Source: Candidatus Nealsonbacteria bacterium (GTDB lineage Bacteria; Patescibacteriota; Minisyncoccia; Minisyncoccales; CAZKCU01). From it: DNA of 64,000 nt. Below, one piece after another: positions 1-64,000 of this stretch. A program made the position numbers and the translations under genes. A model generated the notes under the pieces. That model was not told the DNA's origin. It searched no databases and saw nothing but the letters and a program-made list of their open reading frames with translations. The stretch is taken from positions 1,690-65,689 of the forward strand of contig CP179888.1 of assembly GCA_047456305.1 (NCBI GenBank). Reading direction: 5' to 3'. Each line of letters begins with the position of its first letter. Position 1 is the stretch's first letter.

Positions 1-4
1 ATTT

Positions 5-358
5 TTGAAATTCCAAAAAGAACACAAGATAAAGTGGTTGGAAAGCGAGAAGTATGTCTATAGCAAGAAAAACAAGTTCGCTGGGATTCTTGATGCGATT
101 GGGAAAATGGATGGAAAGTTGGTTCTTATAGACTTCAAATCGAGCAAAGGAATTTACCCAGAAATGTTTTTGCAGGTGGCTGGATACAATATCGCCTACC
201 AAGAGGAAACAGGAAAGAAAATTGATAAAAAGATAATTGTGAAATTCGGAAAAGAAGACGGCTCATTTGAAATTAAGGAATTGGAAAACGAAGGAAAAGA
301 CGAAAAGGCATTCTTGGCCTGTCTTGAATTAACGAGAAGATTAAAAGAAATAAAATAA
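5..358 (+). CDS. PD-(D/E)XK nuclease, RecB/Cas4-like phage exonuclease (N-terminus may lie left of the window)
   Basis: ORF at the window edge. LVLIDFKSSKG...QVAGYNIAY resembles the D..(D/E)xK...QxxxY core of RecB-family nucleases. Confidence 0.5.
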   Translation: MKFQKEHKIKWLESEKYVYSKKNKFAGILDAIGKMDGKLVLIDFKSSKGIYPEMFLQVAGYNIAYQEETGKKIDKKIIVKFGKEDGSFEIKELENEGKDEKAFLACLELTRRLKEIK

Positions 359-359
359 T

Positions 360-776
360 ATGTCAGAGCCAACAATCCCAAAATGTCCGAGATGTGGGGC
401 AACCTTGGTAAAAATAAAGGACAAAGATTACTATGGTTGCCCCAAGTGGATGCCGTATGGCCAGGGATGCGAGGGAACAATATGGTTTCCTGAAGGGCAA
501 AGAGAGAAAAATTATCCGAACATTTCTTTCACTCATAAGGTTGAGAGCAAATCAAATCCTGGGCATTTTCACATAGTAAAAGTCTATGAGGATGGAAATA
601 TAGATTGTCCCTGTATCGCTGGGGTGACGAACAAATTTTGTAGGCACAAGAAACAAACAATCAAAGATCTGGTAATGGTTCTTAAAAAAATAAAGGAAAA
701 CTATTTAAAGAACTATGGAGGAGAAAAAAGAAAACAAGTTAATACCAAACTCGACGCAGATCCCGAATGTAATTAG
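360..776 (+). CDS. zinc-finger protein (N-terminal CxxC zinc ribbon plus SWIM-type CxC..CxH finger)
   Basis: CPRCGATLV...YYGCPKW resembles a topoisomerase-type zinc ribbon. DCPCIAGVTNKFCRHK fits the SWIM pattern. Confidence 0.5.
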   Translation: MSEPTIPKCPRCGATLVKIKDKDYYGCPKWMPYGQGCEGTIWFPEGQREKNYPNISFTHKVESKSNPGHFHIVKVYEDGNIDCPCIAGVTNKFCRHKKQTIKDLVMVLKKIKENYLKNYGGEKRKQVNTKLDADPECN

Positions 777-1608
777 CGACTTGATTGAACCCCGGGTTCC
801 AGAGGGAGAAGTGAGGTGCCTAAAATATATCTGCCGTAGAACTTACGGATTCCACAAAGAAAGGGACAGGATAAGCCTGACTCAATTTACAGATGGGTTA
901 AAGAATAAGGACGGGAAAAGATTAGATTACGGGGCCGGACTGTCAAGGCCGAGTGTAGTAGAGGCATTAAGAAATCTCATAGGAGCTAATATAGTCAAAG
1001 TTATTAAAACTTCCGGAGGCAATTATTACGAAATTAATCTTGAATTGTTTGTGAATAAGGATGTGGAAAAGGTAGCAGATGAGGTAGTTAAGAAAGTTAA
1101 CCAGTTAAGAAAGTTAACCAGAATTGGTAAAGAAAGTAAACCAAAACAGGTTAAGTTACTTAACCCACAAAAGAAAGGAAAGAAAGGAAACAAAGTAATT
1201 GTGTCGGACAAGCCGACGATTTGGAATTTAAAAGAAGAAATAGATAAACTACTAACTGACAAAAGGAGAGATCTCCAGGTAATAGGATTCTGGATTAAAG
1301 AAAGAAAATTCAAACCGGAGAATTCGCAACAACTCCAATCGCTCATAAAAAGAAATCTCCGGTCAGCGAAACTTTTAGAAGGATACAAGAATGAAGACAT
1401 AGCCGAAACGATAAAAGTAGTCCAAAACACCGATTGGATCAAGAAAATAACTCTCGAGACTATCGGGAAATTCATCGATGAGACAATCTCCCAAAAGAGA
1501 AAAGAAGGCCCGAAGATAATCAGATTCGAGCAGATAAAAGAAGACGGGCAGATAAAAATGAGGCCGATTTATGAAATACAAAAAAATTTCTTTAAATCAA
1601 AATTTTAG
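715..1608 (+). CDS. phage DNA-binding / replication-organizer-like protein
   Basis: 297-aa ORF in the early-gene position. The N-terminal segment VRCLKYICRRTYGFHKERDRISLTQF resembles replication-protein N-terminal wHTH domains. Assignment is weak. Confidence 0.3.
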   Translation: MEEKKENKLIPNSTQIPNVISDLIEPRVPEGEVRCLKYICRRTYGFHKERDRISLTQFTDGLKNKDGKRLDYGAGLSRPSVVEALRNLIGANIVKVIKTSGGNYYEINLELFVNKDVEKVADEVVKKVNQLRKLTRIGKESKPKQVKLLNPQKKGKKGNKVIVSDKPTIWNLKEEIDKLLTDKRRDLQVIGFWIKERKFKPENSQQLQSLIKRNLRSAKLLEGYKNEDIAETIKVVQNTDWIKKITLETIGKFIDETISQKRKEGPKIIRFEQIKEDGQIKMRPIYEIQKNFFKSKF

Positions 1609-1718
1609 GGAACCAATAAATAAAAATCAATCTCGTCTGATGGCCAAAATAAAGGAAGCTAAAGAAAGGACGAGACAATGGGCCTTGGGCACGGAGGTCG
1701 AATGGCCGGCAAAATCGG

Positions 1719-2150
1719 TTGATTCCAATAATAAAGAAAAATGATATGATTCCCATATTCGCCACAGGCCCAATCAACAAGATAAAAGTCATCGTCGGCT
1801 GGCTGGACACCGGAAGCAGGACGGCCGTATTCGAGATAACGCCAAAAAGGTATTTCCGGGAGGCCGGGACCTGCGGGATTGACTCCGACGTTTTCAGGAG
1901 GAAGTCGGTGAACTGGTGCAGGGAGTTCGTCTTCAAATTCTGGGACGGAAGGACATTCAGAATTAAGAAGGAGGATTTTATGTCTCATTGCTGGGAATAT
2001 CCGCCAGGGAACAACAAGGAATACAAGGCCAACCGGGGGGTCTTCAAGCCGAAGCTGATGATTCTTATTAGCAATTTGGAAAAGTTGGCGATTAAGCCCC
2101 CGACAAAAGAAGAAAGGGAAAGGGAAATGTTAATAGAGGCGATGAAATAA
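1719..2150 (+). CDS. hypothetical phage protein
   Basis: ORF in the + strand gene train, in a region that looks GC-rich. No motif recognised. Confidence 0.35.
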   Translation: MIPIIKKNDMIPIFATGPINKIKVIVGWLDTGSRTAVFEITPKRYFREAGTCGIDSDVFRRKSVNWCREFVFKFWDGRTFRIKKEDFMSHCWEYPPGNNKEYKANRGVFKPKLMILISNLEKLAIKPPTKEEREREMLIEAMK

Positions 2151-2152
2151 CT

Positions 2153-2371
2153 ATGCCAACTTGGAAAGGCGAAAAATGTAAAAACTGCGGACGACCCTAT
2201 AAAACAGGATTTAAAGTTTCAGATGTGATGTGGAGAGAAATTGTGCCCAAAAGATTACAGAATAAAAACCTTTGCCTGGACTGTTTTGATAATTTCTGCC
2301 AAAAAAAGAAAATCAGACCTAAAATTAAGATTTATTGGGCGGGATTTATTGAAATGAATTATCTAAAATAA
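2153..2371 (+). CDS. small zinc-ribbon protein
   Basis: Two Cys pairs, CKNCGRP and CLDCFDNFC. Tightly packed after the previous ORF. Confidence 0.4.
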   Translation: MPTWKGEKCKNCGRPYKTGFKVSDVMWREIVPKRLQNKNLCLDCFDNFCQKKKIRPKIKIYWAGFIEMNYLK

Positions 2372-2488
2372 CTATGCCAAAAACCAAAACAATTAAAGCG
2401 TGGGCGATAGTGAATAAAAGAAGTGGAAAAATTGAAACAGCTATGGGTTTTGACCCAATGATTTTCAAAAGAAAAAAGAAGCGAAATA

Positions 2489-2836
2489 ATGTCGAAGATA
2501 AGGGGCAAAAGAACAAGGCCAGAAATTTTATTTCACAATCTGTTGAAGGGGAATAGGGTTAAGCATGAGATGTGGCCGGGAATGTTTGGCAATCCGGATG
2601 TTCTATTAAAGGATTTTAAAGTTGTAATTTTTATAAATGGATGTTTCTGGCATGGGTGCAGAAGGCATTTCAGGGCGCCGAAAAGCAACAGAAAGTTTTG
2701 GGCAGAAAAGATAGAGAGAAATGTTTTGAGGCAAAAGTTAGCCATCGGGAAGCTGAGGAAGATGGGATTTGCGGTTGTTGTATTGTGGGAGCATGATTTG
2801 AGGTTTGCCGATAAAAAAGCAGTTAAAACACCTTAA
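2489..2836 (+). CDS. vsr: very-short-patch-repair (Vsr) type DNA mismatch endonuclease
   Basis: RPEILFHNLL..GNPDVLL..VVIFINGCFWHGC...P.SN..FW..KI..N..R....LRKMGFAVVVLWEHD matches the Vsr family signature. Confidence 0.8.
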   Translation: MSKIRGKRTRPEILFHNLLKGNRVKHEMWPGMFGNPDVLLKDFKVVIFINGCFWHGCRRHFRAPKSNRKFWAEKIERNVLRQKLAIGKLRKMGFAVVVLWEHDLRFADKKAVKTP

Positions 2837-2851
2837 TCGTTGAGGACTTTT

Positions 2852-3295
2852 ATGGGGGATAAAACCGATTTAGAAAAAGAGAAATTGTTGGAGGACGTCG
2901 AGGAGCTTTTCATAATGGGCATAACCAGGCCTGCCCAGATTTTGAGAGTGCCGGCCATCGCCGGAAGGATAGCGGAGCCGGAAACGGCCAAGAAATATCT
3001 GGACATCATCAGGCGGCGGTTGAGGAACAGATATAAGCAGGTGGAGAGGGACAAGATACTCAAAAAGGAGCTGAGGGATTTGGACTTTATGGAGAGGAAG
3101 CTTTGGCTTGTTTACAATTCGACGACTCTCGCCAATGAGAAGACGGGGGTGATGAACTCAATCCTCAAAATCAAGGAGCGCCGGGCAAAACTGTTGGGAT
3201 TCGACATTGAAACATTTAATATCAGCAAGGCCCCGAAAAACATCTGGGCATTGCTGGCGGAAGAAAATGATAAGGGACCACAAAAGGCTGATTGA
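2852..3295 (+). CDS. putative terminase small subunit
   Basis: 148-aa helical protein immediately upstream of, and overlapping, the large terminase. ATG at 2852 lies inside the TTG-started track ORF. Call is by position only. Confidence 0.35.
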   Translation: MGDKTDLEKEKLLEDVEELFIMGITRPAQILRVPAIAGRIAEPETAKKYLDIIRRRLRNRYKQVERDKILKKELRDLDFMERKLWLVYNSTTLANEKTGVMNSILKIKERRAKLLGFDIETFNISKAPKNIWALLAEENDKGPQKAD

Positions 3296-4649
3296 GCGGT
3301 TCTTCTTTATCGAGAACAAGCAGAGAAAGACTGTCCAGTTTATGTTCAATCTTGCCCAAGTAGACTACACATTGAAGCAGACATTGAAGGACATTCTGCT
3401 GAAGGCGAGGCAGCTCGGTTTTTCGAGCAAGATACTGGCAGAATGGCTGATAGAGTGCCTGACAGTAAAGAACACAAACGCGGTGGTAATCTCGCACGAG
3501 AAATCAGCAACCCAAAGGTTGCTGGCGAAGGTCAGGTTTTTTATCCAGAAGCTGAAGGAGCAGGAAATCCCAGAACTGGTTCCGAGAATCCAATACGAGA
3601 GTAAAAGCGAGATATACTTTCCGGAGCAGAACTCAAGATACTACATAGGGACGGCCGGACAGAGGACATTCGGAAGGGGGGATACCATCCACAGGATCCA
3701 CTGCTCGGAGATGGCCTACTGGCCGAACGCCGAGAAGCTGATGTCGGGGATATTGGAGGCCGTGCCGGAGAGGATAGGGAGGATAGTGATAGAATCGACT
3801 GCCAACGGGATGGGGGGAGACGGCGAGTATTTTTACAGGCTTTGCGAGGAATCGAAAAAGAGGGAGAACGACTTCAAGCTCCATTTCTATCCCTGGTGGT
3901 GGGATTTGGATTATAAGTTGGACATCAGGTCGGAGGGAGAATTGACCCAAGAGGAAAAGAATCTGATGGCCAGATATAATCTGACGGACTATCAGATAGC
4001 TTGGAGGAGGATGAAGAAAAAGCAACAGAGGGACAAGTTTTCGCAGGAATACCCGGAGGATTCGGAGACCTGCTTTTTGCAGTCCGGGAGGCCGGTCTTT
4101 TCGGGGAAGATTAAACTAAAGGGGAAGCCGGAGGAGCCGATAGCCAAAGAGGAATATGTGATCGGAGCGGACCCGGCCGAGGGACTGGCGACGGGAGACG
4201 ATAGTGCTGCGAAGGTCTTCAAGAAAAGCACTTGGAGGCAGGTGGCTGGCATCAGGGGGAAATGGGATCCGAGGACGTTCGCCGTAAAGCTGGATCAGTT
4301 GGGCAGGAAATATAACTTTGCCCTGATAGGGGTCGAAAGGAACAATCACGGTCATGCGGTCCTGCTCAAGCTGAGGGAGTTGGAATATCCGAGAATCTAT
4401 GTCCATTGGGACAAGAAATACGGGTGGATCACGGACTCGAAGACAAAATACATTCTGCTGGACGAGTTGGGAGAGGCCCTGGAGGAGGATTTGGTCGGCT
4501 TCTATGAAGAGGACATTCTGGCCGATGTGCGGGCCTGCCAATACGACGACAAGGGGAATGTCGACACCCAGGGGAAGGACGGGCTGATGGCGATGGGCAT
4601 TGCCTGGCAGATGAGGAAGGTGGTGTCGCCCGGCATCGAGTGGATTTAA
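3267..4649 (+). CDS. terminase large subunit
   Basis: About 460 aa. ATPase region followed by a nuclease-like C-terminus (GADPAEG..DDSA). Position upstream of the portal. ATG at 3267 chosen within track ORF 3207..4649. Confidence 0.75.
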   Translation: MIRDHKRLIERFFFIENKQRKTVQFMFNLAQVDYTLKQTLKDILLKARQLGFSSKILAEWLIECLTVKNTNAVVISHEKSATQRLLAKVRFFIQKLKEQEIPELVPRIQYESKSEIYFPEQNSRYYIGTAGQRTFGRGDTIHRIHCSEMAYWPNAEKLMSGILEAVPERIGRIVIESTANGMGGDGEYFYRLCEESKKRENDFKLHFYPWWWDLDYKLDIRSEGELTQEEKNLMARYNLTDYQIAWRRMKKKQQRDKFSQEYPEDSETCFLQSGRPVFSGKIKLKGKPEEPIAKEEYVIGADPAEGLATGDDSAAKVFKKSTWRQVAGIRGKWDPRTFAVKLDQLGRKYNFALIGVERNNHGHAVLLKLRELEYPRIYVHWDKKYGWITDSKTKYILLDELGEALEEDLVGFYEEDILADVRACQYDDKGNVDTQGKDGLMAMGIAWQMRKVVSPGIEWI

Positions 4650-4692
4650 AAAAAATGTCACAAGAAAAACTCATCGAAATAAAGGTCAAAAA

Positions 4693-4917
4693 ATGGAGGG
4701 AGAAAAAATAAAAATAGAGTTGACAGAGAGTGAGGTGGAATACTTTAAAAAGTTCAGAAAGTATCAGGATGATTTTGATATTTTGTTAAAGGCGGGGATA
4801 TTTGATTTCACCAATGGGTGTGCTATAATACATAGAGATTCGACAGGGACATTGAAGAATGTAGAAATTAAAATAATGTCTTTTGTCAAATCAAAAAAGG
4901 TCAAGGTTATTAAATAA
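4693..4917 (+). CDS. hypothetical phage protein
   Basis: 74-aa ORF after the terminase. Confidence 0.3.
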   Translation: MEGEKIKIELTESEVEYFKKFRKYQDDFDILLKAGIFDFTNGCAIIHRDSTGTLKNVEIKIMSFVKSKKVKVIK

Positions 4918-4921
4918 AATT

Positions 4922-5368
4922 ATGGATGATATGGCATTAAAAAATAAAATTTCAAAGAACTGGATTTGGATTATTTTGGCGGTTTCCTTGGTGGCGATTA
5001 TATTGATTATCAATAGCGGAAAAAAGATTGAGACCCAAGAGATTCAAACTCCCGTGGTTGAAAGTGGAAAGTTAGATATCGGAGAGGAGGGAGTTATCAA
5101 TTTCAGGGAAGATAAGAGCGATTGTAGTGGTGAGGACAAAATAGTTTTGGGGATAACCAAAGAAGACCAAGATAAAATTGGCAAGGCCCTTTCTGCGGAA
5201 GACTGGATGGGAATCACAGAATTGATATCTATAGGAAAAGCATTTTCGGTGGGCATTTGCACAAAGGCGAAAGTTATTGACAGAGCAATGTTTCTTCGGC
5301 AGGTTCGCATTTTGGAGGGTGAAAATATCGGCAAATCTGGTTGGCTACCATACGAGTGGATAAAATAG
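4922..5368 (+). CDS. membrane-anchored hypothetical protein
   Basis: N-terminal TM segment WIWIILAVSLVAIILII. ATG at 4922 lies within track ORF 4883..5368. Confidence 0.4.
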   Translation: MDDMALKNKISKNWIWIILAVSLVAIILIINSGKKIETQEIQTPVVESGKLDIGEEGVINFREDKSDCSGEDKIVLGITKEDQDKIGKALSAEDWMGITELISIGKAFSVGICTKAKVIDRAMFLRQVRILEGENIGKSGWLPYEWIK

Positions 5369-5380
5369 CATAGTAAGGGC

Positions 5381-5410
5381 TTGACAAGCTGTTTTGGTTT
5401 GAGATATTAT
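5381..5410 (+). promoter_or_regulatory. sigma70-like promoter (TTGACA-18-TATTAT)
   Basis: TTGACA at 5381-5386 and TATTAT at 5405-5410, in the gap before the portal gene. Confidence 0.4.
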
Positions 5411-5464
5411 AAAATAATAGTTTTGCCCTAACTCAAGGCGAAGCGAAATAACTTCTAACCACGA

Positions 5465-5526
5465 GCGGGCAATTACAGAAGCTTACGCTTTTTGCGTTGG
5501 CATTTGTAATTGCCCGCTTTTTATTT
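5465..5526 (+). terminator. intrinsic terminator-like hairpin
   Basis: Perfect 13-bp stem, GCGGGCAATTACA (5465-5477) pairing with TGTAATTGCCCGC (5505-5517), followed by TTTTTATTT. Confidence 0.6.
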
Positions 5527-5539
5527 GGGCAATTTTTAA

Positions 5540-7648
5540 ATGGGATTAGTAGCAAATCTTAAAAACTTTTTAAATATTAGAACAAAGGCAGCAGGATTTC
5601 TCTCTCGTTCGGATTTCGGTTTGGTGAGCCGGTTATTCGGGCAGGAATGGGGAGAGCTCAAATATCTGGAGGCCTATGGGAAGTCGCTCTATGTATATGC
5701 CTGCGTCTCGAAGATAGCCGAGAAGATCGGGAGCATCGATTTCAAACTCAACAAGATAATCAACAAGGAGGGAGACACGGAGGAGGTATTGAGCCATGAG
5801 ATTCTCGACCTGCTTTACATGGCAAACCCCTTTTATACGAAGGCGGAGTTCCTCGAGACCGACGTGATAAACAGGAAGCTGACAGGTGATTCGTTCATTT
5901 TGAAAATCAGGAACACGGCTGGTCAGATTGCCGAGCTTTGGAACATAAGGCCAGACTTGGTGACCATCCATCCCGATCCGGAAAACTACATCGGGTATTA
6001 CGAGATACTGACAGCGCAGGGAAAAAGAAAGAGGGTCGAGACGACGGAGATGATTCACATAAAATACCCGTCGCCCCTCAATACGCTCTTGGGAATGTCA
6101 CCCTTGTCGTCGGCCAAAGTCAGGGTGGACATAGAGAAGTATGCTTCGGAATTCCAGAGGGACTTCTTCCTTAACAATGCGAGACCCGATGCGATGATTG
6201 AGCTGGAGGGCGGATTGACCGAAGTGCAAAGGCAGGAACTGAAAGAGGGTTGGGAGAAGAGACACAAGGGTGTTGGTAAAAGTTCAAAGATCGGAGTCCT
6301 GTTCGGTGGGGCGAAATACCATCAGGTGAGCCTGACCCAGAAGGAGATGGACTACATTGAGTCGATGAAGTTCACCCGGGATGACATTCTGGTGGCGTTC
6401 AAAGTTCCTAAGCCGATCGTGGCCATAACCGACGACGTGAACCGGGCCAATGCCGAGACGGCTCAGGAGATATTCTTGAACGAGACAATAATTCCAGAGG
6501 TAAAGAGGCTCGTTGACAAGCTGAACGAGCAACTAATAAGGCCAGACTTCGGAGAGGAATATTTTGTATCATTTGCCGATCCTGTCCCAGTAAATAGGGA
6601 GATGCGGTTGAACGAATTCGACAAGGGAATCGACAGATGGATCACCATAAACGAGGCGAGGAGGGAAATGAAGCTCGAAGTGATACCAGGTGGAGATGTC
6701 CTTTTCAGGCCGATGATGGTTCAGCCGGTTGCCACTATTGGGGAAAAGCCAGAAGAGAAAAATTATAGGAATCTCCATGGCAAAAGAGTTCTGAAATATA
6801 AGTTCCAATTAAGAGAGGAACTGCAAACTAAAATTAAGGAGATACAAATGAAAGTGAAAGAAAAGGTTAAAGAAAAAATAGATATATTAAAAAAGGGTAT
6901 AAAAGACAATTCTCTTTTCAAGGATGTGGGAAGAAGGAGACAATATTGGGATTACAGAATGAAGGATATTGATGTAAAGAGTAAGAGAATGAGGTCTCTG
7001 GTTATCACTATAAAAAATCAACAGAAGGAAAAGTTTATTGATAAATTTAAGAAAGTTAATCCAAAAACAAAATCTGACATCAGGAAACTGTTTAATAGAA
7101 AAGAGGCGAACCGAGAATTTAAGAAAGCGATACTGCCCTTGATGCTCTCGATCTTCAAGGAGGCGGGAGAGGATGCGATGTCGCTGCTGAGATTGGACAA
7201 GCCATTTGACATCGAAAAGAAAGTTGGCCCAACGATATTGGGACTCCTTGAAAAACGGGCAGCATTCTTTGCGAGTAGTGTGAATGAAACGACTCTTCTT
7301 GGATTGGCAGAAACCCTTGCCATAGGTATAGAGGCAGGAGAAAGCATAAAAGACCTTGAAAACAGAATAACTGATGAGTATGACAACTTCCAGAAATACC
7401 GGGCTGGAATGATAGCCAGAACGGAAACCAATGCGGTCGTGAACGAGGCTCATTTAGAAGCATATGACCAGAGCGAGGTTGTGGAGGGCAAGGAATGGGT
7501 GGCTACTCTTGATGACAGAACCAGGGACGAGCACCTGATGATGGACGGGGAGATAGTCGGCAAAGATGCACCATTCAGCAACGGGCTTGACTATCCTTCA
7601 GAGCCAAACTGCCGATGCACTGTAGCTCCTGTGGTTAATCTGATTTAG
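5540..7648 (+). CDS. portal protein fused to a Mu F / SPP1 gp7-like minor head protein domain
   Basis: 702 aa. The N-terminal ~400 aa is portal-like. The C-terminus ARTETNAVVNEA...WVATLDDRTRDEH..MDGE...PNCRCT is the Mu F-like head morphogenesis signature. Confidence 0.8.
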   Translation: MGLVANLKNFLNIRTKAAGFLSRSDFGLVSRLFGQEWGELKYLEAYGKSLYVYACVSKIAEKIGSIDFKLNKIINKEGDTEEVLSHEILDLLYMANPFYTKAEFLETDVINRKLTGDSFILKIRNTAGQIAELWNIRPDLVTIHPDPENYIGYYEILTAQGKRKRVETTEMIHIKYPSPLNTLLGMSPLSSAKVRVDIEKYASEFQRDFFLNNARPDAMIELEGGLTEVQRQELKEGWEKRHKGVGKSSKIGVLFGGAKYHQVSLTQKEMDYIESMKFTRDDILVAFKVPKPIVAITDDVNRANAETAQEIFLNETIIPEVKRLVDKLNEQLIRPDFGEEYFVSFADPVPVNREMRLNEFDKGIDRWITINEARREMKLEVIPGGDVLFRPMMVQPVATIGEKPEEKNYRNLHGKRVLKYKFQLREELQTKIKEIQMKVKEKVKEKIDILKKGIKDNSLFKDVGRRRQYWDYRMKDIDVKSKRMRSLVITIKNQQKEKFIDKFKKVNPKTKSDIRKLFNRKEANREFKKAILPLMLSIFKEAGEDAMSLLRLDKPFDIEKKVGPTILGLLEKRAAFFASSVNETTLLGLAETLAIGIEAGESIKDLENRITDEYDNFQKYRAGMIARTETNAVVNEAHLEAYDQSEVVEGKEWVATLDDRTRDEHLMMDGEIVGKDAPFSNGLDYPSEPNCRCTVAPVVNLI

Positions 7649-7651
7649 ACT

Positions 7652-8344
7652 ATGGATTTAGCATATGTCGTAGGCAAAGGAGACTCACAGAAGCACAATG
7701 AGCTGAGATTTTCAGTAAGAAGTGCCGAAAAATATTTAAAATTTGATAGGTTGTTTCTGATAGGATACAAGCCGACCTTCTTCAACGATAAAGCGATACA
7801 TACATTTGTCCCGGACGACCAAGGGCACAAATACAAGAATGTTGCCAAGAAGATAAGGATCCTGTTGAACGACGAAAGGATATCTGATGACTTTATTTTT
7901 ATGAATGACGACTTCTTCATCCTGAAGGAGTATGAGGAAATCCCATATTATTACAACAAGACAATAAAGGAGTGGATCAATGATTACCCGACCCGCAAAG
8001 GAAGATATTACGGGCAGATAGAGGGATTGTATAAAGTGTTCCCAGAGGGGAAGTTTTTCGAGGCACACTTCCCGATAGTTTACAACAAAAGGATGGCGAG
8101 AGCAGTAATGGAGAAATACCAATTGAAATTGACCCTGATGCTGAGAAGCTTCTACTGCAATGAATACATAGACAGGATAAAGCCAGAGGAATCAAGGGAT
8201 CATAAAATATACAACTCGGATAAGATAGAATCGACATTTAAGAGCACTCCATTTGTCTCGTCCACAAATGCAATAGCAACGAATTCGATATTCAAAAACA
8301 TTCTTTTAACGAGGTTTCCTAAAAAATCTCAATATGAAAAATAA
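7652..8344 (+). CDS. Stealth (CR1/CR2)-like sugar-phosphate/glycosyl transferase-like protein
   Basis: DLAYVVGKGD..HNELRFSVRSAEKY...FIFMNDDFF resembles Stealth conserved regions (ELRYSLRS, NDD.F). Confidence 0.45.
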   Translation: MDLAYVVGKGDSQKHNELRFSVRSAEKYLKFDRLFLIGYKPTFFNDKAIHTFVPDDQGHKYKNVAKKIRILLNDERISDDFIFMNDDFFILKEYEEIPYYYNKTIKEWINDYPTRKGRYYGQIEGLYKVFPEGKFFEAHFPIVYNKRMARAVMEKYQLKLTLMLRSFYCNEYIDRIKPEESRDHKIYNSDKIESTFKSTPFVSSTNAIATNSIFKNILLTRFPKKSQYEK

Positions 8345-8376
8345 TCAAAGTCGAAATAAATAACAATATTAAAAAA

Positions 8377-9333
8377 ATGGAACTGATAAAGAAACAATTA
8401 GATATAAAGGTGAAGGAGTTCAATGAGGAAGAGGGGACAATAAGGGCGATTCTTGCTTCTGGCATGCCTGATAGGCAAGGAGATATGATTGATAACTCAA
8501 GCTGGAATTTTGATGATTATAAGAAGAATCCAGTGGTTCTTTGGGCTCATGACCATACTCAGCCAGCGATAGCACAGGCATTGGAAATAGGGATCAATTC
8601 AGATGGGATGCTTGAGGCAGTGGTTAAGTTTGCTGTGGAGGAATATGAATTTGCCAAAACAGTATTCAAACTAATCTCTGGCAAGTTTATGAGGGCTTTC
8701 TCCGTTGGATTTTTCAGCAACAAGATAGAAGAAATAAACGATATCAGAATTCTGAGAGACAACATCTTATATGAGTTTTCTGTAGTCAATGTAGGAGCAG
8801 ATGCTTTGGCGCTTGCCAAGACAAAAGGGATAGATGTCAGTTCGATTGAGAAGATGGAGGAGAAAAGAGACATAGAGAAGCCATATCCAACTGAACATTC
8901 CTGCCGCCTTGAGGATCCTGGCAAGTATAAAAAGTTTAGAAGAGATAACTGTGCGGCTAAGCACGATGGAAAGTGTATAGACTATATTTACGGAATTTTA
9001 AGTCCCAAAAAATCAGAATTACAGGCTATGAGATATGATAAGGAAATATGGACAGAAGCCAATGCCAAATCTCATTGTAAGGATAATGATGGAACTTTTG
9101 AACCGGCTAGTGAAAAGGAACACAAAGTTCGCCTTGAAAAGGAGGGGAGAGTTCTATCAGCAAAGAATAGAGGAGTGATAGAGAAAGCGAAAGGCGCTCT
9201 TGAGGATGTTTTAAGAGCTGATGAGGACAGCCGGGCAGACAAGAAGAAGAGTAGGATTGCGATAAACCAAACAAATTATAAGAGAGTCTTAAGCAAGGCA
9301 ATACGGGAGTTAATAGAGGCAAGGAACATATAA
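8377..9333 (+). CDS. prohead (HK97-type) maturation protease with C-terminal extension
   Basis: GTIRAILASGMPDRQGDMID...VVLWAHD..P...FSVGF resembles the HK97 prohead protease family. Lies between portal and capsid. Confidence 0.7.
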   Translation: MELIKKQLDIKVKEFNEEEGTIRAILASGMPDRQGDMIDNSSWNFDDYKKNPVVLWAHDHTQPAIAQALEIGINSDGMLEAVVKFAVEEYEFAKTVFKLISGKFMRAFSVGFFSNKIEEINDIRILRDNILYEFSVVNVGADALALAKTKGIDVSSIEKMEEKRDIEKPYPTEHSCRLEDPGKYKKFRRDNCAAKHDGKCIDYIYGILSPKKSELQAMRYDKEIWTEANAKSHCKDNDGTFEPASEKEHKVRLEKEGRVLSAKNRGVIEKAKGALEDVLRADEDSRADKKKSRIAINQTNYKRVLSKAIRELIEARNI

Positions 9334-9334
9334 A

Positions 9335-9907
9335 ATGAAATTATCGGTTGCGATAATGATGCATCTGGCGAGGGAGAAATATAAAGAGTATCTTCTTTCA
9401 AAATTAGGGAATGTTCCCATCGCAATGGATAGGGGAAAAGGATTGTGGGATACCGCAAAAAGAGCATGGTTGGCACACAATCCAGAGGAAAAATACCATA
9501 TTGTGATTCAGGACGATGCCATCATAGGGAAGGATTTTTATCTGAACATTGAAAAAGAAATAAACAGATATCCGAATCAAGCATATAGTTTCTATTTTGG
9601 CAATAGAAAAGGCATGAGAGAGATTGCTGAAAAAGGAGAAAAAGACGACGGAGTGATGATGAGGTGGATATCGTGGGGAGTGGCGATATGTTTGCCGACG
9701 AGAATTATCCCTGAGATGGTAAAATTTTGCGACGAGATGAAAACTTTGGAAAAGCATGACGACACGAGGATATCTCATTTTTTAAAAAAAATAGGGATGA
9801 AAGTATGGTATCCGATACCTTCATTAGTGGATCATCGGCCGGAAAAAAGTTTAATCCAGAGCGATTTAGGCGGAGGCCGGAAAGCATATAAATTTATAGG
9901 AGAATGA
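9335..9907 (+). CDS. putative GT-A fold nucleotide-sugar glycosyltransferase
   Basis: 190 aa with HIVIQDDAII (DxD-like) and a C-terminal VDH. Similarity judged by eye only. Confidence 0.35.
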   Translation: MKLSVAIMMHLAREKYKEYLLSKLGNVPIAMDRGKGLWDTAKRAWLAHNPEEKYHIVIQDDAIIGKDFYLNIEKEINRYPNQAYSFYFGNRKGMREIAEKGEKDDGVMMRWISWGVAICLPTRIIPEMVKFCDEMKTLEKHDDTRISHFLKKIGMKVWYPIPSLVDHRPEKSLIQSDLGGGRKAYKFIGE

Positions 9908-10608
9908 TACAAAAGTTTTTACATCATATTTGGGTTGGCCCATTAAAGAGACCGAAAAAGTGGATGGATACTTGGCCAGCGAAACATCCCGATTGGAATT
10001 ACATTTTATGGGACAATAGAAAGGTTTTTAACAAAAGCTGGATAAATCAAAAGCAAATTGATTTTTATAAGAGTAGGAGGGAGTGGCCCGGGATAGCAGA
10101 CATTATCAGGTATGAAATACTCTACGAATATGGCGGGATTATGCCCGGTGCTGATTGGGAATGTCTAAATCCCATAGATGAATTGCTTGATGACTGTGAA
10201 CTGTTTGCAGTATCGTGCTGTGGCGACAAAAATATGTGGAAAAGAGTGGATGGGAAAAAGGATACAAAGCTGCCGATATTCTTATCGCGGGGAAAAACAG
10301 AATTTGAAAACCTTATCACGCCAATAATAGGAGGAACAAAGGGACATTGGTTTTTTGGCAGATTGAATGAAGAAATCGGAAAGATAGTAAATTTTGGCCC
10401 TCCATGGAGAACCACAGGAAATATGTTTTGCCAAAGGATGGTAAAGACATATAAACCCCAGATAAAAGTATTCCCGATGCATTATTTCATCCCAGACCAT
10501 CCTCGGACAGCCACATCGCATTCCCATTATAAATACATTGGAAAAGACAAAATATATGCAAGACATCATTGGGGAACGACAAGGCATGCTTACAAAGAAG
10601 GAATTTAA
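9904..10608 (+). CDS. glycosyltransferase, sugar-binding DXD-region family (GT32-like)
   Basis: HHIWVGP..P..W..W...HPDWNYILWD and ADIIRYEILYEYGGIMPGAD match the Gly_transf_sug pattern. ATGA overlap with the previous gene. Confidence 0.55.
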   Translation: MIQKFLHHIWVGPLKRPKKWMDTWPAKHPDWNYILWDNRKVFNKSWINQKQIDFYKSRREWPGIADIIRYEILYEYGGIMPGADWECLNPIDELLDDCELFAVSCCGDKNMWKRVDGKKDTKLPIFLSRGKTEFENLITPIIGGTKGHWFFGRLNEEIGKIVNFGPPWRTTGNMFCQRMVKTYKPQIKVFPMHYFIPDHPRTATSHSHYKYIGKDKIYARHHWGTTRHAYKEGI

Positions 10609-10725
10609 AAATATTTTAAAAAATCAAAATAAAGAACCGATAATCCTATTAAAAAATAAAAGGTCTGAACCCCAAAATAGGATGGGCGGATTATTAAACC
10701 ATTTAACAAAACCAAATAGAAAAAA

Positions 10726-12081
10726 ATGAAAATCAAAAAGCCAGACGGAACGATAGTGGAAGTGGCCGATGACTATACATTGTTGGAAGGCGAAGAGGAA
10801 GTAAAAGACAAGGGAAAAGATGAGGGAGCTGATGAGTCTCCTGCTGGGACACCTGGAGATGATGCTGGAAATGATGCTGGAGATGATAAAGATAAAGAAA
10901 CCGATGAAGAGAAAAAGGTTAAGACAGGATTGAAGACCTTCATTAGGTCAGAAACTGTTAAGTCCTTGGAGAAGGAGTTGAATAAGATTTCCGATGGATT
11001 GGTCAAGAAGTTCTTTGATGGCGTGACCAAGCAGAGAGCGAATTTGATTGACACCAAGAAGGAAGTCAAGAAGGACAGCGACCAGGAAGTGGTGAGGAAG
11101 TGGTTCAGCGCTCTTATTCGCAGGGACTCCCAGGCAATGGCGGAAATTCAGAAAGGGTTCATGGGAGATACTGATGTAACTCAGGGTGGAAATTTAGTCC
11201 CTACCCAGTTGCTTGCCGAGATAAACAGGTTCACTGAGGAATACGGAGTGGCGCGCAGAGACATGAGATATCTCCCATTCTCTGGACCTGGAAACAACAG
11301 ATGGATTCCAGCTTTGGCAAATTCAGTTAGTGTTTATTGGACTGCTAAAGGTGAAGCCAAGACATCGACCAAACCTACTTTCGGATTAGTTGAGCAGACC
11401 CTTGAAAAGCTTGCTGCCATCGTCCCGATAACCGAAGAGATTCTTGAGGATGCTGCAATCAACATTATAGCGTTGCTTGGTGAGTTGTTCGGTGAGGCGA
11501 TTGCGAAAGAGGAAGACAGAGTTTTCTTGAACGGAGACACCGGGGCAGGAGATCCTTACATGGGCGCCATCAGAGCAGTTGGAATCATTCCTGTGCCGAT
11601 GGGAGTCGGAGTTATTGCGAATATCACTGCCGATGATTTGAACAATCTTATCTATGCTGTTCCGAGAGCGATTAGAGATAAGGGTAAGTTCTACATGCAT
11701 AGCACCATCTTCCAGATTTTGCAGCAATTGAAGACTGCTCAGGGAATCTATATTGTGCAATCTCCTGTTGGAGCTAAGCCCGGCTCGATTTGGAACAGAC
11801 CTTATGAGCTGGTTGACATTCTTCCAGACAATTCAGTTTCAGGCGAAGATGAGCCAGTCATGTTCTATACTGATCTTTCCAAGACTTGCGTTTACGGAGA
11901 CAAGCAGGGTTTGAGGGTGAAGTTGCTCGACCAGGCAATTGTTAAGTCTGCAGAGGAGTCTCCTTCCGATTTGAACCTTGCCACCCAGGATATGGTTGCC
12001 TTGAGAATTGCGAAGAGGGTAGGCTATGTTCCTGTCCTTCCTGCCGGTATCGCTGTGTTGCAGTTAGGTGCAGAATCCTAA
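10726..12081 (+). CDS. major capsid protein, HK97 fold, with acidic N-terminal delta/scaffold-like region
   Basis: 451 aa. The acidic, low-complexity first ~130 aa are followed by a typical HK97-family capsid core (GGNLVPTQLLAEI...). Position after the protease. Confidence 0.85.
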   Translation: MKIKKPDGTIVEVADDYTLLEGEEEVKDKGKDEGADESPAGTPGDDAGNDAGDDKDKETDEEKKVKTGLKTFIRSETVKSLEKELNKISDGLVKKFFDGVTKQRANLIDTKKEVKKDSDQEVVRKWFSALIRRDSQAMAEIQKGFMGDTDVTQGGNLVPTQLLAEINRFTEEYGVARRDMRYLPFSGPGNNRWIPALANSVSVYWTAKGEAKTSTKPTFGLVEQTLEKLAAIVPITEEILEDAAINIIALLGELFGEAIAKEEDRVFLNGDTGAGDPYMGAIRAVGIIPVPMGVGVIANITADDLNNLIYAVPRAIRDKGKFYMHSTIFQILQQLKTAQGIYIVQSPVGAKPGSIWNRPYELVDILPDNSVSGEDEPVMFYTDLSKTCVYGDKQGLRVKLLDQAIVKSAEESPSDLNLATQDMVALRIAKRVGYVPVLPAGIAVLQLGAES

Positions 12082-12176
12082 ACTAATTCCTTGTGATTAG
12101 CCATCCTATTTGAACTCAAAATTGTCCGAGAGATTCAAGTAGGATAGGACAATTGGGTAATCGCAAGAACAAAATA

Positions 12177-12533
12177 ATGACAAAAAAAGAAAAGCTAATT
12201 TACTTAGCTGGAATAATTGATGGAGAAGGTTGTATGGGAAGGGTTTGTAGCACAAGTAAAAAAAGAATGAAGGAAGGCAGGAAGGCATCTTATTCTGTCA
12301 GATGTGAAGTAAGTAATACCTCAAAAAAACTAATAGATTGGTTATATGAAAATTTTGGTGGATACAAATATCCTATTAAAAGAGAAGAAAATAGAAAATT
12401 ACAATATAGATGGAAGTTAAGAAGAAAAGAGATGAAAAAGATTATTCCCCAGATGATTCCTTATTTAATTATTAAGAAAAATGAAGCGAAACAATTGTTC
12501 GCGAGATTTAAGCGGGATAGAACAACCGGATAG
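12177..12533 (+). CDS. LAGLIDADG homing endonuclease (free-standing), copy 1
   Basis: YLAGIIDGEGC motif. Clear paralog of 26358..26768. ATG at 12177 lies inside the TTG-started track ORF. Confidence 0.8.
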   Translation: MTKKEKLIYLAGIIDGEGCMGRVCSTSKKRMKEGRKASYSVRCEVSNTSKKLIDWLYENFGGYKYPIKREENRKLQYRWKLRRKEMKKIIPQMIPYLIIKKNEAKQLFARFKRDRTTG

Positions 12534-12640
12534 CACAAAAATATGATTAAGGCAAAAGATTACATAACAAAACCCTTCAAGAACTTCATAAAGAAGTTTA
12601 AGAGGAAAAAGGTCGCGAAAAATAAAACCAAATAATCAAA

Positions 12641-13180
12641 ATGGCAACATTTGTTTGGCAGTTACAGGGAACAACTCCAACCACAATAATAGACACCGAC
12701 AAACTTCAATTCGCTAATGGTGTTTTCGATGGCAAGATTACAGTTGGTGAATATAATGAAAGCACTCATGTTAAAGATGTCGGAGAGGCTGATAAGAGTG
12801 CTGAGAATACTCCTCGCAATGTAAAATACATTTCATCGGCAAAAGCCGATTGGGGAGACGGGGAAGAAAATTTAGTTGATATTATTGAAGCAGAATGCTC
12901 CCTGAAAATCAAATTTTCAGACACTGGAGTAATAACGGAAGACGCAATTTTCTATGCCTATGATGGGACCACGCCAGCAACTCCTCCAGTTAATGTCACT
13001 ATTTATGGGGCAGAACTTGGGGACACAGATTGGACAGCAATAGCAGGAAGCGGATCGGCTTTGGCTTTGGATGCCCAGGAGGCTGCTGATGACCACGATT
13101 TCTTTATTCCAGTCTCGGCGAGTCCAGATACGGTTGGAGCAAAAACAGGTAAGGTAAGAATTGAATTAACTTACAGCTAA
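12641..13180 (+). CDS. hypothetical virion protein (possible capsid decoration protein)
   Basis: 179-aa ORF between the capsid and connector genes. Call is by position only. Confidence 0.35.
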   Translation: MATFVWQLQGTTPTTIIDTDKLQFANGVFDGKITVGEYNESTHVKDVGEADKSAENTPRNVKYISSAKADWGDGEENLVDIIEAECSLKIKFSDTGVITEDAIFYAYDGTTPATPPVNVTIYGAELGDTDWTAIAGSGSALALDAQEAADDHDFFIPVSASPDTVGAKTGKVRIELTYS

Positions 13181-13204
13181 TAATTAACCATTTTATAGAG
13201 GCTT

Positions 13205-13618
13205 ATGAAAGACTCAAAAGTAAAATGGGCCATATCCCTGTCAAACGGGGAGACGGTCTACGAAGACAAAGGCGATTACAGAATCATCAAAGGCGAGATA
13301 TCGCCTTGGCAGAAATTATTGAAGTTTATTGACAAACAAGGAGTGAGGATTACTTCTCTATCCCTTTATATGGACGACGGAAGAAGATGGAACTTGCCGA
13401 GTGCCGGCAGAAATCCTAAGTTCAAAGAGTTCGCAGATGCCGAGAAGCCGATTAGCTACAGATTCTTCAGGAAGGCAGGGATAGATATGGACTTTGACGG
13501 AGGGAACAGGAAGGAGGAAATCTACACGGTGGCGGAAGCCATTTACAAGGACAAGAAGCTCCAGGTTTGGGTGCCGGAAGAGAATCCGGAAGTTTGCTGG
13601 AGTGTGATTGTTAAATAG
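13205..13618 (+). CDS. hypothetical phage protein
   Basis: 137-aa ORF in the structural module. Confidence 0.35.
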   Translation: MKDSKVKWAISLSNGETVYEDKGDYRIIKGEISPWQKLLKFIDKQGVRITSLSLYMDDGRRWNLPSAGRNPKFKEFADAEKPISYRFFRKAGIDMDFDGGNRKEEIYTVAEAIYKDKKLQVWVPEENPEVCWSVIVK

Positions 13619-13619
13619 A

Positions 13620-16121
13620 ATGGCGAAAAAGATTGAGAAAATCAATTCAAGCACATTTAAAATTCATTATGACAAATGGAGTAATGTTGAAATTGGTGGA
13701 GATACCCAAGAGTTTAAACCAGAAGCTAAACTGAAAAAATGGGGAGATGAATGTTGGATTAAAGTTAGTTTACCGACTGCTAAAAAGAAAACACCAAAAT
13801 TTGAGGGAAATAAAGTTAAGTGGATTGATGCAGATAAAGAAGTTCATTTGTATCCTTTAGAACCGAGAGAGTTTGAAGAAAACGGGCATCAGGTAAAACA
13901 ACTGGAAAACGGTGGATTTGAATTTGAGGTAATCCTTAAAAAGAAACCCAAGACCAACAAAATAGTTCTTAATATAGAAACAAAAGGATTGAAGTTTTAT
14001 TATCAGCCAGAATTGACGCAAGAAGCAAGAGATAGAGGAGATTTTCAGCCAGAAAATGTTATTGGAAGTTATGCAGTTTATCACGCTACAAAACAGCCAA
14101 TGCACGCTTCAAAAGAGGAAGCCGAGAAATACAAAGTATGCAAGTTTGGACACTTCTTTAGACCAAAAGCCACAGACGCCAATGGCGATTGGGTTTGGTG
14201 CGATTTACAAATAGACGAGAAAGCAGGCATCTCAACAATTACAGTCCCACAAGAGTTTCTGGATAGGGCTATTTATCCAGTAAGCACAGGAACAGAGAAC
14301 TTCGGATATGAAACAAAAGGGACTATAAGTGGCACCTCAATAGAAAATCACATTATTGCCTTTGTCTTTACTATTCTTAAAGATGGAACTGGTGAGAGTA
14401 TAACAGCTGGACTCTCGGGGGGACCAGCTAATGCAAAGTGTGCTATTTACAAGGACAGCAATGACGAATTAGTAGCTAATTCCCCCACAGATGAAAAGGG
14501 TGTTGATGTTGCTGATTGGCCAACTGTAACTTGGGAAGAATTTACTATTTCAGGAGATAAACCTTCTTTAGTTAAGGACACGGCATATATTTTATCTGCG
14601 TGGGGAGATGGTCTTGTCTTTATGGCTTGGGATTTTGGGGCAGAAGACCAAGGAAAATCAGAGTCGATTTCTTATGGGAGTTGGCCTGGTTCAATAGCTT
14701 GGGACATAGAGTCGATTGAGAAATACTCCATCTACTGCACCTATACACCAGCGGCGGCCCCAGAGACAGTAAATTCTGATAGAAGCATAGAGTTAAAAGG
14801 GAAGACAACAAGTCAGGCAGAAAGAAGTTTGGAATTGAGAGGCAAGTTGGCCACTAATTCAGAAAGAAATTTAGAACTTAATGGCGAACAATCATTGAGT
14901 TCTGATAGGAGTTTTGAATTACACGGAGTTAGTTCTTTAACAAATGAAAAAAGTTTAGAGTTGACAGGAGAATTATCTGACAATAGTGAAAGGGATTTTG
15001 AATTAGAGGGAAAAGTGGCAGATGAGAGAGATGTGGAACTTATTGGTTCGCTTCCAATTGAGAGCGAGAGAAACCTTGAATTACAAGGCATCGCTCCTTC
15101 TCAATCGGAAAGGGAGTTTGAGTTGAGAGGGAAGGATACAGACGAAAATGAAAGGCAGATAGAAATTATCGGGGAATTAGGACAAAGCTCGGAGAGGAGT
15201 TTTGAACTGGAAGGCGAGCCAGCCATAAGTGAAAGAGATATTGAGCTATTGGGTGAAGCAGAAATTATTGCAGAAAGGGGAATGGAATTGAAAGGGGTCA
15301 GTTCTTTAGAAAGCGAAAGAGGAATAAACATTACTGGAAAAAATGAAGCCAATGATGAGAGAGGCATTGAACTTGTCGGGAAAAAAACAGCTGAAGATGA
15401 AAAGAACATAGAGATTACTGGAAAGATTTTATCTGATAGTAAAAGAGAAACAGAACTACACGGAATAGATGTAGGTCAAGGAGAGAGAGAAATTGAAGTC
15501 ATTGGCAAGTTAGCAAGCGAAGACGAAAAGGGATTTGAATTATTTGGTATTGAAATATTGCCTTCGGAAAGAACTTTTGAATTATTGCCAGAGGGTTCAG
15601 ATGTAAGCGAGAGGCAAATAGAATTACATGGCATCGCAGAAACTGAAGATGAAAAGCAAATAGAACTTGGTGGAGCTTTGAAAGCGAACAACGAGAGAAA
15701 CATAGAATTATTCGGGGCATCAAAAGAAAGCAACGAAAGACAGATAGAGTTAAGAGGAACACTGTTTGGAGATAATGAAAGGGGAATTGAGTTAAGTGGA
15801 AGAACTCCAGTTGAATCTGATAGGGAGATAGAACTTTGGGGAATAGAAAAATTAGAAAATGAAAGAGAATTTGGATTGATAGGTGGATTGGCAAATATAG
15901 ATGAGAGAGAATTTGAATTAGAAGGATGGCAACCATTCATTTCCGAAAGATTATTTGAAATCAGGGTAATAGCGAGAGATCCCTATTGTCCGAAGCCAAG
16001 CCCATATGCTCCTAAAGTATCACCTTATAGTCCAAAAATAAGTCCATATAAACCAAAAGCATCGCCATATAGTCCGATGGCGAGCCAATATCATAAATTA
16101 AAACCAGCAGTATGCCATTAA
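13620..16121 (+). CDS. large repeat-containing virion protein (fibre/decoration candidate)
   Basis: 833 aa from ATG 13620. A unique N-terminal ~385 aa is followed by about 29 tandem 13-14 aa ERxxELxG units and then a SPYxPK-repeat tail. Confidence 0.7.
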   Translation: MAKKIEKINSSTFKIHYDKWSNVEIGGDTQEFKPEAKLKKWGDECWIKVSLPTAKKKTPKFEGNKVKWIDADKEVHLYPLEPREFEENGHQVKQLENGGFEFEVILKKKPKTNKIVLNIETKGLKFYYQPELTQEARDRGDFQPENVIGSYAVYHATKQPMHASKEEAEKYKVCKFGHFFRPKATDANGDWVWCDLQIDEKAGISTITVPQEFLDRAIYPVSTGTENFGYETKGTISGTSIENHIIAFVFTILKDGTGESITAGLSGGPANAKCAIYKDSNDELVANSPTDEKGVDVADWPTVTWEEFTISGDKPSLVKDTAYILSAWGDGLVFMAWDFGAEDQGKSESISYGSWPGSIAWDIESIEKYSIYCTYTPAAAPETVNSDRSIELKGKTTSQAERSLELRGKLATNSERNLELNGEQSLSSDRSFELHGVSSLTNEKSLELTGELSDNSERDFELEGKVADERDVELIGSLPIESERNLELQGIAPSQSEREFELRGKDTDENERQIEIIGELGQSSERSFELEGEPAISERDIELLGEAEIIAERGMELKGVSSLESERGINITGKNEANDERGIELVGKKTAEDEKNIEITGKILSDSKRETELHGIDVGQGEREIEVIGKLASEDEKGFELFGIEILPSERTFELLPEGSDVSERQIELHGIAETEDEKQIELGGALKANNERNIELFGASKESNERQIELRGTLFGDNERGIELSGRTPVESDREIELWGIEKLENEREFGLIGGLANIDEREFELEGWQPFISERLFEIRVIARDPYCPKPSPYAPKVSPYSPKISPYKPKASPYSPMASQYHKLKPAVCH
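14768..15968 (+). repeat. in-frame coding tandem repeat, about 29 units of 39-42 nt (consensus x5-6-E-R-x-[FIL]-E-[LI]-x-G)
   Basis: Units counted directly in the translation: DRSIELKG, ERSLELRG, ERNLELNG ... EREFELEG, ERLFEIRV. The nucleotide copies are diverged. Confidence 0.85.
15978..16095 (+). repeat. C-terminal Ser-Pro-Tyr-x-Pro-Lys micro-repeat
   Basis: Translation reads PYCPKPSPYAPKVSPYSPKISPYKPKASPYSPMASQY. Confidence 0.7.
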
Positions 16122-16675
16122 AAAATTATTGCGAAATAGAAGACATAGAGAATTATTTGCTTACAGAAATCGATGTTGCCTTTGAATCACAGGTTGAGAG
16201 GTGGATTGAGGCGATGGAGAGACACATAGACAAAGAGACAGGCAGGAATTTCAAAGCCGATGAAGAATCATCGGTTAGGAAATTCGACGGAGATGGAGAA
16301 CAAGATTTATTCATAGATGATTGTATTGAAGTAGAAAAGATTGAGGTGGATGGGGCAGAGAAAGAGCATTGGCTTTATCCTTCCGATGAGTTGCCATACA
16401 CGAAGGTGATTCTCAAAGATTCCGTCTTCACAAAGGGAAACCAAAACATTGAGATAACGGCAAAGTGGGGATACTCAGAAGATGTGCCGGCTGACATCGA
16501 GTTCGCCTGCACAGTCTTGGTTGCTGGAATAATCAACAGGAGTTTGAGCCACGAGGGGGAGGTTCAAAGCAAGACAGTTGGACCTTATAGTGTAACTTTT
16601 AAAACAGAAAAGCAATGGTCTGATTTCGAGCAGATAGAGGGAACTCTTGAAAAATATAAGAAATATAGCTTTTAA
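16112..16675 (+). CDS. head-tail connector (gp6-like adaptor)
   Basis: The N-terminus CEIEDIENYLL...VERWIEAMERHIDKETGRNF resembles gp6-like head-tail connector proteins. Position supports the call. Confidence 0.6.
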   Translation: MPLKNYCEIEDIENYLLTEIDVAFESQVERWIEAMERHIDKETGRNFKADEESSVRKFDGDGEQDLFIDDCIEVEKIEVDGAEKEHWLYPSDELPYTKVILKDSVFTKGNQNIEITAKWGYSEDVPADIEFACTVLVAGIINRSLSHEGEVQSKTVGPYSVTFKTEKQWSDFEQIEGTLEKYKKYSF

Positions 16676-16677
16676 AC

Positions 16678-17019
16678 ATGTCGGTTGAAACATTTTTTAA
16701 CAAAGTGGTGTTGGTGAGACGCCTCGTCCCGGATGACAGCGAGTCTCCGGAAGACACCGAGGAATACAGAGAGCATTTAGGAGGAATCAATGTCCCATGT
16801 CTGGTGTATCCGTTGGACGATTCCTATGGCGAGGACTTCTCCGGAAGCTATGGGAAGGACCTAATGATGATTTGCAACATTTATGACATTAAAGAGAAGG
16901 ACAAAATCATCGAGGGCGAAAACGAATATGAGGTCAAGGGAGTCAAGGAGTTCAACTTCTTAGGGACATCGCTGATGGAACTGAGAATCCGTTTAATGCC
17001 GACTCCAGAAGAATCATGA
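16678..17019 (+). CDS. head closure / head-tail joining protein
   Basis: 113-aa ORF in the canonical position. Confidence 0.4.
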   Translation: MSVETFFNKVVLVRRLVPDDSESPEDTEEYREHLGGINVPCLVYPLDDSYGEDFSGSYGKDLMMICNIYDIKEKDKIIEGENEYEVKGVKEFNFLGTSLMELRIRLMPTPEES

Positions 17020-17384
17020 TTAAGCTAAAATTTCAAGTCAAAATAGATGCGAAACTTAAAGAGCTGGTCGAAAGAGGGACAGAGTTGATTGACAACGACA
17101 TAGCCAGCGTCTTTGAAAGGGGGCTTGTCGGTATAGTCGCATCGGCTATAAAGGACTGCCCAGTTGATACTGGCCGGTTGAGGACAGATATTGGTCACAA
17201 ATTTAATAGAAGAAAATTAGAAGCGATAATCTATAATACAGTTGAGTATTCAGTTTATGTCCATGAAGGGACTCGATATATGAGAACAAGGCCGTATATT
17301 TTAAGAGCCATTAAGGATAAGGGAGAAATTCAAATGAGGAGAGAATTAGAGCGCAATGTATTAAAGGAATACAGAGGATTATGA
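17016..17384 (+). CDS. HK97 gp10-family tail-completion protein
   Basis: CPVDTGRLR...YSVYVHEGT matches the HK97 gp10 family signature. Confidence 0.7.
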   Translation: MIKLKFQVKIDAKLKELVERGTELIDNDIASVFERGLVGIVASAIKDCPVDTGRLRTDIGHKFNRRKLEAIIYNTVEYSVYVHEGTRYMRTRPYILRAIKDKGEIQMRRELERNVLKEYRGL

Positions 17385-17797
17385 TAAACACAATTAAAAA
17401 TAAAATTATTGAATTGCTCGGGGGGATCGATGAGATGAAGGGCATTTATGACTATCCCGAAACGAACCCGAAAGGATACCCATTTATGTTCGTTTTGTGG
17501 GAAGGGAACGAATCGGAGGAGCTTACCAATACCCAGGACAGCATTTATCTCAACTATAAAATCACATTAGTCCAGGAAAAGTTAGAGGACTTTAAGGGCA
17601 GGAAGAATGCCGAGGTGACAGCAGAAGACAGGGCCTGGCAGATAGAGACCCTCTTCAGAGAGAACAACGACTTGGGATTGGGGAATGTCTTGAGGATTCT
17701 GCCTGTGGGAACAGCGAAAAGGTATGATGCCCAAGCCACACGAATAATTTTAGAAATAATGATTAAGGTTCATATTGTAGAAAATGTAAAAGTATAA
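17381..17797 (+). CDS. tail terminator-like protein
   Basis: 138-aa ORF between gp10-like and tube genes. Call is by position only. Confidence 0.35.
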   Translation: MINTIKNKIIELLGGIDEMKGIYDYPETNPKGYPFMFVLWEGNESEELTNTQDSIYLNYKITLVQEKLEDFKGRKNAEVTAEDRAWQIETLFRENNDLGLGNVLRILPVGTAKRYDAQATRIILEIMIKVHIVENVKV

Positions 17798-17838
17798 AAG
17801 GTCGAACAAATAAATATAAAATCAACACAGATAAAATC

Positions 17839-18780
17839 ATGCACATAGGACGCAGAAACCAATTGAATATTACATTAGACCCGGTAGTAAGGATAGATAC
17901 CATTCCTTACCTTAGCTGCACACTCCAGGAAAGACACACTCCGATTGCCGACACGCAAGCGAAAGCAAGGAGAGATGCCGAAGGAAGTAAATCAGTGGAA
18001 GGAAAGAAATGGGGAGACGGAAGAGTTGAGGTCGTATTGGATCCGACTACAGCTCCTTACTGGTTGGCTTTGGCTTTGGGCAGGATAAATAGCTCCACGC
18101 CAAAGGACCATCTAATTACCCAGAGTCCAGAGAACGAGCCATTGATAGCCACAATTTCCAGGGAAAGGAATATGGGAGAAATAATTGAATTTCTGAATTC
18201 GGTGGTCGATACTTTTGAGCTTAATTTTGCCGATGATGTAGCAAAGTTGGGCATGGATATTATGTCAAAATATCCAACGTCTCCTGAAAGCCCGGAAAGT
18301 CCGGGAGATGTGGGAGAGGGAGAAGATCTGACCTATTACACATTCAGGAACGCCACTGTGAAGGTCGGCGATTTGGAGAGTCCAGAAGCGATGATACTGA
18401 TTCAGGTCAGGGAGCTGACCTTGAGGATTGAAAATGGGGCAGAGATTATCTTCTTGCCAAGAGGTGAGATTAGGATTGTTTGGAAGGCGATAAGGGTATC
18501 AGGCCATTTCAAGCTTTTATTCGAAGACGAAGTTCAATTAGGAGCTTTTGCCGATATATCTGCCAAACAAGGTTTGCTTATCACCTTTGAAGGAGAGGAT
18601 AGCGACAAGATAGAAATAGCAATTCCTACATTCAGGGTGGATAATTGGAGTGAGGAAGCCGGAATAGATGACTTGGTGGAAGAGGGGATTGACTTTGTGG
18701 CAGAATACGATGTCGATGCGGAAAAGACGATAAGCGCGGAGGTAGTCAACGGGGTCGACAGATACAAAGAAGAGTCATAA
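17839..18780 (+). CDS. major tail (tube) protein
   Basis: 313-aa ORF directly upstream of the chaperone pair and tape measure. No sheath gene is present, so a siphovirus-type tail is expected. Confidence 0.5.
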   Translation: MHIGRRNQLNITLDPVVRIDTIPYLSCTLQERHTPIADTQAKARRDAEGSKSVEGKKWGDGRVEVVLDPTTAPYWLALALGRINSSTPKDHLITQSPENEPLIATISRERNMGEIIEFLNSVVDTFELNFADDVAKLGMDIMSKYPTSPESPESPGDVGEGEDLTYYTFRNATVKVGDLESPEAMILIQVRELTLRIENGAEIIFLPRGEIRIVWKAIRVSGHFKLLFEDEVQLGAFADISAKQGLLITFEGEDSDKIEIAIPTFRVDNWSEEAGIDDLVEEGIDFVAEYDVDAEKTISAEVVNGVDRYKEES

Positions 18781-18787
18781 ACAATCT

Positions 18788-19165
18788 ATGGAAACCAAAA
18801 CAATCACAACCCCAATGAAGGGGCATAAAATTGAATTGCGGGAGTGGATTACTGGGAAGGAATACGAGGAGATACAGAAGCCCATAACAGACATCCGAGC
18901 GATATTTGAAACCACCGGAATAGGGAAAGGCATGGGAAGAGGGGAAGTTAATGTCGGCGAGGCATCAAGGAAATCGACCGAGAATGCCATTAAGATAATA
19001 GTCATCTCGGTTGATGGAGAGGACAAGAATATTCTTGGAAAAGTTCAGTCGATGAGAAGCGAGGACTATCTCTTTGTTCTGAAAGAGGTGGATAATATCG
19101 CCACAGGGAAAAATTTTATCCTGCCCGCTTGGAAGCCAGAAGGCAGTATCGATTCGGAAAGCTAA
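18788..19165 (+). CDS. tail assembly chaperone
   Basis: 125-aa ORF between tube and tape measure. Confidence 0.45.
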   Translation: METKTITTPMKGHKIELREWITGKEYEEIQKPITDIRAIFETTGIGKGMGRGEVNVGEASRKSTENAIKIIVISVDGEDKNILGKVQSMRSEDYLFVLKEVDNIATGKNFILPAWKPEGSIDSES

Positions 19166-19320
19166 CCTCAGAAATGCAGATGGTATCAATCTGCGAGCTT
19201 CTGGGTTGGGATTACGATCAATACATGAGCCAGCCGGTTTGGTTTATTGAGTATTTGAAAGACAAGCTAAAGATCGACAGTGAGAATGCCCAGGAACAGA
19301 CCAGGAGGCTTAAAAAATAA
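19129..19320 (+). CDS. possible -1 frame extension of the tail assembly chaperone (G/GT-like)
   Basis: The ORF is in the -1 frame relative to 18788..19165 and overlaps it by 37 nt. The -1 frame is open from 19096. GGGAAAAATTTT at 19106-19117 is a possible, non-canonical slip site. Confidence 0.3.
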   Translation: MEARRQYRFGKLTSEMQMVSICELLGWDYDQYMSQPVWFIEYLKDKLKIDSENAQEQTRRLKK

Positions 19321-20813
19321 TGCCTGATTACAAGCTACAATTTATCATAGATGCCCAAAATAAAGCTGACAAAGTGTTCAAGCAGGTGGAAACAGGTATG
19401 GGCAAAATACAAAAAAGACTGAAGGACATGCAGCCAGCTTTCAAAAAGATGGCGATGATTGGAACTGCTGCCTTTGCTGCTGTTACTGCAGCTGTCTATA
19501 AATGTGTTCAGGCGTATTTCGCACAAGAAAGAACCGAAGCAAGATTAGCCCATCTTTTGAAACAGACCTCTGGCGCGACGAAAGAGCAAGTAGATATGCT
19601 TAAACTGCAAGCCACAGCTCTGCAAAAAGTCGGGGTTGTAGGGGACGAAGTGGTTATGATGGGACAATCCCAACTGGCGACATTCGCCTTGAATGCCGAT
19701 ACCATAAAGGTTCTTACCCCCTCGCTGATGGATATGGCTGTTTCTGTCAAGGGGGTGAATGTAACGCAGGAGGACATGATAACCATCGGGAACTTGCTCG
19801 GAAAGGTAATGGCGGGGCAGGTCGGCGCTTTGGGGAGGTATGGTGTGACTTTAAGCGACACCCAGATAGAGCAGTTGAAAATGGGAACTGAAATGGAAAG
19901 AGCAACAGTTTTGGCAGAAGTTTTGGAGGGGAACTATGGCGGATTAAATGAAGCAACAAGAGAGACAGCTGAAGGAGGGATGAAGGCCCTGAAGAATGAG
20001 ATGGGAGACTTAACAGAAAAAATAGGAGAGGCTTTTATCCCAATGCTTGAATCGGTAATCGAAAAAGTGTCTCCCGTAGTTGAAAAAATGGATAAATGGA
20101 TTAAAGAAAATCCCGAGCTTACAAAGACCATAATTATTGTTGCTGCTGCCATCGCAGGATTGGTGGCGATAATCGGAGGGCTTGGATTGATTCTGCCTGG
20201 TATAATAGCAGGCTTTGGTCTTTTGTCGGTTCCAGTATTTATTATTATTGGACTTTTAGCTCTTTTAGGTCTTGCCATTTACAAAATTAAGGAAAACTGG
20301 GCAAAAGACTTAGAGACTTTGAAGTGGATTTGGGAAAATTTCAAAGTAGGTTTGGAAGGAATTTGGACTCACATCCATGATTTCTTTGTAGAGACTTGGG
20401 AAGGAATAAAAAGTGATTTTAAGACAGGGGTAAACTTTCTGATAGGGCTGGCAGAAGGATGGGCGAACATGTGGGTCAAAGCGGTCAATGTGATTATAGG
20501 AGCATTAAACAAATTAAAAATTTCAGTGCCGTGGTGGGTTCCAGGGATCGGGGGAAAGTCCTGGGGTGTCAATATAGCAAAGGCAGCAGAGGTTGTGCTT
20601 CCTCGTTTAGCTAAGGGAGGACTGATTATGGGACCTACTGCAGTATTGGCCGGAGAAAAAGAGCCAGAGGCCATAGTCCCTTTAAGCAGAATGGCATTGG
20701 CTGGAGGAACAATCAATGTCTATATCCAGGGTGGCAATTATCTCTCGAGAGACGCAGCATTAATGTTTGGGAAGGAAATTGCCAAGGAGGTAAAGCGCAA
20801 CATCAAATTGTAA
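19320..20813 (+). CDS. tape measure protein
   Basis: 497 aa. Helical N-terminus, central hydrophobic block (IIIVAAAIAGLVAIIGGLGLILPGIIAGFGLL...). Canonical position. Confidence 0.75.
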   Translation: MPDYKLQFIIDAQNKADKVFKQVETGMGKIQKRLKDMQPAFKKMAMIGTAAFAAVTAAVYKCVQAYFAQERTEARLAHLLKQTSGATKEQVDMLKLQATALQKVGVVGDEVVMMGQSQLATFALNADTIKVLTPSLMDMAVSVKGVNVTQEDMITIGNLLGKVMAGQVGALGRYGVTLSDTQIEQLKMGTEMERATVLAEVLEGNYGGLNEATRETAEGGMKALKNEMGDLTEKIGEAFIPMLESVIEKVSPVVEKMDKWIKENPELTKTIIIVAAAIAGLVAIIGGLGLILPGIIAGFGLLSVPVFIIIGLLALLGLAIYKIKENWAKDLETLKWIWENFKVGLEGIWTHIHDFFVETWEGIKSDFKTGVNFLIGLAEGWANMWVKAVNVIIGALNKLKISVPWWVPGIGGKSWGVNIAKAAEVVLPRLAKGGLIMGPTAVLAGEKEPEAIVPLSRMALAGGTINVYIQGGNYLSRDAALMFGKEIAKEVKRNIKL

Positions 20814-20814
20814 A

Positions 20815-22224
20815 ATGGAAATTCAAATTATCATAAACGAGGAAGATAGGACGTCTGACATCGCCCTTGACAGTATCCAAAAGGAGGATCTGATAAACGA
20901 GACGAAAGATACCCTGATGTTTCAAGTCAGGAAATACGGGACGAAGGGCTTTGTGCCGAAAGTGAACGAGGAGGTGGTGATGAATATAGACGGGCAGATA
21001 GAGTTCGGAGGGGCGATAGTGAGCGTCGAGAAGTCAATACAGGCAGGGCAGATGGTCGTTTATGATGTCGTTTGCTCTGACTACTCGCTGTTCCTTAACA
21101 GGAAGCTAGTGCTGGAGAGGTTTGATAATCAAACAGTAAACTACATTATCGATTTCATAGCGGATAAATATGCAGAAGGTTTCACGATAATAAATGTCAA
21201 CTGCCCGGTAGAAGTGAAGACAATGACATTCAACCGCCTGACGATGTCGGAATGTCTTGAGAAGCTGGCGAAGGCCGTGGGATATTCTTGGTATGTCGAT
21301 TACGATAAGGATCTCCATTTCTTCCCCAAAAACGAGAATTCGGCACCTTTCATAGTAGAAGACGACAACGGAAAATACTTGCAGGACACTCTAAAGATAA
21401 CGGACGATTTGAGCCAGATAAGAAACAAAGTCTTCATCAGGGGTTCGGAGGAGAGAGCAACAGCAAGGACTGAGATATACGTCGGCGATGCGGACCAGAA
21501 AATATTCCCTCTGGCCAACAAATTCGCCGAAAAGCCGACAGTTGAAGTTAATGATGTCGAGGTGGATGTCGGTGTGGATTACTTGCACAAGGAAGAGGAC
21601 TATGACTGCTTCTGGAATTTTCTGCAGAAATACATGAGGTTCAAGGAGAACATGGATGGGAAGAAAGTTGAGATTATAGGTATCCCTTTGTTCCCTGTTC
21701 TGGTGGCAATTCCAGAGTCAGTTTCAATTATCAAGTATGGAATTTACGAATTTTTCAAAGAAGAGAAAAGCATCGCAAGCAGGGAAGAGGCACTGAAATA
21801 TGCCCAAGCCCAACTGGAGGCATACAAGGACGGAGTAATGGAGGGGGGCTTTCAGACGGACACTCCCGGATTGAGAAGCGGACAGATAATAAGGATAAAT
21901 TCCTCTTTGCTCGGCATCGACGAAGAGTTCTTGATACAAAAGGTCTCATTCAGTGCGATAGCGAAAGACAAGGGGATATGGTCTGTGGACCTGGCCATGA
22001 TGAGGATTGTCGGTATTATTCAAGTGCTCCAGGATTTGATAAGAGCCAGGGAGATAAGAGAATTTGACCCAGAGAATCTGTTTACTTTATTACAATTAGA
22101 AGATAGTTGCGGAGCGACTGATTCCATAGAAGCTCCAGTTGTGACAACTACAAAGGATTATGTTTGGGTTGGGAATAGCGAACCAAACCCTATAATCTGG
22201 AATTGTTGGACTTGGGCTGATTAA
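20815..22224 (+). CDS. distal tail / baseplate-hub-like tail protein
   Basis: 469-aa ORF immediately after the tape measure. Confidence 0.5.
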   Translation: MEIQIIINEEDRTSDIALDSIQKEDLINETKDTLMFQVRKYGTKGFVPKVNEEVVMNIDGQIEFGGAIVSVEKSIQAGQMVVYDVVCSDYSLFLNRKLVLERFDNQTVNYIIDFIADKYAEGFTIINVNCPVEVKTMTFNRLTMSECLEKLAKAVGYSWYVDYDKDLHFFPKNENSAPFIVEDDNGKYLQDTLKITDDLSQIRNKVFIRGSEERATARTEIYVGDADQKIFPLANKFAEKPTVEVNDVEVDVGVDYLHKEEDYDCFWNFLQKYMRFKENMDGKKVEIIGIPLFPVLVAIPESVSIIKYGIYEFFKEEKSIASREEALKYAQAQLEAYKDGVMEGGFQTDTPGLRSGQIIRINSSLLGIDEEFLIQKVSFSAIAKDKGIWSVDLAMMRIVGIIQVLQDLIRAREIREFDPENLFTLLQLEDSCGATDSIEAPVVTTTKDYVWVGNSEPNPIIWNCWTWAD

Positions 22225-22228
22225 AAAT

Positions 22229-22756
22229 ATGAAATTAAAATTCAAAGACAAAGCAACAATAAAAGGGAAATTAAGATTTACAACCTACAAAGCCGAAAAT
22301 TGGTTTGGCAGGTTATTGGTTTGGCTCAAACTAAAAGAAAGAAAAATGCTAAGGCAGACTGGTTGGATGAAAAATCTCGTTGTCTTAAATAGCACTGGCA
22401 ATGGGCATGGAATGAACTTGCTTGTCAAGAGATTGATAAACAATACAACAAACGATTTGATAATTACGCAGGCGAAGATTGGAGACGATGATACTGCCCC
22501 TGTTAATGGCGATACTGATTTAGGAAATCCATTAGTAAGTGGAATTGTAGTAGCCACAGCAACCGAAACTGCCGTTAATATAGCGACTTTTGAATTCTTT
22601 ATATCGGATGCAGAATTGCCTGAAGATGATTATAAGGAGTTCGGGATTTTCTGCGGAAATCAATTATTCGCAAGAAGTATAATCTCTCCTACCTATACAA
22701 AAAGCATCGGAGAAGACAGCAAAATTGAATATAAAATAACGGTAAATAATACATAA
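22229..22756 (+). CDS. hypothetical tail-tip protein
   Basis: 175-aa ORF in the tail module. Confidence 0.35.
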   Translation: MKLKFKDKATIKGKLRFTTYKAENWFGRLLVWLKLKERKMLRQTGWMKNLVVLNSTGNGHGMNLLVKRLINNTTNDLIITQAKIGDDDTAPVNGDTDLGNPLVSGIVVATATETAVNIATFEFFISDAELPEDDYKEFGIFCGNQLFARSIISPTYTKSIGEDSKIEYKITVNNT

Positions 22757-22757
22757 T

Positions 22758-23327
22758 ATGTCATTTCAAAAAGGACATCCTCAAAAAGAAGAAACAAGAG
22801 AGAAAATCAGACAAACAATGATTGGAAATAAAAATCCAATGTGGGGAAGGAAACATTCAAAAGAAACAATCGCTAAAATGAAGAAAAGTAGGACTGGACA
22901 ACCAAGCAATACACTCGGAAAACATTGGAAGGTAAAAGATACTTCTAATTATAGTAAAGTAGCGAGACGGAGACATTATACAGAAGAAACCAAGAAAAAG
23001 ATAAGTGAATCTAAAAAAGGAGAGAATCATTCAAGATGGATAAAGGATAGAAGTTTAATTGCCCCTGAAAGAAACTCTACAGAATACAGACAATGGCGTT
23101 ACCAGATTTTTAAAAGGGATAGACATATTTGTAGAATAAATAATGAGGATTGCTCTGGAGAAGTTGTGGCTCATCACATATTGAGCTGGTCGGATTTCCC
23201 AGAATTAAGATATAACATTAACAATGGCATCACTTTATGCCAAGCCCATCATCCAAGAAAAAGGGCTGAAGAGAAACGGCTAATTCCATTTTTTAAGGAA
23301 TTAGTGCCAGTATCAAATGAATTATAA
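22758..23327 (+). CDS. HNH homing endonuclease with NUMOD-like DNA-binding repeats
   Basis: Repeated G.KNPMWGRKHSKET / SKKGENHSRW motifs, followed by HNH (VVAHHILSW...NGITLCQAHH). Confidence 0.75.
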   Translation: MSFQKGHPQKEETREKIRQTMIGNKNPMWGRKHSKETIAKMKKSRTGQPSNTLGKHWKVKDTSNYSKVARRRHYTEETKKKISESKKGENHSRWIKDRSLIAPERNSTEYRQWRYQIFKRDRHICRINNEDCSGEVVAHHILSWSDFPELRYNINNGITLCQAHHPRKRAEEKRLIPFFKELVPVSNEL

Positions 23328-23926
23328 TGGCGTTTCCAAAATCCAGCCCAGTCGCCGGTGGCGATACTGGTAGAATTGGACAACATAATGATTTGAGAGA
23401 TGATGTTATAGATGTTAACACTCGAAAGGTTGAGAAAACCGGCAATGAAACGATTAACGGAATTAAAACATTCGGTTCTATTCTTCTTTTACCTGCTGCC
23501 AATCCGACTACTGATAATCAGGCAACAAGAAAGAAATATGTTGATAGTTTTCCTTATGCTCCTAAAAGTGGCGTAGTGACTAAAGATATAGGTGATACTG
23601 TGGTGACTCAGGTAATACCTCACGGATTAGGAAGAGTTCCAAAATTTGTTAGGATAACTGCAACTTGGGGAGTATCTAATGAAAACCAGGAGCATAGTAT
23701 ATCAACAGGAACATATAATGGTTCTACGACTGCGACAGTCTATGGTTGGATTTTCTCAGCTAATTCAGGTTCAGGTTCAAGTTCTACTTATATGGTTTTA
23801 GTATATGATGGTGCACAAAAGTATAGACATGCCACTATCGCAATAGATGCAACCAATATCACCTTAACTTGGAGTAAAGAATCAGTTCCAGAGGGAACTG
23901 CTCGTCTGCTCTGGGAAGTTTTCTAA
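23327..23926 (+). CDS. tail fibre protein
   Basis: The N-terminus HNDLRDDVIDVNTRKVEKTGNETINGIKTF...DNQATRKKYVD is a common tail-fibre N-terminal pattern. Confidence 0.6.
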   Translation: MAFPKSSPVAGGDTGRIGQHNDLRDDVIDVNTRKVEKTGNETINGIKTFGSILLLPAANPTTDNQATRKKYVDSFPYAPKSGVVTKDIGDTVVTQVIPHGLGRVPKFVRITATWGVSNENQEHSISTGTYNGSTTATVYGWIFSANSGSGSSSTYMVLVYDGAQKYRHATIAIDATNITLTWSKESVPEGTARLLWEVF

Positions 23927-24085
23927 ATATGCCTAAAAGAATAAGACAATTGATTGATACCGAATTGGAAGTAGCCTCTTTGGGGATTATATCTATTTAA
24001 AATTTAAGATTCAAAACTAAAAAAGGCATCCGCCAAGCAGAAATCCCGCAAAAGATAACCGCTTTTTGGATGCCGAGTTAATTAT

Positions 24086-24337
24086 ATGAATTTATTTGAA
24101 TTGGCACAATTCGGAGTAGCAATATTTGCGGTAGGTTGTTTAGCTTATGTTATTACTTTTGTGGTGAAGAAGTTTTTAGACTTCCTAAAAAGACAGGAGG
24201 ATAATTTTACTGACATTATCAAAAACCATATAAGCGATGACACAGAAGCCAAGAAGCAATTGGAGAAATCACATGTTGGATTGACAAAAGTAATAGAACA
24301 GTTGCTTAGATTTCTTGAAAGAAACAACAGAAAATAG
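24086..24337 (+). CDS. holin-like small membrane protein
   Basis: One N-terminal TM segment (FGVAIFAVGCLAYVITFVV) and a charged C-terminus. Lies upstream of the lysin. Confidence 0.4.
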   Translation: MNLFELAQFGVAIFAVGCLAYVITFVVKKFLDFLKRQEDNFTDIIKNHISDDTEAKKQLEKSHVGLTKVIEQLLRFLERNNRK

Positions 24338-24363
24338 TTCTTTAAAAGGTGAAAGGAGAAATA

Positions 24364-24582
24364 ATGGGAGAACATTATGAAATGGAGATAATCTACAATG
24401 AGTTCGTTAAAAGCGAAGCGGATATAAAGGCAATTAAAAAGCTGTTGGAAAAGTGGGTAAGAAAGAAAAACAAAGTCCAGATCCAAGTAATCGTGGAGAA
24501 GTGGGAAACGAAGGGAGGCAAAAATGAAGAAGCTCTTGAAGCGGACATTAGGCATCGTCAGGGAATTAAAGAGACTAATTAA
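24364..24582 (+). CDS. hypothetical small protein
   Basis: ATG preceded by AAAGGAGAAATA. 72 aa. Confidence 0.3.
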   Translation: MGEHYEMEIIYNEFVKSEADIKAIKKLLEKWVRKKNKVQIQVIVEKWETKGGKNEEALEADIRHRQGIKETN

Positions 24583-24712
24583 GGGTTTGGAGATAGTAAA
24601 AGGACACACCAAAAAACCCAATGACATCACTACCCTTCTAAATATATGTTTAGGAATGGAGATAATTGTGGAAAATCTGATAAGAAACAATAAAGAAGGT
24701 GATAGAAAATGA
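24524..24712 (+). CDS. hypothetical small protein
   Basis: ATG preceded by GGGAGGCAAAA. Overlaps the previous ORF in another frame. Confidence 0.3.
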   Translation: MKKLLKRTLGIVRELKRLIKGLEIVKGHTKKPNDITTLLNICLGMEIIVENLIRNNKEGDRK

Positions 24713-24846
24713 TTGAGGTTTTAATATGCGAGGAATGCAATGCTATACATCCTGATACTTATGACGGATTAAACTGCCGAAAATGTGGTGGCAAATTAGT
24801 TCTCACTGAGTTTCCTGAGAGGGAAGTCCAAGATGATGATGAATAA
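24709..24846 (+). CDS. 45-aa zinc-ribbon protein (below the ORF-track cutoff)
   Basis: Hand translation gives MIEVLICEECNAIHPDTYDGLNCRKCGGKLVLTEFPEREVQDDDE. ATGA overlap with the previous ORF. A GTCGGGGC/GCCCCGAC hairpin follows at 24856-24892. Confidence 0.35.
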   Translation: MIEVLICEECNAIHPDTYDGLNCRKCGGKLVLTEFPEREVQDDDE

Positions 24847-25001
24847 TCATCTCAAGTCGGGGCTTCTATTTCAAAAGAGTAGTTGCCCCGACCAATTATG
24901 AAAATCATTAAGCTATTAAAACAATTAAAAAAAATAAAACTTCCTTTTAGGCCGAGAGGGAAGAGAAATAGAATTTGGAAAAAGTTAAAAAAGGAAATCA
25001 A

Positions 25002-25913
25002 ATGAGCTTATTTAAAAAACAATTTAATATACCCTTATCCGGTTGTATTCCAAGCCCCCTTGATAAGAGAGATGTTTTAACATCGGAAATTGACCCCGAA
25101 ATAAAAAGATTTCCCAAAATTTGCCCCCCGCCCTTTGACTTAACTGTCCTTAAACAGGAAGGGCCAAGCTGTGTTGGATTTAGCGGAGCTTCCATAAAAC
25201 AGGAAAAAGAGTTTAGAGAGAGAAACTCTGTGATATTTGATGGACTGTGGCTTTATAAGAAATGCAAAGAGATTGATAACTATTCAGGGCCGGGAACTTA
25301 TCTGAGGATATTATTAAAAGTCCTTCAGAAATTCGGGGCAAAACCTCTGGGAGCTTCAGAATCAGAAGCTGAAAAGTATAAAATCGGTGGATATGCCAGA
25401 GTAGATGACTTATCATTTGAAGGATTAAAAAAGGAGATTTTTGTTCACGGAGCTTTATTAGCAGGATTTACCGGCTCAAATGCTGGCTGGAAATCGGCTT
25501 ATATCAGGCTACCAAGAACGGGAGAAAGAAAATGGGGACACGCAACCAATTTACCAGCTTATAGAGAAAATTATCTTGACGGTCAAAATAGTTGGGGAAG
25601 GGAGTGGGGAGGTCATAAAGGATTGTTTTATGTGCCGAGAAATTATCTTCCTTTTGAAGCGTGGGTTATTTTAACTGACCTGCCTTCGCAGTTTTTAACT
25701 CCCTCTATTCAGCAAGGTTATGTGGCTCGGGAGTATCTGCGGACTAATAAATATCTGTTAAATCAGGAAGTTTATCCTGTTGTTGGTCTTGTTTTGAGAA
25801 AAACACCTGCGGGAGAAAAGATCCTTACTTTACAAAAAGGACAGAAGTGTATGGTAATTGGCGAGGCAATTAAAAAAGGAAATTATAATTGGATTAAAGT
25901 AAGGATAAAATGA
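25002..25913 (+). CDS. endolysin: papain-like (C1 family) cysteine peptidase domain plus C-terminal SH3b-like domain
   Basis: QEGPSCVGFS (Cys), WGHATNL (His) and QNSWGREWGGHKGLFYV (Asn/NSWG) mirror the papain C1 catalytic motifs. C-terminus VGLVLRKTPAGEKILTLQKGQKCMVIGE..NWIKVRI is SH3-like. ATG at 25002. Confidence 0.7.
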   Translation: MSLFKKQFNIPLSGCIPSPLDKRDVLTSEIDPEIKRFPKICPPPFDLTVLKQEGPSCVGFSGASIKQEKEFRERNSVIFDGLWLYKKCKEIDNYSGPGTYLRILLKVLQKFGAKPLGASESEAEKYKIGGYARVDDLSFEGLKKEIFVHGALLAGFTGSNAGWKSAYIRLPRTGERKWGHATNLPAYRENYLDGQNSWGREWGGHKGLFYVPRNYLPFEAWVILTDLPSQFLTPSIQQGYVAREYLRTNKYLLNQEVYPVVGLVLRKTPAGEKILTLQKGQKCMVIGEAIKKGNYNWIKVRIK

Positions 25914-25916
25914 CTT

Positions 25917-26294
25917 ATGAACGAAACAAGATTAGAAAATGCAAAAAGAAGATGTAGATGTGGATTTCAAAATCCCAAAAAAGACTCTTGGGCAAGAAGG
26001 AGAAGTATTCATCGGTGTTTAAAAGGAATTTTTATTCCACCAAAATTTCGAAAAATAGAAGAAGCAAAGGTCGCAGAAGTTAAAGAAGCAAAAATTATGA
26101 AATCAATTTACAAATCAAAGACTCTTTGGTTTAACTTGTTGGCTTTGATTCTAATGGTAGCCGGGAATTTCGGGTTTAAAGAATTCATACCTTCCCTTTG
26201 GGTAAATGATGTTGGTGTGGCGATAATAGTAATTGTTAATCTGATTTTAAGGTTTCTAACCAAGCAGCCAGTGAAGTTTTCTCTAAAAAAATAG
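25917..26294 (+). CDS. membrane protein (second holin/spanin candidate)
   Basis: Basic N-terminus and two C-terminal TM segments (LWFNLLALILMVAGNFGF, VGVAIIVIVNLILRFL). Confidence 0.4.
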   Translation: MNETRLENAKRRCRCGFQNPKKDSWARRRSIHRCLKGIFIPPKFRKIEEAKVAEVKEAKIMKSIYKSKTLWFNLLALILMVAGNFGFKEFIPSLWVNDVGVAIIVIVNLILRFLTKQPVKFSLKK

Positions 26295-26323
26295 CTTGAT
26301 ACTCCCATTGCTTTGCCTGTCTA

Positions 26324-26351
26324 TTGACAAGGACTATGAAGGTATTATAAT
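26324..26351 (+). promoter_or_regulatory. near-consensus promoter TTGACA-16-TATAAT, 6 nt from the ATG (leaderless geometry)
   Basis: TTGACA at 26324-26329, TATAAT at 26346-26351, ATG at 26358. Confidence 0.6.
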
Positions 26352-26357
26352 GAAGTA

Positions 26358-26768
26358 ATGTCAATAGAAAAAATAGTTTATTTAGCAGGAATAATAGATG
26401 GGGAAGGATGTGTTAAACCTTCTAAAAGCAATTATCCACGATGTATAGTATCCAATACTTCAAAAGAATTGGTTGATTGGCTTTATGATAATTTTGGAGG
26501 GTATAAAAGTCCCAGTAAAAGAGAAGGAAATAGAAAATTACAATATTGGTGGATGTTACGAAAAAAAGAGATGAAAAATATCCTTCCTTTAATTATTCCT
26601 TATTTAATAATTAAAAAAGAAGAAGCAAAGCAATCTTTAAGATTGGCACAGAAAGAATATCCTAATCCCTTTTTGGGAAGAAAACATACTAAAAAATCTA
26701 AAAGAAAAATGACTAAAGCATTAAAAAAAATTTGGAAAGATAGAAAACTTATGAATTTAAAAAAATAG
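26358..26768 (+). CDS. LAGLIDADG homing endonuclease, copy 2
   Basis: YLAGIIDGEGC motif. Long collinear similarity to copy 1 (SNTSKELVDWLYDNFGGYK..NRKLQYWW..IPYLIIKKEEAKQ). Confidence 0.8.
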   Translation: MSIEKIVYLAGIIDGEGCVKPSKSNYPRCIVSNTSKELVDWLYDNFGGYKSPSKREGNRKLQYWWMLRKKEMKNILPLIIPYLIIKKEEAKQSLRLAQKEYPNPFLGRKHTKKSKRKMTKALKKIWKDRKLMNLKK

Positions 26769-26791
26769 CTGGGAAAGCAATAATACTCCTA

Positions 26792-27235
26792 ATGATTTCC
26801 TTGTGCTTATTGGGTCAGCCTCTTATTGCTCAAGCCCCTTCAATTCCTTCTGAGACATCTCTTGTGTTTATCCAAGAGAATTCGGTGATGGCAGTTTCAA
26901 AGCTCTCTAATCCGCCTAAAACTGGCACTTTAGGAGCTTTATATGGCGAGGAGGATATAAGAGACCTTATAAGGAAGAAATATCCAGAATTATATTGGAT
27001 TGTTAAATGCGAATCAAATTTTAGACCAAATGTATGTTCCTTTGCTGGATGCCCGGCAGGAATGGGATTGATACAAGTCATCCCATCCAGTTTGAGGTTG
27101 TGCAAGAAAGAATTAGAAAAAGAACTAAATCCTTATAATGTTGAGGATAATTTAGAATGCGGAAAGGTTCTTTTAAGAATTCAAGGCTTAAATGCGTGGA
27201 ATTCAAGTAGAAATTGCTGGCAACAGTATTATTAA
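26792..27235 (+). CDS. lytic transglycosylase (SLT domain), secreted
   Basis: N-terminal signal-like segment. VKCESNFRPNVCS...AGMGLIQV matches the E-S...GLMQ SLT motif. Confidence 0.7.
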   Translation: MISLCLLGQPLIAQAPSIPSETSLVFIQENSVMAVSKLSNPPKTGTLGALYGEEDIRDLIRKKYPELYWIVKCESNFRPNVCSFAGCPAGMGLIQVIPSSLRLCKKELEKELNPYNVEDNLECGKVLLRIQGLNAWNSSRNCWQQYY

Positions 27236-27297
27236 AAATATCTAAATATGCTTGCCTGTCTTGACAGAGTTTCTTGCTTGTGTTATTAGCAAAGCGG

Positions 27298-27326
27298 TTG
27301 GGATTGGCAACCAAAACTGCTATAAT
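27298..27326 (+). promoter_or_regulatory. promoter TTGGGA-17-TATAAT
   Basis: TTGGGA at 27298-27303 and TATAAT at 27321-27326. A second weaker TTGACA-17-TATTAG lies at 27261-27289. Confidence 0.5.
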
Positions 27327-27332
27327 ATAGTT

Positions 27333-27412
27333 AGCCGTGAGTAAGAAGTTAATTTCTTCTGAAAGTGGTTGCCCGTGAGTAGGTGCCAATTCCACCGAAA
27401 GCGGGCTTTTTT
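27333..27412 (+). ncRNA. candidate ~80-nt phage small RNA
   Basis: No ORF. Lies downstream of the TATAAT promoter. Hairpins AGAAG-N7-CTTCT (27344-27360), GGTG-N7-CACC (27382-27395) and GCCCG...CGGGC, followed by TTTTTT (27407-27412). Internal direct repeat GCC(C)GTGAGTA. Confidence 0.35.
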
Positions 27413-27469
27413 ATTAGGAGGGATAGAATAAAAGAAAGGCCGAGAAAGAAAATAAAAGAATATGAGAAT

Positions 27470-27694
27470 ATGAAAACACAAAACGGCAGGCCAGCCAAAA
27501 TCGGTTCAATGTATTTCGAGCATTACGACAATGGGGGAGTGGTGAGGAAATTTACTCTTTGCTATTGTCCGTCTTGCAAAAGAAAAATCGGATTGACTCC
27601 CGAAGAGTTAAACAAATTCGCCGAGAATATGCCGGGATTATTGCTAGAGTTTATATCCCGGCTTGTCAGATTAAGGGTGATTTTGCCAAGATAG
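27470..27694 (+). CDS. small Cys-pair protein next to the integrase (regulator/excisionase candidate)
   Basis: The ATG at 27470 gives MKTQNGRPAKIG...CYCPSCKRKIG. The track ORF starts upstream inside the sRNA-like region. Confidence 0.3.
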   Translation: MKTQNGRPAKIGSMYFEHYDNGGVVRKFTLCYCPSCKRKIGLTPEELNKFAENMPGLLLEFISRLVRLRVILPR

Positions 27695-27752
27695 GGGACT
27701 GTGGATAAAACACTTGACAAGACCTCTTGGGTGTGAGAAAATTAAAATAGGT

Positions 27753-27917
27753 ATGAAGAAGAAAAAACAAACAATGGTTAGTGTTCCGATGGCGGAATAC
27801 AAAAGACTAAAGAGGTTAGATGCCAGAGAAATAAAAATGAGGCCACTGGTTTTGCAGTTGGCTTCTTTTATGTATAGCAAGAAAGTGAAGAAGAAAGTAT
27901 CTTTGACAATCCAATAG
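27753..27917 (+). CDS. small basic protein (possible RHH-type regulator)
   Basis: MKKKKQTMVSVPMAEYKRLKRLD has a beta-strand-plus-helix start like ribbon-helix-helix proteins. Call is weak. Confidence 0.3.
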   Translation: MKKKKQTMVSVPMAEYKRLKRLDAREIKMRPLVLQLASFMYSKKVKKKVSLTIQ

Positions 27918-28048
27918 AAATAAATTATTCATTATCATTTAGAACGCCATTAGGGGGTTTATTAAAAAAACCTTATACTTCGCACAATGTAGGTAAAGCG
28001 ACACTTTAGATATAATCAAAAGAGGCTCTTAACCACTCCCCTATAAAT

Positions 28049-29005
28049 ATGAAAAAATCTAACATTCCTATAATTAAACATATCCCCGACTTTTTAGACT
28101 ATTGTGAAGTTGAAAAAGGATTAGCAGATAAAACTCAACTAAATTATAACCGCTACCTCACCAAGTTCACCCACTGGCTCAAAAAGACCAAAAAAGACAA
28201 CCTTCTGCCTCATGAACTGACTGCCGATGATATCTGGGCCTATCGCTTATATTTAAGTCGTTATACAGGAGAAAAAGGCCGTCCCTTGAAGAAAGTCACC
28301 CAGAACTACTATTTAATAGCTTTAAGAGCCCTTTTAAGCTATTTTACAGCCAAAGACCTAATATCACTCCCCGCAGATAAAATAAAGCTCCCAAAAGACG
28401 CTAAAGCCGAAAAAACCTTAAAATTCCTTAATTTAGAGCAAATTGAGAGGCTTTTAACAACTCCTAAGGGAAACAGCCCAATTGACTTACGGAATAGAGC
28501 TATTTTAGAGACACTTTTCTCAACCGGCCTTAGGATAGCTGAATTAGTGGCTCTGAACAAGGAACAGTTTACTAATATAAAAGATAAGAAAGATTTAGAA
28601 ATTGGAATTATTGGTAAAGGAAGTCATCCCCGCACAGTCTATTTTTCAGAAAGAGCCCTGTCTTGGATTAAGAAGTATTTGGAAACTCGTAAAGACAAAG
28701 AAAAACCATTATTTATACATTATAGAGCCCGGGAAGACGCCGAAGCCCGCCTTACAGCTCGTTCTATAGAAAGAATTGTCAAAAAATACGCTGTTTTAGC
28801 TGGCGTTCCTATCTTTACCACTCCTCATACTCTTCGTCACTCAATGGCAACTGATTTATTAACCCAAGGAGTTGATTTAAGAACTATTCAGGAATTTTTA
28901 GGCCACAGAAATATCGTCACAACTCAAATATATACCCACGTAACAAATAAGCGCCTCCGAGACATCCACCGTCAGTACCACAGCGGCAAAAATTTAAAAG
29001 AATAG
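28049..29005 (+). CDS. tyrosine recombinase / integrase, XerC/XerD family
   Basis: N-terminal SAM-like core-binding domain. The C-terminus ...RNRAILETLFSTGLRIAEL...HTLRHSMATDLL..G.DLRTIQEFLGHRNIVTTQIYTHV supplies the R..HxxR..Y catalytic set. Confidence 0.9.
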   Translation: MKKSNIPIIKHIPDFLDYCEVEKGLADKTQLNYNRYLTKFTHWLKKTKKDNLLPHELTADDIWAYRLYLSRYTGEKGRPLKKVTQNYYLIALRALLSYFTAKDLISLPADKIKLPKDAKAEKTLKFLNLEQIERLLTTPKGNSPIDLRNRAILETLFSTGLRIAELVALNKEQFTNIKDKKDLEIGIIGKGSHPRTVYFSERALSWIKKYLETRKDKEKPLFIHYRAREDAEARLTARSIERIVKKYAVLAGVPIFTTPHTLRHSMATDLLTQGVDLRTIQEFLGHRNIVTTQIYTHVTNKRLRDIHRQYHSGKNLKE

Positions 29006-29015
29006 AGATTATTAA

Positions 29016-29168
29016 TTACTTTACTTCTTCGTTTATTTCTTTTAAAGCCTTGAAAATTTCCTTAATAATCTCTTCGAGGGATGCAAATTTTGATGCGTCT
29101 CCACCCCTAAAAAGCTCTTTTACTAATTCTACGGTGTCTTCGTAAATTTTATTTGTTGGAAATGGCAT
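29016..29168 (-). CDS. 50-aa hypothetical protein (below the ORF-track cutoff)
   Basis: Hand translation gives MPFPTNKIYEDTVELVKELFRGGDASKFASLEEIIKEIFKALKEINEEVK. Convergent with the integrase. Confidence 0.25.
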   Translation of the reverse strand: MPFPTNKIYEDTVELVKELFRGGDASKFASLEEIIKEIFKALKEINEEVK

Positions 29169-29230
29169 TTTTATAAAATAATTTATACTTCTAATAAATT
29201 CGACCTTTCATCTTTATTTTAAGTAATTTC

Positions 29231-29264
29231 TAAAAAATAAAAAGCCGTTAGTTTCCCTAACGGT
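29231..29264 (-). terminator. intrinsic terminator after the Doc operon
   Basis: Stem CCGTTAG/CTAACGG (29245-29263). On the minus strand a T-run follows (plus-strand A-run 29231-29243). Confidence 0.5.
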
Positions 29265-29294
29265 CTTCTCTCACCGATTAAATGTCGCACAATA

Positions 29295-29681
29295 TTAACT
29301 CTCCACTTTAGAATGTTTCTCTATCCATAATGCAATTTCCTCTAATGTGAGGTGATTATTTACTACTCGTATAGTAAACTTTTCTACTTCATTCGTTTCT
29401 AATTCGAAAGAGTAGTTGTTTCTGTTTAAAAAAATTTTTACAACAGTTATACTAGTCCTCTTATTTCCATCTATAAAAATATGTCCTTCATTTATTGTTC
29501 GTAAATAAAAGGCGGCTTTAAAAAATATATTTGGATAAAGTTCTTGCCCAAAAACACTCTGGGCAGGTTGCGTTTCTAACATTAAAAGAGCGTGTTCATT
29601 TAACACGCCCCCTAAACCTCCTGTCTTTATTAAGATTTCATCGTGTATCTCTAGAATCTCCTCACTAGATAAATAATACAT
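29295..29681 (-). CDS. doc: Doc (death-on-curing) Fic-fold toxin
   Basis: HIFIDGNKRTS matches the Doc variant of the Fic motif. 128 aa. Confidence 0.85.
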   Translation of the reverse strand: MYYLSSEEILEIHDEILIKTGGLGGVLNEHALLMLETQPAQSVFGQELYPNIFFKAAFYLRTINEGHIFIDGNKRTSITVVKIFLNRNNYSFELETNEVEKFTIRVVNNHLTLEEIALWIEKHSKVES

Positions 29682-29688
29682 AAGTTAA

Positions 29689-29892
29689 TTATTTCTTTGC
29701 GAGAGATTCGAAAGCTTTTCTGTGCTTCTCTATAAACTCTGATGTCTCTTTTCTAACATCAGAGCTATATCTTCTTAAAACAAAAAAGGAGTTTTCCGTT
29801 TTATTAACATTAAATGTTAACCAATTTTTAAACCAATTTGGTCTTTCAAATTGTATACTATTAGTGCTGCTTGAACTAGTAATTGAAGTCAT
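29689..29892 (-). CDS. putative cognate antitoxin
   Basis: 67-aa ORF 7 nt upstream of doc. No Phd motif recognised. Confidence 0.4.
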   Translation of the reverse strand: MTSITSSSSTNSIQFERPNWFKNWLTFNVNKTENSFFVLRRYSSDVRKETSEFIEKHRKAFESLAKK

Positions 29893-29894
29893 AT

Positions 29895-30254
29895 TTATTT
29901 TATTAAAGTTAAATTAATATTAGTGGCTAATTCTTCTTTATCAACAAGAGCTTTAATTGTGTAAATACCCTGTTCAGGAAAAATAATATTAGCAAACCTC
30001 GCAATAAAATAATGAGTTATTCCGGTTGGAACTTCTTTGTCAACAGCAGCTATTTCCTTATGATCTTTTATGACAGAAATTCTAAAATGATGATTGCCTG
30101 GTGTTCCCTGTACAACAACACTAACGATTAACTCTTTGTGTTTGGCAGGAAAATTCAAAGCTCTAATAGAATTATAAATCCCCTCTATCGTAACTTTTTT
30201 AGTGTTATCATCAATATTTACCCTGTCTGAAATAAGAAGAGATAAAATTTTCAT
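29895..30254 (-). CDS. hypothetical protein, first gene of the doc operon
   Basis: 119-aa ORF, with a 2-nt gap to the next gene. Confidence 0.4.
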   Translation of the reverse strand: MKILSLLISDRVNIDDNTKKVTIEGIYNSIRALNFPAKHKELIVSVVVQGTPGNHHFRISVIKDHKEIAAVDKEVPTGITHYFIARFANIIFPEQGIYTIKALVDKEELATNINLTLIK

Positions 30255-30399
30255 ATTTTTATCTTTTCATAATTTGATTAAACAATAAAAGTTTCTTGGT
30301 TTTTATATTCATATGAATCCGCCTGTAAAATTATTTTAGATAAATATATTATATCACAATAAGGACGAGTAAACAATATTTTTTTATTTTTATGATTTT

Positions 30400-30792
30400 T
30401 CTGGTGTGATTATCCGATAACGAAACTTTTTAGTTAAAGGAGCGGACAATATACCTAGTCTGACGTAAATTTTAGCTTCATTTTTTCCCTTAAGTCGCAT
30501 AAGCTAAGTTGTCTGACGCTTTTCGGCCCTATTCGCCACAACCATGTTGTCAGACTGTACATATACCTATTGAGACTCTTATCAGGGTTTAGGTCGCCCT
30601 TTATCTATTATATACCCTTCAAGACTCTTAACACTACAAGGTGTCCTAGCGCCATCCCCTAGTCGGTCTCGAACTTGGATTTTAAGGGGAAATTAAGGGT
30701 TCTTTGAGCGTGTCCCACAATGCCTCTCGGTCGGGGTGTTTTAACCTAAAATGAGACAAATGAGACACTACTTAAGGGTATATTCTATTGTC
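30400..30792. repeat. non-coding element, copy 1 (best-conserved core 30645-30747), paralog of 38041-38429
   Basis: No ORF. The core aligns by eye with 38308-38408 (CCTAGC..TCGGTCT..TTTTAAGGG.AATTA.G.GGTTCT..GTGTC.CAC..TCTCGGTCG.GGTGTTTT). Sits directly 3' of a minus-strand gene. Confidence 0.5.
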
Positions 30793-31545
30793 TCATTTTT
30801 TTGTTAAGATCTCAGAAATAACGATTGGCTTCCAGACAATGCCAATCTCAGTCCCGAAACTACCTATGTTCCTACCTGAATAGACACCGAGGAACCTTAC
30901 TGCATTACCTATGGTATTACCTTTTGATGTTTGATAAATCGATACTCTCTTTGCAATTACAGGAGAACCCGACATACCACCTTTAGTCGTGGCGTCAATT
31001 AAGAACGCTGGTTTCCCATTCCAATCCAAATCAATATCGGAGGCAATATGTCCAGTTTTCCATATTGGAAACATGCCGGCAGAAGTTAACCCTTCAGGAT
31101 AGCCTATAATACTTACGGCTTCGGAGGGATATATCATTAAATCGAAATTACTTAAAGACAAATCTATATCATATACTTCTATATTAGGAGCTATCAAGAA
31201 TTTAATTGCGACAACGTCAATTTCGTTCCCAGAGACATGCTCTAACCATAACTTATTGCCTTTCTGATCAATTAAATTAATCTCGCAGGAAATCCAAGAA
31301 CCCAGTTTTTTTCCATGAAACCAAACTCTTAATTTTTGGGGATCTGCCATTCCGTTTTTCGAAATGGGTTTATTATCTTTTGGATCCCTCCCAGTCACAA
31401 CGTGCCAATTCGTGATGATATAATAAGAATCATCTTTTTTAACTGCAAAACCTGTTCCAACTCCAAGACCCTTATCATTTAAAAGTGTTTCCAAATATAA
31501 TGGTTTTTGAGAAAACTCATCAATAAATTTAATATTTCTTTCCAT
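30793..31545 (-). CDS. trypsin-like (S1/Trypsin_2) serine protease, cytoplasmic
   Basis: The His (ITNWHVV), Asp (IDVVAIK) and Ser (GGMSGSPV) triad appears in the correct order. No signal peptide seen. Confidence 0.75.
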   Translation of the reverse strand: MERNIKFIDEFSQKPLYLETLLNDKGLGVGTGFAVKKDDSYYIITNWHVVTGRDPKDNKPISKNGMADPQKLRVWFHGKKLGSWISCEINLIDQKGNKLWLEHVSGNEIDVVAIKFLIAPNIEVYDIDLSLSNFDLMIYPSEAVSIIGYPEGLTSAGMFPIWKTGHIASDIDLDWNGKPAFLIDATTKGGMSGSPVIAKRVSIYQTSKGNTIGNAVRFLGVYSGRNIGSFGTEIGIVWKPIVISEILTKK

Positions 31546-31592
31546 GTTTCTTTGATTTTGACTCTTCTATTTTTGTTGTCTATTTATTAATT

Positions 31593-31781
31593 TTAATAAA
31601 TCTTCTTCTTTTTTAATTTATATCTTTGAGGATTTACTCTCCTGTCAATTTTGAGGAGTAACTCAAAAAATCCTAATAAATTATAAGCGGCCTCGGAGAC
31701 CTCTTTTTTGCTTAATTTTCTGCCGTAATCTTTTTCAAATATTTCCTGAAGCTCTTTAACGGTTTCTTCTGAAATTTGCAT
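31593..31781 (-). CDS. small helical hypothetical protein
   Basis: 62-aa ORF between the 192-aa gene and the protease. Confidence 0.35.
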   Translation of the reverse strand: MQISEETVKELQEIFEKDYGRKLSKKEVSEAAYNLLGFFELLLKIDRRVNPQRYKLKKKKIY

Positions 31782-31809
31782 GGATTATTGTTTTATTTTG
31801 TTAAAAAAA

Positions 31810-32388
31810 TCATATTTTCAATAAAAGAGGTTTCTGGCTTCTGTCAGTTGTGATTTTAATAATCGCTTTTTGTAATAATTGTTCATATGTTTTAGGTGCT
31901 TTTATCTCCTCTTTCTTAAAAGATATGGGTCTCCAATAACTAAAAAATATCCGTTTATATGTTTTTAATGAAAAATCAACTCGAATAAATTTTTCTGATT
32001 GATTTTTTAAGAAAATTGGTAAAAATATAGGTTTTCTTTCTAAACTTTTCTTTTCATTGATAATTTGGTCAACAATCATCACTCCATCTTTTTCATTTTC
32101 TCGAATTGCTTCACAAATTTTTACATAATTAGATTTGCATCTATAATTATCTTTCCCTATCCATTCTGCTTGAATATTCTCAATTATTAAATTTTCCTTT
32201 GAAGCATTAACTAACTTTAAAGTCATAAACCAATCAAGCATAGAGAATCTATCAATAGGTATAGTCAAATCAAACCCTGCAGCGCTTACAGTAGCCGGAA
32301 CGATACTTACCGAAAACTGCCTGAAGGAGACAGGTTTTGCTTTATTTATATCTATTATTTTATCTATTTTTACTAAATTTATATCCAT
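31810..32388 (-). CDS. hypothetical protein (192 aa)
   Basis: ORF with no recognised motif. Preceded by a degenerate junction module. Confidence 0.4.
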   Translation of the reverse strand: MDINLVKIDKIIDINKAKPVSFRQFSVSIVPATVSAAGFDLTIPIDRFSMLDWFMTLKLVNASKENLIIENIQAEWIGKDNYRCKSNYVKICEAIRENEKDGVMIVDQIINEKKSLERKPIFLPIFLKNQSEKFIRVDFSLKTYKRIFFSYWRPISFKKEEIKAPKTYEQLLQKAIIKITTDRSQKPLLLKI

Positions 32389-32443
32389 CTTTCCTCTAAA
32401 TTATTTTTCTTTTTGTTGAGCTTCGAGTTAAATTTTAGTTATT

Positions 32444-32569
32444 TTAGTGCTTTTCTTCAAATTTCCATTCGGTTTTGTGTTTTGGTAAGTTTGTCCATTT
32501 GGTCTTGTGTTTCTTGGGTGTTCTCGATTTTGTTTTATGTTTTTTTTCGGACTTCCATTTTGTTGGCAT
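32444..32569 (-). CDS. 41-aa lysine/histidine-rich peptide (below the ORF-track cutoff)
   Basis: Hand translation gives MPTKWKSEKKHKTKSRTPKKHKTKWTNLPKHKTEWKFEEKH. Framed by the same Y (5') and X-like (3') junction modules as its neighbours. Confidence 0.25.
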   Translation of the reverse strand: MPTKWKSEKKHKTKSRTPKKHKTKWTNLPKHKTEWKFEEKH

Positions 32570-32581
32570 AAAATTATAAAA

Positions 32582-32608
32582 GTTTTATTTCTCAATTAAT
32601 TCTTCGAC
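32582..32608 (-). repeat. junction module Y, copy 4
   Basis: The minus strand reads GTCGAAGAATTAATTGAGAAATAAAAC, 12 nt before the ATG of the 41-aa ORF. Confidence 0.75.
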
Positions 32609-32624
32609 CTTTATAATTTTCCTT

Positions 32625-32642
32625 AACTTCGGGCTAAATTTT
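32625..32642 (-). repeat. junction module X, copy 4
   Basis: AAAATTTAGCCCGAAGTT after the stop of 32649..33038. Degenerate copies lie at 32420-32436 and 34753-34768. Confidence 0.8.
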
Positions 32643-32648
32643 AGTTAT

Positions 32649-33038
32649 TTAATCGTTAAGTAGTTTAGGATTCTTCTTCCTAAAATATGCAATCAAAATT
32701 ACCTCTACTAAACTACACATATCTTTATCTTTTATTTCCTTATAGGCAAATTTACAATTATCAATAACCCATTTTCGCATTAATTTACCAAATGGAATTC
32801 CGTATATCTCATGTATTTTCTTTCTAAAAATACTTGTAGAACCTCTTCGTTCTCCAGAAATATGATCACTGTTTATCCTTCTATTTAAATTTTTCCCCTT
32901 CCCTGCGTAAATAATTTGATTTTTATTATAAATTAAATAAACTCCCTGGATTTCTGGAATTTTTCTAGTGTTTTCTATGGGTTTATTATTTAATAATTGA
33001 TTGGCAATTTTCTTTGCCTTTTTTAAAATTATTTCCAT
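32649..33038 (-). CDS. GIY-YIG nuclease-domain protein
   Basis: GVYLIYNKNQIIYAGKGKNLNRRI fits GIY...YIG...R. Confidence 0.6.
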   Translation of the reverse strand: MEIILKKAKKIANQLLNNKPIENTRKIPEIQGVYLIYNKNQIIYAGKGKNLNRRINSDHISGERRGSTSIFRKKIHEIYGIPFGKLMRKWVIDNCKFAYKEIKDKDMCSLVEVILIAYFRKKNPKLLND

Positions 33039-33044
33039 TTCCTC

Positions 33045-33062
33045 AATTTCGGGCTAAATTTT
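33045..33062 (-). repeat. junction module X, copy 3
   Basis: AAAATTTAGCCCGAAATT after the stop of 33065..33667. Confidence 0.8.
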
Positions 33063-33064
33063 GA

Positions 33065-33667
33065 TTATTTTTTATTTAATTTTCTTTTAAAATATTTTTC
33101 CGGATTTTTAAAATTTAAAATAGCTTCATTTATTACACTTTTTTCTTTTTCCTTTAACTTACTATTCTTAATTAATTGTTCAATCCATTCTGCAGTGGCT
33201 TTAAGATAAATACATAATAATCTTTCTGCCAGTTTTGTTTTTTCCCCTTCATTGTCAATATATTTTTTCATTTCTTTTTCTGTTTTTTTGATGCTTTGTT
33301 TGGATTTAATTATTCGGTGCATAGCCTCAATCCTTATTTTATTAAATTTTTCAATATCTTTAATAATCGATTTATCCTTTAAAACTCTTTCAAGGTTTAA
33401 TTTTGAATATCCAAGAGGTTTATTGACTGATAATGTCATAGCCTTAAACATGCTTTTTTTAAGGTGTAAATTTATTATATCTTCATTCAACTTAATAATT
33501 TCCTCTATGAGGTATTCAATTATTTGACTTTTAAAAAGAATATATGCTATATAAAATCCTTTTGTATATAGCATACTCCCTCTATCTAAAACTTGCATCA
33601 ATAATTTTGCTCCGCAATGTATCTCTTCTAATTTTTTCCTTAATCGGGTTAACTTCTTTTTTTGCAT
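33065..33667 (-). CDS. hypothetical helical protein (200 aa)
   Basis: ORF between X-type junctions. Confidence 0.4.
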   Translation of the reverse strand: MQKKKLTRLRKKLEEIHCGAKLLMQVLDRGSMLYTKGFYIAYILFKSQIIEYLIEEIIKLNEDIINLHLKKSMFKAMTLSVNKPLGYSKLNLERVLKDKSIIKDIEKFNKIRIEAMHRIIKSKQSIKKTEKEMKKYIDNEGEKTKLAERLLCIYLKATAEWIEQLIKNSKLKEKEKSVINEAILNFKNPEKYFKRKLNKK

Positions 33668-33687
33668 GATTTTTACAAAATTTCTTC

Positions 33688-33705
33688 AACTTCGGGCTAA
33701 ATTTT
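33688..33705 (-). repeat. junction module X, copy 2
   Basis: Identical 18-mer AAAATTTAGCCCGAAGTT after the stop of 33709..34035. Confidence 0.8.
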
Positions 33706-33708
33706 GAT

Positions 33709-34035
33709 TTATTTAAAAATTTTACTAAATGCCTCTATTAAAAATTTTATAGGACTAACTAACAACTCTAAAAAACCTAACAATCTAAACCTTAATGACC
33801 AAGGATAGTTTGCCCCACAATTATGACAATTAAGTGGTACAGGAGTAGAGGTCAAATCCACAAATCCTTCAATAATATAATGACCACGAATTGGAACGCC
33901 ACATTTAGGGCACCTATAAATTGTCTTTGCTCCGCATTTGTCACAAAATTCCTGTCTGAATTTAGGTGAACTATTATAATGGTCGGTTATTTGGTGCCCC
34001 CTCCGGCAAACCTGCATTGTCTCATAATGCCCCAT
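33709..34035 (-). CDS. multi-zinc-ribbon protein
   Basis: Three zinc-ribbon-like units: CRRGH...CDKCG, CPKCG, CHNCG. Confidence 0.5.
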   Translation of the reverse strand: MGHYETMQVCRRGHQITDHYNSSPKFRQEFCDKCGAKTIYRCPKCGVPIRGHYIIEGFVDLTSTPVPLNCHNCGANYPWSLRFRLLGFLELLVSPIKFLIEAFSKIFK

Positions 34036-34040
34036 AGTCT

Positions 34041-34068
34041 AATTTTATTTCTCAATTAATTTTTCGAC
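34041..34068 (-). repeat. junction module Y, copy 3
   Basis: The minus strand reads GTCGAAAAATTAATTGAGAAATAAAATT, 5 nt before the ATG. Confidence 0.75.
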
Positions 34069-34081
34069 TTTTTAGCTATAA

Positions 34082-34336
34082 TCACTTAAAGATCGCCACG
34101 ATTAACGAAAGAATAGTAATAACAGCCATTACAATTGTTATATTTTTTTGAAATCCTTTAACGTGACTTAATGTCTCATTTTGATTTTCTAGCGCTTCTA
34201 GTTGGAATACTTCTGGCGCTGTCATCACCCTTTTACACTTAGCACATATAAAATATGCCGGTATCGCACCCACCTCAAGCTCTCGCCTTGAGTCAGTATG
34301 TATCTCCCACTCGTGGTCGCATTTATTTTTAATCAT
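34082..34336 (-). CDS. small zinc-ribbon protein with C-terminal TM anchor
   Basis: CDHEW...CAKCKRV, then ITIVMAVITILSLIVAIF. Confidence 0.45.
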   Translation of the reverse strand: MIKNKCDHEWEIHTDSRRELEVGAIPAYFICAKCKRVMTAPEVFQLEALENQNETLSHVKGFQKNITIVMAVITILSLIVAIFK

Positions 34337-34342
34337 ATTTTT

Positions 34343-34360
34343 AACTTCGGGCTAAATTTT
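34343..34360 (-). repeat. junction module X, copy 1
   Basis: The minus strand reads AAAATTTAGCCCGAAGTT, starting 2 nt after a stop codon. Confidence 0.8.
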
Positions 34361-34362
34361 AA

Positions 34363-34725
34363 TTAGTTTTTATTTTTTGATTTATGATTGGTTAATAATT
34401 CGTGTTCTTCGTGTAAAATCTTTCCAGTTTTATTATCTTTTACTACGTGATGATATTCGTTTTTCTCACGATCAATTTCCATCTGAACTTCTACACCTTC
34501 TGACAACTTAGGATTTGTACTTGGCTTAAAACCACTGAAAACTTTTTTTAAAAACCCCTTAAAACCAGGACGTTTCTGTATTATTCTTATTGAATCCCGA
34601 ACTTTGACCGTATCAGAAATACATACTTTAAAAAGATTTGGTGTTTCTTTCTGGCATTGTCTACAAAATTTCGATTCTTTTTCTAGACCGCATTCTACAC
34701 AAAAAATTTTATCCGATTCTTCCAT
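34363..34725 (-). CDS. zinc-ribbon protein (120 aa)
   Basis: CVECG...CRQCQ. The true ATG is at 34725; the track ORF starts at a TTG inside the conserved junction. Confidence 0.45.
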   Translation of the reverse strand: MEESDKIFCVECGLEKESKFCRQCQKETPNLFKVCISDTVKVRDSIRIIQKRPGFKGFLKKVFSGFKPSTNPKLSEGVEVQMEIDREKNEYHHVVKDNKTGKILHEEHELLTNHKSKNKN

Positions 34726-34752
34726 AATTTTATTTCTCAATTAATTCTTTAA
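34726..34752 (-). repeat. junction module Y, copy 2
   Basis: The minus strand reads TTAAAGAATTAATTGAGAAATAAAATT followed by the ATG. Confidence 0.8.
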
Positions 34753-34779
34753 TACTTCCCGGAAATTTCATCTCTTATA

Positions 34780-35235
34780 CTAGACCAAAGATGCTTTTAT
34801 CAAACTCCCAAGTTCTGCCTTAATTAAGCTTTCTATATTAATGTTGTCTGCGAGCTTGATATTAAAAGTAATATGAAATTCTTGTCTTTCTTTTTCGCCA
34901 CGCTCAATCCCTTCGATCATATCGATTCCTTCAGAAGAAACTCTGATATTCAAAAATTGCTCTGAAACATTATCTTGGCTCCGAGACATAGAAATAAACC
35001 CCTTTTCATGTAAATATATCAAGGCATTATAAATATCATTATCGCTTCTCGATATTTCTATAAGACTCTTGCAAATTTTGTGCTCCCTATTGTCCATTGC
35101 CGGTGATTTTTCTCCTTTCAAAAAACCTCTCATTTGAAAACTTAATAAAAAATCATTTAAATACGCATAGTCATCTCTTTGAATATAATATAAATACAAA
35201 AGAATCTTTCCTGCAATTCTTTTAATTGGTTCCAT
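34780..35235 (-). CDS. hypothetical protein (151 aa), possible wHTH
   Basis: ATG at 35235. The upstream 26 nt are identical to those of 34363..34725. Confidence 0.45.
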   Translation of the reverse strand: MEPIKRIAGKILLYLYYIQRDDYAYLNDFLLSFQMRGFLKGEKSPAMDNREHKICKSLIEISRSDNDIYNALIYLHEKGFISMSRSQDNVSEQFLNIRVSSEGIDMIEGIERGEKERQEFHITFNIKLADNINIESLIKAELGSLIKASLV

Positions 35236-35264
35236 AATTTTATTTCTCAATTAATTCTTCGAAG
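35236..35264 (-). repeat. junction module Y, copy 1
   Basis: The minus strand reads CTTCGAAGAATTAATTGAGAAATAAAATT, directly followed by the ATG. Confidence 0.8.
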
Positions 35265-35272
35265 TTTTTACA

Positions 35273-36043
35273 TTATTTTTCGCCAATCCTAAACTTCGCT
35301 GATTTTACCAATTTAATACTGTTATAATCTTTAGGATTCTTGAATTCGAATTGCCAGATTGAATAAACATCTTCACCGCTCGCTTTATCAAAAAATAATG
35401 TAATAACTTTTTTCTTTGTCTGTTCTCGCCATTGTCTAAATGGATAAAAAAGCTGGCGGATAATAATATTTGTAGCGCTAAAGTTTTTTGCCTCAATAAG
35501 CACGACTTGATTTTTACCCTCATAACCAGCGTCAACTTCTGTCTGTACGCTTGAAACCTTAATGACTTGTTTGCCAACTTTAAATTCAAAATCAGGAGTA
35601 TATTTTCTGCCTCGTATCGTAAGAACAAGCGAAGGATCTTCCATAAAAGTACGGATTAAACTCGCAGCGTAAGCGAAATCAAGGTGCTGCATTTCTGAAT
35701 TACCTATTTTTGTCGTGTCTAATTGAAAGTCGAGCCTTGAAGAATAAACCACAACTTCTTTTTTAATTTCCGGAATATCGATATATCCTTCGCCTTTAAT
35801 AATGTTGTAGTAGCCATTTCTTACGGGAAGCAAAAACAAATTATGCTTTTGGAAAATATCTGGCCTACTTTCTCTACTATCTTGTTTGCATAAAATACGG
35901 ACTTCTTTCTCGCCCGTCTCTTTGAATTTCTGGCAGGCCCGCTTTATTTGCGTTGCAGAAAGTGGAAACGGCAATTTGTCAAAATCGTGATCTAAAATTT
36001 TATAGTCATCAAAAATTTTCTTCCAAGATTTGCTGTTTGCCAT
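35273..36043 (-). CDS. type II restriction endonuclease candidate (PD-(D/E)XK)
   Basis: 256-aa ORF 4 nt downstream of the methyltransferase. VQTEVDAGYEGKNQVVLIEAKN fits D-x(n)-E-x-K. Confidence 0.55.
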   Translation of the reverse strand: MANSKSWKKIFDDYKILDHDFDKLPFPLSATQIKRACQKFKETGEKEVRILCKQDSRESRPDIFQKHNLFLLPVRNGYYNIIKGEGYIDIPEIKKEVVVYSSRLDFQLDTTKIGNSEMQHLDFAYAASLIRTFMEDPSLVLTIRGRKYTPDFEFKVGKQVIKVSSVQTEVDAGYEGKNQVVLIEAKNFSATNIIIRQLFYPFRQWREQTKKKVITLFFDKASGEDVYSIWQFEFKNPKDYNSIKLVKSAKFRIGEK

Positions 36044-36047
36044 AGTA

Positions 36048-37502
36048 TTAAAGTAATTTACTTTTAATATTTTTATCTAACTCCTCGAATCGTTTAATTG
36101 ATAAATCCAAATATTTTTTATCGGTATCAATACCGACAAAATTTCTCCCTAAAAGATAAGCGGCAATGCCGGTTGTCGAGCTTCCGGTGAACGGATCAAC
36201 AATCAAATCCCCCTTTTTGGTACTAGCAAGCACAATTCTTTTTAATAAATCCTCCGGTTTTTGTGTTGGATGTTTTCCAAATTTTTTTTCAACAGACTTT
36301 GGCGTTCCTATAGACCAGATCGATCGCATTTGCGTATTGGGCTTTTTGATGGAATCTTCCGGCCAACTACCGTTCTTCATTAAATTATAATTGAAAGTGT
36401 GTTTTGCTTCTTTATCTTTCCTCGCCCAAAGCAAAGTTTCATGACTTGCGGTAAAATAACGACAGCTTAAATTAGGCGATGCATTCGGTTTAAACCAAGA
36501 AATATCATTTAAAATATGGAATTTAGCGACCTGCATAGCGAAACCGCATTGATAAATTGAATGATAGGTTCCGCTTACCCAAAGAGTTCCATTGGGCTTT
36601 AAAACACGCCTTACAGCCTTTATCCATTCGAGATGAAACTCAAAATCTTTTTTCAATCCATTACTTCTATCCCATTCTCCTTTATTAACGCTAACACGCC
36701 GCCCGGCATGAAGACTAAAGCCCCCGTTAGAAAGCAGATAAGGAGGATCGGCAAAAACCATATCAATCGAATTCTCTGGAAGCTCTGCGAGAATATCCAA
36801 GCAATTAGCGTGATACAATTTAAATTTAGGTTTCTCATAATATGGCTTCTTTGTTCCTATAATTTCTTTCTTTTGTTCCGAAGCTGTATTTTCTTTCCTC
36901 ACCATCTTTCCGATTAATTGTATTTCGGAAGTAAAGGGAATGTTTTTATATTTCAGATTTTCCGGCTTTAAGAATTTGTAGGGCGGTTTAGTTTGGCAAA
37001 CATAACGTTTTACGGTTGTACCATCTGGAGTTTGAGCTAAAACAATGTCGCCTGAGATGAATTCATTAGTTTTTTTAAACAAGATCAAATCTCCGTCGTT
37101 GATATTAGCATTAATCATTGAATCCCCCATAACGCGGACCACAATCACGTTGTCGGCAATAGTTTCTACGTCTTTTGATAAAGGTTGCCAAGCGTCAATT
37201 TCTTCTATAGCTTCGGTAAAACCTCCGGCCGAAGTATAACCGACTATCGGAGCTAAAGGAGAAACATCTATTGCTCTGTACCCTTTTTTGAGAATTTTGA
37301 TTCCGCGAGCCGAACCTTCTTCGCGAGTAATAAAATTCTTTCTTTCCAAAATAGAAAAAATGTCCAAAAGAGTTTGGTTTGAAGAAATATTGAGCTTTTC
37401 TTTAAGCTCGCTGAAAGAAGGTGGAAAACCGGCAGAAATCAAACTGTCATAAATGTTCTTTAGAACTTCCTTTTGTCTTTTTGTTATAGCTTCTTTTTGC
37501 AT
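36048..37502 (-). CDS. fusion protein: LexA-like repressor (wHTH + S24 peptidase) joined to a beta-class N6A/N4C DNA methyltransferase
   Basis: Residues ~1-205 are collinear with LexA: TKRQKEVL..GFPPS..E....RGIKIL, an Ala-Gly site in TSAGGF, GDSM serine, TVKRY lysine. Residues ~230-484 carry DPPY (motif IV) before DPFTGSSTTG (motif I). Confidence 0.8.
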   Translation of the reverse strand: MQKEAITKRQKEVLKNIYDSLISAGFPPSFSELKEKLNISSNQTLLDIFSILERKNFITREEGSARGIKILKKGYRAIDVSPLAPIVGYTSAGGFTEAIEEIDAWQPLSKDVETIADNVIVVRVMGDSMINANINDGDLILFKKTNEFISGDIVLAQTPDGTTVKRYVCQTKPPYKFLKPENLKYKNIPFTSEIQLIGKMVRKENTASEQKKEIIGTKKPYYEKPKFKLYHANCLDILAELPENSIDMVFADPPYLLSNGGFSLHAGRRVSVNKGEWDRSNGLKKDFEFHLEWIKAVRRVLKPNGTLWVSGTYHSIYQCGFAMQVAKFHILNDISWFKPNASPNLSCRYFTASHETLLWARKDKEAKHTFNYNLMKNGSWPEDSIKKPNTQMRSIWSIGTPKSVEKKFGKHPTQKPEDLLKRIVLASTKKGDLIVDPFTGSSTTGIAAYLLGRNFVGIDTDKKYLDLSIKRFEELDKNIKSKLL

Positions 37503-37508
37503 ATTAAA

Positions 37509-37538
37509 TAATAATACCCGACCAAGTGGTCGGGTGTC
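37509..37538 (-). promoter_or_regulatory. promoter TTGACA-18-TATTAT whose spacer is an 18-bp palindromic operator, 6 nt from the ATG
   Basis: Read on the minus strand: TTGACA (37538-37533), CCCGACCActTGGTCGGG (37532-37515, perfect 8-bp arms), TATTAT (37514-37509), 6 nt, then ATG at 37502. Confidence 0.55.
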
Positions 37539-37605
37539 AACAGAACTTTATCCACAGTCTTCTTATCCGAAATGTCGCACAAGATGCGTTATAAGGCTTT
37601 GAAAA

Positions 37606-37637
37606 TAAAAATCGCCAAGAAGGCGGTTTTTTTGTAA
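37606..37637 (+). promoter_or_regulatory. hairpin/-10 box (P-box) in inverted orientation
   Basis: The plus strand reads AAAAATCGCCAAGAAGGCGGTTTTTTTGTAAGTT. All other copies have this sense on the minus strand. Confidence 0.35.
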
Positions 37638-37676
37638 GTTCCGAGGGACGGACGATGTTGAAACCTATTTGATAAA

Positions 37677-37719
37677 TTAAAACAAAATGCCTACAGACGG
37701 ATAATCTATCTGTAGGCAT
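37677..37719 (-). terminator. intrinsic terminator (usable from both strands)
   Basis: Perfect 11-bp stem ATGCCTACAGA/TCTGTAGGCAT (37687-37719). A T-rich tract follows on the minus strand. Confidence 0.6.
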
Positions 37720-37748
37720 TGCACGATGACTGCCCTCCTTAATATTCT

Positions 37749-37964
37749 TTATTTCGGTACAAATTCTACATCGTAGTTAACTAAGGAAAATAACTGTGTT
37801 GGCTCATTCTCAGTGGTGGGCGGGGCTATTTCTACAGCACCGCCCTCAAAAGCAAGCCCTATATACCCTTTTCCATTCCTGAGCTCTAAAACTTTTCTCC
37901 TGCCAAATATCCCCCTTTTTGTAACCGTAACCCTATAGACAGTAATAGCGTTATGTAATAACAT
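37749..37964 (-). CDS. hypothetical 71-aa protein
   Basis: Strong SD (AGGAGGGATAGA before the ATG) and a terminator directly downstream. Confidence 0.5.
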   Translation of the reverse strand: MLLHNAITVYRVTVTKRGIFGRRKVLELRNGKGYIGLAFEGGAVEIAPPTTENEPTQLFSLVNYDVEFVPK

Positions 37965-38010
37965 TCTATCCCTCCTTTTTTTGTGATTTTATATTATCTT
38001 ATCACCTACA

Positions 38011-38039
38011 ATAAAAAAAATCAAGCCCTAATGGCTTGA
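38011..38039 (-). terminator. intrinsic terminator closing the non-coding region 38041-38429
   Basis: Stem TCAAGCC/GGCTTGA (38021-38039). Eight T follow on the minus strand. Confidence 0.55.
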
Positions 38040-38040
38040 A

Positions 38041-38429
38041 ATTGCGAGCTTCGCGGGTAGAATTCGAACTAATACAAATTATGCGACATTGACTCCTCGT
38101 CCATAGATTATCCGTCTTAAGTCCTCAAACGCTGGTGTTGTGACGTTTATGTCGCACTATGCTCCTCATTCATAGATTGTGAAACAAGATAAGCTTTTGA
38201 CTCCTCTCTGATGCGAAGGACGTCATACGTCGGTGTTGTGGACACAAAGGGCGACATAAGTCCTCATCCGTTAATTATGCGACTCTTTTCGCTTGATTGG
38301 TTCGAATCCTAGCCCCTGGCATCCTCGGTCTGGAAATGAGGTTTTAAGGGTAATTTAGGCGGTTCTGGGGGTGTCTCACCGCCGCGTCTCGGTCGAGGTG
38401 TTTTTGAATAAAAGGAATAAATGCATGCC
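38041..38429. repeat. non-coding element, copy 2 (core 38308-38408), with internal ~65-110 nt sub-repeats
   Basis: No ORF. The core is paralogous to 30645-30747. The internal units GACTCCTC..CATAGATT / ..GGTGTTGTG..GCGACAT recur two to three times. Confidence 0.5.
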
Positions 38430-38708
38430 TTATTCGCACCCCCACCCATCTCCATCTCTGTCTAAATCAAAAACATCTGGACCAATAACACGAACACGCC
38501 CTGTATAATATGGGCCGTTACCAGATCCACCAGCGCAATCATAATCACTAGCATTTGGATTTAAACAGCCAGAATAGCTTGGGTGGCATTTTTGTTCTGG
38601 AAGAGTAACAGATTCCGATGATTGATTTGACTCGCTCAAGTTAGATATTAATCAAATCAAAAAGCCTATAAACATAAGGGTTAAAATTACCTTATTTATG
38701 TTTGTCAT
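38430..38708 (-). pseudogene. Excalibur calcium-binding-domain secreted protein interrupted by an in-frame TGA (pseudogene or recoded)
   Basis: C-terminus DCAGGSGNGPYY...DLDRDGDGWGCE is the Excalibur motif. ATG at 38708 gives MTNINKVILTLMFIGFLI, then TGA at 38654-38652, then the same frame continues LISNLSESNQ... Confidence 0.6.
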
Positions 38709-38723
38709 CTTTTCTCTTTTTAT

Positions 38724-38945
38724 TTATATTTTATGACACTCTTCATTACAATGTTTACATCCATCTATCTTCCATTCAGGAAAGCGTTTCTTGGCCTCCG
38801 CCATAGCATCTTCACAGTTAGAAAAATCACCAAGTCTAATTCTATTCTCTTGAAGAGGGGCTTCGGGACAATTATCATCTTTATGAATTTCGTGCTCACC
38901 ATGCTCTGGATAGGATTGAGGATTTTTATTTATATAATAAGACAT
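38724..38945 (-). CDS. small Cys/His-rich hypothetical protein
   Basis: 73-aa ORF with CPEAP...C....C.HCNEECH. Confidence 0.45.
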   Translation of the reverse strand: MSYYINKNPQSYPEHGEHEIHKDDNCPEAPLQENRIRLGDFSNCEDAMAEAKKRFPEWKIDGCKHCNEECHKI

Positions 38946-39108
38946 TTTATTAATTTTTTAATTGACAATTTCGACCTTTTTACTAATCCATGTTATCTGG
39001 ACAAACGAATTAGTAATCCAAAAATTGGCTTAAATAGCACTCTCAGGTCTGCCTCGATACTGCTCTGACTCGTGCTGCGGGTAATGAACGATGTTAGAAC
39101 CTGTTTGG

Positions 39109-39531
39109 TTAAATAAGTCCGAGCTTTTTCATCTCTTGAATAACTTCTAATCCTCCTGGACGAAGTTTGTAATCTTTCATCTCCTCTAATCTAACCCACT
39201 TAAAATCATCTGCATCATCTCCTGTTTCAACTTCTTTTCCGTTAGTTTCGCATTTAAATAACAGTATCGTAACGAATGGAAATGTCTTATAATTGTCAGA
39301 AGCTTTATTTTTAAAAACAGTTGAATAAATAAATTTTATTCCAGAGATATCTAAATTAACCTCTTCTTTTATTTCCCTTTTAAGAGCAGAGTCTATTGAT
39401 TCATTTTTCTCAACTATACCACCAGGAAAAAACCACAAACCTTCATGAAATTTACCCTTCTTTTTAACTAAAAGGTATTTATCTTTTTTTTGAATTATTC
39501 CGCTTACAACTATTAATGACTTGTTGTTCAT
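39109..39531 (-). CDS. NUDIX hydrolase
   Basis: Nudix box GGIVEKNESIDSALKREIKEEVNL. Confidence 0.8.
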   Translation of the reverse strand: MNNKSLIVVSGIIQKKDKYLLVKKKGKFHEGLWFFPGGIVEKNESIDSALKREIKEEVNLDISGIKFIYSTVFKNKASDNYKTFPFVTILLFKCETNGKEVETGDDADDFKWVRLEEMKDYKLRPGGLEVIQEMKKLGLI

Positions 39532-39540
39532 ATCTTTCTC

Positions 39541-39575
39541 ATTCTACCAAAAAACCACCTCTATTACCAAGTGAC
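39541..39575 (-). promoter_or_regulatory. P-box (hairpin + T-run + TGGTAGAAT), 9 nt before the NUDIX ATG
   Basis: The minus strand reads ...GGTAATAGAGGTGGTTTTTTGGTAGAAT. Confidence 0.5.
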
Positions 39576-39583
39576 AAATCACA

Positions 39584-39644
39584 GCTCCAGGAGCAGGATT
39601 CTAACTAATAAAAGTCTTAACTCCTCATTGATACGTAGTGCGAC
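39584..39644 (-). repeat. R1 repeat (tRNA 3'-end-like piece + GCATCAATGAGGAG block)
   Basis: The plus strand reads GCTCCAGGAGCAGGATTCTAACTAATAAAAGTCTTAACTCCTCATTGATACGTAGTGCGAC. Related copies lie at 38048, 51064 and 52963. Confidence 0.6.
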
Positions 39645-39772
39645 GGGAATAAAAAAGAGGTCTTTTTTTAAGGACGACCTCATGATATAGGCTTGGCTTC
39701 GAGGGTGGGACGTAATCAGAACTTGGTTTTGGGAGAGGTTTCTGGTGTTGGAACCTAGTTTCAAAAGGCACT

Positions 39773-40528
39773 CTAACGCTTTTGAGCAACGGTAATAAAA
39801 CTTTTACTGTCAAAATTGGGTGCGAATTTTAAAACTTTGAAATTGGCTTTGTTTAGGAATCTTTTTAATTCTTCTGGCGAAAATCCTCTTATGAGATCAT
39901 TAGTTTGATAGATTTTAGATTTTTTACCATCTACTTCAAAAGAGTAGAACCATCTAACAATAGTTGGCTTTTTAGAAATAATATGAAAACTGGAGGTTCT
40001 AGTTATTATGTGCCCTCTATTTTTTACTGCTTCTTCAGGTTTAAATATTTGTTTCTTTAACATTTTTTCAGCTTCAAAGTTGTCAAAGATTAGAACACTT
40101 TTATCTTTTAATACTTTATTAAAGCATTTTAAAGCTTTTTTTATATCTTTATCTTTAACCAAATGAGTAAAAGTCCTACCTATCAAGATTATCGCATCAA
40201 ATCTATCTTTTGTATTTATTTTTCTCATGTCACAGTGAATAACCTTAACATCGGGGTTTATAGTCTTAAAGATTTTATTTAAATCTTTAGAGTTATCTAA
40301 GGCAGTTATTTGAAACCCTTTCTTTTTTAAAATCTTTGTTAATCGCCCAGGTCCACTACCAACATGAAGCACACTTTTAACTTTGTAATTCCTTAAGTGT
40401 TTCTCAAACAACGAAGCTATAACGGGATAGTTCCAATGTTTCTCATAGAATAAATCATAAAGTTCAGCGAATTTGCCTTTATACAAATTTGGTAAAAGCT
40501 GATTTTCGATTCCTTGAAAGATTTTCAT
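39773..40528 (-). CDS. class I SAM-dependent methyltransferase
   Basis: Motif I VLHVGSGPGRLT. 251 aa. Confidence 0.75.
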   Translation of the reverse strand: MKIFQGIENQLLPNLYKGKFAELYDLFYEKHWNYPVIASLFEKHLRNYKVKSVLHVGSGPGRLTKILKKKGFQITALDNSKDLNKIFKTINPDVKVIHCDMRKINTKDRFDAIILIGRTFTHLVKDKDIKKALKCFNKVLKDKSVLIFDNFEAEKMLKKQIFKPEEAVKNRGHIITRTSSFHIISKKPTIVRWFYSFEVDGKKSKIYQTNDLIRGFSPEELKRFLNKANFKVLKFAPNFDSKSFITVAQKR

Positions 40529-40535
40529 ATTCTTA

Positions 40536-40565
40536 ATTCTACCAAAAAACCACTTTCTTGGCGAC
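40536..40565 (-). promoter_or_regulatory. P-box, 7 nt before the ATG at 40528
   Basis: The minus strand reads GTCGCCAAGAAAGTGGTTTTTTGGTAGAAT. Confidence 0.5.
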
Positions 40566-40653
40566 GCTCCTCATTGATGCGTAGTGCGACATAAAAAACC
40601 GCCCAAATAAATAGGGAGAATTGTCAGCTCCCCAGGTGGAACGATTTTAAAAT

Positions 40654-41328
40654 CTATTTCTTGGTCAATACAACGCTGTAATAAACGGGAATCTTTGCTG
40701 GTCCTTTTGAAAAAGCTCTAATTTTGAAATGTCTAATAATTTGATATCCAGTATTATTAAGAATTTTATTTATTTCTTTTTTACTCCTACGATAAAGTTT
40801 AAATTTCATAATATTGGGGGGATTTTTAATATAACCTTCGGCATTGTATTGAACTCTTAATTTTTGCAGTCGATGGTTAGGCAACAATAATTCATAAGTA
40901 AAAATAAAGTATCCATCTGCTTTTAATAATTGATATGTCTCTTTAATAATTCTTTTAATATTCTTTATAAATTCTAATACTCCTACTGCAATTATTATGT
41001 CAAAAGATTTATGTTTGAAATGGAGCCCGGTTAATCCATTGCTAATATTATATTTAAAAGTTTTTACTTCTGGGTATTTCTGTTTAACTATTTGTAGCAT
41101 TTTAGCAGAAATATCCACGGTATAGATTTTACAATTTTTATTTATAAAGATTTTTATACTTTGACCTGTGCCGACGCCTAAATCCAACACTGACGAATTA
41201 TTCTTAACTAATCTAAGTTGTGATAGCGTTTTGTTTACTTCATTCGGGGCAGACCACTTACCCTTTAGAGTGGCTTTGTTGTATTGATTAGCAAGTTTAT
41301 CATTATAAAGTTCAATAATTTTTGCCAT
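40654..41328 (-). CDS. class I SAM-dependent methyltransferase
   Basis: Motif I VLDLGVGTGQS. 224 aa. Confidence 0.75.
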   Translation of the reverse strand: MAKIIELYNDKLANQYNKATLKGKWSAPNEVNKTLSQLRLVKNNSSVLDLGVGTGQSIKIFINKNCKIYTVDISAKMLQIVKQKYPEVKTFKYNISNGLTGLHFKHKSFDIIIAVGVLEFIKNIKRIIKETYQLLKADGYFIFTYELLLPNHRLQKLRVQYNAEGYIKNPPNIMKFKLYRRSKKEINKILNNTGYQIIRHFKIRAFSKGPAKIPVYYSVVLTKK

Positions 41329-41335
41329 ATAATTT

Positions 41336-41367
41336 ATCCTACCAAAAAACCGCCCGATTGGCGATTC
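41336..41367 (-). promoter_or_regulatory. P-box, 7 nt before the ATG at 41328
   Basis: The minus strand reads GAATCGCCAATCGGGCGGTTTTTTGGTAGGAT. Confidence 0.5.
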
Positions 41368-41419
41368 TTGGTAGCTCCCCTAGTGGGATGACGTTAGAAC
41401 CTCTCTGGCAGGAAATTCC

Positions 41420-42079
41420 TTATCTTTTGGTGGCTTCGCAAAGATATGAAATAGGGGTTAACTCCGTTATCTTTACTTTTAAATCAACGGTGTTGAACAA
41501 TTTTTTAAGTTGTAGTTTTGTAAATTGTTCAGAAATTAAACCTTCAGCAGTAACAACTGTTCCATCTCTACCTACTTTTTTAATTTTTACCTTTGTCTTT
41601 TTGTAATTTTCTATTCTAGTTAGTAATGCTTTTTCTGAATATACACTTACAATTATTTTTCCTCTTGGTTTAGCTACCCTTTTCATTTCTTTCAATATTT
41701 TAAGTTTGTCTCTTCCAAAATTGCCAAAAGTATTGCCCATACAAATAACATAATCAAAAGTATTATTTTCGAAATGCATATTCCGAGTATCTTCCAAGAA
41801 TACATTAATATTTCTAAATTTTAGGAGGTTTTTCCTCGCTTCTTTCACTGCCTCTCGGTTGTAGTCAATTCCGCTAATATCTTTAGCAATACCTGCGAGT
41901 AATTTTATGTCTTTACCAAACCCACAACCCACATCTAAAACTCGGCAATTCTTTTTAATGTTTCCTCGAAGCCAGATTCCTTCTTTCCTAATCCAATCTT
42001 TGTATATTGGTGAAGGATTTTTGATGGTCTGTTTCCACCACTTGTGGAAAGAATACTCGGATTGTTTTATATTTTTCAT
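41420..42079 (-). CDS. class I SAM-dependent methyltransferase
   Basis: Motif I VLDVGCGFGKD. 219 aa. Confidence 0.75.
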   Translation of the reverse strand: MKNIKQSEYSFHKWWKQTIKNPSPIYKDWIRKEGIWLRGNIKKNCRVLDVGCGFGKDIKLLAGIAKDISGIDYNREAVKEARKNLLKFRNINVFLEDTRNMHFENNTFDYVICMGNTFGNFGRDKLKILKEMKRVAKPRGKIIVSVYSEKALLTRIENYKKTKVKIKKVGRDGTVVTAEGLISEQFTKLQLKKLFNTVDLKVKITELTPISYLCEATKR

Positions 42080-42154
42080 TTATAAAAATAAAAAAATTTA
42101 TTTTAATATACTCTCTTTTGACTTAAATTTCGGATTTTTTCTATACATTCTTTT

Positions 42155-42188
42155 ATCCTACCAAAAAACCGCCTTCTTGGCGATTTTT
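42155..42188 (-). promoter_or_regulatory. P-box, about 75 nt upstream of the ATG at 42079
   Basis: The minus strand reads AAAAATCGCCAAGAAGGCGGTTTTTTGGTAGGAT. Preceded by S hairpin CTCGGT/ACCGAG at 42196-42214. Confidence 0.45.
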
Positions 42189-42389
42189 GATGCGTCTCGG
42201 TCACCCGAACCGAGCACTAGCCTGCTCCCCAGTTCAAAGCTTAAACGAACTTTAGAGGACTTTGGGTATATGGCGATGGTGAAGGAGAAGCTGAACGAAA
42301 TCAAGATTTCCTGCCGCAATTACGGGATACCCCTGTTTCATTCACCCTCCCCCAATTGAACGCCATTCGAACCTGTTTGATGGAATTAA

Positions 42390-43556
42390 CTACTCCGAAA
42401 CCTTAAAAGTAGAAAGTATTTTATCATACAGCGCTCTATTATCTTGGTTGTCCACATCTAACATACTAATGCTAAAGACTTTATCATTCTTTATAAAGTA
42501 AATATCTTCTTGAGACCAAGCCATGGGTGATTTAGGAGTATAAACTTTTACAGCTGGTATGCCGTCTATTTCTGTATTTATCTCATCGGGAATATCTTCG
42601 TAGTATGAGTAATTTTCCTTAACCCAACTAACAAGGTCTGTTCCCGCAGGCGGACTATAATAATCAACATAAACAGAATGGAAAACAACAAATGAAGCAC
42701 CGGTTAAATCAGATTTTGTGCCAGTAAAAGTTCCCAAAGATACCTCGTCTGGATTTTCAGCATTGAAGTAGCACAAACATTCTCTGGGTCTTTCTTCTGG
42801 TGGACTTTGCTTGCAATAACCTGGCAAAGGACCAAAAAGACAATTTTCAGGATATTTCAAAGAATATCCATATTTTTCATTCGTATAATTATTCCAATCA
42901 GCGGTTAGGTCTATGGTTATCTCTAACTTCCCGCATTTCACTGTTACATCTTTGATATCAGGTTCTTGCGGAGTAGACCCTCCAGAAACAGTACAAACAA
43001 TCTGGTCTTTTTTATATCCCACTAATCCAGTAAAGAGGCCGTCAGCTATATTGTAAAGATCTAGCTCAAAACCTCTATCTATCAAAAAAGACTCAACGCT
43101 GTCATACTGCTCGCTTGACATGCGTGTAGCTTTAAATCCTTTTCCTTCTATATCCACTTCTTCTACTTTTGGATCTACTTTAACCACCCATTTCAATTCA
43201 ACTGGTTGTATCTCTGAAAAATCTATCCCGGTTTCTTGTTTGAGGTCTTCTAAAAGAACTGAAACTTCATCTAAAGATACGCATTCGCTTCCATTAAAGC
43301 ATTTATCAGGTCCGCAATCGCAAATCTTTACCTGATGACTATTATCTGGTGAACAACCACAAGGACCAATAAGGCACAAGTTAGGAAAATCACCAGTTGC
43401 TTTACAACACAATGATATTGATACTTGCCCTCCAGAGTCTACGCAAGTTTGTTCTTTTCCGCTTAACTCTTCGGGTGTTATCGTTGACTGATAAATCCAG
43501 TAACCTAATCCTACAATAACGATTATAATAATGATTGCAATTATTATTTTTGACAT
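42390..43556 (-). CDS. membrane-anchored/secreted protein with Cys-rich N-terminal region
   Basis: N-terminal TM segment IIIAIIIIIVIVGLGYWIY, then a cluster of about 12 Cys. 388 aa. Confidence 0.5.
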   Translation of the reverse strand: MSKIIIAIIIIIVIVGLGYWIYQSTITPEELSGKEQTCVDSGGQVSISLCCKATGDFPNLCLIGPCGCSPDNSHQVKICDCGPDKCFNGSECVSLDEVSVLLEDLKQETGIDFSEIQPVELKWVVKVDPKVEEVDIEGKGFKATRMSSEQYDSVESFLIDRGFELDLYNIADGLFTGLVGYKKDQIVCTVSGGSTPQEPDIKDVTVKCGKLEITIDLTADWNNYTNEKYGYSLKYPENCLFGPLPGYCKQSPPEERPRECLCYFNAENPDEVSLGTFTGTKSDLTGASFVVFHSVYVDYYSPPAGTDLVSWVKENYSYYEDIPDEINTEIDGIPAVKVYTPKSPMAWSQEDIYFIKNDKVFSISMLDVDNQDNRALYDKILSTFKVSE

Positions 43557-43599
43557 ATTGTTTTTTAATTAAAGTTATTTACTACGACCTTTCATTTCC

Positions 43600-43634
43600 A
43601 TTCTACCAAAAAACTGCCTGATTGGCGATTTTTT
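43600..43634 (-). promoter_or_regulatory. P-box, 43 nt upstream of the ATG at 43556
   Basis: The minus strand reads AAAAAATCGCCAATCAGGCAGTTTTTTGGTAGAAT. Confidence 0.45.
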
Positions 43635-43700
43635 GATGGCTCGCACCGATACATTAAAAGCGTCCAGGTGCTGGCGAACGATGTAAGAAGCTGGGTTAAA

Positions 43701-43744
43701 TGAAAAAGGCGAGGTATTAGCGAATCTTACGATTCTTCCTCGCC
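43701..43744 (-). terminator. intrinsic terminator
   Basis: Stem GGCGAGG/CCTCGCC (43708-43744). TTTTTCATTT follows on the minus strand. Confidence 0.5.
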
Positions 43745-43804
43745 TGCTGCATAAACAGGAGGGTAGAAGTTGCTGTGGACTTCATATTTAGTTAGAATGA
43801 AATA

Positions 43805-43954
43805 TCAGTGTGAGCGTTTGAGTATCTTCTTTATAGTCTTCTTTATCCAGTTAAAGGGATCAGGAGTTGACAATGCCTGTTTCTCCCAGCAATCAGGATA
43901 GGGGCATTCCCTTGGTGGATAGCCATGTGAACAAAGGAATTCTGGACTCGCCAT
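43805..43954 (-). CDS. 49-aa Cys-containing protein (below the ORF-track cutoff)
   Basis: Hand translation gives MASPEFLCSHGYPPRECPYPDCWEKQALSTPDPFNWIKKTIKKILKRSH. SD AAGGAGGATGATTAA precedes the ATG. TTGACT-17-TAATAT lies upstream near 43990-44030. Confidence 0.35.
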   Translation of the reverse strand: MASPEFLCSHGYPPRECPYPDCWEKQALSTPDPFNWIKKTIKKILKRSH

Positions 43955-44180
43955 TTAATCATCCTCCTTCTTATTTTGATATTAAGAACTGTAAATTGAT
44001 ATTATCATCTTTTATAAAAAAAGTCAACTTAATTAAAACCGTCCAAAAGGGCGGTCAGAAAGCGACAATGCTCCCCCTATTGGACGCATTTAGAACTCTG
44101 GATTTGATAGGAATTAGAGAAGAGTTAGAAATTTGGATGCCCAATTTAACAAAGGGCGGACAGTGTTAGAACCCGGTTTT

Positions 44181-44211
44181 ATAAAAAATCAAGCCCGAGA
44201 ATGGGCTTGAT
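44181..44211 (-). terminator. intrinsic terminator of csp copy 1
   Basis: Stem ATCAAGCCC/GGGCTTGAT. A T-run follows on the minus strand. Confidence 0.65.
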
Positions 44212-44242
44212 TTTCATCTATCTGATTTTGCTGAGTTAATTC

Positions 44243-44440
44243 TTAAATGCGAGTTACGTTTGTTGCGTTGGGTCCTTTTTCAGAATCAGCCTTCTCAAAA
44301 GACACCCTGTCGCCTACTTTTAACTCTTCGTAATTTACGCCCTTAAGTTCATTTTTGTGAAAAAACAAATCTTTTTCTTCACCATCAACGGTAATAAATC
44401 CAAATCCTTTATCTGTAAGGTTTTTAATTGTTCCTTCCAT
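44243..44440 (-). CDS. cspA: cold-shock protein (CspA family), copy 1
   Basis: GTIKNLTDKGFGFITVDGEEKDLFFH carries the RNP1/RNP2-type motifs. 65 aa. Confidence 0.9.
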   Translation of the reverse strand: MEGTIKNLTDKGFGFITVDGEEKDLFFHKNELKGVNYEELKVGDRVSFEKADSEKGPNATNVTRI

Positions 44441-44930
44441 GATTATAGTTAAATATAGATTAATTTAATTAATGTTTTAAGGTTTTATCCTAAAGTTTAG
44501 TTCCCTGAATAAACTCGACTAAATTTTTATTAGACAACTATCTTATTCGAAGAAGATTCCTTCTTCTCAACCTTCGCTCGGCTTCGCCTCGCTCGGGTAT
44601 GTAAATAAGATTAACATTTAAAAAACAATTCGTCAACCTAAAAAATTAAGGCTTGAAAAATCGTGGCTTGGCGATTTTTGGGTGTCTGTTTTAATAAATA
44701 ATTAAACCTATTTAGTAGGATTTTCTTAATTTTTTCTTATCGTTCACTTTTTCTTTGGTTGTTTTCTCCTTCGTTTTTTTAACTTCCTATTAAGTCTTTT
44801 TTGGTTATGCCATCCTATACCCATGTTTTTTTTACTTTTTACTTTTATTAGTTATATTATGACCTTTTATTTATTTTATCAAAAAACCGCTTTCTTGGTG
44901 AGGCGGCATTCCACAAATAGAGAATATTGA

Positions 44931-45173
44931 TTACTCTTTGTATGGAAGAACTTTTAGTGCTTTTTTAACATCATTCTCAGGAACTAAAAGAAAAACTCCT
45001 TTAGGAGGAGGAACGGCTGAAGAACCAAAAATACCAGATGCTTCACTTTTTATCAAAACAGAAATACCATGTTTTTTAAGTATTGTAGCCACCATTTCTG
45101 CCTCGGGGCGTGAAGCATAGTTTGCTATCTTCTTAAATTTAATGGGTGAGTTCTTTTTATTTTCCTTTTTCAC
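44931..45173 (-). CDS. DUF2007-like small protein (putative signal-transducing protein fold)
   Basis: RPEAEMVATILKKHGISVLIKSE... pattern. GTG start 6 nt after a TAGAAT box. Confidence 0.45.
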   Translation of the reverse strand: MKKENKKNSPIKFKKIANYASRPEAEMVATILKKHGISVLIKSEASGIFGSSAVPPPKGVFLLVPENDVKKALKVLPYKE

Positions 45174-45179
45174 ATTCTA

Positions 45180-45214
45180 ATTCTACCAAAAAACCACCTT
45201 CTTGGCGATTTTTT
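45180..45214 (-). promoter_or_regulatory. P-box, 6 nt before the GTG at 45173
   Basis: The minus strand reads AAAAAATCGCCAAGAAGGTGGTTTTTTGGTAGAAT TAGAAT GTG. Confidence 0.5.
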
Positions 45215-45220
45215 ATATTT

Positions 45221-46546
45221 CTACAAAAAATACCTCATCATCAAGGAAGCAACACTAAAATAGATAACTAAAGTAACTATGTCACTAATAATAGTAGCAA
45301 AAGGGCCTGCTGCTAAAGCAGGATCAATATTTAGTTTTTTCAACAAAAAAGGAAGAGAGGTGGCGAAAAATGTAACAACCAGAATACCCAGAAACATGGA
45401 AATACCAATAATTAAACCAAATAGAGGAGGGCCCCAACCCAAGGCTACAGCCAGGGAAATAATGGTTCCACAAATTATTGCAATAGCGAAACCTATTTTT
45501 AACTCCCTCAGAAAGTACTTTTTTATTCGAAATTTCGGTTCTAAAGCCATAGCTCTTATTGTAATAGTTTCTGATTGAGTACCCATAGCATCGCTCATAT
45601 AGACTAATACCGGCATAAACATAGCTAAAGTTATATAAGAACTTAGAGTGTGTTCAAAAAATCCTACAATCCAAGCAGCGACAATTCCTCCCATGAGTCC
45701 AATTATAAGCCAAGGAAGCCTTGCTTTAACCATTAGATTAGCTGGAACACCCACTAAACTATCTACCGGAGTGGTACCAGACATAAGGGCTATATCTTCA
45801 CTGGCTTCCTCTTCCATAACCTCCATAGCATCGTCTGCTGTTACTATTCCCAAAATCTTATCTTCTTTATCTACAACTGGAAGGGCAAGCAAATTGTAAT
45901 CTGTAATGAGATTTGCCGCTCTTTCCTGATCTGTCTTCGGAAGAACCTTTATTACTTCTGCCTGCATTATATATTTGAGTTTTTCTTTTGGATTAGCGAG
46001 AATGAGTTGTCTTAAGGATAAAACCCCCACCAATCTCCTTTTATCATCAACTATATAAACATGATAAACAGGATGGTCTTTAGCTTTTTCCCTAATATAT
46101 CTTATTGTTTCTTGAACAGAAATTTCCTCATTTAAAGCTATAAACTCAGTAGTCATTAAACCTCCAGCTGTTTTGGGGGGATATTTTAATAAAAATGTCA
46201 CCTCTTCTATTTTCTCTTTGCTAAATTCTCTTAAAATCTCTGTTCTTTTTTTAACCGGAATATTTTGAAGGATGTCAACTATTTCATCTGATGGAATTTT
46301 GGAAAGTAATTCAGCAGCCTTTTGAGATGTTAAAGAACCAATGAATCCCCCCTTCACCTCTTCTGATAATTCTGGCAGTAGTTTCACAAGCATCTTGAAA
46401 GATAATTGTGACAATATTTTATTTCTCGTCCCTTTTTGGGTTTCTTCCAAAACCAAAGAAAAATCATGGGGAGGAAATTTTATACCTATCTCTCCCATTT
46501 CCTTCCAACCTTTCTTCTGTATTAATTTTCTCAGTTTCTCCAACAT
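45221..46546 (-). CDS. mgtE: magnesium transporter MgtE
   Basis: N-terminal MgtE_N helices, a CBS pair and a C-terminal 5-TM domain (..PVLVYMSDAMGTQS..DPALAAGPFATIISD). Confidence 0.9.
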   Translation of the reverse strand: MLEKLRKLIQKKGWKEMGEIGIKFPPHDFSLVLEETQKGTRNKILSQLSFKMLVKLLPELSEEVKGGFIGSLTSQKAAELLSKIPSDEIVDILQNIPVKKRTEILREFSKEKIEEVTFLLKYPPKTAGGLMTTEFIALNEEISVQETIRYIREKAKDHPVYHVYIVDDKRRLVGVLSLRQLILANPKEKLKYIMQAEVIKVLPKTDQERAANLITDYNLLALPVVDKEDKILGIVTADDAMEVMEEEASEDIALMSGTTPVDSLVGVPANLMVKARLPWLIIGLMGGIVAAWIVGFFEHTLSSYITLAMFMPVLVYMSDAMGTQSETITIRAMALEPKFRIKKYFLRELKIGFAIAIICGTIISLAVALGWGPPLFGLIIGISMFLGILVVTFFATSLPFLLKKLNIDPALAAGPFATIISDIVTLVIYFSVASLMMRYFL

Positions 46547-46814
46547 AGAATTTATTTTTTCTTGTTTTTGATTCGCCGGTGTTCAAGACGGGTGGCTAAA
46601 CCCCAAAACCGGCGAATTTGCCTGGTAATTTTAACTGATTTTTTCTTAAATAAAGTCCGGGGAGGCCGTTTTTTGGGCAGGTCTTTTATCTTATATTTCT
46701 TCATTATTTTAATTTAACTTATTTTTGGCTTTTTATCAATCTTGAAAATTTTTGATAGAAAATAAAAAAACAACCTACCAAAAAGACGGGCTGCTTAAAA
46801 TTTTGTTATAAATT

Positions 46815-46937
46815 TTATTTATGCTTTCTTTTGCTTGCCTTAGCTTTAAGCATAAGCCGCTTTATTTCCAATCGTTTCTTGGTTTTATGAGAATGTGATT
46901 TCTTATGCTTTCCGACTCCTGTACTTCTTTTTGCCAT
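46815..46937 (-). CDS. 40-aa highly basic peptide (below the ORF-track cutoff)
   Basis: Hand translation gives MAKRSTGVGKHKKSHSHKTKKRLEIKRLMLKAKASKRKHK. TAAAAT lies 6 nt before the ATG. Composition is ribosomal-protein-like but no family was recognised. Confidence 0.3.
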   Translation of the reverse strand: MAKRSTGVGKHKKSHSHKTKKRLEIKRLMLKAKASKRKHK

Positions 46938-47076
46938 ATAAGTATTTTATTAATATGAATTAATTTGACTCCTTATTTAAGACTATATAATATAAGGCAG
47001 AAACAATCAATCTTAATTAAAAAAAGCCTCCTTGGCGATTTTTATTGGCTTCCCCTGTTGTGATTTTTTATAATTC

Positions 47077-47295
47077 TTAAATTTTTTGGGTTTTCTTAAT
47101 ATTTTCTTTTTCTTTAGAACTTAAAGAAGTAAGCCATAAAATAAACGGCCTGCGAAGTTTATCTAAAGACCAATCATCGTCTTTAAAAAGCGAAGTTTTC
47201 TCTATCCTAAAACGTGAAAGCAAAGACGTTGTCGCCTGCAGGTTTAAGGGAGATAGTTTATTATGTTCTGATAAAAATCGCTGTTTTTTAGTCAT
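47077..47295 (-). CDS. hypothetical protein
   Basis: ATG at 47295 (MTKKQRFLSEHNK...) lies inside the track ORF. Confidence 0.3.
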   Translation of the reverse strand: MTKKQRFLSEHNKLSPLNLQATTSLLSRFRIEKTSLFKDDDWSLDKLRRPFILWLTSLSSKEKENIKKTQKI

Positions 47296-47414
47296 TTGCC
47301 AAGCTTTTGCGCGCAAAAGCGAAGTGAAATAAAAGCAACTCTACTCTCAACTTCTACTTTATATAATACGCTTATTTTTTTAAAAAAGCAATCCTTATAA
47401 ATTATTTTGATCCG

Positions 47415-47455
47415 CATTAAAATCAAATCCCGCTTCACGCGGGATTTGATTTTCA
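47415..47455 (-). terminator. intrinsic terminator of csp copy 2
   Basis: Stem AATCAAATCCCGC/GCGGGATTTGATT. Confidence 0.65.
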
Positions 47456-47481
47456 TTTATTTGATCTTACTGAATTAATTC

Positions 47482-47679
47482 TTAAAGGCGAGTTACGTTT
47501 GTTGCGTTGGGTCCTTTTTCAGAATCGGTCTTTTCAAAAGACACTCTATCACCTACTTTTAACTCTTCGTAACTTACATCCTTAAGTTCATTCTTGTGAA
47601 AAAATAAATCTTTCTCTTCGCCATCAACGGTAATAAATCCGAATCCTTTTTCTGTAAGAGTTTTAATTGTTCCTTCCAT
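47482..47679 (-). CDS. cspA: cold-shock protein (CspA family), copy 2
   Basis: Differs from copy 1 at only a few residues. The flanking 5' leader is also duplicated. Confidence 0.9.
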   Translation of the reverse strand: MEGTIKTLTEKGFGFITVDGEEKDLFFHKNELKDVSYEELKVGDRVSFEKTDSEKGPNATNVTRL

Positions 47680-47845
47680 ATTATAGTTAAATATGAATTA
47701 ACTTAATTAATGTTTTAAGGTTTTATCCTAAAGTTTAGTTCTCCGAATAAACTCGACTAAATTTTTATTAGACAACTATCTTATGTAAATAAGATTAACA
47801 TTTAAAAGTTGACCAGTCAACCTAGAGAAATTAAGGTTTGAGATT

Positions 47846-47907
47846 CTGCTCCGGCGGCAGGACTCGAACCCGTCTCGGTCGCCCAGAACCGAGCACTAGC
47901 CTGCTCC
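47846..47907 (-). repeat. tRNA 3'-end-like fragment fused to an S hairpin module
   Basis: The minus strand reads CCGGAGCAGGCTAGTGCTCGGTTCTGGGCGACCGAGACGGGTTCGAGTCCTGCCGCCGGAGCAG. No D or anticodon arm is present. Confidence 0.55.
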
Positions 47908-48021
47908 GGAAAGAAAATATCATCAAACCTTTTCAATAACCCTGCCGAATTTAATCCACCAATCCAAGAAAAAGAATTTACGCTGACTCCTCCCCTACCC
48001 TGATTCCGTTGCTTAGGGTTC

Positions 48022-48771
48022 TTATTCTCCTTTAATTTTTTTTACAAGTCCCATCAGCTCGACCGGAAACAAAATTGTGGTATTGGGTTCTTTGGCAGCT
48101 TCCGCTAATGTCTCAAGGTACCTTAAGGTAATAGGGTCAGCGCTTAAAATTTCTCCAGCCTCTTTCAGTTTTTGAGCAGCCAGATATTCACCATCAGCTA
48201 AAATAATTTTAGCCCTTTTCATTCTTTCTGCTTCAGCCTGCTTGGCAATAGCTCTTTGCATTGCTTCGGGAATTTCCACATGCTTTACTTCCACGGCTGT
48301 CACTTTTATCCCCCAAGGATCAGTGGCTCGATCAATAATGTCGTGGAGTTTTCGATTAATCTTTTCTCGTTCAGCTAAAAGCTCATCTAAGGTTGAAGCC
48401 CCAACCACTCCCCGCAAAGAGGTTTGAGAATTCTGGGAAGTAGCCATCATATAATCTTCTACTTCGATGATTGCTTTTCCCGGATCAGAAATCTTGAAGT
48501 ACAAAACAGCATCAACTTTTATGGGAATGTTGTCTTTAGTAATCACTTCTTGGGCCGGGACATCGAGAGTTAAAATTCTTAGATCTATTTTAATCATCTT
48601 GTCGATAATGGGGATTATTAGGAATAACCCGGGACCTCTAATTCCAGCAAATCTTCCCAACCTAAAAATCACTCCTCTTTCATATTCTCGAGTAATCTTT
48701 ACTGCCTGAGGCAGAATTATCAAGGCGATGATAATTACCCCTACCCAACTGAAAAGTAAATTTGCTAACAT
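48022..48771 (-). CDS. SPFH/band-7 (stomatin-like) membrane protein
   Basis: N-terminal TM segment, then an SPFH core (EYERGVIFRLGR...TKDN..I.VDAV..) and a coiled-coil AEAERMKRAKI. Confidence 0.85.
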   Translation of the reverse strand: MLANLLFSWVGVIIIALIILPQAVKITREYERGVIFRLGRFAGIRGPGLFLIIPIIDKMIKIDLRILTLDVPAQEVITKDNIPIKVDAVLYFKISDPGKAIIEVEDYMMATSQNSQTSLRGVVGASTLDELLAEREKINRKLHDIIDRATDPWGIKVTAVEVKHVEIPEAMQRAIAKQAEAERMKRAKIILADGEYLAAQKLKEAGEILSADPITLRYLETLAEAAKEPNTTILFPVELMGLVKKIKGE

Positions 48772-48798
48772 AATAATTTAGAATTTATGATTTCGAAT

Positions 48799-50085
48799 TT
48801 ATATTTTTTTCACTATGAGGGTGTTTCCCTCAACTTTTACTATCTCGACCTTTAACTTTTTGGGAATTATTTTTTTATCAAAACTTTCAGCTGACCAAAT
48901 TTCTCCTTTAATCTTAACCTGCCCCAAAGGATTAAGGATTTTAACAACTTCAGCTTGAAGTCCAATCAGGGCCTCGGGTCCAGTTTTTGGTTTGACTCTA
49001 AGTGTTTTGGCTACTCCTCTACCTATAATAACAAAAAAGATACAAATAGATAGGACCGCTCCAATAACTACCATGGTCATTGCCTCAAAGAAACCAGGAG
49101 TTAAAAATGGTTCGGCCTCAAAGGTGAAAATTCCTAAAACAATAGCGATTGCTCCCCCAATGCCAAAAATACCAAAACCTGGTTCAACAAAAATCTCCAT
49201 CATTAAAAGAAAAAGGCCGAGTAAAATTAAACCAATTCCTAAAAAACTAAAAGTAATTACCCCCATTCCCCAAAGGCCGATTAAAAGGGCTATTATTCCA
49301 ATAATACCACTTATTTCAAATTCCCCTGCCCGAATGGCCATAATAATTGCCAGCCCGCCAATAGTCAAAAGAAAAGATACCAAATAAGGATGAGAAAGAA
49401 AATCAAAAAATTTTTCAGAAAAACTAGGCTTAATTTCTCTTATTTTAGGCCCTGAAATATTAAGTTTTAAAAAAAGTTCATCTAAGGTTTTTGCTGTCTC
49501 ATCTGCAATTCCAATTTCTTTTGCTTCTTTGCCGGTCAGAGTAAGATTTTCCCGAACAAATTTTTCAGCAACTTCGGCATTTCTCTGATGGATTTCAGCT
49601 AAACTCTTTATCCAGGAAGCTGTCCCCTCAATCATCTTTTGGTCAACTTCTATTGTTTCCCCGATTATCTGTCGCGGTTGAGCTGCTCCAATTGAAGCTT
49701 CGGGATGCAAGACAGCAAAATCTGCTGCCAGCAAAATAAAGGTGCCGGCTGAATAAGCCCAACCCCCCTCTTTGTGGACAAAAACAATAGTTTTTGTTTT
49801 AGTTTCCAGCATCGAATCAACTATATCCTTAGTTGATTTTAAAAGGCCACCGGGGGTGTCTAATTTGATTACTAAAAATTCTGCTTTTTCTTCCTCGGCC
49901 AGTTTAATTACTCTTTTTAAATATTGATGGGTCCCAGCCCTAATTTCACCCTCAATTTCAGCAAGATAGGTTAACTGGCCCTCTGGCTGACTGTTAACTT
50001 CTTGTAACGGTAACAAGAGATTAAAGAATAATAATCCTAAAATAATCAAAAAAGCTAATTTTTTTAGAAATTTAATTTGGCTCAT
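48799..50085 (-). CDS. NfeD-like membrane-bound ClpP-class serine protease
   Basis: Periplasmic ClpP-like domain (IKLDTPGG...AYSAGTFI), a multi-TM block and a C-terminal NfeD OB domain. Classic pairing with the SPFH gene. Confidence 0.8.
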   Translation of the reverse strand: MSQIKFLKKLAFLIILGLLFFNLLLPLQEVNSQPEGQLTYLAEIEGEIRAGTHQYLKRVIKLAEEEKAEFLVIKLDTPGGLLKSTKDIVDSMLETKTKTIVFVHKEGGWAYSAGTFILLAADFAVLHPEASIGAAQPRQIIGETIEVDQKMIEGTASWIKSLAEIHQRNAEVAEKFVRENLTLTGKEAKEIGIADETAKTLDELFLKLNISGPKIREIKPSFSEKFFDFLSHPYLVSFLLTIGGLAIIMAIRAGEFEISGIIGIIALLIGLWGMGVITFSFLGIGLILLGLFLLMMEIFVEPGFGIFGIGGAIAIVLGIFTFEAEPFLTPGFFEAMTMVVIGAVLSICIFFVIIGRGVAKTLRVKPKTGPEALIGLQAEVVKILNPLGQVKIKGEIWSAESFDKKIIPKKLKVEIVKVEGNTLIVKKI

Positions 50086-50422
50086 TTTTATTATTTGGCT
50101 AAAAATAAAAACCCGCTTTGATCATAGCAGGTTTTTTGTTAAATAAAAATTGCCCAGCAAATGAGTTTCCTCAATTTGGCTGGGCGGCTCGGTCCCCCGA
50201 ACACCTCACTAGCCTGCTCCGGGGGACGGACGACATTCGAACCTACTGGAACACCACAAAGGAGTATTTTGAGATACCAGGCGACTTCTCCGTAATCTAA
50301 CCTTTCCCTACTAGTATGTGAGAATATCTTACAGGATAGTTATTTTGCTTACTTTGGTCTTTTTTGGTAAAATAAACAAAGAAAGGTCGCTGATATTCTA
50401 CATCTATTAAAAATAACAAAAC

Positions 50423-50989
50423 ATGATTTTTTCTCTTATTTCGCGTCTCGTTAACGGTGTAAGAGGAGGGGTTAAAGCCGGTTTGGAAGGGGTTAGTGAT
50501 ATTGGTAGTGCTATTGTTAACATTGTAAGAAATACAGCTGTCACAACATTGAAAGAAACAGGAGAATTTGTTGGCAAAGGTATCGAAGCTTCTGCCTCGA
50601 TAGTAAAAGGTGCAATTTCTGGGGTGACTGATGTTGGCGCATCGGTGGTTGGAACAATTAGTGGTATTATAAAAGGAACTGTCCGTGGTGTTATAGAAGG
50701 TGGAGGAAAACAAGAAGAGGCTGTCCGTGGAGCTATATCTCAAGCAGTATATAGTGCAAAAGAGTTAGGAATAAATATTGGTGAGGCAGCAGTCGAGGCA
50801 GTAAAAGGTTCAATTGAGGCTATCAAAGAAGTAGGTGGTGATACACTTAAAGCAACGAAGGAAGCTGTATCAGCTGCCATAGAGACCGCTGAAGATATTG
50901 GTGGTGAAACAGCAGAGGCAGTCAAAGGTTCGCTTGAGAGTAGCATCGAAGGAGCTAAAGAAATTATTGAAGCAACAAAGAAAGAATAA
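50423..50989 (+). CDS. Ala/Gly/Val/Glu-rich repetitive helical protein
   Basis: 188 aa with recurring G.[IV].A...[IV]KG.I.G / EAVKGSIEA units. The only + strand gene in a minus-strand region. The overlapping minus ORFs look like shadows. Confidence 0.5.
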   Translation: MIFSLISRLVNGVRGGVKAGLEGVSDIGSAIVNIVRNTAVTTLKETGEFVGKGIEASASIVKGAISGVTDVGASVVGTISGIIKGTVRGVIEGGGKQEEAVRGAISQAVYSAKELGINIGEAAVEAVKGSIEAIKEVGGDTLKATKEAVSAAIETAEDIGGETAEAVKGSLESSIEGAKEIIEATKKE

Positions 50990-51063
50990 TTATCATTAGG
51001 CTTTCTTCTCTCTTTTAAAATAGACACTCAATTCGAATTGGGTGTTTATTTATTTCGCTACTC

Positions 51064-51126
51064 GGCTCCGGCGGTAGGACTCGAACCAATAATGGTCTTA
51101 ACTCCTCATTGATGCGTAGTACGACG
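51064..51126 (-). repeat. R1 repeat (tRNA 3'-end-like piece + GCATCAATGAGGAG block)
   Basis: The minus strand reads CGTCGTACTACGCATCAATGAGGAGTTAAGACCATTATTGGTTCGAGTCCTACCGCCGGAGCC. Confidence 0.6.
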
Positions 51127-51176
51127 TAAAAACCGCCAAAAAAAGGCGGAATTTTCGGTCCGAGGGACGGACGATA

Positions 51177-51644
51177 TTAGAACCTATTTTCTTTATTAAT
51201 ATAGTTCTTTATAGCTTTCTCACTGGGGAAAAACATAGGTTGGGGTAAGACATACGGGTCAAACCATCTCCATTCAGTTATTTCATCAGGTTCCATAACT
51301 TTAGGCTCTCCTTCAAATTCTTCTGCAAGGAAAACTATTGTTACAAAATGAGCATCTTCAACAACATCATTAGTAACACTAACTATTTTTATTCTATCTT
51401 TGTTTATTTTAATTCCTGTTTCCTCATAAACTTCTCTGTAAGCACATCCTGGAATACCTTCTTTAAAATCGAGTTTGCCTCCAGGTAAAGTCCAAGTTCC
51501 TTCTCCATGAAGTAAGCTATCTGCTTTTTCAGGATCTTCATGTCTTTTGCCAAGTAAAAGTTTGTTATCCTTAAGAAGTATTACTCCAATCCCTACCCTT
51601 GGTTTTTTATTAAAACCTTCCATGATATTATTTTGTTTCATCAA
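51177..51644 (-). CDS. NUDIX hydrolase (MutT-like)
   Basis: Nudix box GGKLDFKEGIPGCAYREVYEETGI. Confidence 0.8.
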   Translation of the reverse strand: MMKQNNIMEGFNKKPRVGIGVILLKDNKLLLGKRHEDPEKADSLLHGEGTWTLPGGKLDFKEGIPGCAYREVYEETGIKINKDRIKIVSVTNDVVEDAHFVTIVFLAEEFEGEPKVMEPDEITEWRWFDPYVLPQPMFFPSEKAIKNYINKENRF

Positions 51645-51933
51645 GGATTATTTTTTCTTTAAAACCGCCTCTTTTCTGATTTTTTTCTTCTCTTAAAAAC
51701 TCTAATTCTTCTTTTTTGATTCCTTTAAACTGACAAATTGCATAGATTACTTCCAAAATATCAGCAAGTTCTTCTTTATTGCTTTCTCCTAAGAATTCTT
51801 TAACCTCTTCTTCGAGTTTTTCTTTTAGCTTCAACCAGTATTCTTTATCATCAGCAATATGAGTTATTGGAATGTCTCTTTTTTGCTTGATAATCTCTGG
51901 AATTTTGTCTCTTACAAGTTTATTGTATTTCAT
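51628..51933 (-). CDS. MazG-like nucleoside triphosphate pyrophosphohydrolase
   Basis: MKYNKLVRDKIPEII...EELADILEVIYAI pattern. The second ATG (51933) is preferred because the first overlaps the TAGAAT box. Confidence 0.7.
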   Translation of the reverse strand: MKYNKLVRDKIPEIIKQKRDIPITHIADDKEYWLKLKEKLEEEVKEFLGESNKEELADILEVIYAICQFKGIKKEELEFLREEKNQKRGGFKEKIILDETK

Positions 51934-51940
51934 ATATCTC

Positions 51941-51974
51941 ATTCTACCAAAAAACCGCCTTCTTGGCGATTTTT
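51941..51974 (-). promoter_or_regulatory. P-box, 7 nt before the ATG at 51933
   Basis: The minus strand reads AAAAATCGCCAAGAAGGCGGTTTTTTGGTAGAAT. S hairpin CTTTCG/CGAAAG lies just upstream (51975-52014). Confidence 0.5.
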
Positions 51975-52190
51975 GATGCCTTTCGGTCGCTCGAAAGACT
52001 CACAAGCCTGCTCCGTATACTTAAAATAGTTCGAACATTTTTCGCCGCCTGCGGCGGCGAGGAACCCCCAAAAAAAATCGGAGCGGCTTCGCCACGATAT
52101 TTAACAATCTCAGGTTTCTTTGGCGGCAAATTCTTTTTTAAAAAAAGAAAACCAGTTGTTAGGTACAACTGGTAAAACCTTAAATTTGTT

Positions 52191-52505
52191 TCAGGCGACC
52201 ATCCAAGCAAAGCCGGTTTCTGGTATCCAAAACTCTAATCCTATTCCAGTAAACAGATTTGTAATCATTCTCATTTGGGAATCTTCCGGAAAAGGATCTA
52301 AGCCGGATTCGAGATTAAATGCAACCCAGTTATTCAAGGTAACATACTGTAGCATGCCCATTCCAAATTCTCCAATTATCTTCTTGCATTCTTCTGCGGA
52401 AAGTACCTTAACATTTGAAATGGGAAGCCATTGACTAACCTCTTCTGTTAAAACCTCTGCGACAGCTTCACTTCTTTCGCCCGCGTTCGTTACAATAACT
52501 CTCAT
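52191..52505 (-). CDS. hypothetical protein (104 aa)
   Basis: ORF with SD AAGGAGG. The SD lies inside the hairpin CTCCTT-CGCCG-AAGGAG (52512-52528). Confidence 0.4.
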   Translation of the reverse strand: MRVIVTNAGERSEAVAEVLTEEVSQWLPISNVKVLSAEECKKIIGEFGMGMLQYVTLNNWVAFNLESGLDPFPEDSQMRMITNLFTGIGLEFWIPETGFAWMVA

Positions 52506-52962
52506 TTTGTCCTCCTTCGCCGAAGGAGTAAATTACTATAACGAACATTTTTGAAAAGAACCGTTCCAAAAATGTTCTGGTGTCCCTCGGCAACTCCACC
52601 CTTGTATCGATTCCTTCTTTATTCTTTTGCAAGAACAGGGAGAAATCTGAGTAGAGACGCCCCTCAATTGCTTCTGTACCCTATAAAAAGCAATTGAGTC
52701 TGAAATTGCCACCGAACTTTAACAATTCCAGTATCCACAACTTTCTGTTTTATATTATACATCCATTCAAATAACTTGTCAAGCCCATAACAAAAAACAG
52801 AAATCTCTATAAAATTTCTGCTCCATTACATGAAAAATTTTCTTTTACTCTTCCGCTTTAGCGGAATACGAAATCGCCAATTGATTTTTTCGCCTAAAAC
52901 TCCGTTCAATTTGGTCGCCGAGCGAAGCGAGGCGACCCACAAATCGTTGACTTTTCCTTACT

Positions 52963-53017
52963 GGCTCCGGCGGTAGGACTCGAACTAATAAAAATCTTGA
53001 CTCCTCACTGATGCGCT
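52963..53017 (-). repeat. R1 repeat copy
   Basis: The plus strand reads GGCTCCGGCGGTAGGACTCGAACTAATAAAAATCTTGACTCCTCACTGATGCGC. Confidence 0.6.
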
Positions 53018-53065
53018 AAGGGATTATTAGTCCTACAACATAGATTGAGCGGCTCTAAAATAAAA

Positions 53066-53088
53066 ATTGCCCAGCGATGGGCTTTTTA
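53066..53088 (-). terminator. terminator hairpin after uppS (usable from both strands)
   Basis: GCCCA-GCGA-TGGGC flanked by A-run and T-run. The leader AAATAAAAATTGCCCAGC recurs at 50141. Confidence 0.45.
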
Positions 53089-53110
53089 AAATTTCTTCAG
53101 ATAACTCATT

Positions 53111-53818
53111 TTACTTTCCGAATGTTCGCTGGCGGCTACTATATTCTCTAATAGCTTCATCTAAATCTTTTTCTTTAAAATCTGGCCAAAGTTTTTCTGA
53201 AAAATAAAGTTCAGAATAGGCTGTCTGCCAAAGTAAAGAATTTGATAATCTTTGTTTACCCCCAGCCCGAATAATTAAATCGGGATCGGGCAAGCCAACA
53301 GTAGAAATGTACTGATTAAAGAGTTCCTCGGTAACTTTTCCTGGTGAAATGCCATCTTGAATAATTCTTTGGGTGGCTTGAACAATATCCCATCTTCCTC
53401 CATAGCTTATTCCAAGATTTAAAAAAAACTTATTGTTATTTTTTGTAGCTTCCTCAACTTCCCGGATGATTTTTTGGAGAGATTCAGAAAGCCTTTCTTT
53501 TTGACCTATTACTCTGATCCTTACTCCTAATTTTTGGTATTTTGGAGTATTAAGGTACTTTTGAAGGTTTTCTCTTAATCCTTTTTCTAAAAACCGCATT
53601 AAAAAAGAAACTTCTCTTTTGGCCCGATTCCAATTTTCGGTTGAAAAACCAAAGACAGTCAAAATTTTCACTCCTCTTTTCTGGCACCAACCCCAAAATC
53701 TTAATAAATTTTTATAACCTTCCCAATAGCCTCTTAAAGCTGGTAGTCCCCTTTCTCTGGCCCAGCCCTGATTACCATCAGGAAATAAAACAATGTGATA
53801 TGGAACCTTGATTTTCAT
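53111..53818 (-). CDS. uppS: isoprenyl transferase (undecaprenyl diphosphate synthase)
   Basis: [21 protein letters not shown] and a C-terminal RTFGK match the UPP synthase family. Confidence 0.9.
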   Translation of the reverse strand: MKIKVPYHIVLFPDGNQGWARERGLPALRGYWEGYKNLLRFWGWCQKRGVKILTVFGFSTENWNRAKREVSFLMRFLEKGLRENLQKYLNTPKYQKLGVRIRVIGQKERLSESLQKIIREVEEATKNNNKFFLNLGISYGGRWDIVQATQRIIQDGISPGKVTEELFNQYISTVGLPDPDLIIRAGGKQRLSNSLLWQTAYSELYFSEKLWPDFKEKDLDEAIREYSSRQRTFGK

Positions 53819-53966
53819 AATATTCTATTTTAATTGGTTCTTTTTCTTGCTGCTTAGCTGTTATATAACCTGTAGCAAAAGAAAGTAAAGAAATTAAAAT
53901 TACGCCAATTAGTAAAATTATATCATCTTGGTGGTCTTTGACAAATTGTAAGATTTTTGCTAACAT
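53778..53966 (-). CDS. small membrane protein
   Basis: 62-aa ORF with one TM segment ([20 protein letters not shown]). Overlaps the uppS start. Confidence 0.35.
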
Positions 53967-53974
53967 TTTATTGT

Positions 53975-54247
53975 ATGGCTAAGACTAAAGCAGCTGGTGC
54001 TACAAAATTAGGAAGGGATTCTCTCCCAAAATATTTAGGCGTAAAACTCTTTGAGGGTCAGAAAACTCGACCTGGCAGTATTATTATTCGCCAGTGAGGT
54101 ACCAAATTTCTTCCCGGTAAAAATGTTAAAAGAGGAAGAGACGATACTTTATATGCCTTAAAAGAAGGTATTGTTCACTTTGTGACAAAGAGAAAAAAAG
54201 GCTTTGACAACTCACAAAGAATCGCTAAGATTGTTAATGTTAAATAG
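53975..54247 (+). pseudogene. rpmA: 50S ribosomal protein L27 gene with an in-frame TGA at codon 41 (absent from the ORF track)
   Basis: Hand translation gives [40 protein letters not shown][TGA][28 protein letters not shown]... It is collinear with L27. The TGA (54095-54097) replaces the Arg of the conserved RQRGTK. Confidence 0.85.
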
Positions 54248-54255
54248 AATCCTGT

Positions 54256-55902
54256 TCAAGATTTAGTTTTCTGTTGTTTTAGGATTATTTTAATAAACTC
54301 TTTAAATAATGGATGCGGCCTCAACGGCCTTGATTTATATTCGGGATGAAATTGAACTCCCACAAAAAAAGGATGATTTTTAATCTCAATAATTTCTACC
54401 AGGTCTTTTTCTGGATTTATCCCGGCCATTATCATCCCCTTCCTTTCTAAAACCTCGCGAAACTCATTATTTAGTTCATATCTGTGTCTATGGCGCTCAG
54501 AGGTATAAAATGACCTGTAAGCCCTAAAACTGACTGTTTTTGGTCCAATTCTACAGGGATAAGTTCCTAATCTCATTGTCTTCTTATCGATCAACGGATA
54601 TTGGCAATTTGGTGAAAATTCAGTTGAATTTGCTCCTTTTAAGCCGCAAACATTTCTGGCAAATTCAACTACTGCTAACTGCATTCCTAAACAAAGTCCC
54701 AAGAAAGGGATTTTTTGTTTTCGGCAAAATTTAATTGCTTTAATTTTTCCTTCCACGAGGGGCCCGCCGAAACCACTAGGAATAATTATTCCATCAAATT
54801 TTTTTAATTCTTTAACTGACTGGGGATTCTTTTTGTAATTTTCAGCTGATAACCAGAAAATCTCTGGCTTTCTTTTAAAAAACCAGCAGCTGTGTTTTAT
54901 TGCCTCGACCAATGAGAGATAGCAATCAGTTACCGAGCCTGTTTTAACGGGCGAAGGTGAAGATAAATCTTTAGATTCATCGACTAAAGTGGTAGCCCCT
55001 CCTTTAAAAGATTTCCCAACTATACCGATCTTAACCGGTTTTTTGCAACTCTTAATTATTTTAACTAACTTTTTCCAATCTTTTAAATTATTTTTTCTGC
55101 GTCGCTCACCGAATTTTTTTAAAATTCGATTGCCTAAATTCTCTTCTTCAAAATTAAGAGGTATTTCATAAATTGACTCAGTATCAGGAGCCGAAATAAC
55201 ATCTTCTTCAGCGACATTACAAAAAATCGAAATCTTTCTTTTTTGAGCTGTCTCTAAAGGAACTCTCGCCCGACCAAGAATTATATCTGGCTGAATCCCG
55301 GCTGTATTTAAAGCCCTTACCGCATTCTGGGTAGGTTTTGTCTTTATCTCTCCAATCATTTTTGGGATTGGCAGATAAGAAACGAAAATAAAAAGAACGT
55401 TTTTGGGATGCGAAATCTTCATCATTCTAGCTGCTTCTAAAAACAGCATGTTTTGGTACTCCCCCACTGTTCCCCCAATTTCAATTAAAACAAAATCAGC
55501 CTTATTTTTTTTGGCTGCCTTTTTTATTCGAGAAATTACCTCTTCTGGGATATGAGGGACTACCTCAACACATTTTCCGTCATATTCCAGATTTCTTTCC
55601 CGTAAAATCACTGCCTGATAAACACGGCCGGTGGTCATGTAATTGGCTCTGGTCAAATTTTCATCCAAGAATCTTTCATAATTTCCCATATCTTGGTCAC
55701 ATTGGTCGCCATCTTCGGTTACAAAAACTTCTCCATGAACCAGGAAATCCATTGTTCCGGCATCGACATTAACATAGGGGTCAATTTTAATTGCTGTTAC
55801 CTTGAATCCTTTTGACTGTAAAATTTTTCCAATTGCTGCTGTTGCCACTCCTTTGCCAATGCCAGACATAACGCCTCCAGCAATAAAAATAAAACGAGCC
55901 AT
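54256..55902 (-). CDS. pyrG: CTP synthase
   Basis: N-terminus FIFIAGGVMSGIGKG, amidoligase core and a C-terminal GATase (GLCLGMQ...HRHRYE). Confidence 0.95.
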   Translation of the reverse strand: MARFIFIAGGVMSGIGKGVATAAIGKILQSKGFKVTAIKIDPYVNVDAGTMDFLVHGEVFVTEDGDQCDQDMGNYERFLDENLTRANYMTTGRVYQAVILRERNLEYDGKCVEVVPHIPEEVISRIKKAAKKNKADFVLIEIGGTVGEYQNMLFLEAARMMKISHPKNVLFIFVSYLPIPKMIGEIKTKPTQNAVRALNTAGIQPDIILGRARVPLETAQKRKISIFCNVAEEDVISAPDTESIYEIPLNFEEENLGNRILKKFGERRRKNNLKDWKKLVKIIKSCKKPVKIGIVGKSFKGGATTLVDESKDLSSPSPVKTGSVTDCYLSLVEAIKHSCWFFKRKPEIFWLSAENYKKNPQSVKELKKFDGIIIPSGFGGPLVEGKIKAIKFCRKQKIPFLGLCLGMQLAVVEFARNVCGLKGANSTEFSPNCQYPLIDKKTMRLGTYPCRIGPKTVSFRAYRSFYTSERHRHRYELNNEFREVLERKGMIMAGINPEKDLVEIIEIKNHPFFVGVQFHPEYKSRPLRPHPLFKEFIKIILKQQKTKS

Positions 55903-55912
55903 AGACGCTAAT

Positions 55913-55961
55913 CGATGCTAATATACGAATTGATACTAATTATACGAATTAGTATCATTAG
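55913..55961 (-). promoter_or_regulatory. long AT-rich hairpin in the rplI-pyrG spacer
   Basis: Inner perfect 10-bp stem GATACTAATT/AATTAGTATC. Outer stem ATGCTAAT/ATTAGCAT with a bulge. Confidence 0.35.
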
Positions 55962-55986
55962 CATACATTAGTATATTGGCATCGCG

Positions 55987-56433
55987 TTACTTCTCTTCGG
56001 TGACTATTATTTTTATTTCTACTTCTAAATTATGTTCAAATTTAATCTTTGCTGGAAATTCGCCGAGCTCTTTGAGAGGCTCTGCTAAATCGATTTGACT
56101 CTTTTTAACTTTAAAACCTAATTCTTTTAATTTTTCAGAAATTTTCTGGGCGTTTATAGATTCAAAAAGTTGATCTTCCTCTCCAATTTTAACTGGAATT
56201 ATGACTTCCAAACCTTCCATGCTTGAAGCAAATTCTTGAACTTTTTTTAATTCTTCTTCCTCCTTTTTTGCCTCTGTCTCTTTTTGGGTCTCCAGCCAGC
56301 TCATCACTTCTTTTGTCGCTAGTTTTGCCAACCCTTTGGGAATCAAAAAATTCCTGGCATAGCCATCTTTAACTTCCTTAATCTCATATTTCTTACCCAG
56401 ATTATCTATATCTTGCAAAAGTATAACTCGCAT
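55987..56433 (-). CDS. rplI: 50S ribosomal protein L9
   Basis: [37 protein letters not shown]. Confidence 0.9.
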
Positions 56434-56487
56434 AAATTTTGTTTAACCCACTACCAGAGTCAGTGTGAGGTTCCTAGCAACTTTATT

Positions 56488-57675
56488 TTATCTCATCTCT
56501 TTTATTACTTCAATAGCCTTATCTAATTGAGGATCCCTTTCCGCTGTATAATCTTCTTCGGTCATTTCTACTTTTATATCCGGCTCCAGGCCAATCTCGG
56601 TAATGAGCTCACCTGAGGGAGTTAACCATCTTGCCACTGTAATCTTAAGAGAAGAACCTTCTTTTAATTTCTCTAATTCCTGAACTGAACCTTTACCAAA
56701 AGATTTTTCGCCAATTATTTTTATACCCCGATTATCACGAAGAGCTGCAGCTAAAATTTCCGATCCAGAAGCCGAACCCTGGTTAATTAAAATCACTATT
56801 GGATATTGTAAAAACCTGGCATTACCTTTAGCTTTATAAATCTTCTGTTCTGTTTCTTGACCAAAATCCTCAATAGCTACAGTCTGTCCTCTTTCCAAGA
56901 ACCAGCCCGAAATATCCCGGGCAACTTCCAAATAACCTCCGGGGTTATTTCGCAAATCTAAAATTATTTTTTCAGCCGGACTATTTAAAATTTCAATTGC
57001 TGCTCCAATAAAGTCAGAACTTGCTTTCTCAGAAAAATGGTAAATCCTTAAATAAGCGATATCTCCTTCCTTTAATTCCCATTTTAAAGAAGGGACTTCA
57101 ATGACTGCTCTAACAATCTTGATTTCTTTTGTAGTCTCCCATTCCTCTCGAAAAATCATTAAAGTAACCTCTGTTCCCTTTGGTCCCCGGATAAGGTTTA
57201 CTGCCTCATCAATAGTGATATCTATTGTCAAAGTATCGTCTATTTTTATAATTTTATCTCCGGGCCTAAACCCTGCTCTCTGAGCAGGGGTTCCCTCTAA
57301 AGGAGCTATTACCTGGAGCTGTCCTTTTCTAATTCCAATTTCCATACCTACTCCTTCAAATTGACCGGTTACATCTTCTAAAAATTTTTTACTATCTTCG
57401 GGGTTTAAAAAGGTGGTATAAGGATCTCCCAAAGACTTTACCATCCCTGAAATTGCTCCATAAATCATTTTTTGAACATCGAGTTTTTCTGGACTGACGA
57501 ATTTTTCTTCAAGTTTCTTCCAGGTTTCCCAAAAAAGCGAAAGGTCAACTTCCTCTAGCGGACAAACCGGGCAAACTACCTGAGCTTTTCCAAACCAAAA
57601 TCCAAATCCAAAACTAGCTAGAATAGCAACAACCAAAAAAACTAAAACAAAATTTTTCTTGACTAAAAAAGCCAT
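56488..57675 (-). CDS. carboxy-terminal processing protease (S41 family) with PDZ domain
   Basis: N-terminal TM segment, a PDZ domain (GTPAQRAGFRPGDKIIKID) and an S41 core (INQGSASGSEILAAAL...GEKSFGKG). Confidence 0.85.
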   Translation of the reverse strand: MAFLVKKNFVLVFLVVAILASFGFGFWFGKAQVVCPVCPLEEVDLSLFWETWKKLEEKFVSPEKLDVQKMIYGAISGMVKSLGDPYTTFLNPEDSKKFLEDVTGQFEGVGMEIGIRKGQLQVIAPLEGTPAQRAGFRPGDKIIKIDDTLTIDITIDEAVNLIRGPKGTEVTLMIFREEWETTKEIKIVRAVIEVPSLKWELKEGDIAYLRIYHFSEKASSDFIGAAIEILNSPAEKIILDLRNNPGGYLEVARDISGWFLERGQTVAIEDFGQETEQKIYKAKGNARFLQYPIVILINQGSASGSEILAAALRDNRGIKIIGEKSFGKGSVQELEKLKEGSSLKITVARWLTPSGELITEIGLEPDIKVEMTEEDYTAERDPQLDKAIEVIKEMR

Positions 57676-57722
57676 ATCTAATATCTTACTTGATTATAGC
57701 AAATATTAGCCAAAAGTAAAAA

Positions 57723-57741
57723 ACCGGAGAACGGTTCTCCG
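57723..57741 (-). terminator. terminator hairpin, copy 1
   Basis: CGGAGAA-CGG-TTCTCCG. T6 follows on the minus strand. Confidence 0.5.
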
Positions 57742-57782
57742 CTAACTTCAGGTCAGTGGTTTAATTTCAATCACAAACAAAA

Positions 57783-57803
57783 ATACGGAGAACGGTTCTC
57801 CGT
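57783..57803 (-). terminator. terminator hairpin, copy 2 (same stem)
   Basis: TACGGAGAA-CGG-TTCTCCGTA with T-runs on both strands. Lies downstream of tRNA-Lys. Confidence 0.55.
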
Positions 57804-57983
57804 ATTTTGTTTAATCGAAAAATAAAGAATAATTCTTTCCGTACTTAAATTTTATAATAAAATTTTATTTAATGCGACACAACTCAGGAGAGCTGAATAG
57901 TTGGTTTATATCTCGCATTTTTAATTTTGAATTTAACAAAAACAAATTGGGCTTACCTCGCGAGGTTGACTTTCCTTAAAAAG

Positions 57984-58056
57984 TGCCCCCACTAGGACTT
58001 GAACCTAGACTTACTGCTTAAAAGGCAGTTACTCTACCAAATTGAGTTATGGGGGC
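57984..58056 (-). tRNA. tRNA-Lys (anticodon TTT)
   Basis: 73 nt. Acceptor GCCCCCA/TGGGGGC, D stem ACTC/GAGT, anticodon stem ACTGC/GCAGT with loop CTTTTAA, T arm CTAGG-TTCAAGT-CCTAG. CCA is not encoded. Confidence 0.9.
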
Positions 58057-58059
58057 ATT

Positions 58060-59151
58060 TTATATTCCTTCTTCTTTCAATTTTTCTAAAAGTTCTTTTT
58101 GTTTTTTGGTTAATCTCTTTGGCGTCTTGACAATCAATTCTACATAGAGATTTCCTCGCCCATAACCTGAAAAATGAGGAATTCCTTTACCAGAAATTCG
58201 TAAAATTTTTCCTGATTCAACACCAGAAGGAACTTTTAATAAAATTTTGGTTCTCTCAAGAGTAAGAACCTCAAGTTCTGCTCCTAAGGCTGCCTGGGAA
58301 AAAGAAATAGGTATTGAGATATATAAATCATCTCCTTTTCTTTTAAAAATTGGGTGCAATTTGACAAGAATTCGAACATATAAATCTCCTGTCTTTCCTC
58401 CTCTTCTACCTGCTTCTCCTTTACCTCCGATTTTTATCACTTGATTGGTGTCAATTCCAGCTGGAATAAAAATTTCTATATCTTCTACTCCCTTAACTCT
58501 CCCCTCTCCTTTACAGACATTGCAGGGAGTTTGTGGCCTCTGGCCCTCCCCACCACATTCAGGACAAGTAATAAATCTGGTAAATGAGCCCAAAAAGGTT
58601 CTTTTTATCTGCTGAACTTCTCCTTTACCCCGGCAAGAAAAACATTCGTTTACAGGAGTATTAGGTTCAGCCCCAGAGTCCCGGCAGCGAGAGCAAAAAA
58701 TCAGTTTTTGTAAAGAAATTACTTTTTCCTTGCCCTTTAGAGTTATCTCTAAGGGAATTTCTATATTAATCTCAATATCTTTTCCTCTTTTTAAATCTTT
58801 TCTTTTTCGAGGAATACCAAAACCGAAGACCTCTTCAAGCATCTCTCCTAAATCTAAATCTCCAAAATCAAACTCTCCACCTTCTCCGGATTCTCCCCAG
58901 GGCCACTGAAAACCAAAATCTGACTCTCCTCCCCCCGGCATCCCTTCAAAAACCCGACCAAATCTATCATATTGAGTTCTTTTTTCCTTATTAGAAAGAA
59001 CCTGATAGGCTTCATTTATTTCTTTGAATTTTTTCTCATCTCCTCCTTTATCAGGATGGTATTTATGGGCCAGTTTGCGGAAGGCCTTTTTGATTTCATC
59101 TTGAGAGGCATTGCGAGAAATGCCCAAAACTTGATAATAATCCTTTGTCAT
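58060..59151 (-). CDS. dnaJ: molecular chaperone DnaJ
   Basis: J domain (YHPDKGG), a G/F-rich linker and four CxxCxGxG zinc-finger repeats. Confidence 0.95.
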
Positions 59152-59153
59152 AA

Positions 59154-61028
59154 TTATTTCTCTTTATATTCCCCTTCTTCGGCTTGGGGACCCTCTTTTT
59201 TCTTCTCCTCCTCTTTACCTTTACCGCCAGCTTGATAAAGTTCTGCTCCTACTTTTTGGACCGCTTGTGAGAGTTCCGAAGTCTTACTTTTTATTTCCTC
59301 TATATTATCACTATCTTTAACTTTTTTCAAAGCCTCAATTTTTTCTTCAATTTCTTTTTTGGAATCAGAGGAAATTTTATCACCTGATTCTCTAAGAGTT
59401 TTCTCACAAGTATAAATCAAATTATCGGCCAGATTTTTAACTTCAATTAACTCTTTTTTTCTCTGGTCTTTTACAGAGTGCAATTCCGCTTCCTTTTTCA
59501 TTTTTTCAACTTCTTCTTTGGAAATACCAATTGAGCCCTCGATTCTTACTGATTGAGTCTTTTGGGTTGCTTTATCTTTGGCTGAAACATTCAAGATTCC
59601 ATTGGCGTCAATATCAAAAGTTACTTCAATCTGAGGAATACCTCGAGTTGAGGGTGGAATACCATCTAAAATAAATCTTCCCAGAGTTTTATTGTCAAGA
59701 GCCATTGGTCTTTCCCCCTGGAGAACATGAACTTCGACCGAGGTCTGATTGTCAGCGGCTGTAGAGAAAATCTGAGTTTTAGCAGTTGGAATAGTAGTGT
59801 TTTTGGAAATTAAAACGGTATTTACTCCACCTAAAGTCTCAATTCCCAAAGAAAGAGGAGTCACGTCTAAAAGCAGAACATCCCGGACTTCGCCCTGTAA
59901 AATACCGGCTTGGACCGCTGCTCCAATGGCTACCACCTCATCTGGATTAATTTCTTTATTTGGCTCCTTGCCAAAAAGATTTTTAATTTCTGCTTGAATT
60001 TTTGGCATTCTGGTTTGACCACCGACTAAAACTACTTCCTCAATATCTTTGGGTTTAATTTTTACTTCTTTTAGGGCCTGCTTTACTAATTCAATAGATT
60101 TATCAATATAATCTTTGACCAAATTTTCCAATTGGGCTCGGTTTAATTTGTAATAGAGGTGCTTGGGTCCCGAAGCATCAGAGGTAATAAAGGGAAGATT
60201 AATTTCTGTCTCTAAAGTGGAAGATAATTCAATTTTTGCTCTCTCTGCTGCTTCTTTTAGTCTTTGTAAAGCCATTTGGTCCTTTGACAAGTCAATTCCT
60301 TGCTCTTTTCTAAATTGGTCAACTATCCACTCAATTATTTTTTGGTCAAAATCATCTCCACCCAAATGAGTATCGCCGCCAGTGGCTTTTACTTCAACAG
60401 TATCTTCTCCAACATCTAAAATAGAAATATCAAAAGTGCCCCCGCCAAAATCATAAACAACAATTTGTTGGTCTTTTTTCTTTGTTAAACCATAAGATAG
60501 GGCAGCAGCTGTTGGCTCGTTAATAACCCTTCTGACATTAAAACCTGCAATTTCTCCAGCTACTTTAGTAGCTTTCCTCTGAGAATCATCAAAGTAAGCC
60601 GGGCAAGTGACAATAGCATCAGTAATCTTCTCGCCTAATTTTTCCTCGGCATCCTGTTTTAATTTTTGCAGTATCTGAGCTGAAATCTCTGCCGGTTTAT
60701 ACCATTTCTCACCCATTTTAACTTCCACTCCGCCATTAGAAGATTTTCTGATTTCGTAAGGTAGGAGTTTTTTATCTCTCTCTACTTCTGGATCAGAAAA
60801 TCTTCTGCCCACTAATCTTTTAATTGAAAAAATAGTATTCTGAGGATTGGTAATCTGCTGACGTCTGGCCAAAATCCCAACCAATCTTTCTCCGCTTTTT
60901 GAAATAGCAACAACCGAGGGAGTAATTTTCCCCCCTTCTTTATTTTCAATTATTTTTGGTTCCCCGGCTTCCACTGCAGCCATAGCTGAAAAAGTGGTAC
61001 CGAGGTCAATACCTAATATCTTTGGCAT
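59154..61028 (-). CDS. dnaK: molecular chaperone DnaK (Hsp70)
   Basis: [27 protein letters not shown] and the rest of the protein are collinear with Hsp70. Confidence 0.97.
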
Positions 61029-61062
61029 AAAATTATAAAGCGTTATGTGCTTAGTCTCAGTT

Positions 61063-61551
61063 TCATTTTGAAACTCTCACCCTGGCAGGGCGTAAAACCT
61101 TACTGTGAATTAAATAGCCTTTTTGAACTTCTTCAATTATTGTACCAGATTCTTTGCCTTTTAGTTCAATTTCTTTTATCAGTTCGTGGAAATTCGGGTC
61201 AAATTTTTTGCCTAAAGATTCTATTACTTCAACGCCCTGACTTTTCAAAAAATCTTGCATTTGAGTCTTAACCTTAAGAATTCCTCTTATATTTTCGTCA
61301 TTTTTCAAGTTTTCGGGCAATTTTTTTTCAATTAAATCAAAATTATCCAAAATGGGCAAAATCTTTAAAATTAAACCTTCTCCAGCATATTTTAAAATCT
61401 CCCCGATTCTTTCCATCTCTTCTTTTTTATAATTTAAAAGGTCAGCCCTCGAGCGCTGCCAACCAGCCAGATATTCATCCTTCAATTTTTGAGATTCTTC
61501 AAGTTTTTTCTTTAATTCTTTTAAACTTAACTCCTTTTTTTCTTCTTGCAT
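61063..61551 (-). CDS. grpE: nucleotide exchange factor GrpE
   Basis: The coiled-coil N-terminus and the [18 protein letters not shown] and VLRPARVRV motifs. Operon order is grpE-dnaK-dnaJ. Confidence 0.9.
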
Positions 61552-61632
61552 CTTAATATTATATAAAAGTTTTAAACTTTTTTCAATACCTTTGTTATAT
61601 TTATTTATTAGATAAACTTTATAAAATTTATT

Positions 61633-61666
61633 TTAGCAAATTAACAATAAAAATCAAGAGTGCTAA
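61633..61666. promoter_or_regulatory. CIRCE-like half site upstream of grpE
   Basis: GAGTGCTAA (61658-61666) equals the right CIRCE arm. The left side has only TTAGCA (61633-61638), at non-canonical spacing. Confidence 0.25.
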
Positions 61667-61777
61667 TTCAAATTTACCATAAAGAGTAATTTAACGAGGC
61701 CTTGCTTCGTTAAATTTACTTAAGCAGTAATAAAGGTTATAGTCTCGCTTTTTATCTAAATATGCTAAAATAATTTA

Positions 61778-63361
61778 ATGGCTAATTTCCTGGGGAAAAA
61801 CAAAGTTCTTCTATTTTTGTTAATCATAATAGCTGTAGCTTCTTTCTTTAGGTTATGGCAGCTATCTTCTATTCCACCAGGACTTTATCCAGATGAAGCT
61901 ATCAATGGAAATGAAGCAATATCTAATCCGGGAAAGTTATTTTATCCTGAAAACAATGGCCGGGAGGGGCTTTTTATTAATTTAATTGCCCTATCTTTTT
62001 CAATTTTCGGAGTTTCTATTTTCTCTCTTAAAATCGTCCCGGCAATAATTGGAATTTTAACTGTTTTGGGTCTCTATCTTTTAACGAAAGAATTATTCAC
62101 TCAATGTGATGAAGCAAGGCCTCGTCACATTGCTCTTTTGGCGAGTTTTTTCTTGGCTATTTCTTTCTGGCATACAAATTTTTCCCGGATCGGCTTTCGG
62201 GCAATTTTACTTCCCTTTATTTTAGTTTTTTCCTTTTATTTTCTATTTAGAGGATTTGGAACTAAAAAAATCCGAGATTTCATTTTTTCTGGATTAATTT
62301 TTGGCTTGGGATTTTACACTTATATCTCTTTTCGAATGGCAGTTTTAATTTTGCCTTTTATTTTAATCCTCTACTGGTTTATTTATAAAAAAGACGGTCT
62401 GCAAAAAAAATTCATACTTCATGCTTCATACTTCATACTTCTTGTCTTTATTGTCGCTCTTCCTATCGGTATCTATTTTCTTCAAAATCCTTATGATTTT
62501 ATTGGCCGAGCAGCGCCAATCTCAGTCTTTGCTGCTGAAAACCCAATCAAAGAATTTGCTAAATCTTTAATTTCACATCTCGGAATGTTCAATTTTCGCG
62601 GTGACTCTAACTGGCGCCACAATTTTTCAGGTTCACCTGAGCTTTTTTGGCCAGTCGGAATATTATTTTTAATAGGGCTATTTTATTCTTTTTACAAATT
62701 AGTCAAAAGTATTGTCTTGGGTAGTAGTAAAGTTTTTCTCGTTTTTGGATTTTTGATTTCTTGGTGGTTAACAATGCTGCTTCCGGGTGTTCTAACTTAT
62801 GAGGGCATTCCCCACGCTTTGCGAACGATTGGAGTAATTCCGGTGGTTTATATTTTCGCTGGTTTAGGTTTCTTTAAAATCTATCAGTGGTTTGATAAAA
62901 ATACAAAGCGCAAAAGATTACTTTTTACTGCTATCTCTCTTTTCCTTTTGATGACAGGGGTTGTTGAATTTGATAAATACTTTAATAAATGGGGTAAGCA
63001 TCCTGAAGTGAGAAATGCTTTTTCAGCAGATTATGTAGAAATTGGGAATTTTCTAAATTCATTATCAGCTGAGACTCAAAAATATGTGATTGTTAACCAG
63101 CCCGGAGTTCCTGTCCCCTGGCCAGATGGCATTCCTATACCGGCCCAGACAATAATGTTCATTGAGAATGCAAAATTTGGTCAGCCCCAATCAACTTATT
63201 TATTGCCAGAGAACTTAAATCAAATTAAAATAAATAATAGAGAAGTAATAATTGTGCCAATGAGATATAATGAGAGTTTATTTGCTAAAATTCAACAAAA
63301 ATTTCCCAAAGGGGAAATTCAGGAAAAAGATGGAACTTGGATATACAGGGTAAATTTTTAA
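61778..63361 (+). CDS. GT39/GT83-type (PMT/ArnT-like) membrane glycosyltransferase
   Basis: 527 aa, multi-TM. N-terminal loop motif PGLYPDEAINGNEA and a C-terminal soluble domain. Confidence 0.75.
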   Translation: MANFLGKNKVLLFLLIIIAVASFFRLWQLSSIPPGLYPDEAINGNEAISNPGKLFYPENNGREGLFINLIALSFSIFGVSIFSLKIVPAIIGILTVLGLYLLTKELFTQCDEARPRHIALLASFFLAISFWHTNFSRIGFRAILLPFILVFSFYFLFRGFGTKKIRDFIFSGLIFGLGFYTYISFRMAVLILPFILILYWFIYKKDGLQKKFILHASYFILLVFIVALPIGIYFLQNPYDFIGRAAPISVFAAENPIKEFAKSLISHLGMFNFRGDSNWRHNFSGSPELFWPVGILFLIGLFYSFYKLVKSIVLGSSKVFLVFGFLISWWLTMLLPGVLTYEGIPHALRTIGVIPVVYIFAGLGFFKIYQWFDKNTKRKRLLFTAISLFLLMTGVVEFDKYFNKWGKHPEVRNAFSADYVEIGNFLNSLSAETQKYVIVNQPGVPVPWPDGIPIPAQTIMFIENAKFGQPQSTYLLPENLNQIKINNREVIIVPMRYNESLFAKIQQKFPKGEIQEKDGTWIYRVNF

Positions 63362-63370
63362 TTTTCAAAT

Positions 63371-64000
63371 ATGTCTAATCGTCTCACAAATATTATCGCA
63401 GCTTGTCTTTTGATACTTATGTTTCTCCTGGCTGTTTTTAGTATGAAAGATGATTCTGCTACCATGGATGAGGTTGCCCATTTACCAGCAGGCTATTCTT
63501 ATCTGACCCAGAAAGATATGAGATTAAATCCTGAACATCCGCCCTTGATAAAAGATTTGGCTGCCTTTCCTTTACTTTTTATTAAAGGAATAAATTTTCC
63601 ATCAGAAATCAAAGACTGGAAAGAAGATATTAATGGTCAGTGGGGGTTTGGCTATTATTTTCTTTACGGAGCTGGAAATCCGGCCGATATTATGATTTTT
63701 TGGGGAAGAATTCCGATGGTTCTAATTTTGATTTTGTTGGGATTTTATATTTTTAAATGGGCAAGAGAATTATTCGGCCCAAAAGTTGCTCTTTTGGCCT
63801 TATTTTTATTTTCTTTTTCCCCAACTTTTCTTGCCCATGGAAGGCTAGTTACTACTGATGTTGGAGCAGCTGCCGGAGTATTTATAGCTACTTATTATTT
63901 TATTAAAGCCTTAAAAAACCCATCTAAAAGAAGTATTATTTTTGCTGGAATTGCTTTCGGTTTAGCTGAACTTTGCAAATTTTCCGTGATTCTTTTAATT
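63371..64000 (+). CDS. second GT39-type glycosyltransferase, 3'-truncated by the window end (absent from the ORF track)
   Basis: The frame is open from ATG 63371 to the window end. MSNRLTNIIAACLL...DDSATMDEVAHLPAGYSYL...RLNPEHPPLIKDL is typical of the ArnT/PMT-like family. Confidence 0.75.
   Translation, partial: MSNRLTNIIAACLLILMFLLAVFSMKDDSATMDEVAHLPAGYSYLTQKDMRLNPEHPPLIKDLAAFPLLFIKGINFPSEIKDWKEDINGQWGFGYYFLYGAGNPADIMIFWGRIPMVLILILLGFYIFKWARELFGPKVALLALFLFSFSPTFLAHGRLVTTDVGAAAGVFIATYYFIKALKNPSKRSIIFAGIAFGLAELCKFSVILLI

Follow-up and report, generated by a model that had tools for sequence, protein, structure and literature searches.

Several described systems resemble the elements analysed here. 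In integron cassette arrays, including sedentary chromosomal integrons with their family-specific repeats, a site-like repeat (attC) stands after each co-oriented gene. IMEX elements and dif/pdif modules rely on Xer-mediated integration at dif, examples being the TLC-CTX arrays in Vibrio and the pdif modules in Acinetobacter plasmids. For tRNA-targeting integrases it is established that att-site identity blocks look like a tRNA 3' fragment lacking its 5' partner. Tandem (accreted) islands of the Islander/TIGER type at tRNA and tmRNA genes, in which displaced pieces of the tRNA 3' end serve as att repeats, have a published resource (PMC12424338). Finally, the REP/BIME, ERIC, Correia/NEMIS and RUP families are intergenic repeats at gene 3' ends that are co-transcribed in mRNA, and some of them affect termination or stability (reviewed in PMC3184786 and PMC2229807).

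The window, a 64,000-nucleotide stretch from a Candidatus Nealsonbacteria genome, contains two segments (copy 1, 30645-30747; copy 2, 38308-38408) that the earlier note had aligned by eye over about 100 nt. They are true paralogs, with 73.5% identity over 102 nt (E=2e-8, BLASTN within the window) and the same orientation (both + strand), and MAFFT recovered the shared blocks TCGGTCT, TTTTAAGGG, TCTCGGTCG and GGTGTTTT as described. BLASTN found no third copy in the window, and an nhmmer profile built from the two copies matched only these within the window, the next match having E=0.5. Each copy lies just 3' of a minus-strand ORF, 30793-31545 for copy 1 and 38430-38639 for copy 2. The former was rightly called a protease (Trypsin_2, Pfam), while the 'Excalibur' label of the latter, a 69-aa ORF without a Pfam match, has a DxDRDGDG motif as its sole basis. 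The segments are indeed non-coding, with no ORF of at least 50 aa in 30255-30792 or 37965-38429, and neither copy matches any Rfam family. The region with copy 2 is closed by a minus-strand intrinsic terminator, located at 38021..38039 by a terminator scan, and contains the GGCGGT...ACCGCC inverted repeat and internal sub-repeats reported previously; downstream of copy 1 no terminator was predicted. The weaker similarity said to extend leftwards is poor between the copies, but the left extension of copy 1 (30561-30640) is 78% identical to loci L027/L032.

Two readings had been offered for this pair, i.e., direct repeats bounding one inserted island of ~7.6 kb, or members of a structured 3'-UTR/ncRNA family. 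The copies do flank accessory genes in direct orientation, as attL and attR of a single insertion would, but identity is only 74%, the longest exact shared stretch is at most 9 nt, and the nearest relatives of either copy are in other genomes and not in the window (copy 1, 88-91% to L035/L030; copy 2, 86% to L003/L010/L021). The word 'bracket' is also misleading: the interval between the copies contains an S-type junction module (37650-37666) that comprises AGGTTTCAACATCGTCCGTCCCTCGGA and, with a terminator hairpin, occupies 37640..37680 on the minus strand, and about a dozen further modules follow to the right. That the copies are the two ends of one island is thus mostly unsupported, although elements of this type do sit at joints of changing gene content. 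For the ncRNA reading, the link to gene 3' ends and orientation holds and a terminator stands at the end of copy 2, but for neither strand does the 100-nt core show a consensus fold or compensatory changes. Its folding is not better than that of shuffled sequence: of the four strand/copy folds, three have MFE z-scores of +0.3 to +1.7, and the minus strand of copy 2 has -0.65. Taken literally, as one 7.6-kb insertion or as a discrete structured ncRNA gene family, both readings are already largely refuted and jointly appear highly improbable.

A search with nhmmer retrieved at least 39 non-redundant copies of the element in Parcubacteria (CPR) contigs; 4 loci came from a genome scan and 32 from a metagenome scan. 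All copies are co-oriented with neighbouring genes, and 35 of the 39 lie between -60 and +300 nt after a same-strand ORF, with the stop codon inside the element in several cases. Density reaches 4-5 copies per 5 kb, one per gene. Clusters in one orientation occur in L028 (at 103, 1374, 2554 and 4547), L007 (four copies) and L043 (three copies), and L023, L029, L039 and the window have two copies each; near-identical copies within one genome were not found. Elements also follow housekeeping-like genes (PBP, engB, xseB). After engB, the element is kept at the orthologous position in L043 and L044, where its 3' 85 nt are ~82% identical versus 69% at third codon positions, which points to a selected function in place and not to a passive scar. 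Copies 1 and 2 are members of this family, a modular gene-end junction element widespread among the Parcubacteria, which are tiny bacteria of groundwater.

In the sense of the flanking gene, the full element consists of R, with TGAGACA-type direct and inverted repeats, C1, an A+C-rich and sequence-conserved stretch of ~70 nt, and O, a 23-29 nt copy of the tRNA-Gln 3' end. A hairpin (H) and a terminator-promoter (T) often come after O, and the same pair is the native downstream flank of tRNA-Gln genes. Copy 1 has all three modules on the minus strand. Its R module (30748..30799, AAAATGAGACAAATGAGACAC..TTGTCTCATTTT) has two direct and one inverted TGAGACA-type repeat that form a 12-bp inverted repeat, and includes the protease stop codon (30793-30795). 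The conserved core C1 (30677..30747) reads AAAACACCCCGACCGAGAGGCATTGTGGGACAC...CCCCTTAAAATCC on the gene-sense strand, and the terminal O segment (30649..30676, AAGTTCGAGACCGACTAGGGGATGGCGC) is in register with the tRNA-Gln 3' ends of L028 and L029. Further downstream in gene sense, the minus-strand extension at 30400..30648, which includes the part homologous to L027/L032, carries ATATACCCTT in the orientation opposite to the R module, as well as a weak D-like motif (GCGAC). R is conserved in 17 family members and absent from copy 2 and many other copies. In copy 2, C1 (38341..38408, minus strand) begins ~21 nt past the stop codon of ORF 38430-38639, and O (38312..38340, minus strand) reads CTCATTTCCAGACCGAGGATGCCAGGGGC.

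A MITE-like insertion (38048..38314) abuts copy 2 and is bounded by the 19-nt terminal inverted repeats GGGTAGAATTCGAACTAAT and ATTGGTTCGAATCCTAGCC. D-like motifs of the ATGTCGCA type occur inside it several times, in either orientation; an A-type tRNA-Gln-like module (38048-38079) forms its distal end, and a similar structure is found in L032. The family itself might be a non-autonomous selfish mobile element, MITE- or PATE-like and tRNA-Gln-derived, which would insert downstream of genes in fixed orientation to replication or transcription with a transposase encoded elsewhere. The genuine MITE-like insertion at copy 2, the multi-copy occurrence of the family in many genomes, between-genome copies that are more alike than the window pair, hairpins near both ends (R and H) and an orientation bias that agrees with the replichore would fit. 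However, the R-C1-O unit has no terminal inverted repeats or target-site duplications, the 10-nt inverted repeat ATATACCCTT in copy 1 being the only one, and the many module combinations (R present or absent, C1a or C1b, three O types, H and T present or absent) look like recombination and not like movement of a fixed unit. With no near-identical copies within a genome and no transposase in ~500 kb of loci, we regard a selfish element as rather improbable.

Many more modules lie to the right of copy 2. An S-type O module (39074..39102, minus strand) ends in CCCGCAGC, identical to the ending of the tRNA-Gln 3' end, and further S modules are at 41386-41402, 42358-42374, 43676-43692, 44158-44174, 50228-50244 and 51169-51185. 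The A-type O module GGTTCGAGTCCTGCCGCCGGAGC (47845..47870, minus strand) has the length and register of the tRNA-Gln 3' end, with further A modules at 39581-39606, 51062-51087 and 52961-52986. The H hairpin GGAGCAGGCTAGTG-CTCGGTTCGGGTGACCGAG-ACGC (42192..42228, minus strand) recurs at 47871-47907, 50184-50220 and 51978-52014. The T module (39532..39560, minus strand), a terminator hairpin plus TTTTTTGGTAGAAT ~10 nt ahead of the next ATG, has eight copies (39541, 40536, 41336, 42155, 43600, 44873, 45180 and 51941).

Several comparisons tie O and the arrays to tRNA-Gln. Alignment shows that the element ends and the window A modules share register and length with the tRNA-Gln 3' ends of L028 and L029, and the S modules match with a 5-nt insertion, some with the identical CCCGCAGC ending. 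Arrays begin at tRNA-Gln in L028, L029 and L043, and in L044 the cores are within ~7 kb downstream of its tRNA-Gln, which has a second, displaced 3' end 6 nt past the current one. H and T as native flank were seen in L043 and L029, H following real tRNA-Gln genes at both loci and T following that of L043. On the other hand, O in C-type elements (TTCTAGA loop) is identical to no observed tRNA-Gln, and no tRNA-Gln gene is present in the window or in the xer-uppS regions of other genomes. As a tRNA 3' fragment without a 5' partner, O cannot fold as a tRNA.

The placement of the family at gene ends is also what a transcript 3'-end element would show, and this is the main rival of a role in DNA. 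The element would then be the 3' UTR of the upstream gene and would act in RNA, either as a C-rich signal without structure that serves termination, insulation or stability, or as a platform for protein binding, in each case closing an independently transcribed unit. Its source would be a duplicated 'end of transcription unit' region of tRNA-Gln, and cassette exchange would arise secondarily, when conserved copies undergo homologous recombination. Co-orientation, the position after same-strand ORFs, stop codons within elements, the conserved engB copy and the presence after other housekeeping-like genes are consistent with this, as are the many units that run on into a T terminator and then the next promoter. 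Furthermore, the gene-sense strand, for which folding does not exceed that of shuffled sequence, has more C than G (29% vs 20%), opposite to the local skew. For full-length copies, RNAalifold predicts pairing of R-left with R1 and of R2 with the core, with 20 G.U cells on the gene-sense strand versus 2 on the opposite one and a single compensatory change. Such substitutions favour gene-sense pairing and fit RNA or single-stranded DNA, not duplex sites. Covariation, however, does not exceed shuffle controls (218 of 500, percentage paired), a tRNA 3' half without its 5' half has no obvious RNA function, R is missing from many copies, and a terminator is not predicted after copy 1. We consider a function in the transcript possible, though on balance unlikely.

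Between 29 and 53 kb, at the GC-skew switch, the window contains a hypervariable array of 24 kb with at least 15 junctions, two of which are copies 1 and 2. Its fixed boundaries are xer (28049..29005, plus strand), encoding an XerC/D-type tyrosine recombinase, on the left and uppS (53111..53818, minus strand) on the right. The order xer / variable / uppS-pyrG-L9-ctpB is syntenic between genomes, whereas the distance from xer to uppS differs, at 3 kb for L042, 6 kb for L040 and 24 kb for the window; in L041 it exceeds 10 kb and the genes are different, and in L039, the xer-distal flank has different genes over ~10 kb (uppS not reached). The cargo, which includes AbiU2, HNH, Schlafen, DndB, restriction-modification, Fic/Doc and protease genes, consists largely of single-gene defence, toxin and restriction-modification functions, and a restriction-modification module that is 80% identical in the window and L020 is in different surroundings. 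Gene content changes between strains and genomes at the joints where elements sit: L010 and L021, with 99.8% identity over 7 kb, part precisely at the end of ...CC(C)CAGCCA in two distinct O variants.

Directly downstream of xer lies the D motif AAATGTCGCACAAT (29280..29293, plus strand), a candidate Xer (dif-like) site kept at this position in L037 and L039-L042, i.e., in six genomes with the window. A second D-like site, AAATGTCGCACAAG (37570..37583, plus strand), is a direct repeat of the first. The 13-nt exact AAATGTCGCACAA at 29280 and 37570 flanks 8.3 kb including copy 1, and this pair is a better candidate for island-flanking repeats than copies 1 and 2. Integration may be Xer-driven (IMEX-like), with dif-like D sites as island boundaries and R and core repeats serving as folded single-strand Xer substrates as in CTX phage. 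The location next to xer at the terminus and the direct D repeats around accessory genes resemble IMEX/pdif systems, and D-like sites also occur 7-30 nt from the O end in L039 and L006 and inside the copy 2 insertion. The copy 1 core carries GTGTCCCACAAT, two mismatches from D, and a folded single strand, possibly used as in those systems, would also be in line with the strand asymmetry of the G.T pairing. Yet D, a candidate dif only, has weak dyad symmetry, D-like motifs occur elsewhere and also inverted (L042 19696), and R resembles D at just 8/11 positions. The elements, unlike pdif, are not dif-like palindromes, and most family members are away from xer and without D nearby. An Xer-driven origin seems improbable.

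We tentatively favour the explanation that the elements act in DNA, as junctions where self-contained gene units are exchanged or inserted at tRNA-Gln-type sites. It is supported by the family with its per-gene arrays, the tRNA-Gln origin of O, the L010/L021 split at O, the xer-uppS hypervariability, the cargo and the core without a conserved RNA fold. Against it, no integrase or transposase is consistently near the elements, the window lacks a tRNA-Gln gene, the att model does not require strict gene co-orientation, and C-type O matches no observed tRNA-Gln identically. A motif scan for tyrosine recombinases found only the window's own xer, a syntenic housekeeping-type gene that sequence searches also place in L037-L042, and a serine recombinase was found in L035 only.

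Among the known systems, the arrays share with tandem tRNA islands direct repeats that copy a tRNA 3' end, arrays that start at the tRNA gene, accessory and defence cargo, strain differences that break at the repeat, and the displaced 3' end beside the tRNA in L044. They differ in that the units are single genes of ~0.6-1.5 kb without integrase, the repeats are diverged variants and not identical cores, each repeat has an arm of 70-150 nt that is conserved (C1 alone or with R), and arrays also occur away from any tRNA (xer-uppS), with some copies after housekeeping-like genes. As in integrons, one site-like repeat follows each co-oriented gene, stop codons sometimes fall within it, ORF-less units exist, the cargo comprises small defence, toxin and restriction-modification genes, and a tyrosine recombinase gene stands at one end of the window array. 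Unlike in integrons, there is no attC-type hairpin, since the site shows no conserved pairing along its length, the recombinase is of XerC/D type and not IntI (92 bits vs a cut-off of 265) and is convergent with the array instead of divergent, units carry their own promoters, and the site ends mimic a tRNA 3' end. REP/BIME, ERIC, Correia/NEMIS and RUP are likewise short non-coding repeats downstream of genes, but these are palindromic or TIR-bounded and highly repeated per genome, whereas the present element is non-palindromic, modular, copied in part from a tRNA-Gln 3' end, present in few copies per genome and conserved across genomes.

As a DNA-level joint, the element would be the place where gene units, each with promoter, gene and element, are inserted or exchanged. 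It may be an att-type site, in which an arm with repeated protein-binding motifs and a tRNA-3'-end core would be used by a tyrosine recombinase acting in trans, or alternatively a conserved homology anchor. Copy 1 would then be an intact, full-length junction and copy 2 an older, 5'-truncated junction disrupted by the MITE-like insertion, and the 29-53 kb region of the window would be an accretion array.

The two non-coding elements proposed in the earlier note, here copy 1 and copy 2, are paralogs. BLASTN within the window aligned 30645-30747 with 38308-38408 at 73.5% identity over 102 nt (E=2e-8), and MAFFT reproduced the sequence blocks that had been named as shared. No third copy was found in the window by BLASTN, and a profile of the two copies also matched only these. 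Their position just 3' of minus-strand ORFs was correctly described for both; the protease ORF before copy 1 is of the Trypsin_2 type, and the 69-aa 'Excalibur' ORF before copy 2 had no Pfam hit. The minus-strand terminator reported with copy 2 is present (38021-38039), 270 nt beyond the copy, and no intrinsic terminator (G+C-rich hairpin and U tract) was predicted on the minus strand in either 100-nt core. Copy 1 (30649-30799, minus strand) is full-length, with the protease stop codon inside its R module, and copy 2 (38312-38408, minus strand) lacks R and has behind it an insertion of 270 nt bounded by 19-nt terminal inverted repeats. As attL and attR of one island, the copies would be expected to share a near-identical core, but their identity is 74% and no exact match exceeds 9 nt, and they do not delimit one island. 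Both belong, as genuine members, to a modular element at gene ends that is new, lineage-wide and of tRNA-Gln origin; literature searches on integrons, repeat elements and defence islands of Patescibacteria turned up no description of it.

Read in gene direction, which is the minus strand of the window, the element consists of module R, with TGAGACA-type repeats (AAAATGAGACAC-N19-GTGTCTCATTTGTCTCATTTT), an A+C-rich core C1 (AAAACACCCCGACCGAGA..TGAGACAC..CCCTTAAAAC) and module O, a copy of the tRNA-Gln 3' end (AGGTTCTAGACCGAGGATGCCAGC or a variant) that was located in the window by seed scan. A small ORF in R (MRQMRHY...) was rejected as a conserved coding sequence because substitutions are non-synonymous or remove the ATG. 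The remaining intergenic repeat families of the window are kin to these modules: S and A represent O in shorter or alternative form (A reads TCCTACCGCCGGAGC in the window), H is a hairpin after O, and T combines a terminator hairpin with TGGTAGAAT. The T module spans roughly 45 nt, a long A/T-flanked hairpin (CAAAAAACCGCC..GGCGATTTTTG) being followed by TGGTAGAAT and, about 10 nt on, by the next ATG. It occurs on the minus strand at 39532-39560, 40527-40555, 41327-41355, 42146-42174, 43591-43619, 45171-45199 and 51932-51960, and it recurs in numerous other Parcubacteria loci. Its layout resembles that of a terminator joined to an extended -10 promoter serving near-leaderless genes. When up to two mismatches are allowed, every S and T match falls on the minus strand at 37.6-52 kb; plus-strand matches elsewhere to a looser T pattern (10349, 36340, 50358) do not rise above chance.

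A pattern scan of species-representative genomes led to four Patescibacteria metagenome-assembled genomes, and a scan of metagenome contigs gave 32 loci, three of them GC-rich chance matches and several duplicates. A profile search across all loci (handles L001-L045 denote other Parcubacteria/CPR contigs) yielded 39 non-redundant copies. For 35 of these, a same-strand ORF of at least 60 aa ends between -60 and +300 nt from the element, and all copies match the orientation of their neighbouring genes, which in some cases encode PBP, an RRM protein, engB or xseB upstream of the element. Several loci carry more than one copy: four in L028 (at 103, 1374, 2554 and 4547), four within 3 kb in L007, three in L043, and two apiece in L023, L029, L039 and the window. 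Co-oriented single-gene units, each followed by a site, form arrays in L028, in L007 and in the window from 37.6 to 53 kb, and the array cargo includes HEPN AbiU2, HNH, Schlafen, GIY-YIG, Fic/Doc, NUDIX and methyltransferase genes.

A conserved small gene of 50-105 aa, ending in ...KKKKIY, was seen in the window (31593-31781), L001 (3789-4002), L039 (7476-7628) and L020 (about 12500-12720). It stands ahead of differing effector genes (the protease; a UvrD-like helicase; HEPN AbiU2 with a 425-aa protein; 386-aa and 138-aa proteins), and every set closes with a full R-C1-O element. These sets may form a family of small defence operons.

The origin of module O is apparent from real tRNA genes. 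The tRNA-Gln genes of L028 and L029 end in AGGTTCGAGTCC(T/A)GGCCCCGCAGC, and element ends and A modules align with these 3' ends without a change of length or register; an insertion of 5 nt sets the S modules apart. An identical CCCGCAGC ending is found in several O-type modules and in tRNA-Gln. The repeat thus corresponds to the 3' part of a tRNA in tRNA orientation, as at tRNA-targeted islands, the elements being co-oriented with tRNA-Gln in L028, L029, L043 and L044. The arrays of L028 and L029 begin immediately downstream of tRNA-Gln. An intact tRNA-Gln gene stands at one end of the array in L028, L029 and L043, and the L044 cores lie within about 7 kb downstream of it. The dnaX-tRNA-Gln synteny is kept in L043-L045, with cores within a few kb in the first two. 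Because an H hairpin and a T module lie directly downstream of the real tRNA-Gln of L043, the O+H+T string found behind many genes of the window corresponds to a tRNA-Gln 3' end with its native flank. The window contains tRNA-Lys but no tRNA-Gln, which is also absent from the xer-uppS regions of L037-L042, and at the tRNA-like modules ARAGORN detected neither a tRNA nor a tmRNA. The tRNA-Gln loci of L043 and L044 show local rearrangement; in L044 (11125-11275), the gene is followed after 6 nt by another, displaced tRNA-Gln 3' end that is split by 45 nt. In L043 (11100-11506), a partial 5' tRNA-Gln copy and a small GIY-YIG-like ORF directly precede the intact gene.

A structured ncRNA family, the other reading in the earlier note, did not find support. 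A search of the whole window against Rfam at gathering thresholds returned tRNA-Lys only, and both copies gave only chance matches of 12-16 bits at E<=10. For 26 non-redundant cores, RNAalifold predicted 7 pairs on the plus strand and 3 on the minus strand with zero compensatory changes, and core folding energies were ordinary. With no Rfam match and no consensus structure backed by compensatory changes, copies 1 and 2 are not demonstrably a structured ncRNA. For 17 full-length elements, RNAalifold gave 20 pairs and one compensatory change (a double change in L003), R-left pairing with R1 and R2 with the core TGAGAC. On the gene-sense strand of these copies 95% of cells pair, and G.U cells number 20 on that strand (A.C on the opposite strand) versus 2 the other way, which hints at a hairpin specific to one strand, be it of RNA or of single-stranded DNA. 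Full-length pairing was not above shuffle controls (218/500). A role of the element at RNA 3' ends is a serious rival to the DNA-level reading given below, somewhat less probable than it.

Selection on the element can be judged from engB, where an element occupies the orthologous position in L043 and L044. Its 3' 85 nt (CCTTAAAAC-O-H) are about 82% identical between the two contigs, compared with 69% for engB third codon positions and 49% for the upstream spacer. The identity exceeds both, so at least the O/H part is under constraint, which is evidence against a pure 'scar' model. Elements behind PBP, RRM-protein, engB and xseB genes, and the lack of an accompanying recombinase (see below), also count against that model.

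At the DNA level, the element coincides with breakpoints between strains. L010 and L021 share 99.8% identity over 7 kb, and the point where they part is the exact end of an O module that differs between them (...GATG|CCCAGCCA and ...GTTG|CCCCAGCCA). Variable DNA is also apparent within a fixed synteny frame, mur-ftsW-murG-aaRS-xer on one side and uppS-pyrG-L9-ctpB on the other. The window has 24 kb between xer (28049-29005, plus strand) and uppS (53111-53818, minus strand), L040 has 6 kb and L042 has 3 kb, and in L041 the interval exceeds 10 kb with other defence genes. In L039, where the uppS side is not reached, the xer-distal flank carries defence genes over about 10 kb; a copy-1-type core lies right after xer and a second core 3.4 kb on, with DndB and methyltransferase genes between. 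The restriction-modification module of the window (35265-37561) is 80% identical to one in L020, and the surroundings differ at both ends. Within 35273-37561 it encodes a DUF6996/DUF6997 protein (35273-36043) and a fusion of a LexA-DNA-binding/S24-peptidase domain with an N6/N4 methyltransferase (36048-37502); its promoter, TTGACA-N18-TATTAT, was seen to contain a perfect palindrome (37516-37535). The reading we favour, tentatively, is that the element is a DNA-level joint where self-contained gene units insert or are exchanged, by a mechanism and an enzyme that we infer.

The xer-uppS interval lies at a GC-skew switch. At about 28000 in the window, GC skew and gene orientation both flip, with plus-strand genes to the left and minus-strand genes to the right; judged from sequence, this indicates that a putative replication terminus adjoins xer. 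No recombinase accompanies the elements: motif scans of L001-L036 and the window found a single tyrosine recombinase, the syntenic xer of the window, and one serine recombinase, in L035. The in-island integrase of tRNA-targeted islands was thus not found in these loci, and att sites of a large serine recombinase were rejected with such a gene in only one of about 40 loci. The Xer-type recombinase of the window has 81-96% protein identity across Nealsonbacteria, Wildermuthbacteria and other Parcubacteria, and its DNA is 91-93% identical to that of L037-L039, while no alignment at all extends into the flanking DNA. Since the gene is syntenic (mur-ftsW-murG-aaRS-xer, variable part, uppS-pyrG) in L040-L042, Xer was dismissed as an integrase carried by an island.

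A motif termed D, AAATGTCGCACAAT, lies directly downstream of xer in six genomes, those of the window (29280-29293, plus strand), L037 and L039-L042. A second copy at 37570-37583 (plus strand) has 13 exact nt in common with it in direct orientation, so that the pair flanks 8.3 kb including copy 1 and toxin-antitoxin, DUF6941, protease and restriction-modification genes. Motifs resembling D adjoin the O end in L039 and L006, and others lie within the insertion next to copy 2. The dyad symmetry of D is weak. D may be a dif-like site with an IMEX-type island, and its arrangement could reflect Xer-mediated integration, D being a candidate dif only. A D-related motif was also noted 60 nt upstream of xer (27977-28005, plus strand).

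The arrays resemble integrons in that co-oriented single-gene cassettes each carry a site. Still, an integron in the strict sense was rejected on integrase score, orientation and the absent attC-type fold. Scored as an integron integrase (IntI type, with an extra domain), the window recombinase reaches 92 bits against an NCBIfam cut-off of 265, and it best matches XerC/XerD-type models. An integron integrase comes with attI and is divergent from its array, whereas xer is convergent with it, and the palindromic attC hairpin (R''-L''...L'-R') has no counterpart in conserved pairing between element ends. A MITE is a fixed unit bounded by terminal inverted repeats and a target-site duplication; the element differs from this, with no more than a 10-nt inverted repeat (in copy 1) and a changing set of modules. 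Judged on motifs and neighbouring genes, tmRNA, group II intron, omega-RNA/bridge-RNA, retron and CRISPR were dismissed for want of partner proteins or diagnostic motifs.

Other repeats share the window with the element. The insertion after copy 2 (38048-38314) is MITE-like, of a 200-270-nt type, with 19-nt terminal inverted repeats GGnTAGnATTCGAACTAAT that resemble the tRNA T-loop region; a relative was seen in L032 (658-870), and solo ends of this family (repeat family D9) at 39584-39645, 51065-51126 and 52964-53025. Cold-shock-protein genes at 44207-44558 and 47446-47796, 3.2 kb apart, are duplicated with long 5' leaders at 90-92% identity. A run of small genes at 32395-35268 (GIY-YIG, zinc-ribbon-like, unknown) has one of two common leaders ahead of each, AAAATTTAGCCCGAAGTTGAGGAAA-ATG in five copies and TCGAAGAATTAATTGAGAAATAAAATT-ATG in four, and these leaders make up another type of repeated expression module. 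A 195-nt direct repeat of 79% identity (12301-12495 and 26440-26634) is present in the housekeeping half of the window.

The genomes of CPR bacteria are tiny, few mobile elements have been recognised in them, and the element bears on how they gain and turn over defence genes. An integron-like gene-capture system in CPR/Parcubacteria is a speculative and improbable further reading. Self-contained single-gene units, mostly for anti-phage defence, toxins or restriction-modification, would each bring a site of 100-190 nt that combines repeats of protein-binding or hairpin motifs with a tRNA-Gln 3'-end core. Their insertion and shuffling, at tRNA-Gln genes and at a xer/dif terminus hot spot, would be the work of a recombinase supplied in trans, which could be the highly conserved Xer with folded single strands as its substrate. 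The tRNA-Gln-derived mark at unit ends is conserved and coincides with strain-level breakpoints, and it can therefore be searched for as a marker of accessory-gene arrays. As a recombination site, it would represent a cassette system that does without an integron integrase; as an RNA 3'-end signal, it would be a lineage-specific module for termination or stability with an unusual source, the tail of a tRNA. With either reading, the bounding and exchange of gene units become testable with metagenomic reads and RNA-seq.

Follow-up and report, generated by a model that had tools for sequence, protein, structure and literature searches.

Short modules anchored to stop and start codons separate unrelated small genes in a restriction-modification island of Candidatus Nealsonbacteria and recur in other CPR contigs

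What keeps a run of unrelated small genes together, when all of them lie on one strand and each is bounded by one or both of the same two short sequences? The question is raised by a 2.9-kb part of a 64-kb stretch of Candidatus Nealsonbacteria DNA (the window, meaning here the whole stretch that was analysed), for which an earlier reading of the letters alone (the original prediction) had proposed a cassette-acquisition or cassette-shuffling locus built on two junction modules, X and Y. The modules of the window lie in a bacterial chromosome context, with genes for DnaK, CTP synthase and MgtE, and the array has a GC content of 29.3% as compared to 35.5% in the host part of the window. The genes concerned and the signals predicted around them are the following.

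37511..37540, minus strand: promoter, the best sigma-70-type match of the block (TTGACA-18-TATTAT, 11/12 match), ending 8 nt ahead of the first ATG
Inside 37511..37540, minus strand: palindrome ACCCGACCACTTGGTCGGGT, likely operator, also recorded among the hairpins (37535-37516)
36048..37502, minus strand: LexA DNA-binding domain and S24 peptidase fused to an N6/N4 DNA methyltransferase, first gene of the putative operon
35273..36043, minus strand: Type II restriction endonuclease, DUF6996/DUF6997 (PADLOC REase_II, 1.8e-34)
34780..35235, minus strand: cassette p151, winged-helix-like protein, 43 homologues
34363..34725, minus strand: cassette p120, zinc-ribbon protein, weak DZR match (Pfam)
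34082..34336, minus strand: cassette p84, CxxC protein with a C-terminal transmembrane helix
33709..34035, minus strand: cassette DUF2321, double zinc ribbon (Pfam), identical to XOB41824.1 from a Candidatus Nealsonbacteria MAG
33065..33667, minus strand: cassette p200, helical near-ORFan
32649..33038, minus strand: cassette for a small GIY-YIG nuclease (Pfam)
32444..32569, minus strand: 41-aa Lys/His-rich ORF, a putative gene supported by the ORF only
29245..32388, minus strand: rest of the co-oriented block, without X or Y (p192, p62, trypsin-like peptidase, DUF6941, Doc/Fic)
29263-29245, minus strand: first convincing minus-strand terminator, end of the block
28049-29005, 3.4 kb from the array and convergent with it: Xer-like tyrosine recombinase

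The array lies, as had been proposed, directly downstream of and co-oriented with a restriction-modification (R-M) pair, formed by the LexA-S24-methyltransferase fusion and the DUF6996/6997 endonuclease. The proteins between the junctions had been described as mutually unrelated, and BLASTP among them returned no match under E=0.1, while the zinc ribbons and the GIY-YIG nuclease read from the translations were recovered by Pfam as DUF2321/zinc ribbon, GIY-YIG and a weak double zinc ribbon. The wHTH-like nature assigned to p151 holds only in part: its structure model is confident (pLDDT 91), but its winged-helix matches are weak. Homologues of p151 recur near R-M systems and are flanked by X/Y in two other contexts (loci L250-L255 and L259-L261); for p200, a search of 1.84 billion representatives gave one relative at 39% identity and a few at ~30%. 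One strong promoter, at 37540, was found for the block, and the scan detected no convincing minus-strand terminator between 37540 and 29245, the single internal match (32333-32317) being weak and located within the p192 coding region. In this organism, many genes seem to be without a Shine-Dalgarno (SD) sequence and to have leaderless-type promoters.

Module X (AAAATTTAGCCCGAAGTT) and module Y (which ends in GTCGAAGAATTAATTGAGAAATAAAATT) were located both by pattern scans and by profile HMMs trained only on external copies, with the window excluded. Five copies of X and four of Y, all on the minus strand, were found within 32418-35270.

35233..35270, minus strand: Y copy 1, core 35236-35262, profile E 3.8e-8; final base abuts the p151 ATG
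34724..34750, minus strand: Y copy 2, core 34726-34752, E 9.4e-6; 5' half degenerate; abuts the p120 ATG
34336..34370, minus strand: X copy 1, core 34343-34360 (exact), E 5.3e-8; begins 2 nt past the p120 stop
34040..34077, minus strand: Y copy 3, core 34041-34067, E 1.6e-8; 5 nt ahead of the ATG of the DUF2321 gene
33680..33715, minus strand: X copy 2, core 33688-33705 (exact), E 1.6e-9
33037..33072, minus strand: X copy 3, core 33045-33062 (1 mismatch), E 3.5e-9; followed by GAGGAA, then ATG
32616..32652, minus strand: X copy 4, core 32625-32642 (exact), E 6e-9
32579..32614, minus strand: Y copy 4, core 32581-32607, E 2.7e-8; 16 nt after X copy 4, with which it forms a composite X+Y junction
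32418..32446, minus strand: X copy 5, core 32419-32436 (3 mismatches), E 0.0095; degenerate

With up to 3 mismatches allowed, the X pattern gave these five copies and one further, chance-like match in the window, within a gene at 61190, against 0.22 matches expected, and the four Y cores were found against an expectation of 0.00. The external-only profiles recovered the same five X copies (E 1.6e-9 to about 5e-8, and 0.0095 for the degenerate one) and the same four Y copies (E 1.6e-8 to 9.4e-6); across the whole 64 kb they reported nothing beyond these nine under E=2, so that by profile X is absent from the array-free rest of the window and Y from everywhere else in it. Thus, both approaches agree with the original prediction on four near-identical X copies, four Y copies and a degenerate X near 32420, while a second degenerate X, claimed at 34753, escaped the profile and can at most be a relic. 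The spacing of the modules from stop and start codons was also as claimed, and the two TTG-started ORFs of the track do share the beginning MRNKIME.

Each module is conserved as a single contiguous block, near-invariant over 18-45 nt (about 30-45 nt for Y). X with its prefix TAAAATAATC places stop codons in all three frames ahead of an SD-like GAGG; Y carries three-frame stops, then GAGAAA, an A-rich spacer and ATG. Neither shows dyad symmetry or a stable hairpin (fold z-scores against shuffles of -1.4 to +1.7), which upholds the earlier remark that attC-style structure is lacking, and a repeat search of the window returned no arrayed inverted repeats. X and Y had not been recognised from any described system and have remained so: neither the window nor 19 loci matched any Rfam family at the gathering threshold, nor did 32300-35400 at E<=1, and no description matching X/Y was found in the literature.

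Are these junctions private to the locus? All copies of the window do lie in 2.9 kb on one strand, as an ordinary operon with locally duplicated spacers and nothing wider would have it. We nevertheless regard that explanation as hardly tenable and reject it, since profiles that never saw the window recover all nine copies and since hundreds of independent assemblies (JGI, ENA, NCBI, Logan) carry the modules beside unrelated genes; the recurrence of X and Y in the window is not a local duplication. Y is present in at least 120 metagenome contigs, CPR MAG contigs carry several copies of X, and profile searches of 731 kb of CPR/Parcubacteria contigs other than that of the window yielded 274 external X/Y copies. 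In IMG/VR, Y was absent and X gave only single core-only matches. Wherever a locus has two or more copies they lie on a single strand (67/67 loci), neighbouring copies being directly oriented in 145/145 cases with a median spacing of 756 nt, about one gene. The genes downstream of the modules represent at least 81 Pfam families, GNAT, NUDIX, MazG, GrpB and nitroreductase among them, while neighbouring genes without modules are mostly R-M systems, in islands that are R-M-rich.

The anchoring to codons is seen across this external set. For X, the end of 45 among 64 long upstream ORFs falls inside the core or in the 7 nt before it, and the main offsets of the ORF ends (+7, +2 and -9) fall in three different frames. 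Five X copies precede a terminator plus promoter and no gene, which argues that X belongs to the gene upstream. For Y, an ATG stands at -1 to 4 nt from the core in 95 of 146 cases, and its three stop codons terminate 40 upstream ORFs (13, 10 and 17). An AT-rich palindrome stands ahead of about 15-20 Y copies. A third module, Z, was found in 68 copies in the external loci and consists of a terminator, then an extended -10 promoter (TTTTTTGGTAGAAT), then an ATG 6-8 nt on; in L207, a Y core sits downstream of a Z-type promoter, as a leader. X and Y are a lineage-wide grammar of gene boundaries that most likely serves expression, by three-frame stop plus restart, and they are not peculiar to the array of the window.

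Gene content changes at these boundaries. Between loci less than 97% identical, synteny crossed 2 of 133 module junctions as compared to 17 of 152 non-module junctions (odds ratio 8.2, p=0.0013), and between loci less than 90% identical 0 of 121 as compared to 13 of 140; the junction events are not independent of one another. Multi-gene systems such as R-M operons, which have no internal modules, could account for part of this excess of breakpoints. Individual loci display the same behaviour. Orthologues of the R-M pair in L139 (81% protein identity for the endonuclease) are followed by different genes than in the window, and orthologues of the Xer-like recombinase in L031 and L049 (88% identical) by variable X-bearing genes. 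Between L207 and L208 the cassette order is permuted, the shared block beginning at a Y core and ending after the next Y. The Y-p151-X unit of the window (35262-34716) matches positions 5974-6519 of L250 at 78% with unrelated flanks, and there it stands behind a Type III R-M system, other than the R-M of the window. Replacement is also observed at strain level: L250 and L251, both metagenome assemblies, share 99.93% identity over 9050 nt, split inside X and rejoin at a Y-like leader, with 1.6 kb between these two points in one assembly as against 0.27 kb in its counterpart. A p151 homologue occurs without adjoining X/Y in L256 and L258. The alignments do not reveal the actual crossover position, and the homology tracts are short for RecA-dependent recombination.

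Two outcomes had been named as refuting the original prediction, namely that X/Y would prove generic repeats without a link to gene boundaries, or that relatives would hold the same genes in a fixed order. Neither came about: the modules are widespread, yet strictly at gene boundaries, co-oriented and about one gene apart, and relatives (L139, L031, L049, L207/L208, L250/L251) differ in content or order. The notion of a cassette-shuffling locus is thus supported by module-bounded permutation and replacement, but the locus is not an integron and no dedicated acquisition machinery was found.

We therefore lean, with moderate confidence, to the explanation that X and Y are portable intercistronic stop/restart modules of a single long R-M operon under LexA control, and at the same time the borders of cassettes that are exchanged independently. 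Transcription would start at the operator-bearing promoter at 37540 and run through the LexA-methyltransferase fusion, the endonuclease and the small genes to the terminator at 29245, although expression from a single transcript is inferred. X is attached to the end of the upstream ORF, offering stops in three frames and a GAGG that is SD-like by sequence alone, the loci analysed containing no 16S rRNA gene, and Y to the next start codon, with its stops, GAGAAA and A-rich spacer ahead of the ATG, so that together they would end upstream translation and restart it on the downstream ORF. This role is inferred from position alone, because there are no expression data. If the modules do supply both stop and restart, an ORF placed between two of them would be expressible without a promoter of its own. 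Because near-identical modules stand around unrelated genes in many genomes, they also mark off units that are lost, gained, replaced and permuted independently. As mechanism of exchange, recombination within the short shared modules or in flanking homology, for example after DNA uptake, is most likely and likewise inferred. Near-invariance over 18-45 nt is far beyond what an SD needs, so that a protein, RNA or nuclease that recognises the sequence, as yet unidentified, may take part.

X and/or Y could instead be promoters, each cassette being its own transcription unit, either with the TAAAAT of the X prefix as -10 box and a transcription start at the A-run of X, or with an alternative sigma factor reading the GCCCGAAG/GTCGAAG core. 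The TAAAAT lies 4-5 nt ahead of the X core, a TATAAA box stands at about start-site distance before X in two loci (L016 331, L022 155), the AT-rich palindrome ahead of some Y copies would fit, and TAAA-N16-CCGA in X is, by sequence alone, reminiscent of sigma-28-type promoter spacing. We consider this unlikely, as the conserved block is contiguous and not two spaced hexamers, and a consensus scan placed one weak minus-strand site (9/12) on any X/Y, at 32460-32432 over the degenerate X copy 5, the region as a whole holding 49 promoter-like sites, barely above the shuffled expectation of 38.8 +/- 7.3. Moreover, Y ends 2-3 nt ahead of the ATG, and its best -10-like hexamer, TAAAAT, would put the start site inside the ORF, whereas the real promoters of the lineage look different, being those of Z, downstream of which the Y core of L207 lies. 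Processing of RNA is a further possibility: plastid intercistronic expression elements yield translatable monocistrons, and X/Y may be sites at which an endoribonuclease or RNA-binding protein cuts the polycistron into stable monocistrons, cassette turnover being ordinary island dynamics. A contiguous, unstructured 18-45 nt between cistrons suits a protein or RNA site better than a plain ribosome-binding site, and X stays behind its gene even when a terminator follows; still, no candidate factor was identified, end-mapping data are lacking, and processing alone, though compatible with module-bounded replacement and permutation, does not explain them, which leaves it quite unlikely.

Very unlikely, in our judgement, is that X/Y are sites of a site-specific recombinase (integron attC or Xer/pdif), with the enzyme encoded at 28049-29005 or an unlinked one moving the cassettes. 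Promoterless co-oriented single-gene units do stand behind one promoter, X, like attC, closes its unit on the 3' side, with a conserved part ending in GTT plus purines that recalls GTTRRRY, and the tyrosine recombinase is 3.4 kb off, its L031 and L049 orthologues also preceding variable X-bearing genes. The modules, however, have neither dyad symmetry nor a stable hairpin, comprise 18-45 nt without an inverse core site and are all direct repeats, whereas pdif sites alternate. As for the enzyme, it matches XerC/XerD from end to end (about 215 bits) and the integron-integrase model TIGR02249 only over residues 234-302 (92 bits, cut-off 265), its gene is convergent with the array and not divergent, and a homologue occurs in only 1 of about 120 Y-selected loci.

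A wider version of the stop/restart explanation can be put forward only tentatively, and we would not count on it: X, Y and Z would be an undescribed plug-and-play boundary grammar of Parcubacteria/CPR, in which three-frame stop and re-initiation in an R-M-anchored operon go together with short-homology exchange between cells, for example by natural DNA uptake, without a dedicated integrase. If true, it would be a functional integron analogue for ultra-small genomes and a main route of turnover of defence and accessory genes. With no dedicated acquisition machinery found, 'integron-like' is valid for architecture and behaviour only.

How do X and Y compare to known systems? Chromosomal integrons such as the Vibrio superintegron (VCR/attC) hold co-oriented, mostly promoterless cassettes with a common promoter and a 3' repeat, the attC sites being imperfect, hairpin-forming inverted repeats of 55-140 nt (R''/L''...L'/R'); next to the array and divergent from it lies the gene of the tyrosine recombinase IntI, which has an extra domain specific to it. 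The window resembles them in its co-oriented single-gene cassettes behind one strong promoter at 37540 without a convincing internal terminator (expression being inferred), in the variable content seen with L139, L031, L049 and L250/L251, and in a cargo of small accessory enzymes, defence genes and ORFans. It differs in lacking IntI, as had been stated, and attI, the sole recombinase being of XerD/XerC type, convergent and 3.4 kb off; its modules are 18-45 nt, unstructured and without an attC-type inverted repeat, and its junction is two-part, one half stop-anchored and the other start-anchored. The pdif sites of Acinetobacter plasmids, 28-bp 11-6-11 XerC/XerD dyads in alternating orientation, likewise bound discrete gene modules in varied contexts by short conserved sites, and an Xer-type recombinase is near in the window, but X/Y are non-palindromic direct repeats without an 11-6-11 dyad.

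Closer in position are the SAS/ESAS of Cluster K mycobacteriophages, asymmetric conserved repeats, all oriented alike, that precede by a few nt the ATG of non-structural genes of different families (PMC3203893). The 13-bp SAS (GGGATAGGAGCCC) lies 3-7 bp upstream of start codons and has an SD-like core, with the upstream stop sometimes inside; a role in translation initiation is suspected but unproven, and SAS is restricted to a single phage cluster and does not occur in the host (PMC3203893). Y meets these rules of position and orientation, whereas its sequence and length (about 30-45 nt) are other, it is cellular and present in many genomes, and it has three-frame stops and a stop-anchored partner, X; cassette exchange at SAS is undescribed. 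In T4-type phages, promoter-early stem-loops (PeSLs) are mobile regulatory cassettes that mediate modular shuffling, each a composite of early promoter and stem-loop terminator in a lytic phage genome and proposed as a point of homologous exchange (PMC2839356, PMC4122927). X/Y are, like PeSLs, short conserved repeats that stand in hyperplastic regions between ORFs which are unrelated and for the most part unknown, and likewise lie at the ends of indels or replacements between close relatives; unlike them, they have no hairpin or consistent promoter, keep to stop and start codons, reside in a bacterial chromosome and hardly occur in IMG/VR. In structure, the module nearer to a PeSL is Z, with its terminator and extended -10 promoter.

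The array of small genes under study lies in a minus-strand block that extends from promoter to terminator, and the main features of the window are as follows.

1-27.7 kb: phage structural genes (portal, capsid etc.)
28049-29005: XerC/D-like tyrosine recombinase
37540-29245, minus strand: operon-like block, from promoter to terminator
35270-32418, minus strand: array of small genes, within this block
39-64 kb: host genes MgtE, CTP synthase, DnaK and tRNA-Lys

The block starts with a strong promoter (TTGACA-18-TATTAT, enclosing a 20-nt palindrome), which is followed by a LexA-S24-methyltransferase fusion (MTase), a type II restriction enzyme (REase), the array, proteins of 192 and 62 aa, a trypsin-like peptidase, DUF6941 and Doc, while the first convincing terminator closes it at 29263-29245; it looks like a single operon. 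The GC content is 29.3% in the array, 35.5% in the host part and 40.9% in the phage part. The source is a Candidatus Nealsonbacteria MAG (Parcubacteria, CPR), and in homology searches three array proteins were 100% identical to NCBI XOB41824.1, ACKKMS_00265 and ACKKMS_00285 on a 639,534-bp contig. Look-ups of window proteins by exact sequence had given no record. Pfam matches in the array are limited to a DUF2321/double zinc ribbon, a GIY-YIG and a weak zinc ribbon, no family being found for the remaining ORFs. The 200-aa protein p200 is a near-ORFan; the 151-aa protein p151 has 43 homologues and a confident structural model (pLDDT 91.2), with only weak matches to winged-helix folds.

Several observations concern these genes and their surroundings. 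The winged-helix-like p151 family, which has no Pfam family, adjoins various R-M systems (window 34780-35235 and the external loci L250, L258 and L259), its partners being Type II DUF6996/6997, Type III Mod/Res, Type I/IIG and MvaI/BcnI, and it may be an R-M-associated regulator. The gene at 36048-37502 joins an N6/N4 DNA methyltransferase to a LexA DNA-binding domain and an S24 autopeptidase, and a second such fusion of 624 aa adjoins an MvaI/BcnI REase on an unrelated metagenome contig (L259, 989-2863); these two fusions, together with the palindrome-bearing promoter of the window, suggest that R-M systems of this lineage are under SOS-like or self-cleaving control. Three genomes share the XerC/D-like recombinase at 88% protein identity (window 28049-29005, L031 1128-2084, L049 5724-6677), and different, defence-type cargo follows it in each (an AAA ATPase and RloB-like pair in L031), while on its other side in the window it abuts the phage structural genes; the recombinase apparently marks a conserved hotspot or the border of an island. 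Lastly, tRNA-like T-arm/acceptor strings (reverse complement GGTTCGAGTCCTACCGCCGGAGC) occur in the repeat families D9-D13, D18 and D19 (37640-39650, 47845-47910, 50184-50260, 51062-51200 and 52961-53025). They are called neither by ARAGORN nor by Rfam, even at E<=0.1. Possible identities are odd or intron-containing tRNAs, repeats derived from tRNAs, or an ncRNA of unknown kind.

Re-reading of the sequence from 35270 to 32418 on the minus strand bore out the junction layout described in the original prediction. The 7-8 ORFs are mutually unrelated and separated by two modules, X starting 0-6 nt after a stop codon and Y ending 0-12 nt before an ATG, and the MRNKIME start of two TTG-started ORFs is indeed an artefact of reading through Y. 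X (AAAATTTAGCCCGAAGTT) is present in the array as three exact copies, one with 1 mismatch and one with 3 mismatches, while its pattern has 0.22 expected hits in the window and a single chance-like match outside the array, which is intragenic, at 61190. Y (TCGAAGAATTAATTGAGAAATAAAATT) has 4 copies in the window versus 0.00 expected. Profile HMMs trained only on external copies, 70 of X and 164 of Y, detect just the 5 X and 4 Y of the array, and elsewhere in the window they report nothing below E=2; a degenerate X formerly placed at 34753 is picked up by no profile and is the sole detail that we could not confirm. The extended consensus is TAAAATAATC-AAAATTTAGCCCGAAGTT-GAGG/GAGA for X and ..CAAAAAGTCGAA(G/A)-AATTAATTGAGAAATAAAATT-ATG for Y. 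Both have TTGAG(G/A)AA near the 3' end; a common origin is unsupported, as the similarity of the two consensuses is not significant (p=0.32). Separately, AAAG(G)TCGAA boxes similar to the first (5') half of Y stand upstream of three phage structural genes (8340-8376, 12600-12640 and 17795-17838) and are not detected by the Y profile.

Beyond the window, X was scanned as exact matches in one genome per species; only the matches listed can be described, and a genome-wide absence outside arrays cannot be claimed. Among these matches, X is multi-copy and co-oriented in contigs labelled Parcubacteria, Paceibacterota, Saccharibacteria and others (loci L016, L022, L033, L035, L043, L065, L088, L090 and L100), while many lone matches in unrelated taxa are core-only and due to chance. 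The Y core was found by exact-match scan in at least 120 metagenome contigs, mostly from groundwater and sediment. Local duplication of a spacer is ruled out, since the external profiles and the scans detect the modules widely. A phage-borne element was likewise rejected, as IMG/VR contains no relatives of the REase or p200; in the same database Y is absent and X gives isolated chance-level matches only. DUF2321 homologues of other lineages have ordinary SD junctions without X or Y, which indicates that the modules go with the arrays of this lineage rather than with the DUF2321 family. Neither module matched Rfam, and we found no report of the motifs in the open-access literature, by sequence or by topic.

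The 274 external copies, in 731 kb, follow strict rules of placement. All copies lie on a single strand in each of the 67 loci holding at least two (67/67), neighbouring pairs are co-oriented in 145/145 cases, and the spacing between copies has a median of 756 nt, 64% of the values being below 1 kb. X is tied to the stop codon that precedes it: of 64 long upstream ORFs, 45 end inside its core or at most 7 nt before it, the main offsets (+7, +2 and -9) represent three different frames, and the next ATG is 0-76 nt away. After five X copies there is no gene but a terminator and promoter, which assigns X to the 3' end of the unit before it. Y, in turn, is tied to the start codon that follows, with an ATG at -1 to 4 nt from its core in 95/146 cases, and 40 upstream ORFs terminate at one or other of its three stops (13, 10 and 17). 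X and Y are two non-palindromic, unstructured modules, each with an SD-like run of purines and stops in all three frames, which stand between cistrons of an apparent single transcription unit and bound independently assorting units; this architecture and its recurrence are solid. Some copies of Y have additional features. A GC-rich hairpin of variable sequence splits Y between GTCGAA and CAAGAAATTAATTGAG in some metagenome loci (L139 6779-6808, L143, L151, L162, L164, L177, L212, L216 and L230), with no such copy in the window; this may represent either a palindromic element nested in Y or a structured variant. An AT-rich conserved palindrome, AAAATAGnGTCAACTCTATTTT, immediately 5' of about 15-20 copies (e.g. 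L132, L150, L153, L173, L178, L195 and L217) could be an operator or weak terminator.

A third stereotyped gene-boundary module, Z, consists of AAAAATCGCCAAnAAGGCGGTTTTTTGGTAGAAT with an ATG 6-9 nt on, and reads as an intrinsic terminator joined to an extended -10, leaderless-type promoter. It has 8 copies in the window (39532-51975, minus strand; e.g. 39532-39560, 40526-40570, 41326-41370, 42145-42189, 43590-43634, 45170-45214 and 51931-51975) and 68 in the external X/Y loci versus 2.25 in shuffles, 64 of the 68 pointing in the same direction as X/Y. The hairpin sequence itself is conserved.

The 122 distinct proteins encoded immediately downstream of modules match 81 Pfam families, which include DUF3795, PD-(D/E)XK, NUDIX, GNAT, NYN, GmrSD_N, DUF3800, MazG, AbiJ, Mrr, GrpB and nitroreductase. 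Restriction-modification components (ResIII, N6_Mtase, Methylase_S, Eco57I, MmeI, NgoPII, C5 MTase, Type ISP) dominate among the controls, 122 module-free genes from the same loci and strand, and the layout of the window, with the array directly behind an R-M pair, is thus typical of X/Y loci. One DUF3800 gene with Y before it lies in a locus that also carries a DUF3800-V RNA (L130 5023-5120; Rfam RF02964, 67.6 bits).

Related loci were compared to see whether the modules delimit exchangeable units. Behind orthologues of the REase and MTase in L139 (81% and 69% protein identity) stand different genes, several of them preceded by Y or X, and different X-bearing minus-strand genes likewise follow the Xer-like orthologues (88% protein identity) of Ca. 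Paceibacter normanii (L031) and L049. A [Y-DUF3795-152aa-Y] cassette is common to L207 and L208 at 94% identity; the homology begins at the Y core and stops just past the next Y, and the cassette order is permuted. The Y-p151-junction segment of the window (35262-34716) aligns at 78% with L250 5974-6519 between unrelated flanks, the L250 homologue (73% protein identity) lying behind a Type III R-M with Y directly upstream and X directly downstream. In a third context (L259-L261) the p151 homologue is again surrounded by X, a Y-like leader and Y, while homologues in L256 and L258 have no such X/Y surroundings. A strain-level case is provided by L250 and L251, contigs from two samples of one project, which are 99.93% identical over 9050 nt up to a divergence point inside an X; L250 then carries DUF218 and a methyltransferase (1.6 kb) and L251 an 84-aa gene (0.27 kb), and homology returns at 95% at a Y-like leader before MscL.

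Breakpoints fall at modules in 20% of cases versus 3% for random positions, which shows only that breaks fall at gene boundaries; since roughly one gene junction in four has a module in any case, we discounted this comparison and compared spanned with broken junctions instead. Among loci less than 97% identical, homology spans 2 of 133 junction-partner events with a module versus 17 of 152 without (odds ratio 8.2, p=0.0013), and below 90% identity the figures are 0/121 and 13/140. These events are not independent, and multi-gene systems naturally have no internal modules.

What the modules do, and how cassettes are exchanged, remain hypotheses. We infer that X and Y would act on the mRNA as stop/restart junctions that render any inserted ORF expressible, and that near-identical modules across genomes, together with flanking homology, might serve as exchange points, a proposal that resembles the exchange-point role put forward for the promoter-early stem-loops (PeSLs) of T4-type phages (PMC2839356, PMC4122927). 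Conservation of the modules (18-45 nt at >=90% identity versus about 75-85% in flanking genes) exceeds that of their flanks and the needs of a ribosome binding site, from which an unidentified sequence-specific factor is likely.

Other readings have been weighed against the stop/restart junction. The reading of Y as the end of a conserved coding sequence (KVEELIEK*) is rejected: upstream ORFs run into it with no preference among the three frames, and a long ORF is lacking upstream of most copies. A structured RNA or attC-like hairpin is rejected, as X and Y fold no better than shuffled sequence and Rfam is negative. Inspection by eye gave no consistent fit to canonical -35/-10 or alternative-sigma promoters, and without end-mapping a role as promoters, as recombinase sites or as RNA-processing sites is not fully excluded.

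CPR bacteria have very small genomes with few recognisable mobile elements, and their gene-expression signals are largely unknown. Here, two or three searchable, precisely defined modules tag the flexible part of the genome, namely R-M and defence islands; they offer a testable hypothesis on how promoterless foreign ORFs are expressed there, and direct examples of near-identical strains replacing cassettes. Should this be confirmed, metagenomes could be mined with the modules for CPR accessory and defence genes, as is done with attC for integron cassettes, and the modules could find use as compact intercistronic parts in synthetic operons.

Among known systems, the start-associated sequences of Cluster K mycobacteriophages (PMC3203893) are similar to Y in behaviour, although sequence and host differ. 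In its behaviour the array resembles the cassette array of an integron but fails the integron tests, having neither IntI nor attC, and Xer-type dyads are absent from X and Y. It also behaves like a PeSL-rich hyperplastic region, although X and Y lack the PeSL promoter and stem-loop, while Z resembles a PeSL. Altogether, X/Y arrays are conserved junction repeats that organise shufflable gene cassettes, here in CPR chromosomes.

Follow-up and report, generated by a model that had tools for sequence, protein, structure and literature searches.

A conserved palindrome in the promoter spacer of a lexA-methyltransferase fusion gene is a probable SOS box in a Nealsonbacteria-type genome

Introduction

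The classical lexA boxes are CTGT-N8-ACAG in E. coli and, in Gram-positive bacteria, GAAC-N4-GTTC overlapping the lexA promoter. Because it is textbook knowledge that lexA regulates itself by way of a box in the lexA promoter, a palindrome at such a promoter is in itself unsurprising. The SOS network of the Patescibacteria has reportedly been studied by Sanchez-Osuna, Barbe and Erill in 2017 (Environ Microbiol 19:3465). Direct-repeat LexA boxes are also known, such as GTTC-N7-GTTC in the Alphaproteobacteria (PMC8565304). In E. coli, uvrB is controlled jointly by DnaA and LexA (PMC6015884), and DnaA is known as a transcription factor (PMC8203912).

Among restriction-modification (R-M) systems, M.SsoII and M.Ecl18kI are C5-methyltransferases with an N-terminal regulatory helix-turn-helix (HTH) region of about 70 amino acids; their M and R genes are divergent, and binding represses M and stimulates R (PMC3978073, PMC6100179, PMC3695355). 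Other systems depend on C proteins, small stand-alone HTH proteins of the Xre type that act through tandem C-boxes as activator and then repressor, depending on their concentration (PMC3874152).

Here we describe a lexA gene fused to a methyltransferase (MTase) gene in a 64-kb stretch of DNA, referred to below as the window. Like classical LexA, its product has a winged HTH (wHTH) domain and an S24 domain with an Ala-Gly site and a Ser/Lys dyad; a dyad-symmetric candidate operator overlaps the lexA core promoter, and damage-induced self-cleavage is predicted. The locus departs from the classical case in its motif, C-Y-GAC-N6-GTC-R-G with half-site centres 11 bp apart, and in having a single box placed exactly within the -35/-10 spacer. 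It also differs in that the repressor has a DNA methyltransferase as its fusion partner, heads an R-M operon and has a DnaA box as its conserved partner. The resemblance to the M.SsoII type, which we regard as a functional analogy, lies in a methylase with a fused N-terminal DNA-binding part and an inverted repeat at the promoter of the R-M system to which it belongs. Here, however, that part is a LexA of 200 aa with a putative autoproteolytic switch, the methylase is of the beta-class N6/N4 (CcrM-like) kind, and M and R are co-directional, with one promoter and a 4-nt gap between them. With C-protein systems the locus would share a dimeric HTH protein, a palindromic operator at an R-M operon promoter and autoregulation, all predicted in our case; in contrast to the LexA-MTase, C proteins lack a peptidase domain and are not tied to DNA damage. 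Neither an Xre-type C gene nor tandem C-boxes were found between 37503 and 37750.

Results

The anatomy of the promoter was read directly from the sequence. On the minus strand the elements follow one another as GACTGTGGATAAAGTTCTG, TTGACA, CCCGACCACTTGGTCGGG, TATTAT, TATTTAAT and ATG. The -35 hexamer TTGACA (37540-37535, minus strand) was recognised both in the sequence and in a promoter scan, and the -10 hexamer TATTAT (37516-37511, minus strand) lies 18 nt past it. In the scan, TTGACA/18 nt/TATTAT was the top sigma-70-like match in 35000-39000, with agreement at 11 of 12 positions. The whole 18-nt spacer between the two hexamers is occupied by the palindrome CCCGACCA-CT-TGGTCGGG (37534-37517, read on the minus strand), which we propose, from its conservation, as the LexA operator, or SOS box. 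Behind the -10 hexamer comes an 8-nt stretch made up of A and T only, TATTTAAT (37510-37503, minus strand), followed by the start codon ATG of the lexA::MTase gene (37502-37500, minus strand). A first-pass annotation of this DNA had described the -35, the palindrome, the -10 and the ATG, and all of them were found in the order that it gave, at positions 2 nt higher than it had assigned within the promoter. It had spoken of a perfect 18-bp palindrome; the layout is 8+2+8, in which the 8-bp arms are indeed perfect but the 2-nt CT centre is not self-complementary. The gap between -10 and ATG, taken to be 6 nt, is in fact 8 nt. Since these 8 nt contain no Shine-Dalgarno sequence, a leaderless or near-leaderless lexA::MTase mRNA is a plausible prediction. 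Of the 14 related promoters in which this gap was measured, 11 likewise have 8 nt, and L212 differs in having an 18-nt leader that carries AAGGAGG.

In the 64-kb window we found a single copy of the palindrome, also when up to 3 mismatches were tolerated; shuffling gave an expectation of 0.04 copies, with at least one match in 4 of 100 shuffles. Inverted repeats as a class were more frequent: counting entries per start position and spacer, we found 38 perfect ones with arms of at least 8 bp in the window, compared with about 13 in shuffles. GC-rich arms were present in 10 of these 38 entries, two of the 10 being nested readings of the palindrome itself, and at least some of the other repeats are terminator-like hairpins, for example the pair at 57725 and 57786. 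Because repeats with 8-bp arms are so common in the window, the palindrome taken by itself says little. What marks it as non-random is its location inside a promoter spacer together with its conservation in orthologous promoters.

No further operator sites were found in the 64-kb window, and across 165 kb of clade loci C-Y-GAC-N6-GTC-R-G occurred only at lexA promoters and in two matches at chance level; in this DNA, which offered neither recA nor uvr genes for inspection, no second site stood in front of a repair gene. In a scan of 185,579 species genomes with CCCGACCANNTGGTCGGG, the matches listed were for the most part single chance copies, in GC-rich genomes, and stems of terminators, in Bacteroidota. 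The suggestion that the palindrome might be a generic repeat, which the first-pass annotation had named as a possible objection, was thereby looked at in the window, the clade loci and the genome collection, and no repeat family was found. Two other candidate operators were set aside as lying at chance level, namely a motif-like second site at 38141-38154 and a prophage site at 27720-27734. Reading the palindrome as a variant of the Gram-positive Cheo box (CGAAC-N4-GTTCG changed to CGACC-N4-GGTCG) was likewise rejected: distant orthologues keep only C-Y-GAC-N6-GTC-R-G, and the inner positions vary.

The lexA::MTase fusion gene (36048-37502, minus strand) encodes 484 aa and was annotated with Pfam, NCBIfam, PDB and PADLOC. 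Its domains and catalytic residues were observed: a LexA wHTH at aa 4-67 (37302-37493, minus strand; PF01726, 7.5e-12), an S24 peptidase with Ser128 and Lys165 at aa 85-201 (PF00717, 1.3e-21), and an N6/N4 (CcrM-like) methyltransferase at aa 246-469 (PF01555, Pfam). The LexA half passes the NCBIfam lexA equivalog TIGR00498 with 120.4 bits, against a cut-off of 110.95; this score and the PF01726 match bear out the LexA-type wHTH that had been noticed in the first pass. In the PDB, the fusion protein matched LexA at 1e-15 to 1e-18 and CcrM at 3e-58, CcrM being the nearest solved structure for the methylase half, and PADLOC assigned this half to MTase_II at 1.3e-99. Alignment to E. coli LexA places the cleavage site Ala92-Gly93 at 37224-37229 (minus strand). 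This pair, Ser128 and Lys165 align with Ala84-Gly85, Ser119 and Lys156 of E. coli LexA, the roles of which have been described (PMC3091678), and they are invariant across 17 homologues. Judging from these matches, the gene product is a complete LexA repressor fused C-terminally to a type II DNA methyltransferase. All three domains were present in 102 of the 120 best database homologues, so that an assembly artefact is excluded as the origin of the fusion; the homologues among these 120 that carry a taxon name belong to Parcubacteria or Nealsonbacteria.

A type II restriction endonuclease gene (35273-36043, minus strand; DUF6996+DUF6997 in Pfam, REase_II in PADLOC at 1.8e-34) begins 4 nt past the stop codon of the fusion gene. 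M and R are co-directional and presumably co-transcribed. No relative of the restriction enzyme with a solved structure was detectable by sequence. A DUF6996+DUF6997 gene also stands directly after the fusion in L003, L005, L006, L015, L018 and L063, and across the orthologues the gene behind the fused methylase codes for either a DUF6996/7 enzyme or a MutH-like enzyme. Because a full LexA is encoded at the head of this arrangement, the palindrome would be more than the operator of a methylase gene, namely the SOS box of a damage-inducible lexA-M-R operon.

In order to compare related promoters, we collected the upstream regions of fused orthologues and of genes for stand-alone LexA proteins that share 50-83% identity with the N-terminal half of the window protein. 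Seventeen distinct promoters, of 7 fused orthologues and 10 stand-alone lexA genes, form the clade in which the recognition helix starts with (S/V)SNQ; these relatives are about 50-86% identical. The two-armed palindrome C-Y-GAC-N6-GTC-R-G was observed in the -35/-10 spacer of 15 of the 17, including the stand-alone genes L217 and L219, which encode proteins with only about 50% identity to that of the window, and the right arm alone was retained in the remaining two (L214 and L218). It reads CCCGACCA-NN-TGGTCGG(G) in the window, L001, L003, L005, L006, L204 and L219, CCGACCATTTGGTCGG in L203, CCGACCAAACAGTCGG in L205, CCCGACTGAACGGTCGGG in L207, CCCGACTAAACAGTCGGG in L211, CCCGACTAAATAGTCGGG in L217, CCTGACCAATTGGTCAG in L007, ACTGACCGATTGGTCAG in L009 and ACTGACTAAAAGGTCAGT in L212. 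The inner positions that give the window its 8-bp arm length are not conserved among the relatives, and the flanking intergenic DNA and the neighbour genes vary from locus to locus. Around the palindrome, TTGAC is unchanged in 13 of 13 aligned orthologous promoters, the -35 of the related promoters reads TTGAC(A/G/C), and the -35/-10 spacer of related lexA promoters is 17-18 nt wherever it could be measured.

The two arms change together. Arm cells were symmetric in 89.8% of cases, compared with 6-49% when the partner was slid by 1-3 columns. In three loci (L007, L009 and L212) the pair C9:G22 is replaced by T:A on both arms, turning CCGAC into CTGAC. We further found that residue 44 of the protein is Ala in these three loci only, and Ser or Thr in the other 14, which have CCGAC. 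This residue aligns with Ala42 of E. coli LexA, one of five helix-III residues listed as contacting DNA (PMC3091678). As L007 and L009 are closely related, about two independent events underlie the observed co-variation, and the agreement is inflated by common descent; the co-variation is for this reason suggestive and not decisive. LexA proteins of sister clades (49-58% identity, fused or stand-alone) have other recognition helices and, at the equivalent promoter position, other repeats. STAH(F/Y/H) or STVNHY helices pair with TTCTA direct repeats and ST(I/V/A)HQH helices with TTCGG direct repeats, in both cases with an 11-nt period. Hence the type of operator tracks the type of helix, as would be expected if LexA itself reads the sites. 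These period-11 repeats of the sister clades, which belong to the candidate phyla radiation (CPR), match the known plasticity of LexA motifs, while the clade of the window, unlike those with direct-repeat LexA boxes, has an inverted repeat.

A second element, which the first-pass annotation had not mentioned, stands beside the promoter. At 37548-37556, 7 nt upstream of the -35, there is a perfect DnaA-box 9-mer, which reads TGTGGATAA on the minus strand and TTATCCACA on the plus strand; only two copies of this 9-mer exist in the window. A perfect copy was found at 27 of 31 distinct lexA promoters, spread over all clades, at 0-10 nt from the -35 and in either orientation. No DnaA box was present within 100 nt upstream of about 58 stand-alone methylase orthologues. 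That the DnaA box stays constant while the LexA boxes change indicates a separate conserved binding protein, for which DnaA would be the obvious candidate. As in E. coli uvrB, a DnaA box and a LexA box occur at one promoter, which suggests combined inputs from replication and damage; unlike in uvrB, the two boxes belong to the promoter of lexA itself, and a single perfect 9-mer is conserved across the whole radiation.

We also noted a linkage between lexA and R-M genes that had gone unmentioned in the first pass. R-M genes directly follow lexA in 10 of 11 stand-alone lexA loci, L073 being the sole exception. They comprise DpnI, an Eco57I-like methylase with Tsp45I, an N6/N4 methylase with HinfI, a type IIG enzyme, or an unknown gene with an N6/N4 methylase. 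Loci L204 and L219 have a common upstream synteny and different cassettes, which suggests that lexA is resident and that cassettes are exchanged behind it.

A GANTC specificity of the window methylase, hinted at by the CcrM match and by the HinfI neighbour in L205, was not supported: GANTC is not depleted in the window (194 observed, 217 expected), and the L205 methylase is only 40% identical to that of the window. Among 4-mer palindromes, GATC shows the strongest depletion in the window, at an observed/expected ratio of 0.36, with several others depleted too, and a MutH-like partner of the fused methylase occurs in orthologues. We suspect that the window methylase recognises GATC.

Discussion

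Taken together, these findings suggest that the palindrome is the SOS box of the lexA promoter, through which the LexA-MTase represses its own promoter. We put the probability of this reading at roughly 80%. Autoregulation had already been proposed in the first pass, and it gains support from the conservation of the site, from the co-variation of arms and helix and from the repeats of the sister clades. What follows is a proposed scheme, in which binding and repression, self-cleavage and induction, the start of transcription and any part played by DnaA are predicted. The LexA-MTase would dimerise through its S24 domain, provided that its bulky C-terminal methyltransferase leaves room for dimerisation and RecA-dependent cleavage of the LexA kind, and the two N-terminal wHTH domains would occupy the CCGAC/GTCGG half-sites, with centres 11 bp apart. 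As the site takes up all 18 nt that separate TTGACA from TATTAT, RNA polymerase would be excluded by the repressor once bound, resulting in negative autoregulation of the (near-)leaderless lexA::M-R operon. When DNA is damaged, RecA would stimulate the repressor to cut itself at Ala92-Gly93; with its DNA-binding domain released, methylase and restriction enzyme would be freed from repression at the same time. The replication initiator DnaA probably feeds in through the 9-mer just upstream of the -35.

Several other explanations were weighed. The palindrome might be the operator of another regulator, such as a second LexA paralogue, some other transcription factor or a phage repressor. Our sequence covers 64 kb of the genome; there is a prophage at a distance of 8 kb, and a prophage promoter at 27700-27750 has a DnaA-box/TTGACA layout with a partial half-site. 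However, the site travels with lexA whatever the flanking genes, and it changes along with the LexA recognition helix, at residue 44 inside the clade and also from clade to clade; such tracking of the LexA helix is not expected from a factor encoded elsewhere, and we regard a regulator acting in trans as unlikely. Nor does the position of the site beside lexA suit a functionless chance occurrence. It is true that 38 perfect inverted repeats with 8-bp arms exist in the window, and that among the matches listed from other genomes the exact copies are single, in unrelated organisms and at about chance frequency. Yet position and sequence are kept in 15 of 17 promoters over a protein divergence of about 50%, which the flanks are not, and the changes in the arms are symmetric, so that coincidence is scarcely credible.

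A very unlikely explanation is that the palindrome functions as an RNA or DNA hairpin, either an intrinsic terminator of upstream read-through or a cruciform, and not as a protein site. Our scan does flag a terminator-like hairpin here, in which 8 pairs, including 6 G-C pairs, precede ATTATTATTT; the predicted RNA hairpin has -15.7 kcal/mol, and among the matches listed the same 16 specified bases make up obvious stems of terminators in Bacteroidota and other genomes that are unrelated. But a terminator-like hairpin already exists upstream, past a 71-aa ORF: ATGCCTACAGA...TCTGTAGGCAT followed by TTTTGTTTT (37686-37720, minus strand), which is the predicted element isolating the lexA promoter from read-through. 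Moreover, its own promoter is predicted to start transcription downstream of the palindrome, and the downstream T-run is not conserved, reading TTAAAATATTTT in L007 and ATAGAATATC in L009. In L205, L207, L211 and L217 the inner stem is unpaired, leaving arms of 5-6 bp and a 6-nt loop, and the outer CCGAC/GTCGG is conserved all the same; conserved outer arms with lost inner pairing are the pattern of protein half-sites and not of structure. An Rfam search of 37300-38100 gave nothing significant. One may also imagine that the methyltransferase domain reads the site, or that the site is sensitive to methylation, so that expression is set by promoter methylation and not by the wHTH. Methylation-dependent control of promoters exists in other systems, the fusion would tether a methyltransferase at the promoter, and the depletion of GATC noted above might be taken in its favour. 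Against this, neither GATC nor GANTC occurs in the palindrome or the promoter, the palindrome is still there at stand-alone lexA genes, where the methylase fusion is lacking and the R-M partners are unrelated, and stand-alone methylase orthologues have neither palindrome nor DnaA box upstream. Control by methylation is for us highly improbable.

Four things appear to be new, namely the motif of this lineage, the joining of LexA to a type II methylase, the systematic placing of lexA in front of R-M genes and the DnaA box that accompanies the promoter; the study of Sanchez-Osuna et al. 2017 may already describe some of them. Our search for literature linking LexA to R-M in CPR found nothing. We tentatively propose, at somewhat less than even odds, that in CPR of the Parcubacteria/Nealsonbacteria type a chromosomal LexA has turned into a controller of R-M and defence, that cassettes insert immediately behind lexA and in certain lineages fuse to it, and that the (near-)leaderless promoter integrates damage through the LexA box and replication through the DnaA box. 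If this is true, DNA damage would raise restriction and modification together, and in the fusion the RecA-triggered cleavage that inactivates the repressor would also alter the attached methylase.

In summary, our results yield C-Y-GAC-N6-GTC-R-G as a concrete LexA box that can be put to the test for an uncultured lineage of the CPR. The correlation at residue 44 (Ser/Thr with C, Ala with T), together with the direct repeats of the sister clades, forms a natural series for the evolution of LexA specificity. The position of lexA at the head of R-M operons in these tiny genomes, as in 10 of the 11 stand-alone loci, implies an SOS-controlled restriction that is distinct from the C-protein and M.SsoII-type modes. 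The near-universal DnaA box at the lexA promoters, in turn, suggests that replication initiation and the damage response may be directly linked in these regulator-poor organisms.

DnaA boxes and repeats at lexA promoters

A perfect DnaA-box 9-mer, TTATCCACA, lies at 37548-37556 of the window, upstream of the -35 element of the fused lexA-methyltransferase gene (lexA::MTase). When this promoter was surveyed together with those of the related loci L001-L019, L040-L076 and L203-L219, a perfect 9-mer was found in 27 of 31 distinct lexA promoters of the candidate phyla radiation (CPR), in either orientation and 0-10 nt upstream of the -35 element. The box was absent upstream of the stand-alone orthologues of the methylase. 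As a side observation, some unrelated genes of the CPR loci have promoter-like sequences that are also preceded by the 9-mer, for example at L007 12368, L047 2649 and L205 3374.

In the sister clades of more distant LexA proteins, direct repeats with a period of 11, of TTCTA or TTCGG type, replace the palindrome at an unchanged position in the promoter, and the type of repeat tracks different recognition helices. These repeats were found in L010-L019, L040, L051, L059, L063, L065, L073 (7443-7533) and L076; L076 has its repeats and its DnaA box on the strand opposite to the gene.

The only other perfect DnaA box of the window belongs to a site at 27700-27755 (+), where it is followed by TTGACA and then by AGACCTCTTGGGTGT. 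This site is located upstream of a 54-aa ORF (27753-27917), immediately ahead of the prophage integrase, and is possibly a phage promoter with a layout copied from the lexA promoter. Its left half-site, GACC, is good and its right half is poor, and the match to the LexA box is at chance level. Window positions 1-29005 have the appearance of a prophage, or of the right-hand part of one, with genes for a portal plus Mu F-like protein (5540-7648), a major capsid protein (10726-12081), a tail tube protein (17839-18780) and a tyrosine integrase (28049-29005).

Other matches to the proposed operator sequence, and a pair of hairpins

Unrelated low-GC genomes also contain the exact bases of the palindrome, CCCGACCA-NN-TGGTCGGG, with Flagellimonas and other Bacteroidota among the matches listed; there they form the stem of typical A-tract/hairpin/T-tract terminators (genome contigs L099, L103, L105, L111, L123, L136, L170, L185 and L193). 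Hence, sequence alone cannot identify a LexA site. Within the window, TGACGTTTATGTCG at 38141-38154 fits the relaxed operator pattern with mixed arms, and a weak promoter-like site (38183-38156, minus strand) is found immediately upstream of it; chance alone would give about 1.9 matches of this kind in the window, so it is not put forward as an operator. Two identical GC-rich hairpins, CGGAGAACCGTTCTCCG, at 57725-57741 and 57786-57802 (spacing 61 nt), are each followed by a T-run and look like duplicated terminators. The pair lies between the S41 peptidase gene and tRNA-Lys (57983-58056), the sole tRNA of the window.

Restriction-modification genes and the methylase target

Directly 3' of the stand-alone lexA gene, a restriction-modification (R-M) gene was present in 10 of 11 loci (L203, L204, L205, L207, L211, L212, L214, L217, L218 and L219). 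The partners include DpnI, an Eco57I-like MTase with Tsp45I, an N6/N4 MTase with HinfI, and type IIG enzymes; the cassettes of L204 and L219 differ, although the two loci are syntenic upstream. The stretch downstream of the R-M pair in the window, 29295-35250 (-), resembles a defence island. Among its genes are those for proteins of the Fic/DOC (29295-29681), GIY-YIG (32649-33038) and DUF2321 zinc-ribbon (33709-34035) types and for a trypsin-like peptidase that matches PADLOC PDC-S45 (30793-31545), together with several short ORFs rich in Cys.

No 4-bp palindrome is as strongly under-represented in the window as GATC (78 observed, 217 expected), which is scarce in the prophage and host parts alike; CTAG, GTAC, CGCG and GCGC are likewise depleted. 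The nuclease partner of orthologous fused methylases is DUF6996/7 or MutH-like (the latter in L001, L007, L011 and L019), and DpnI, specific for methyl-GATC, follows some stand-alone lexA genes (L203 and L207). Taken together, the GATC depletion, the MutH-like partners and the DpnI genes behind lexA hint that GATC is the target of the methylase.
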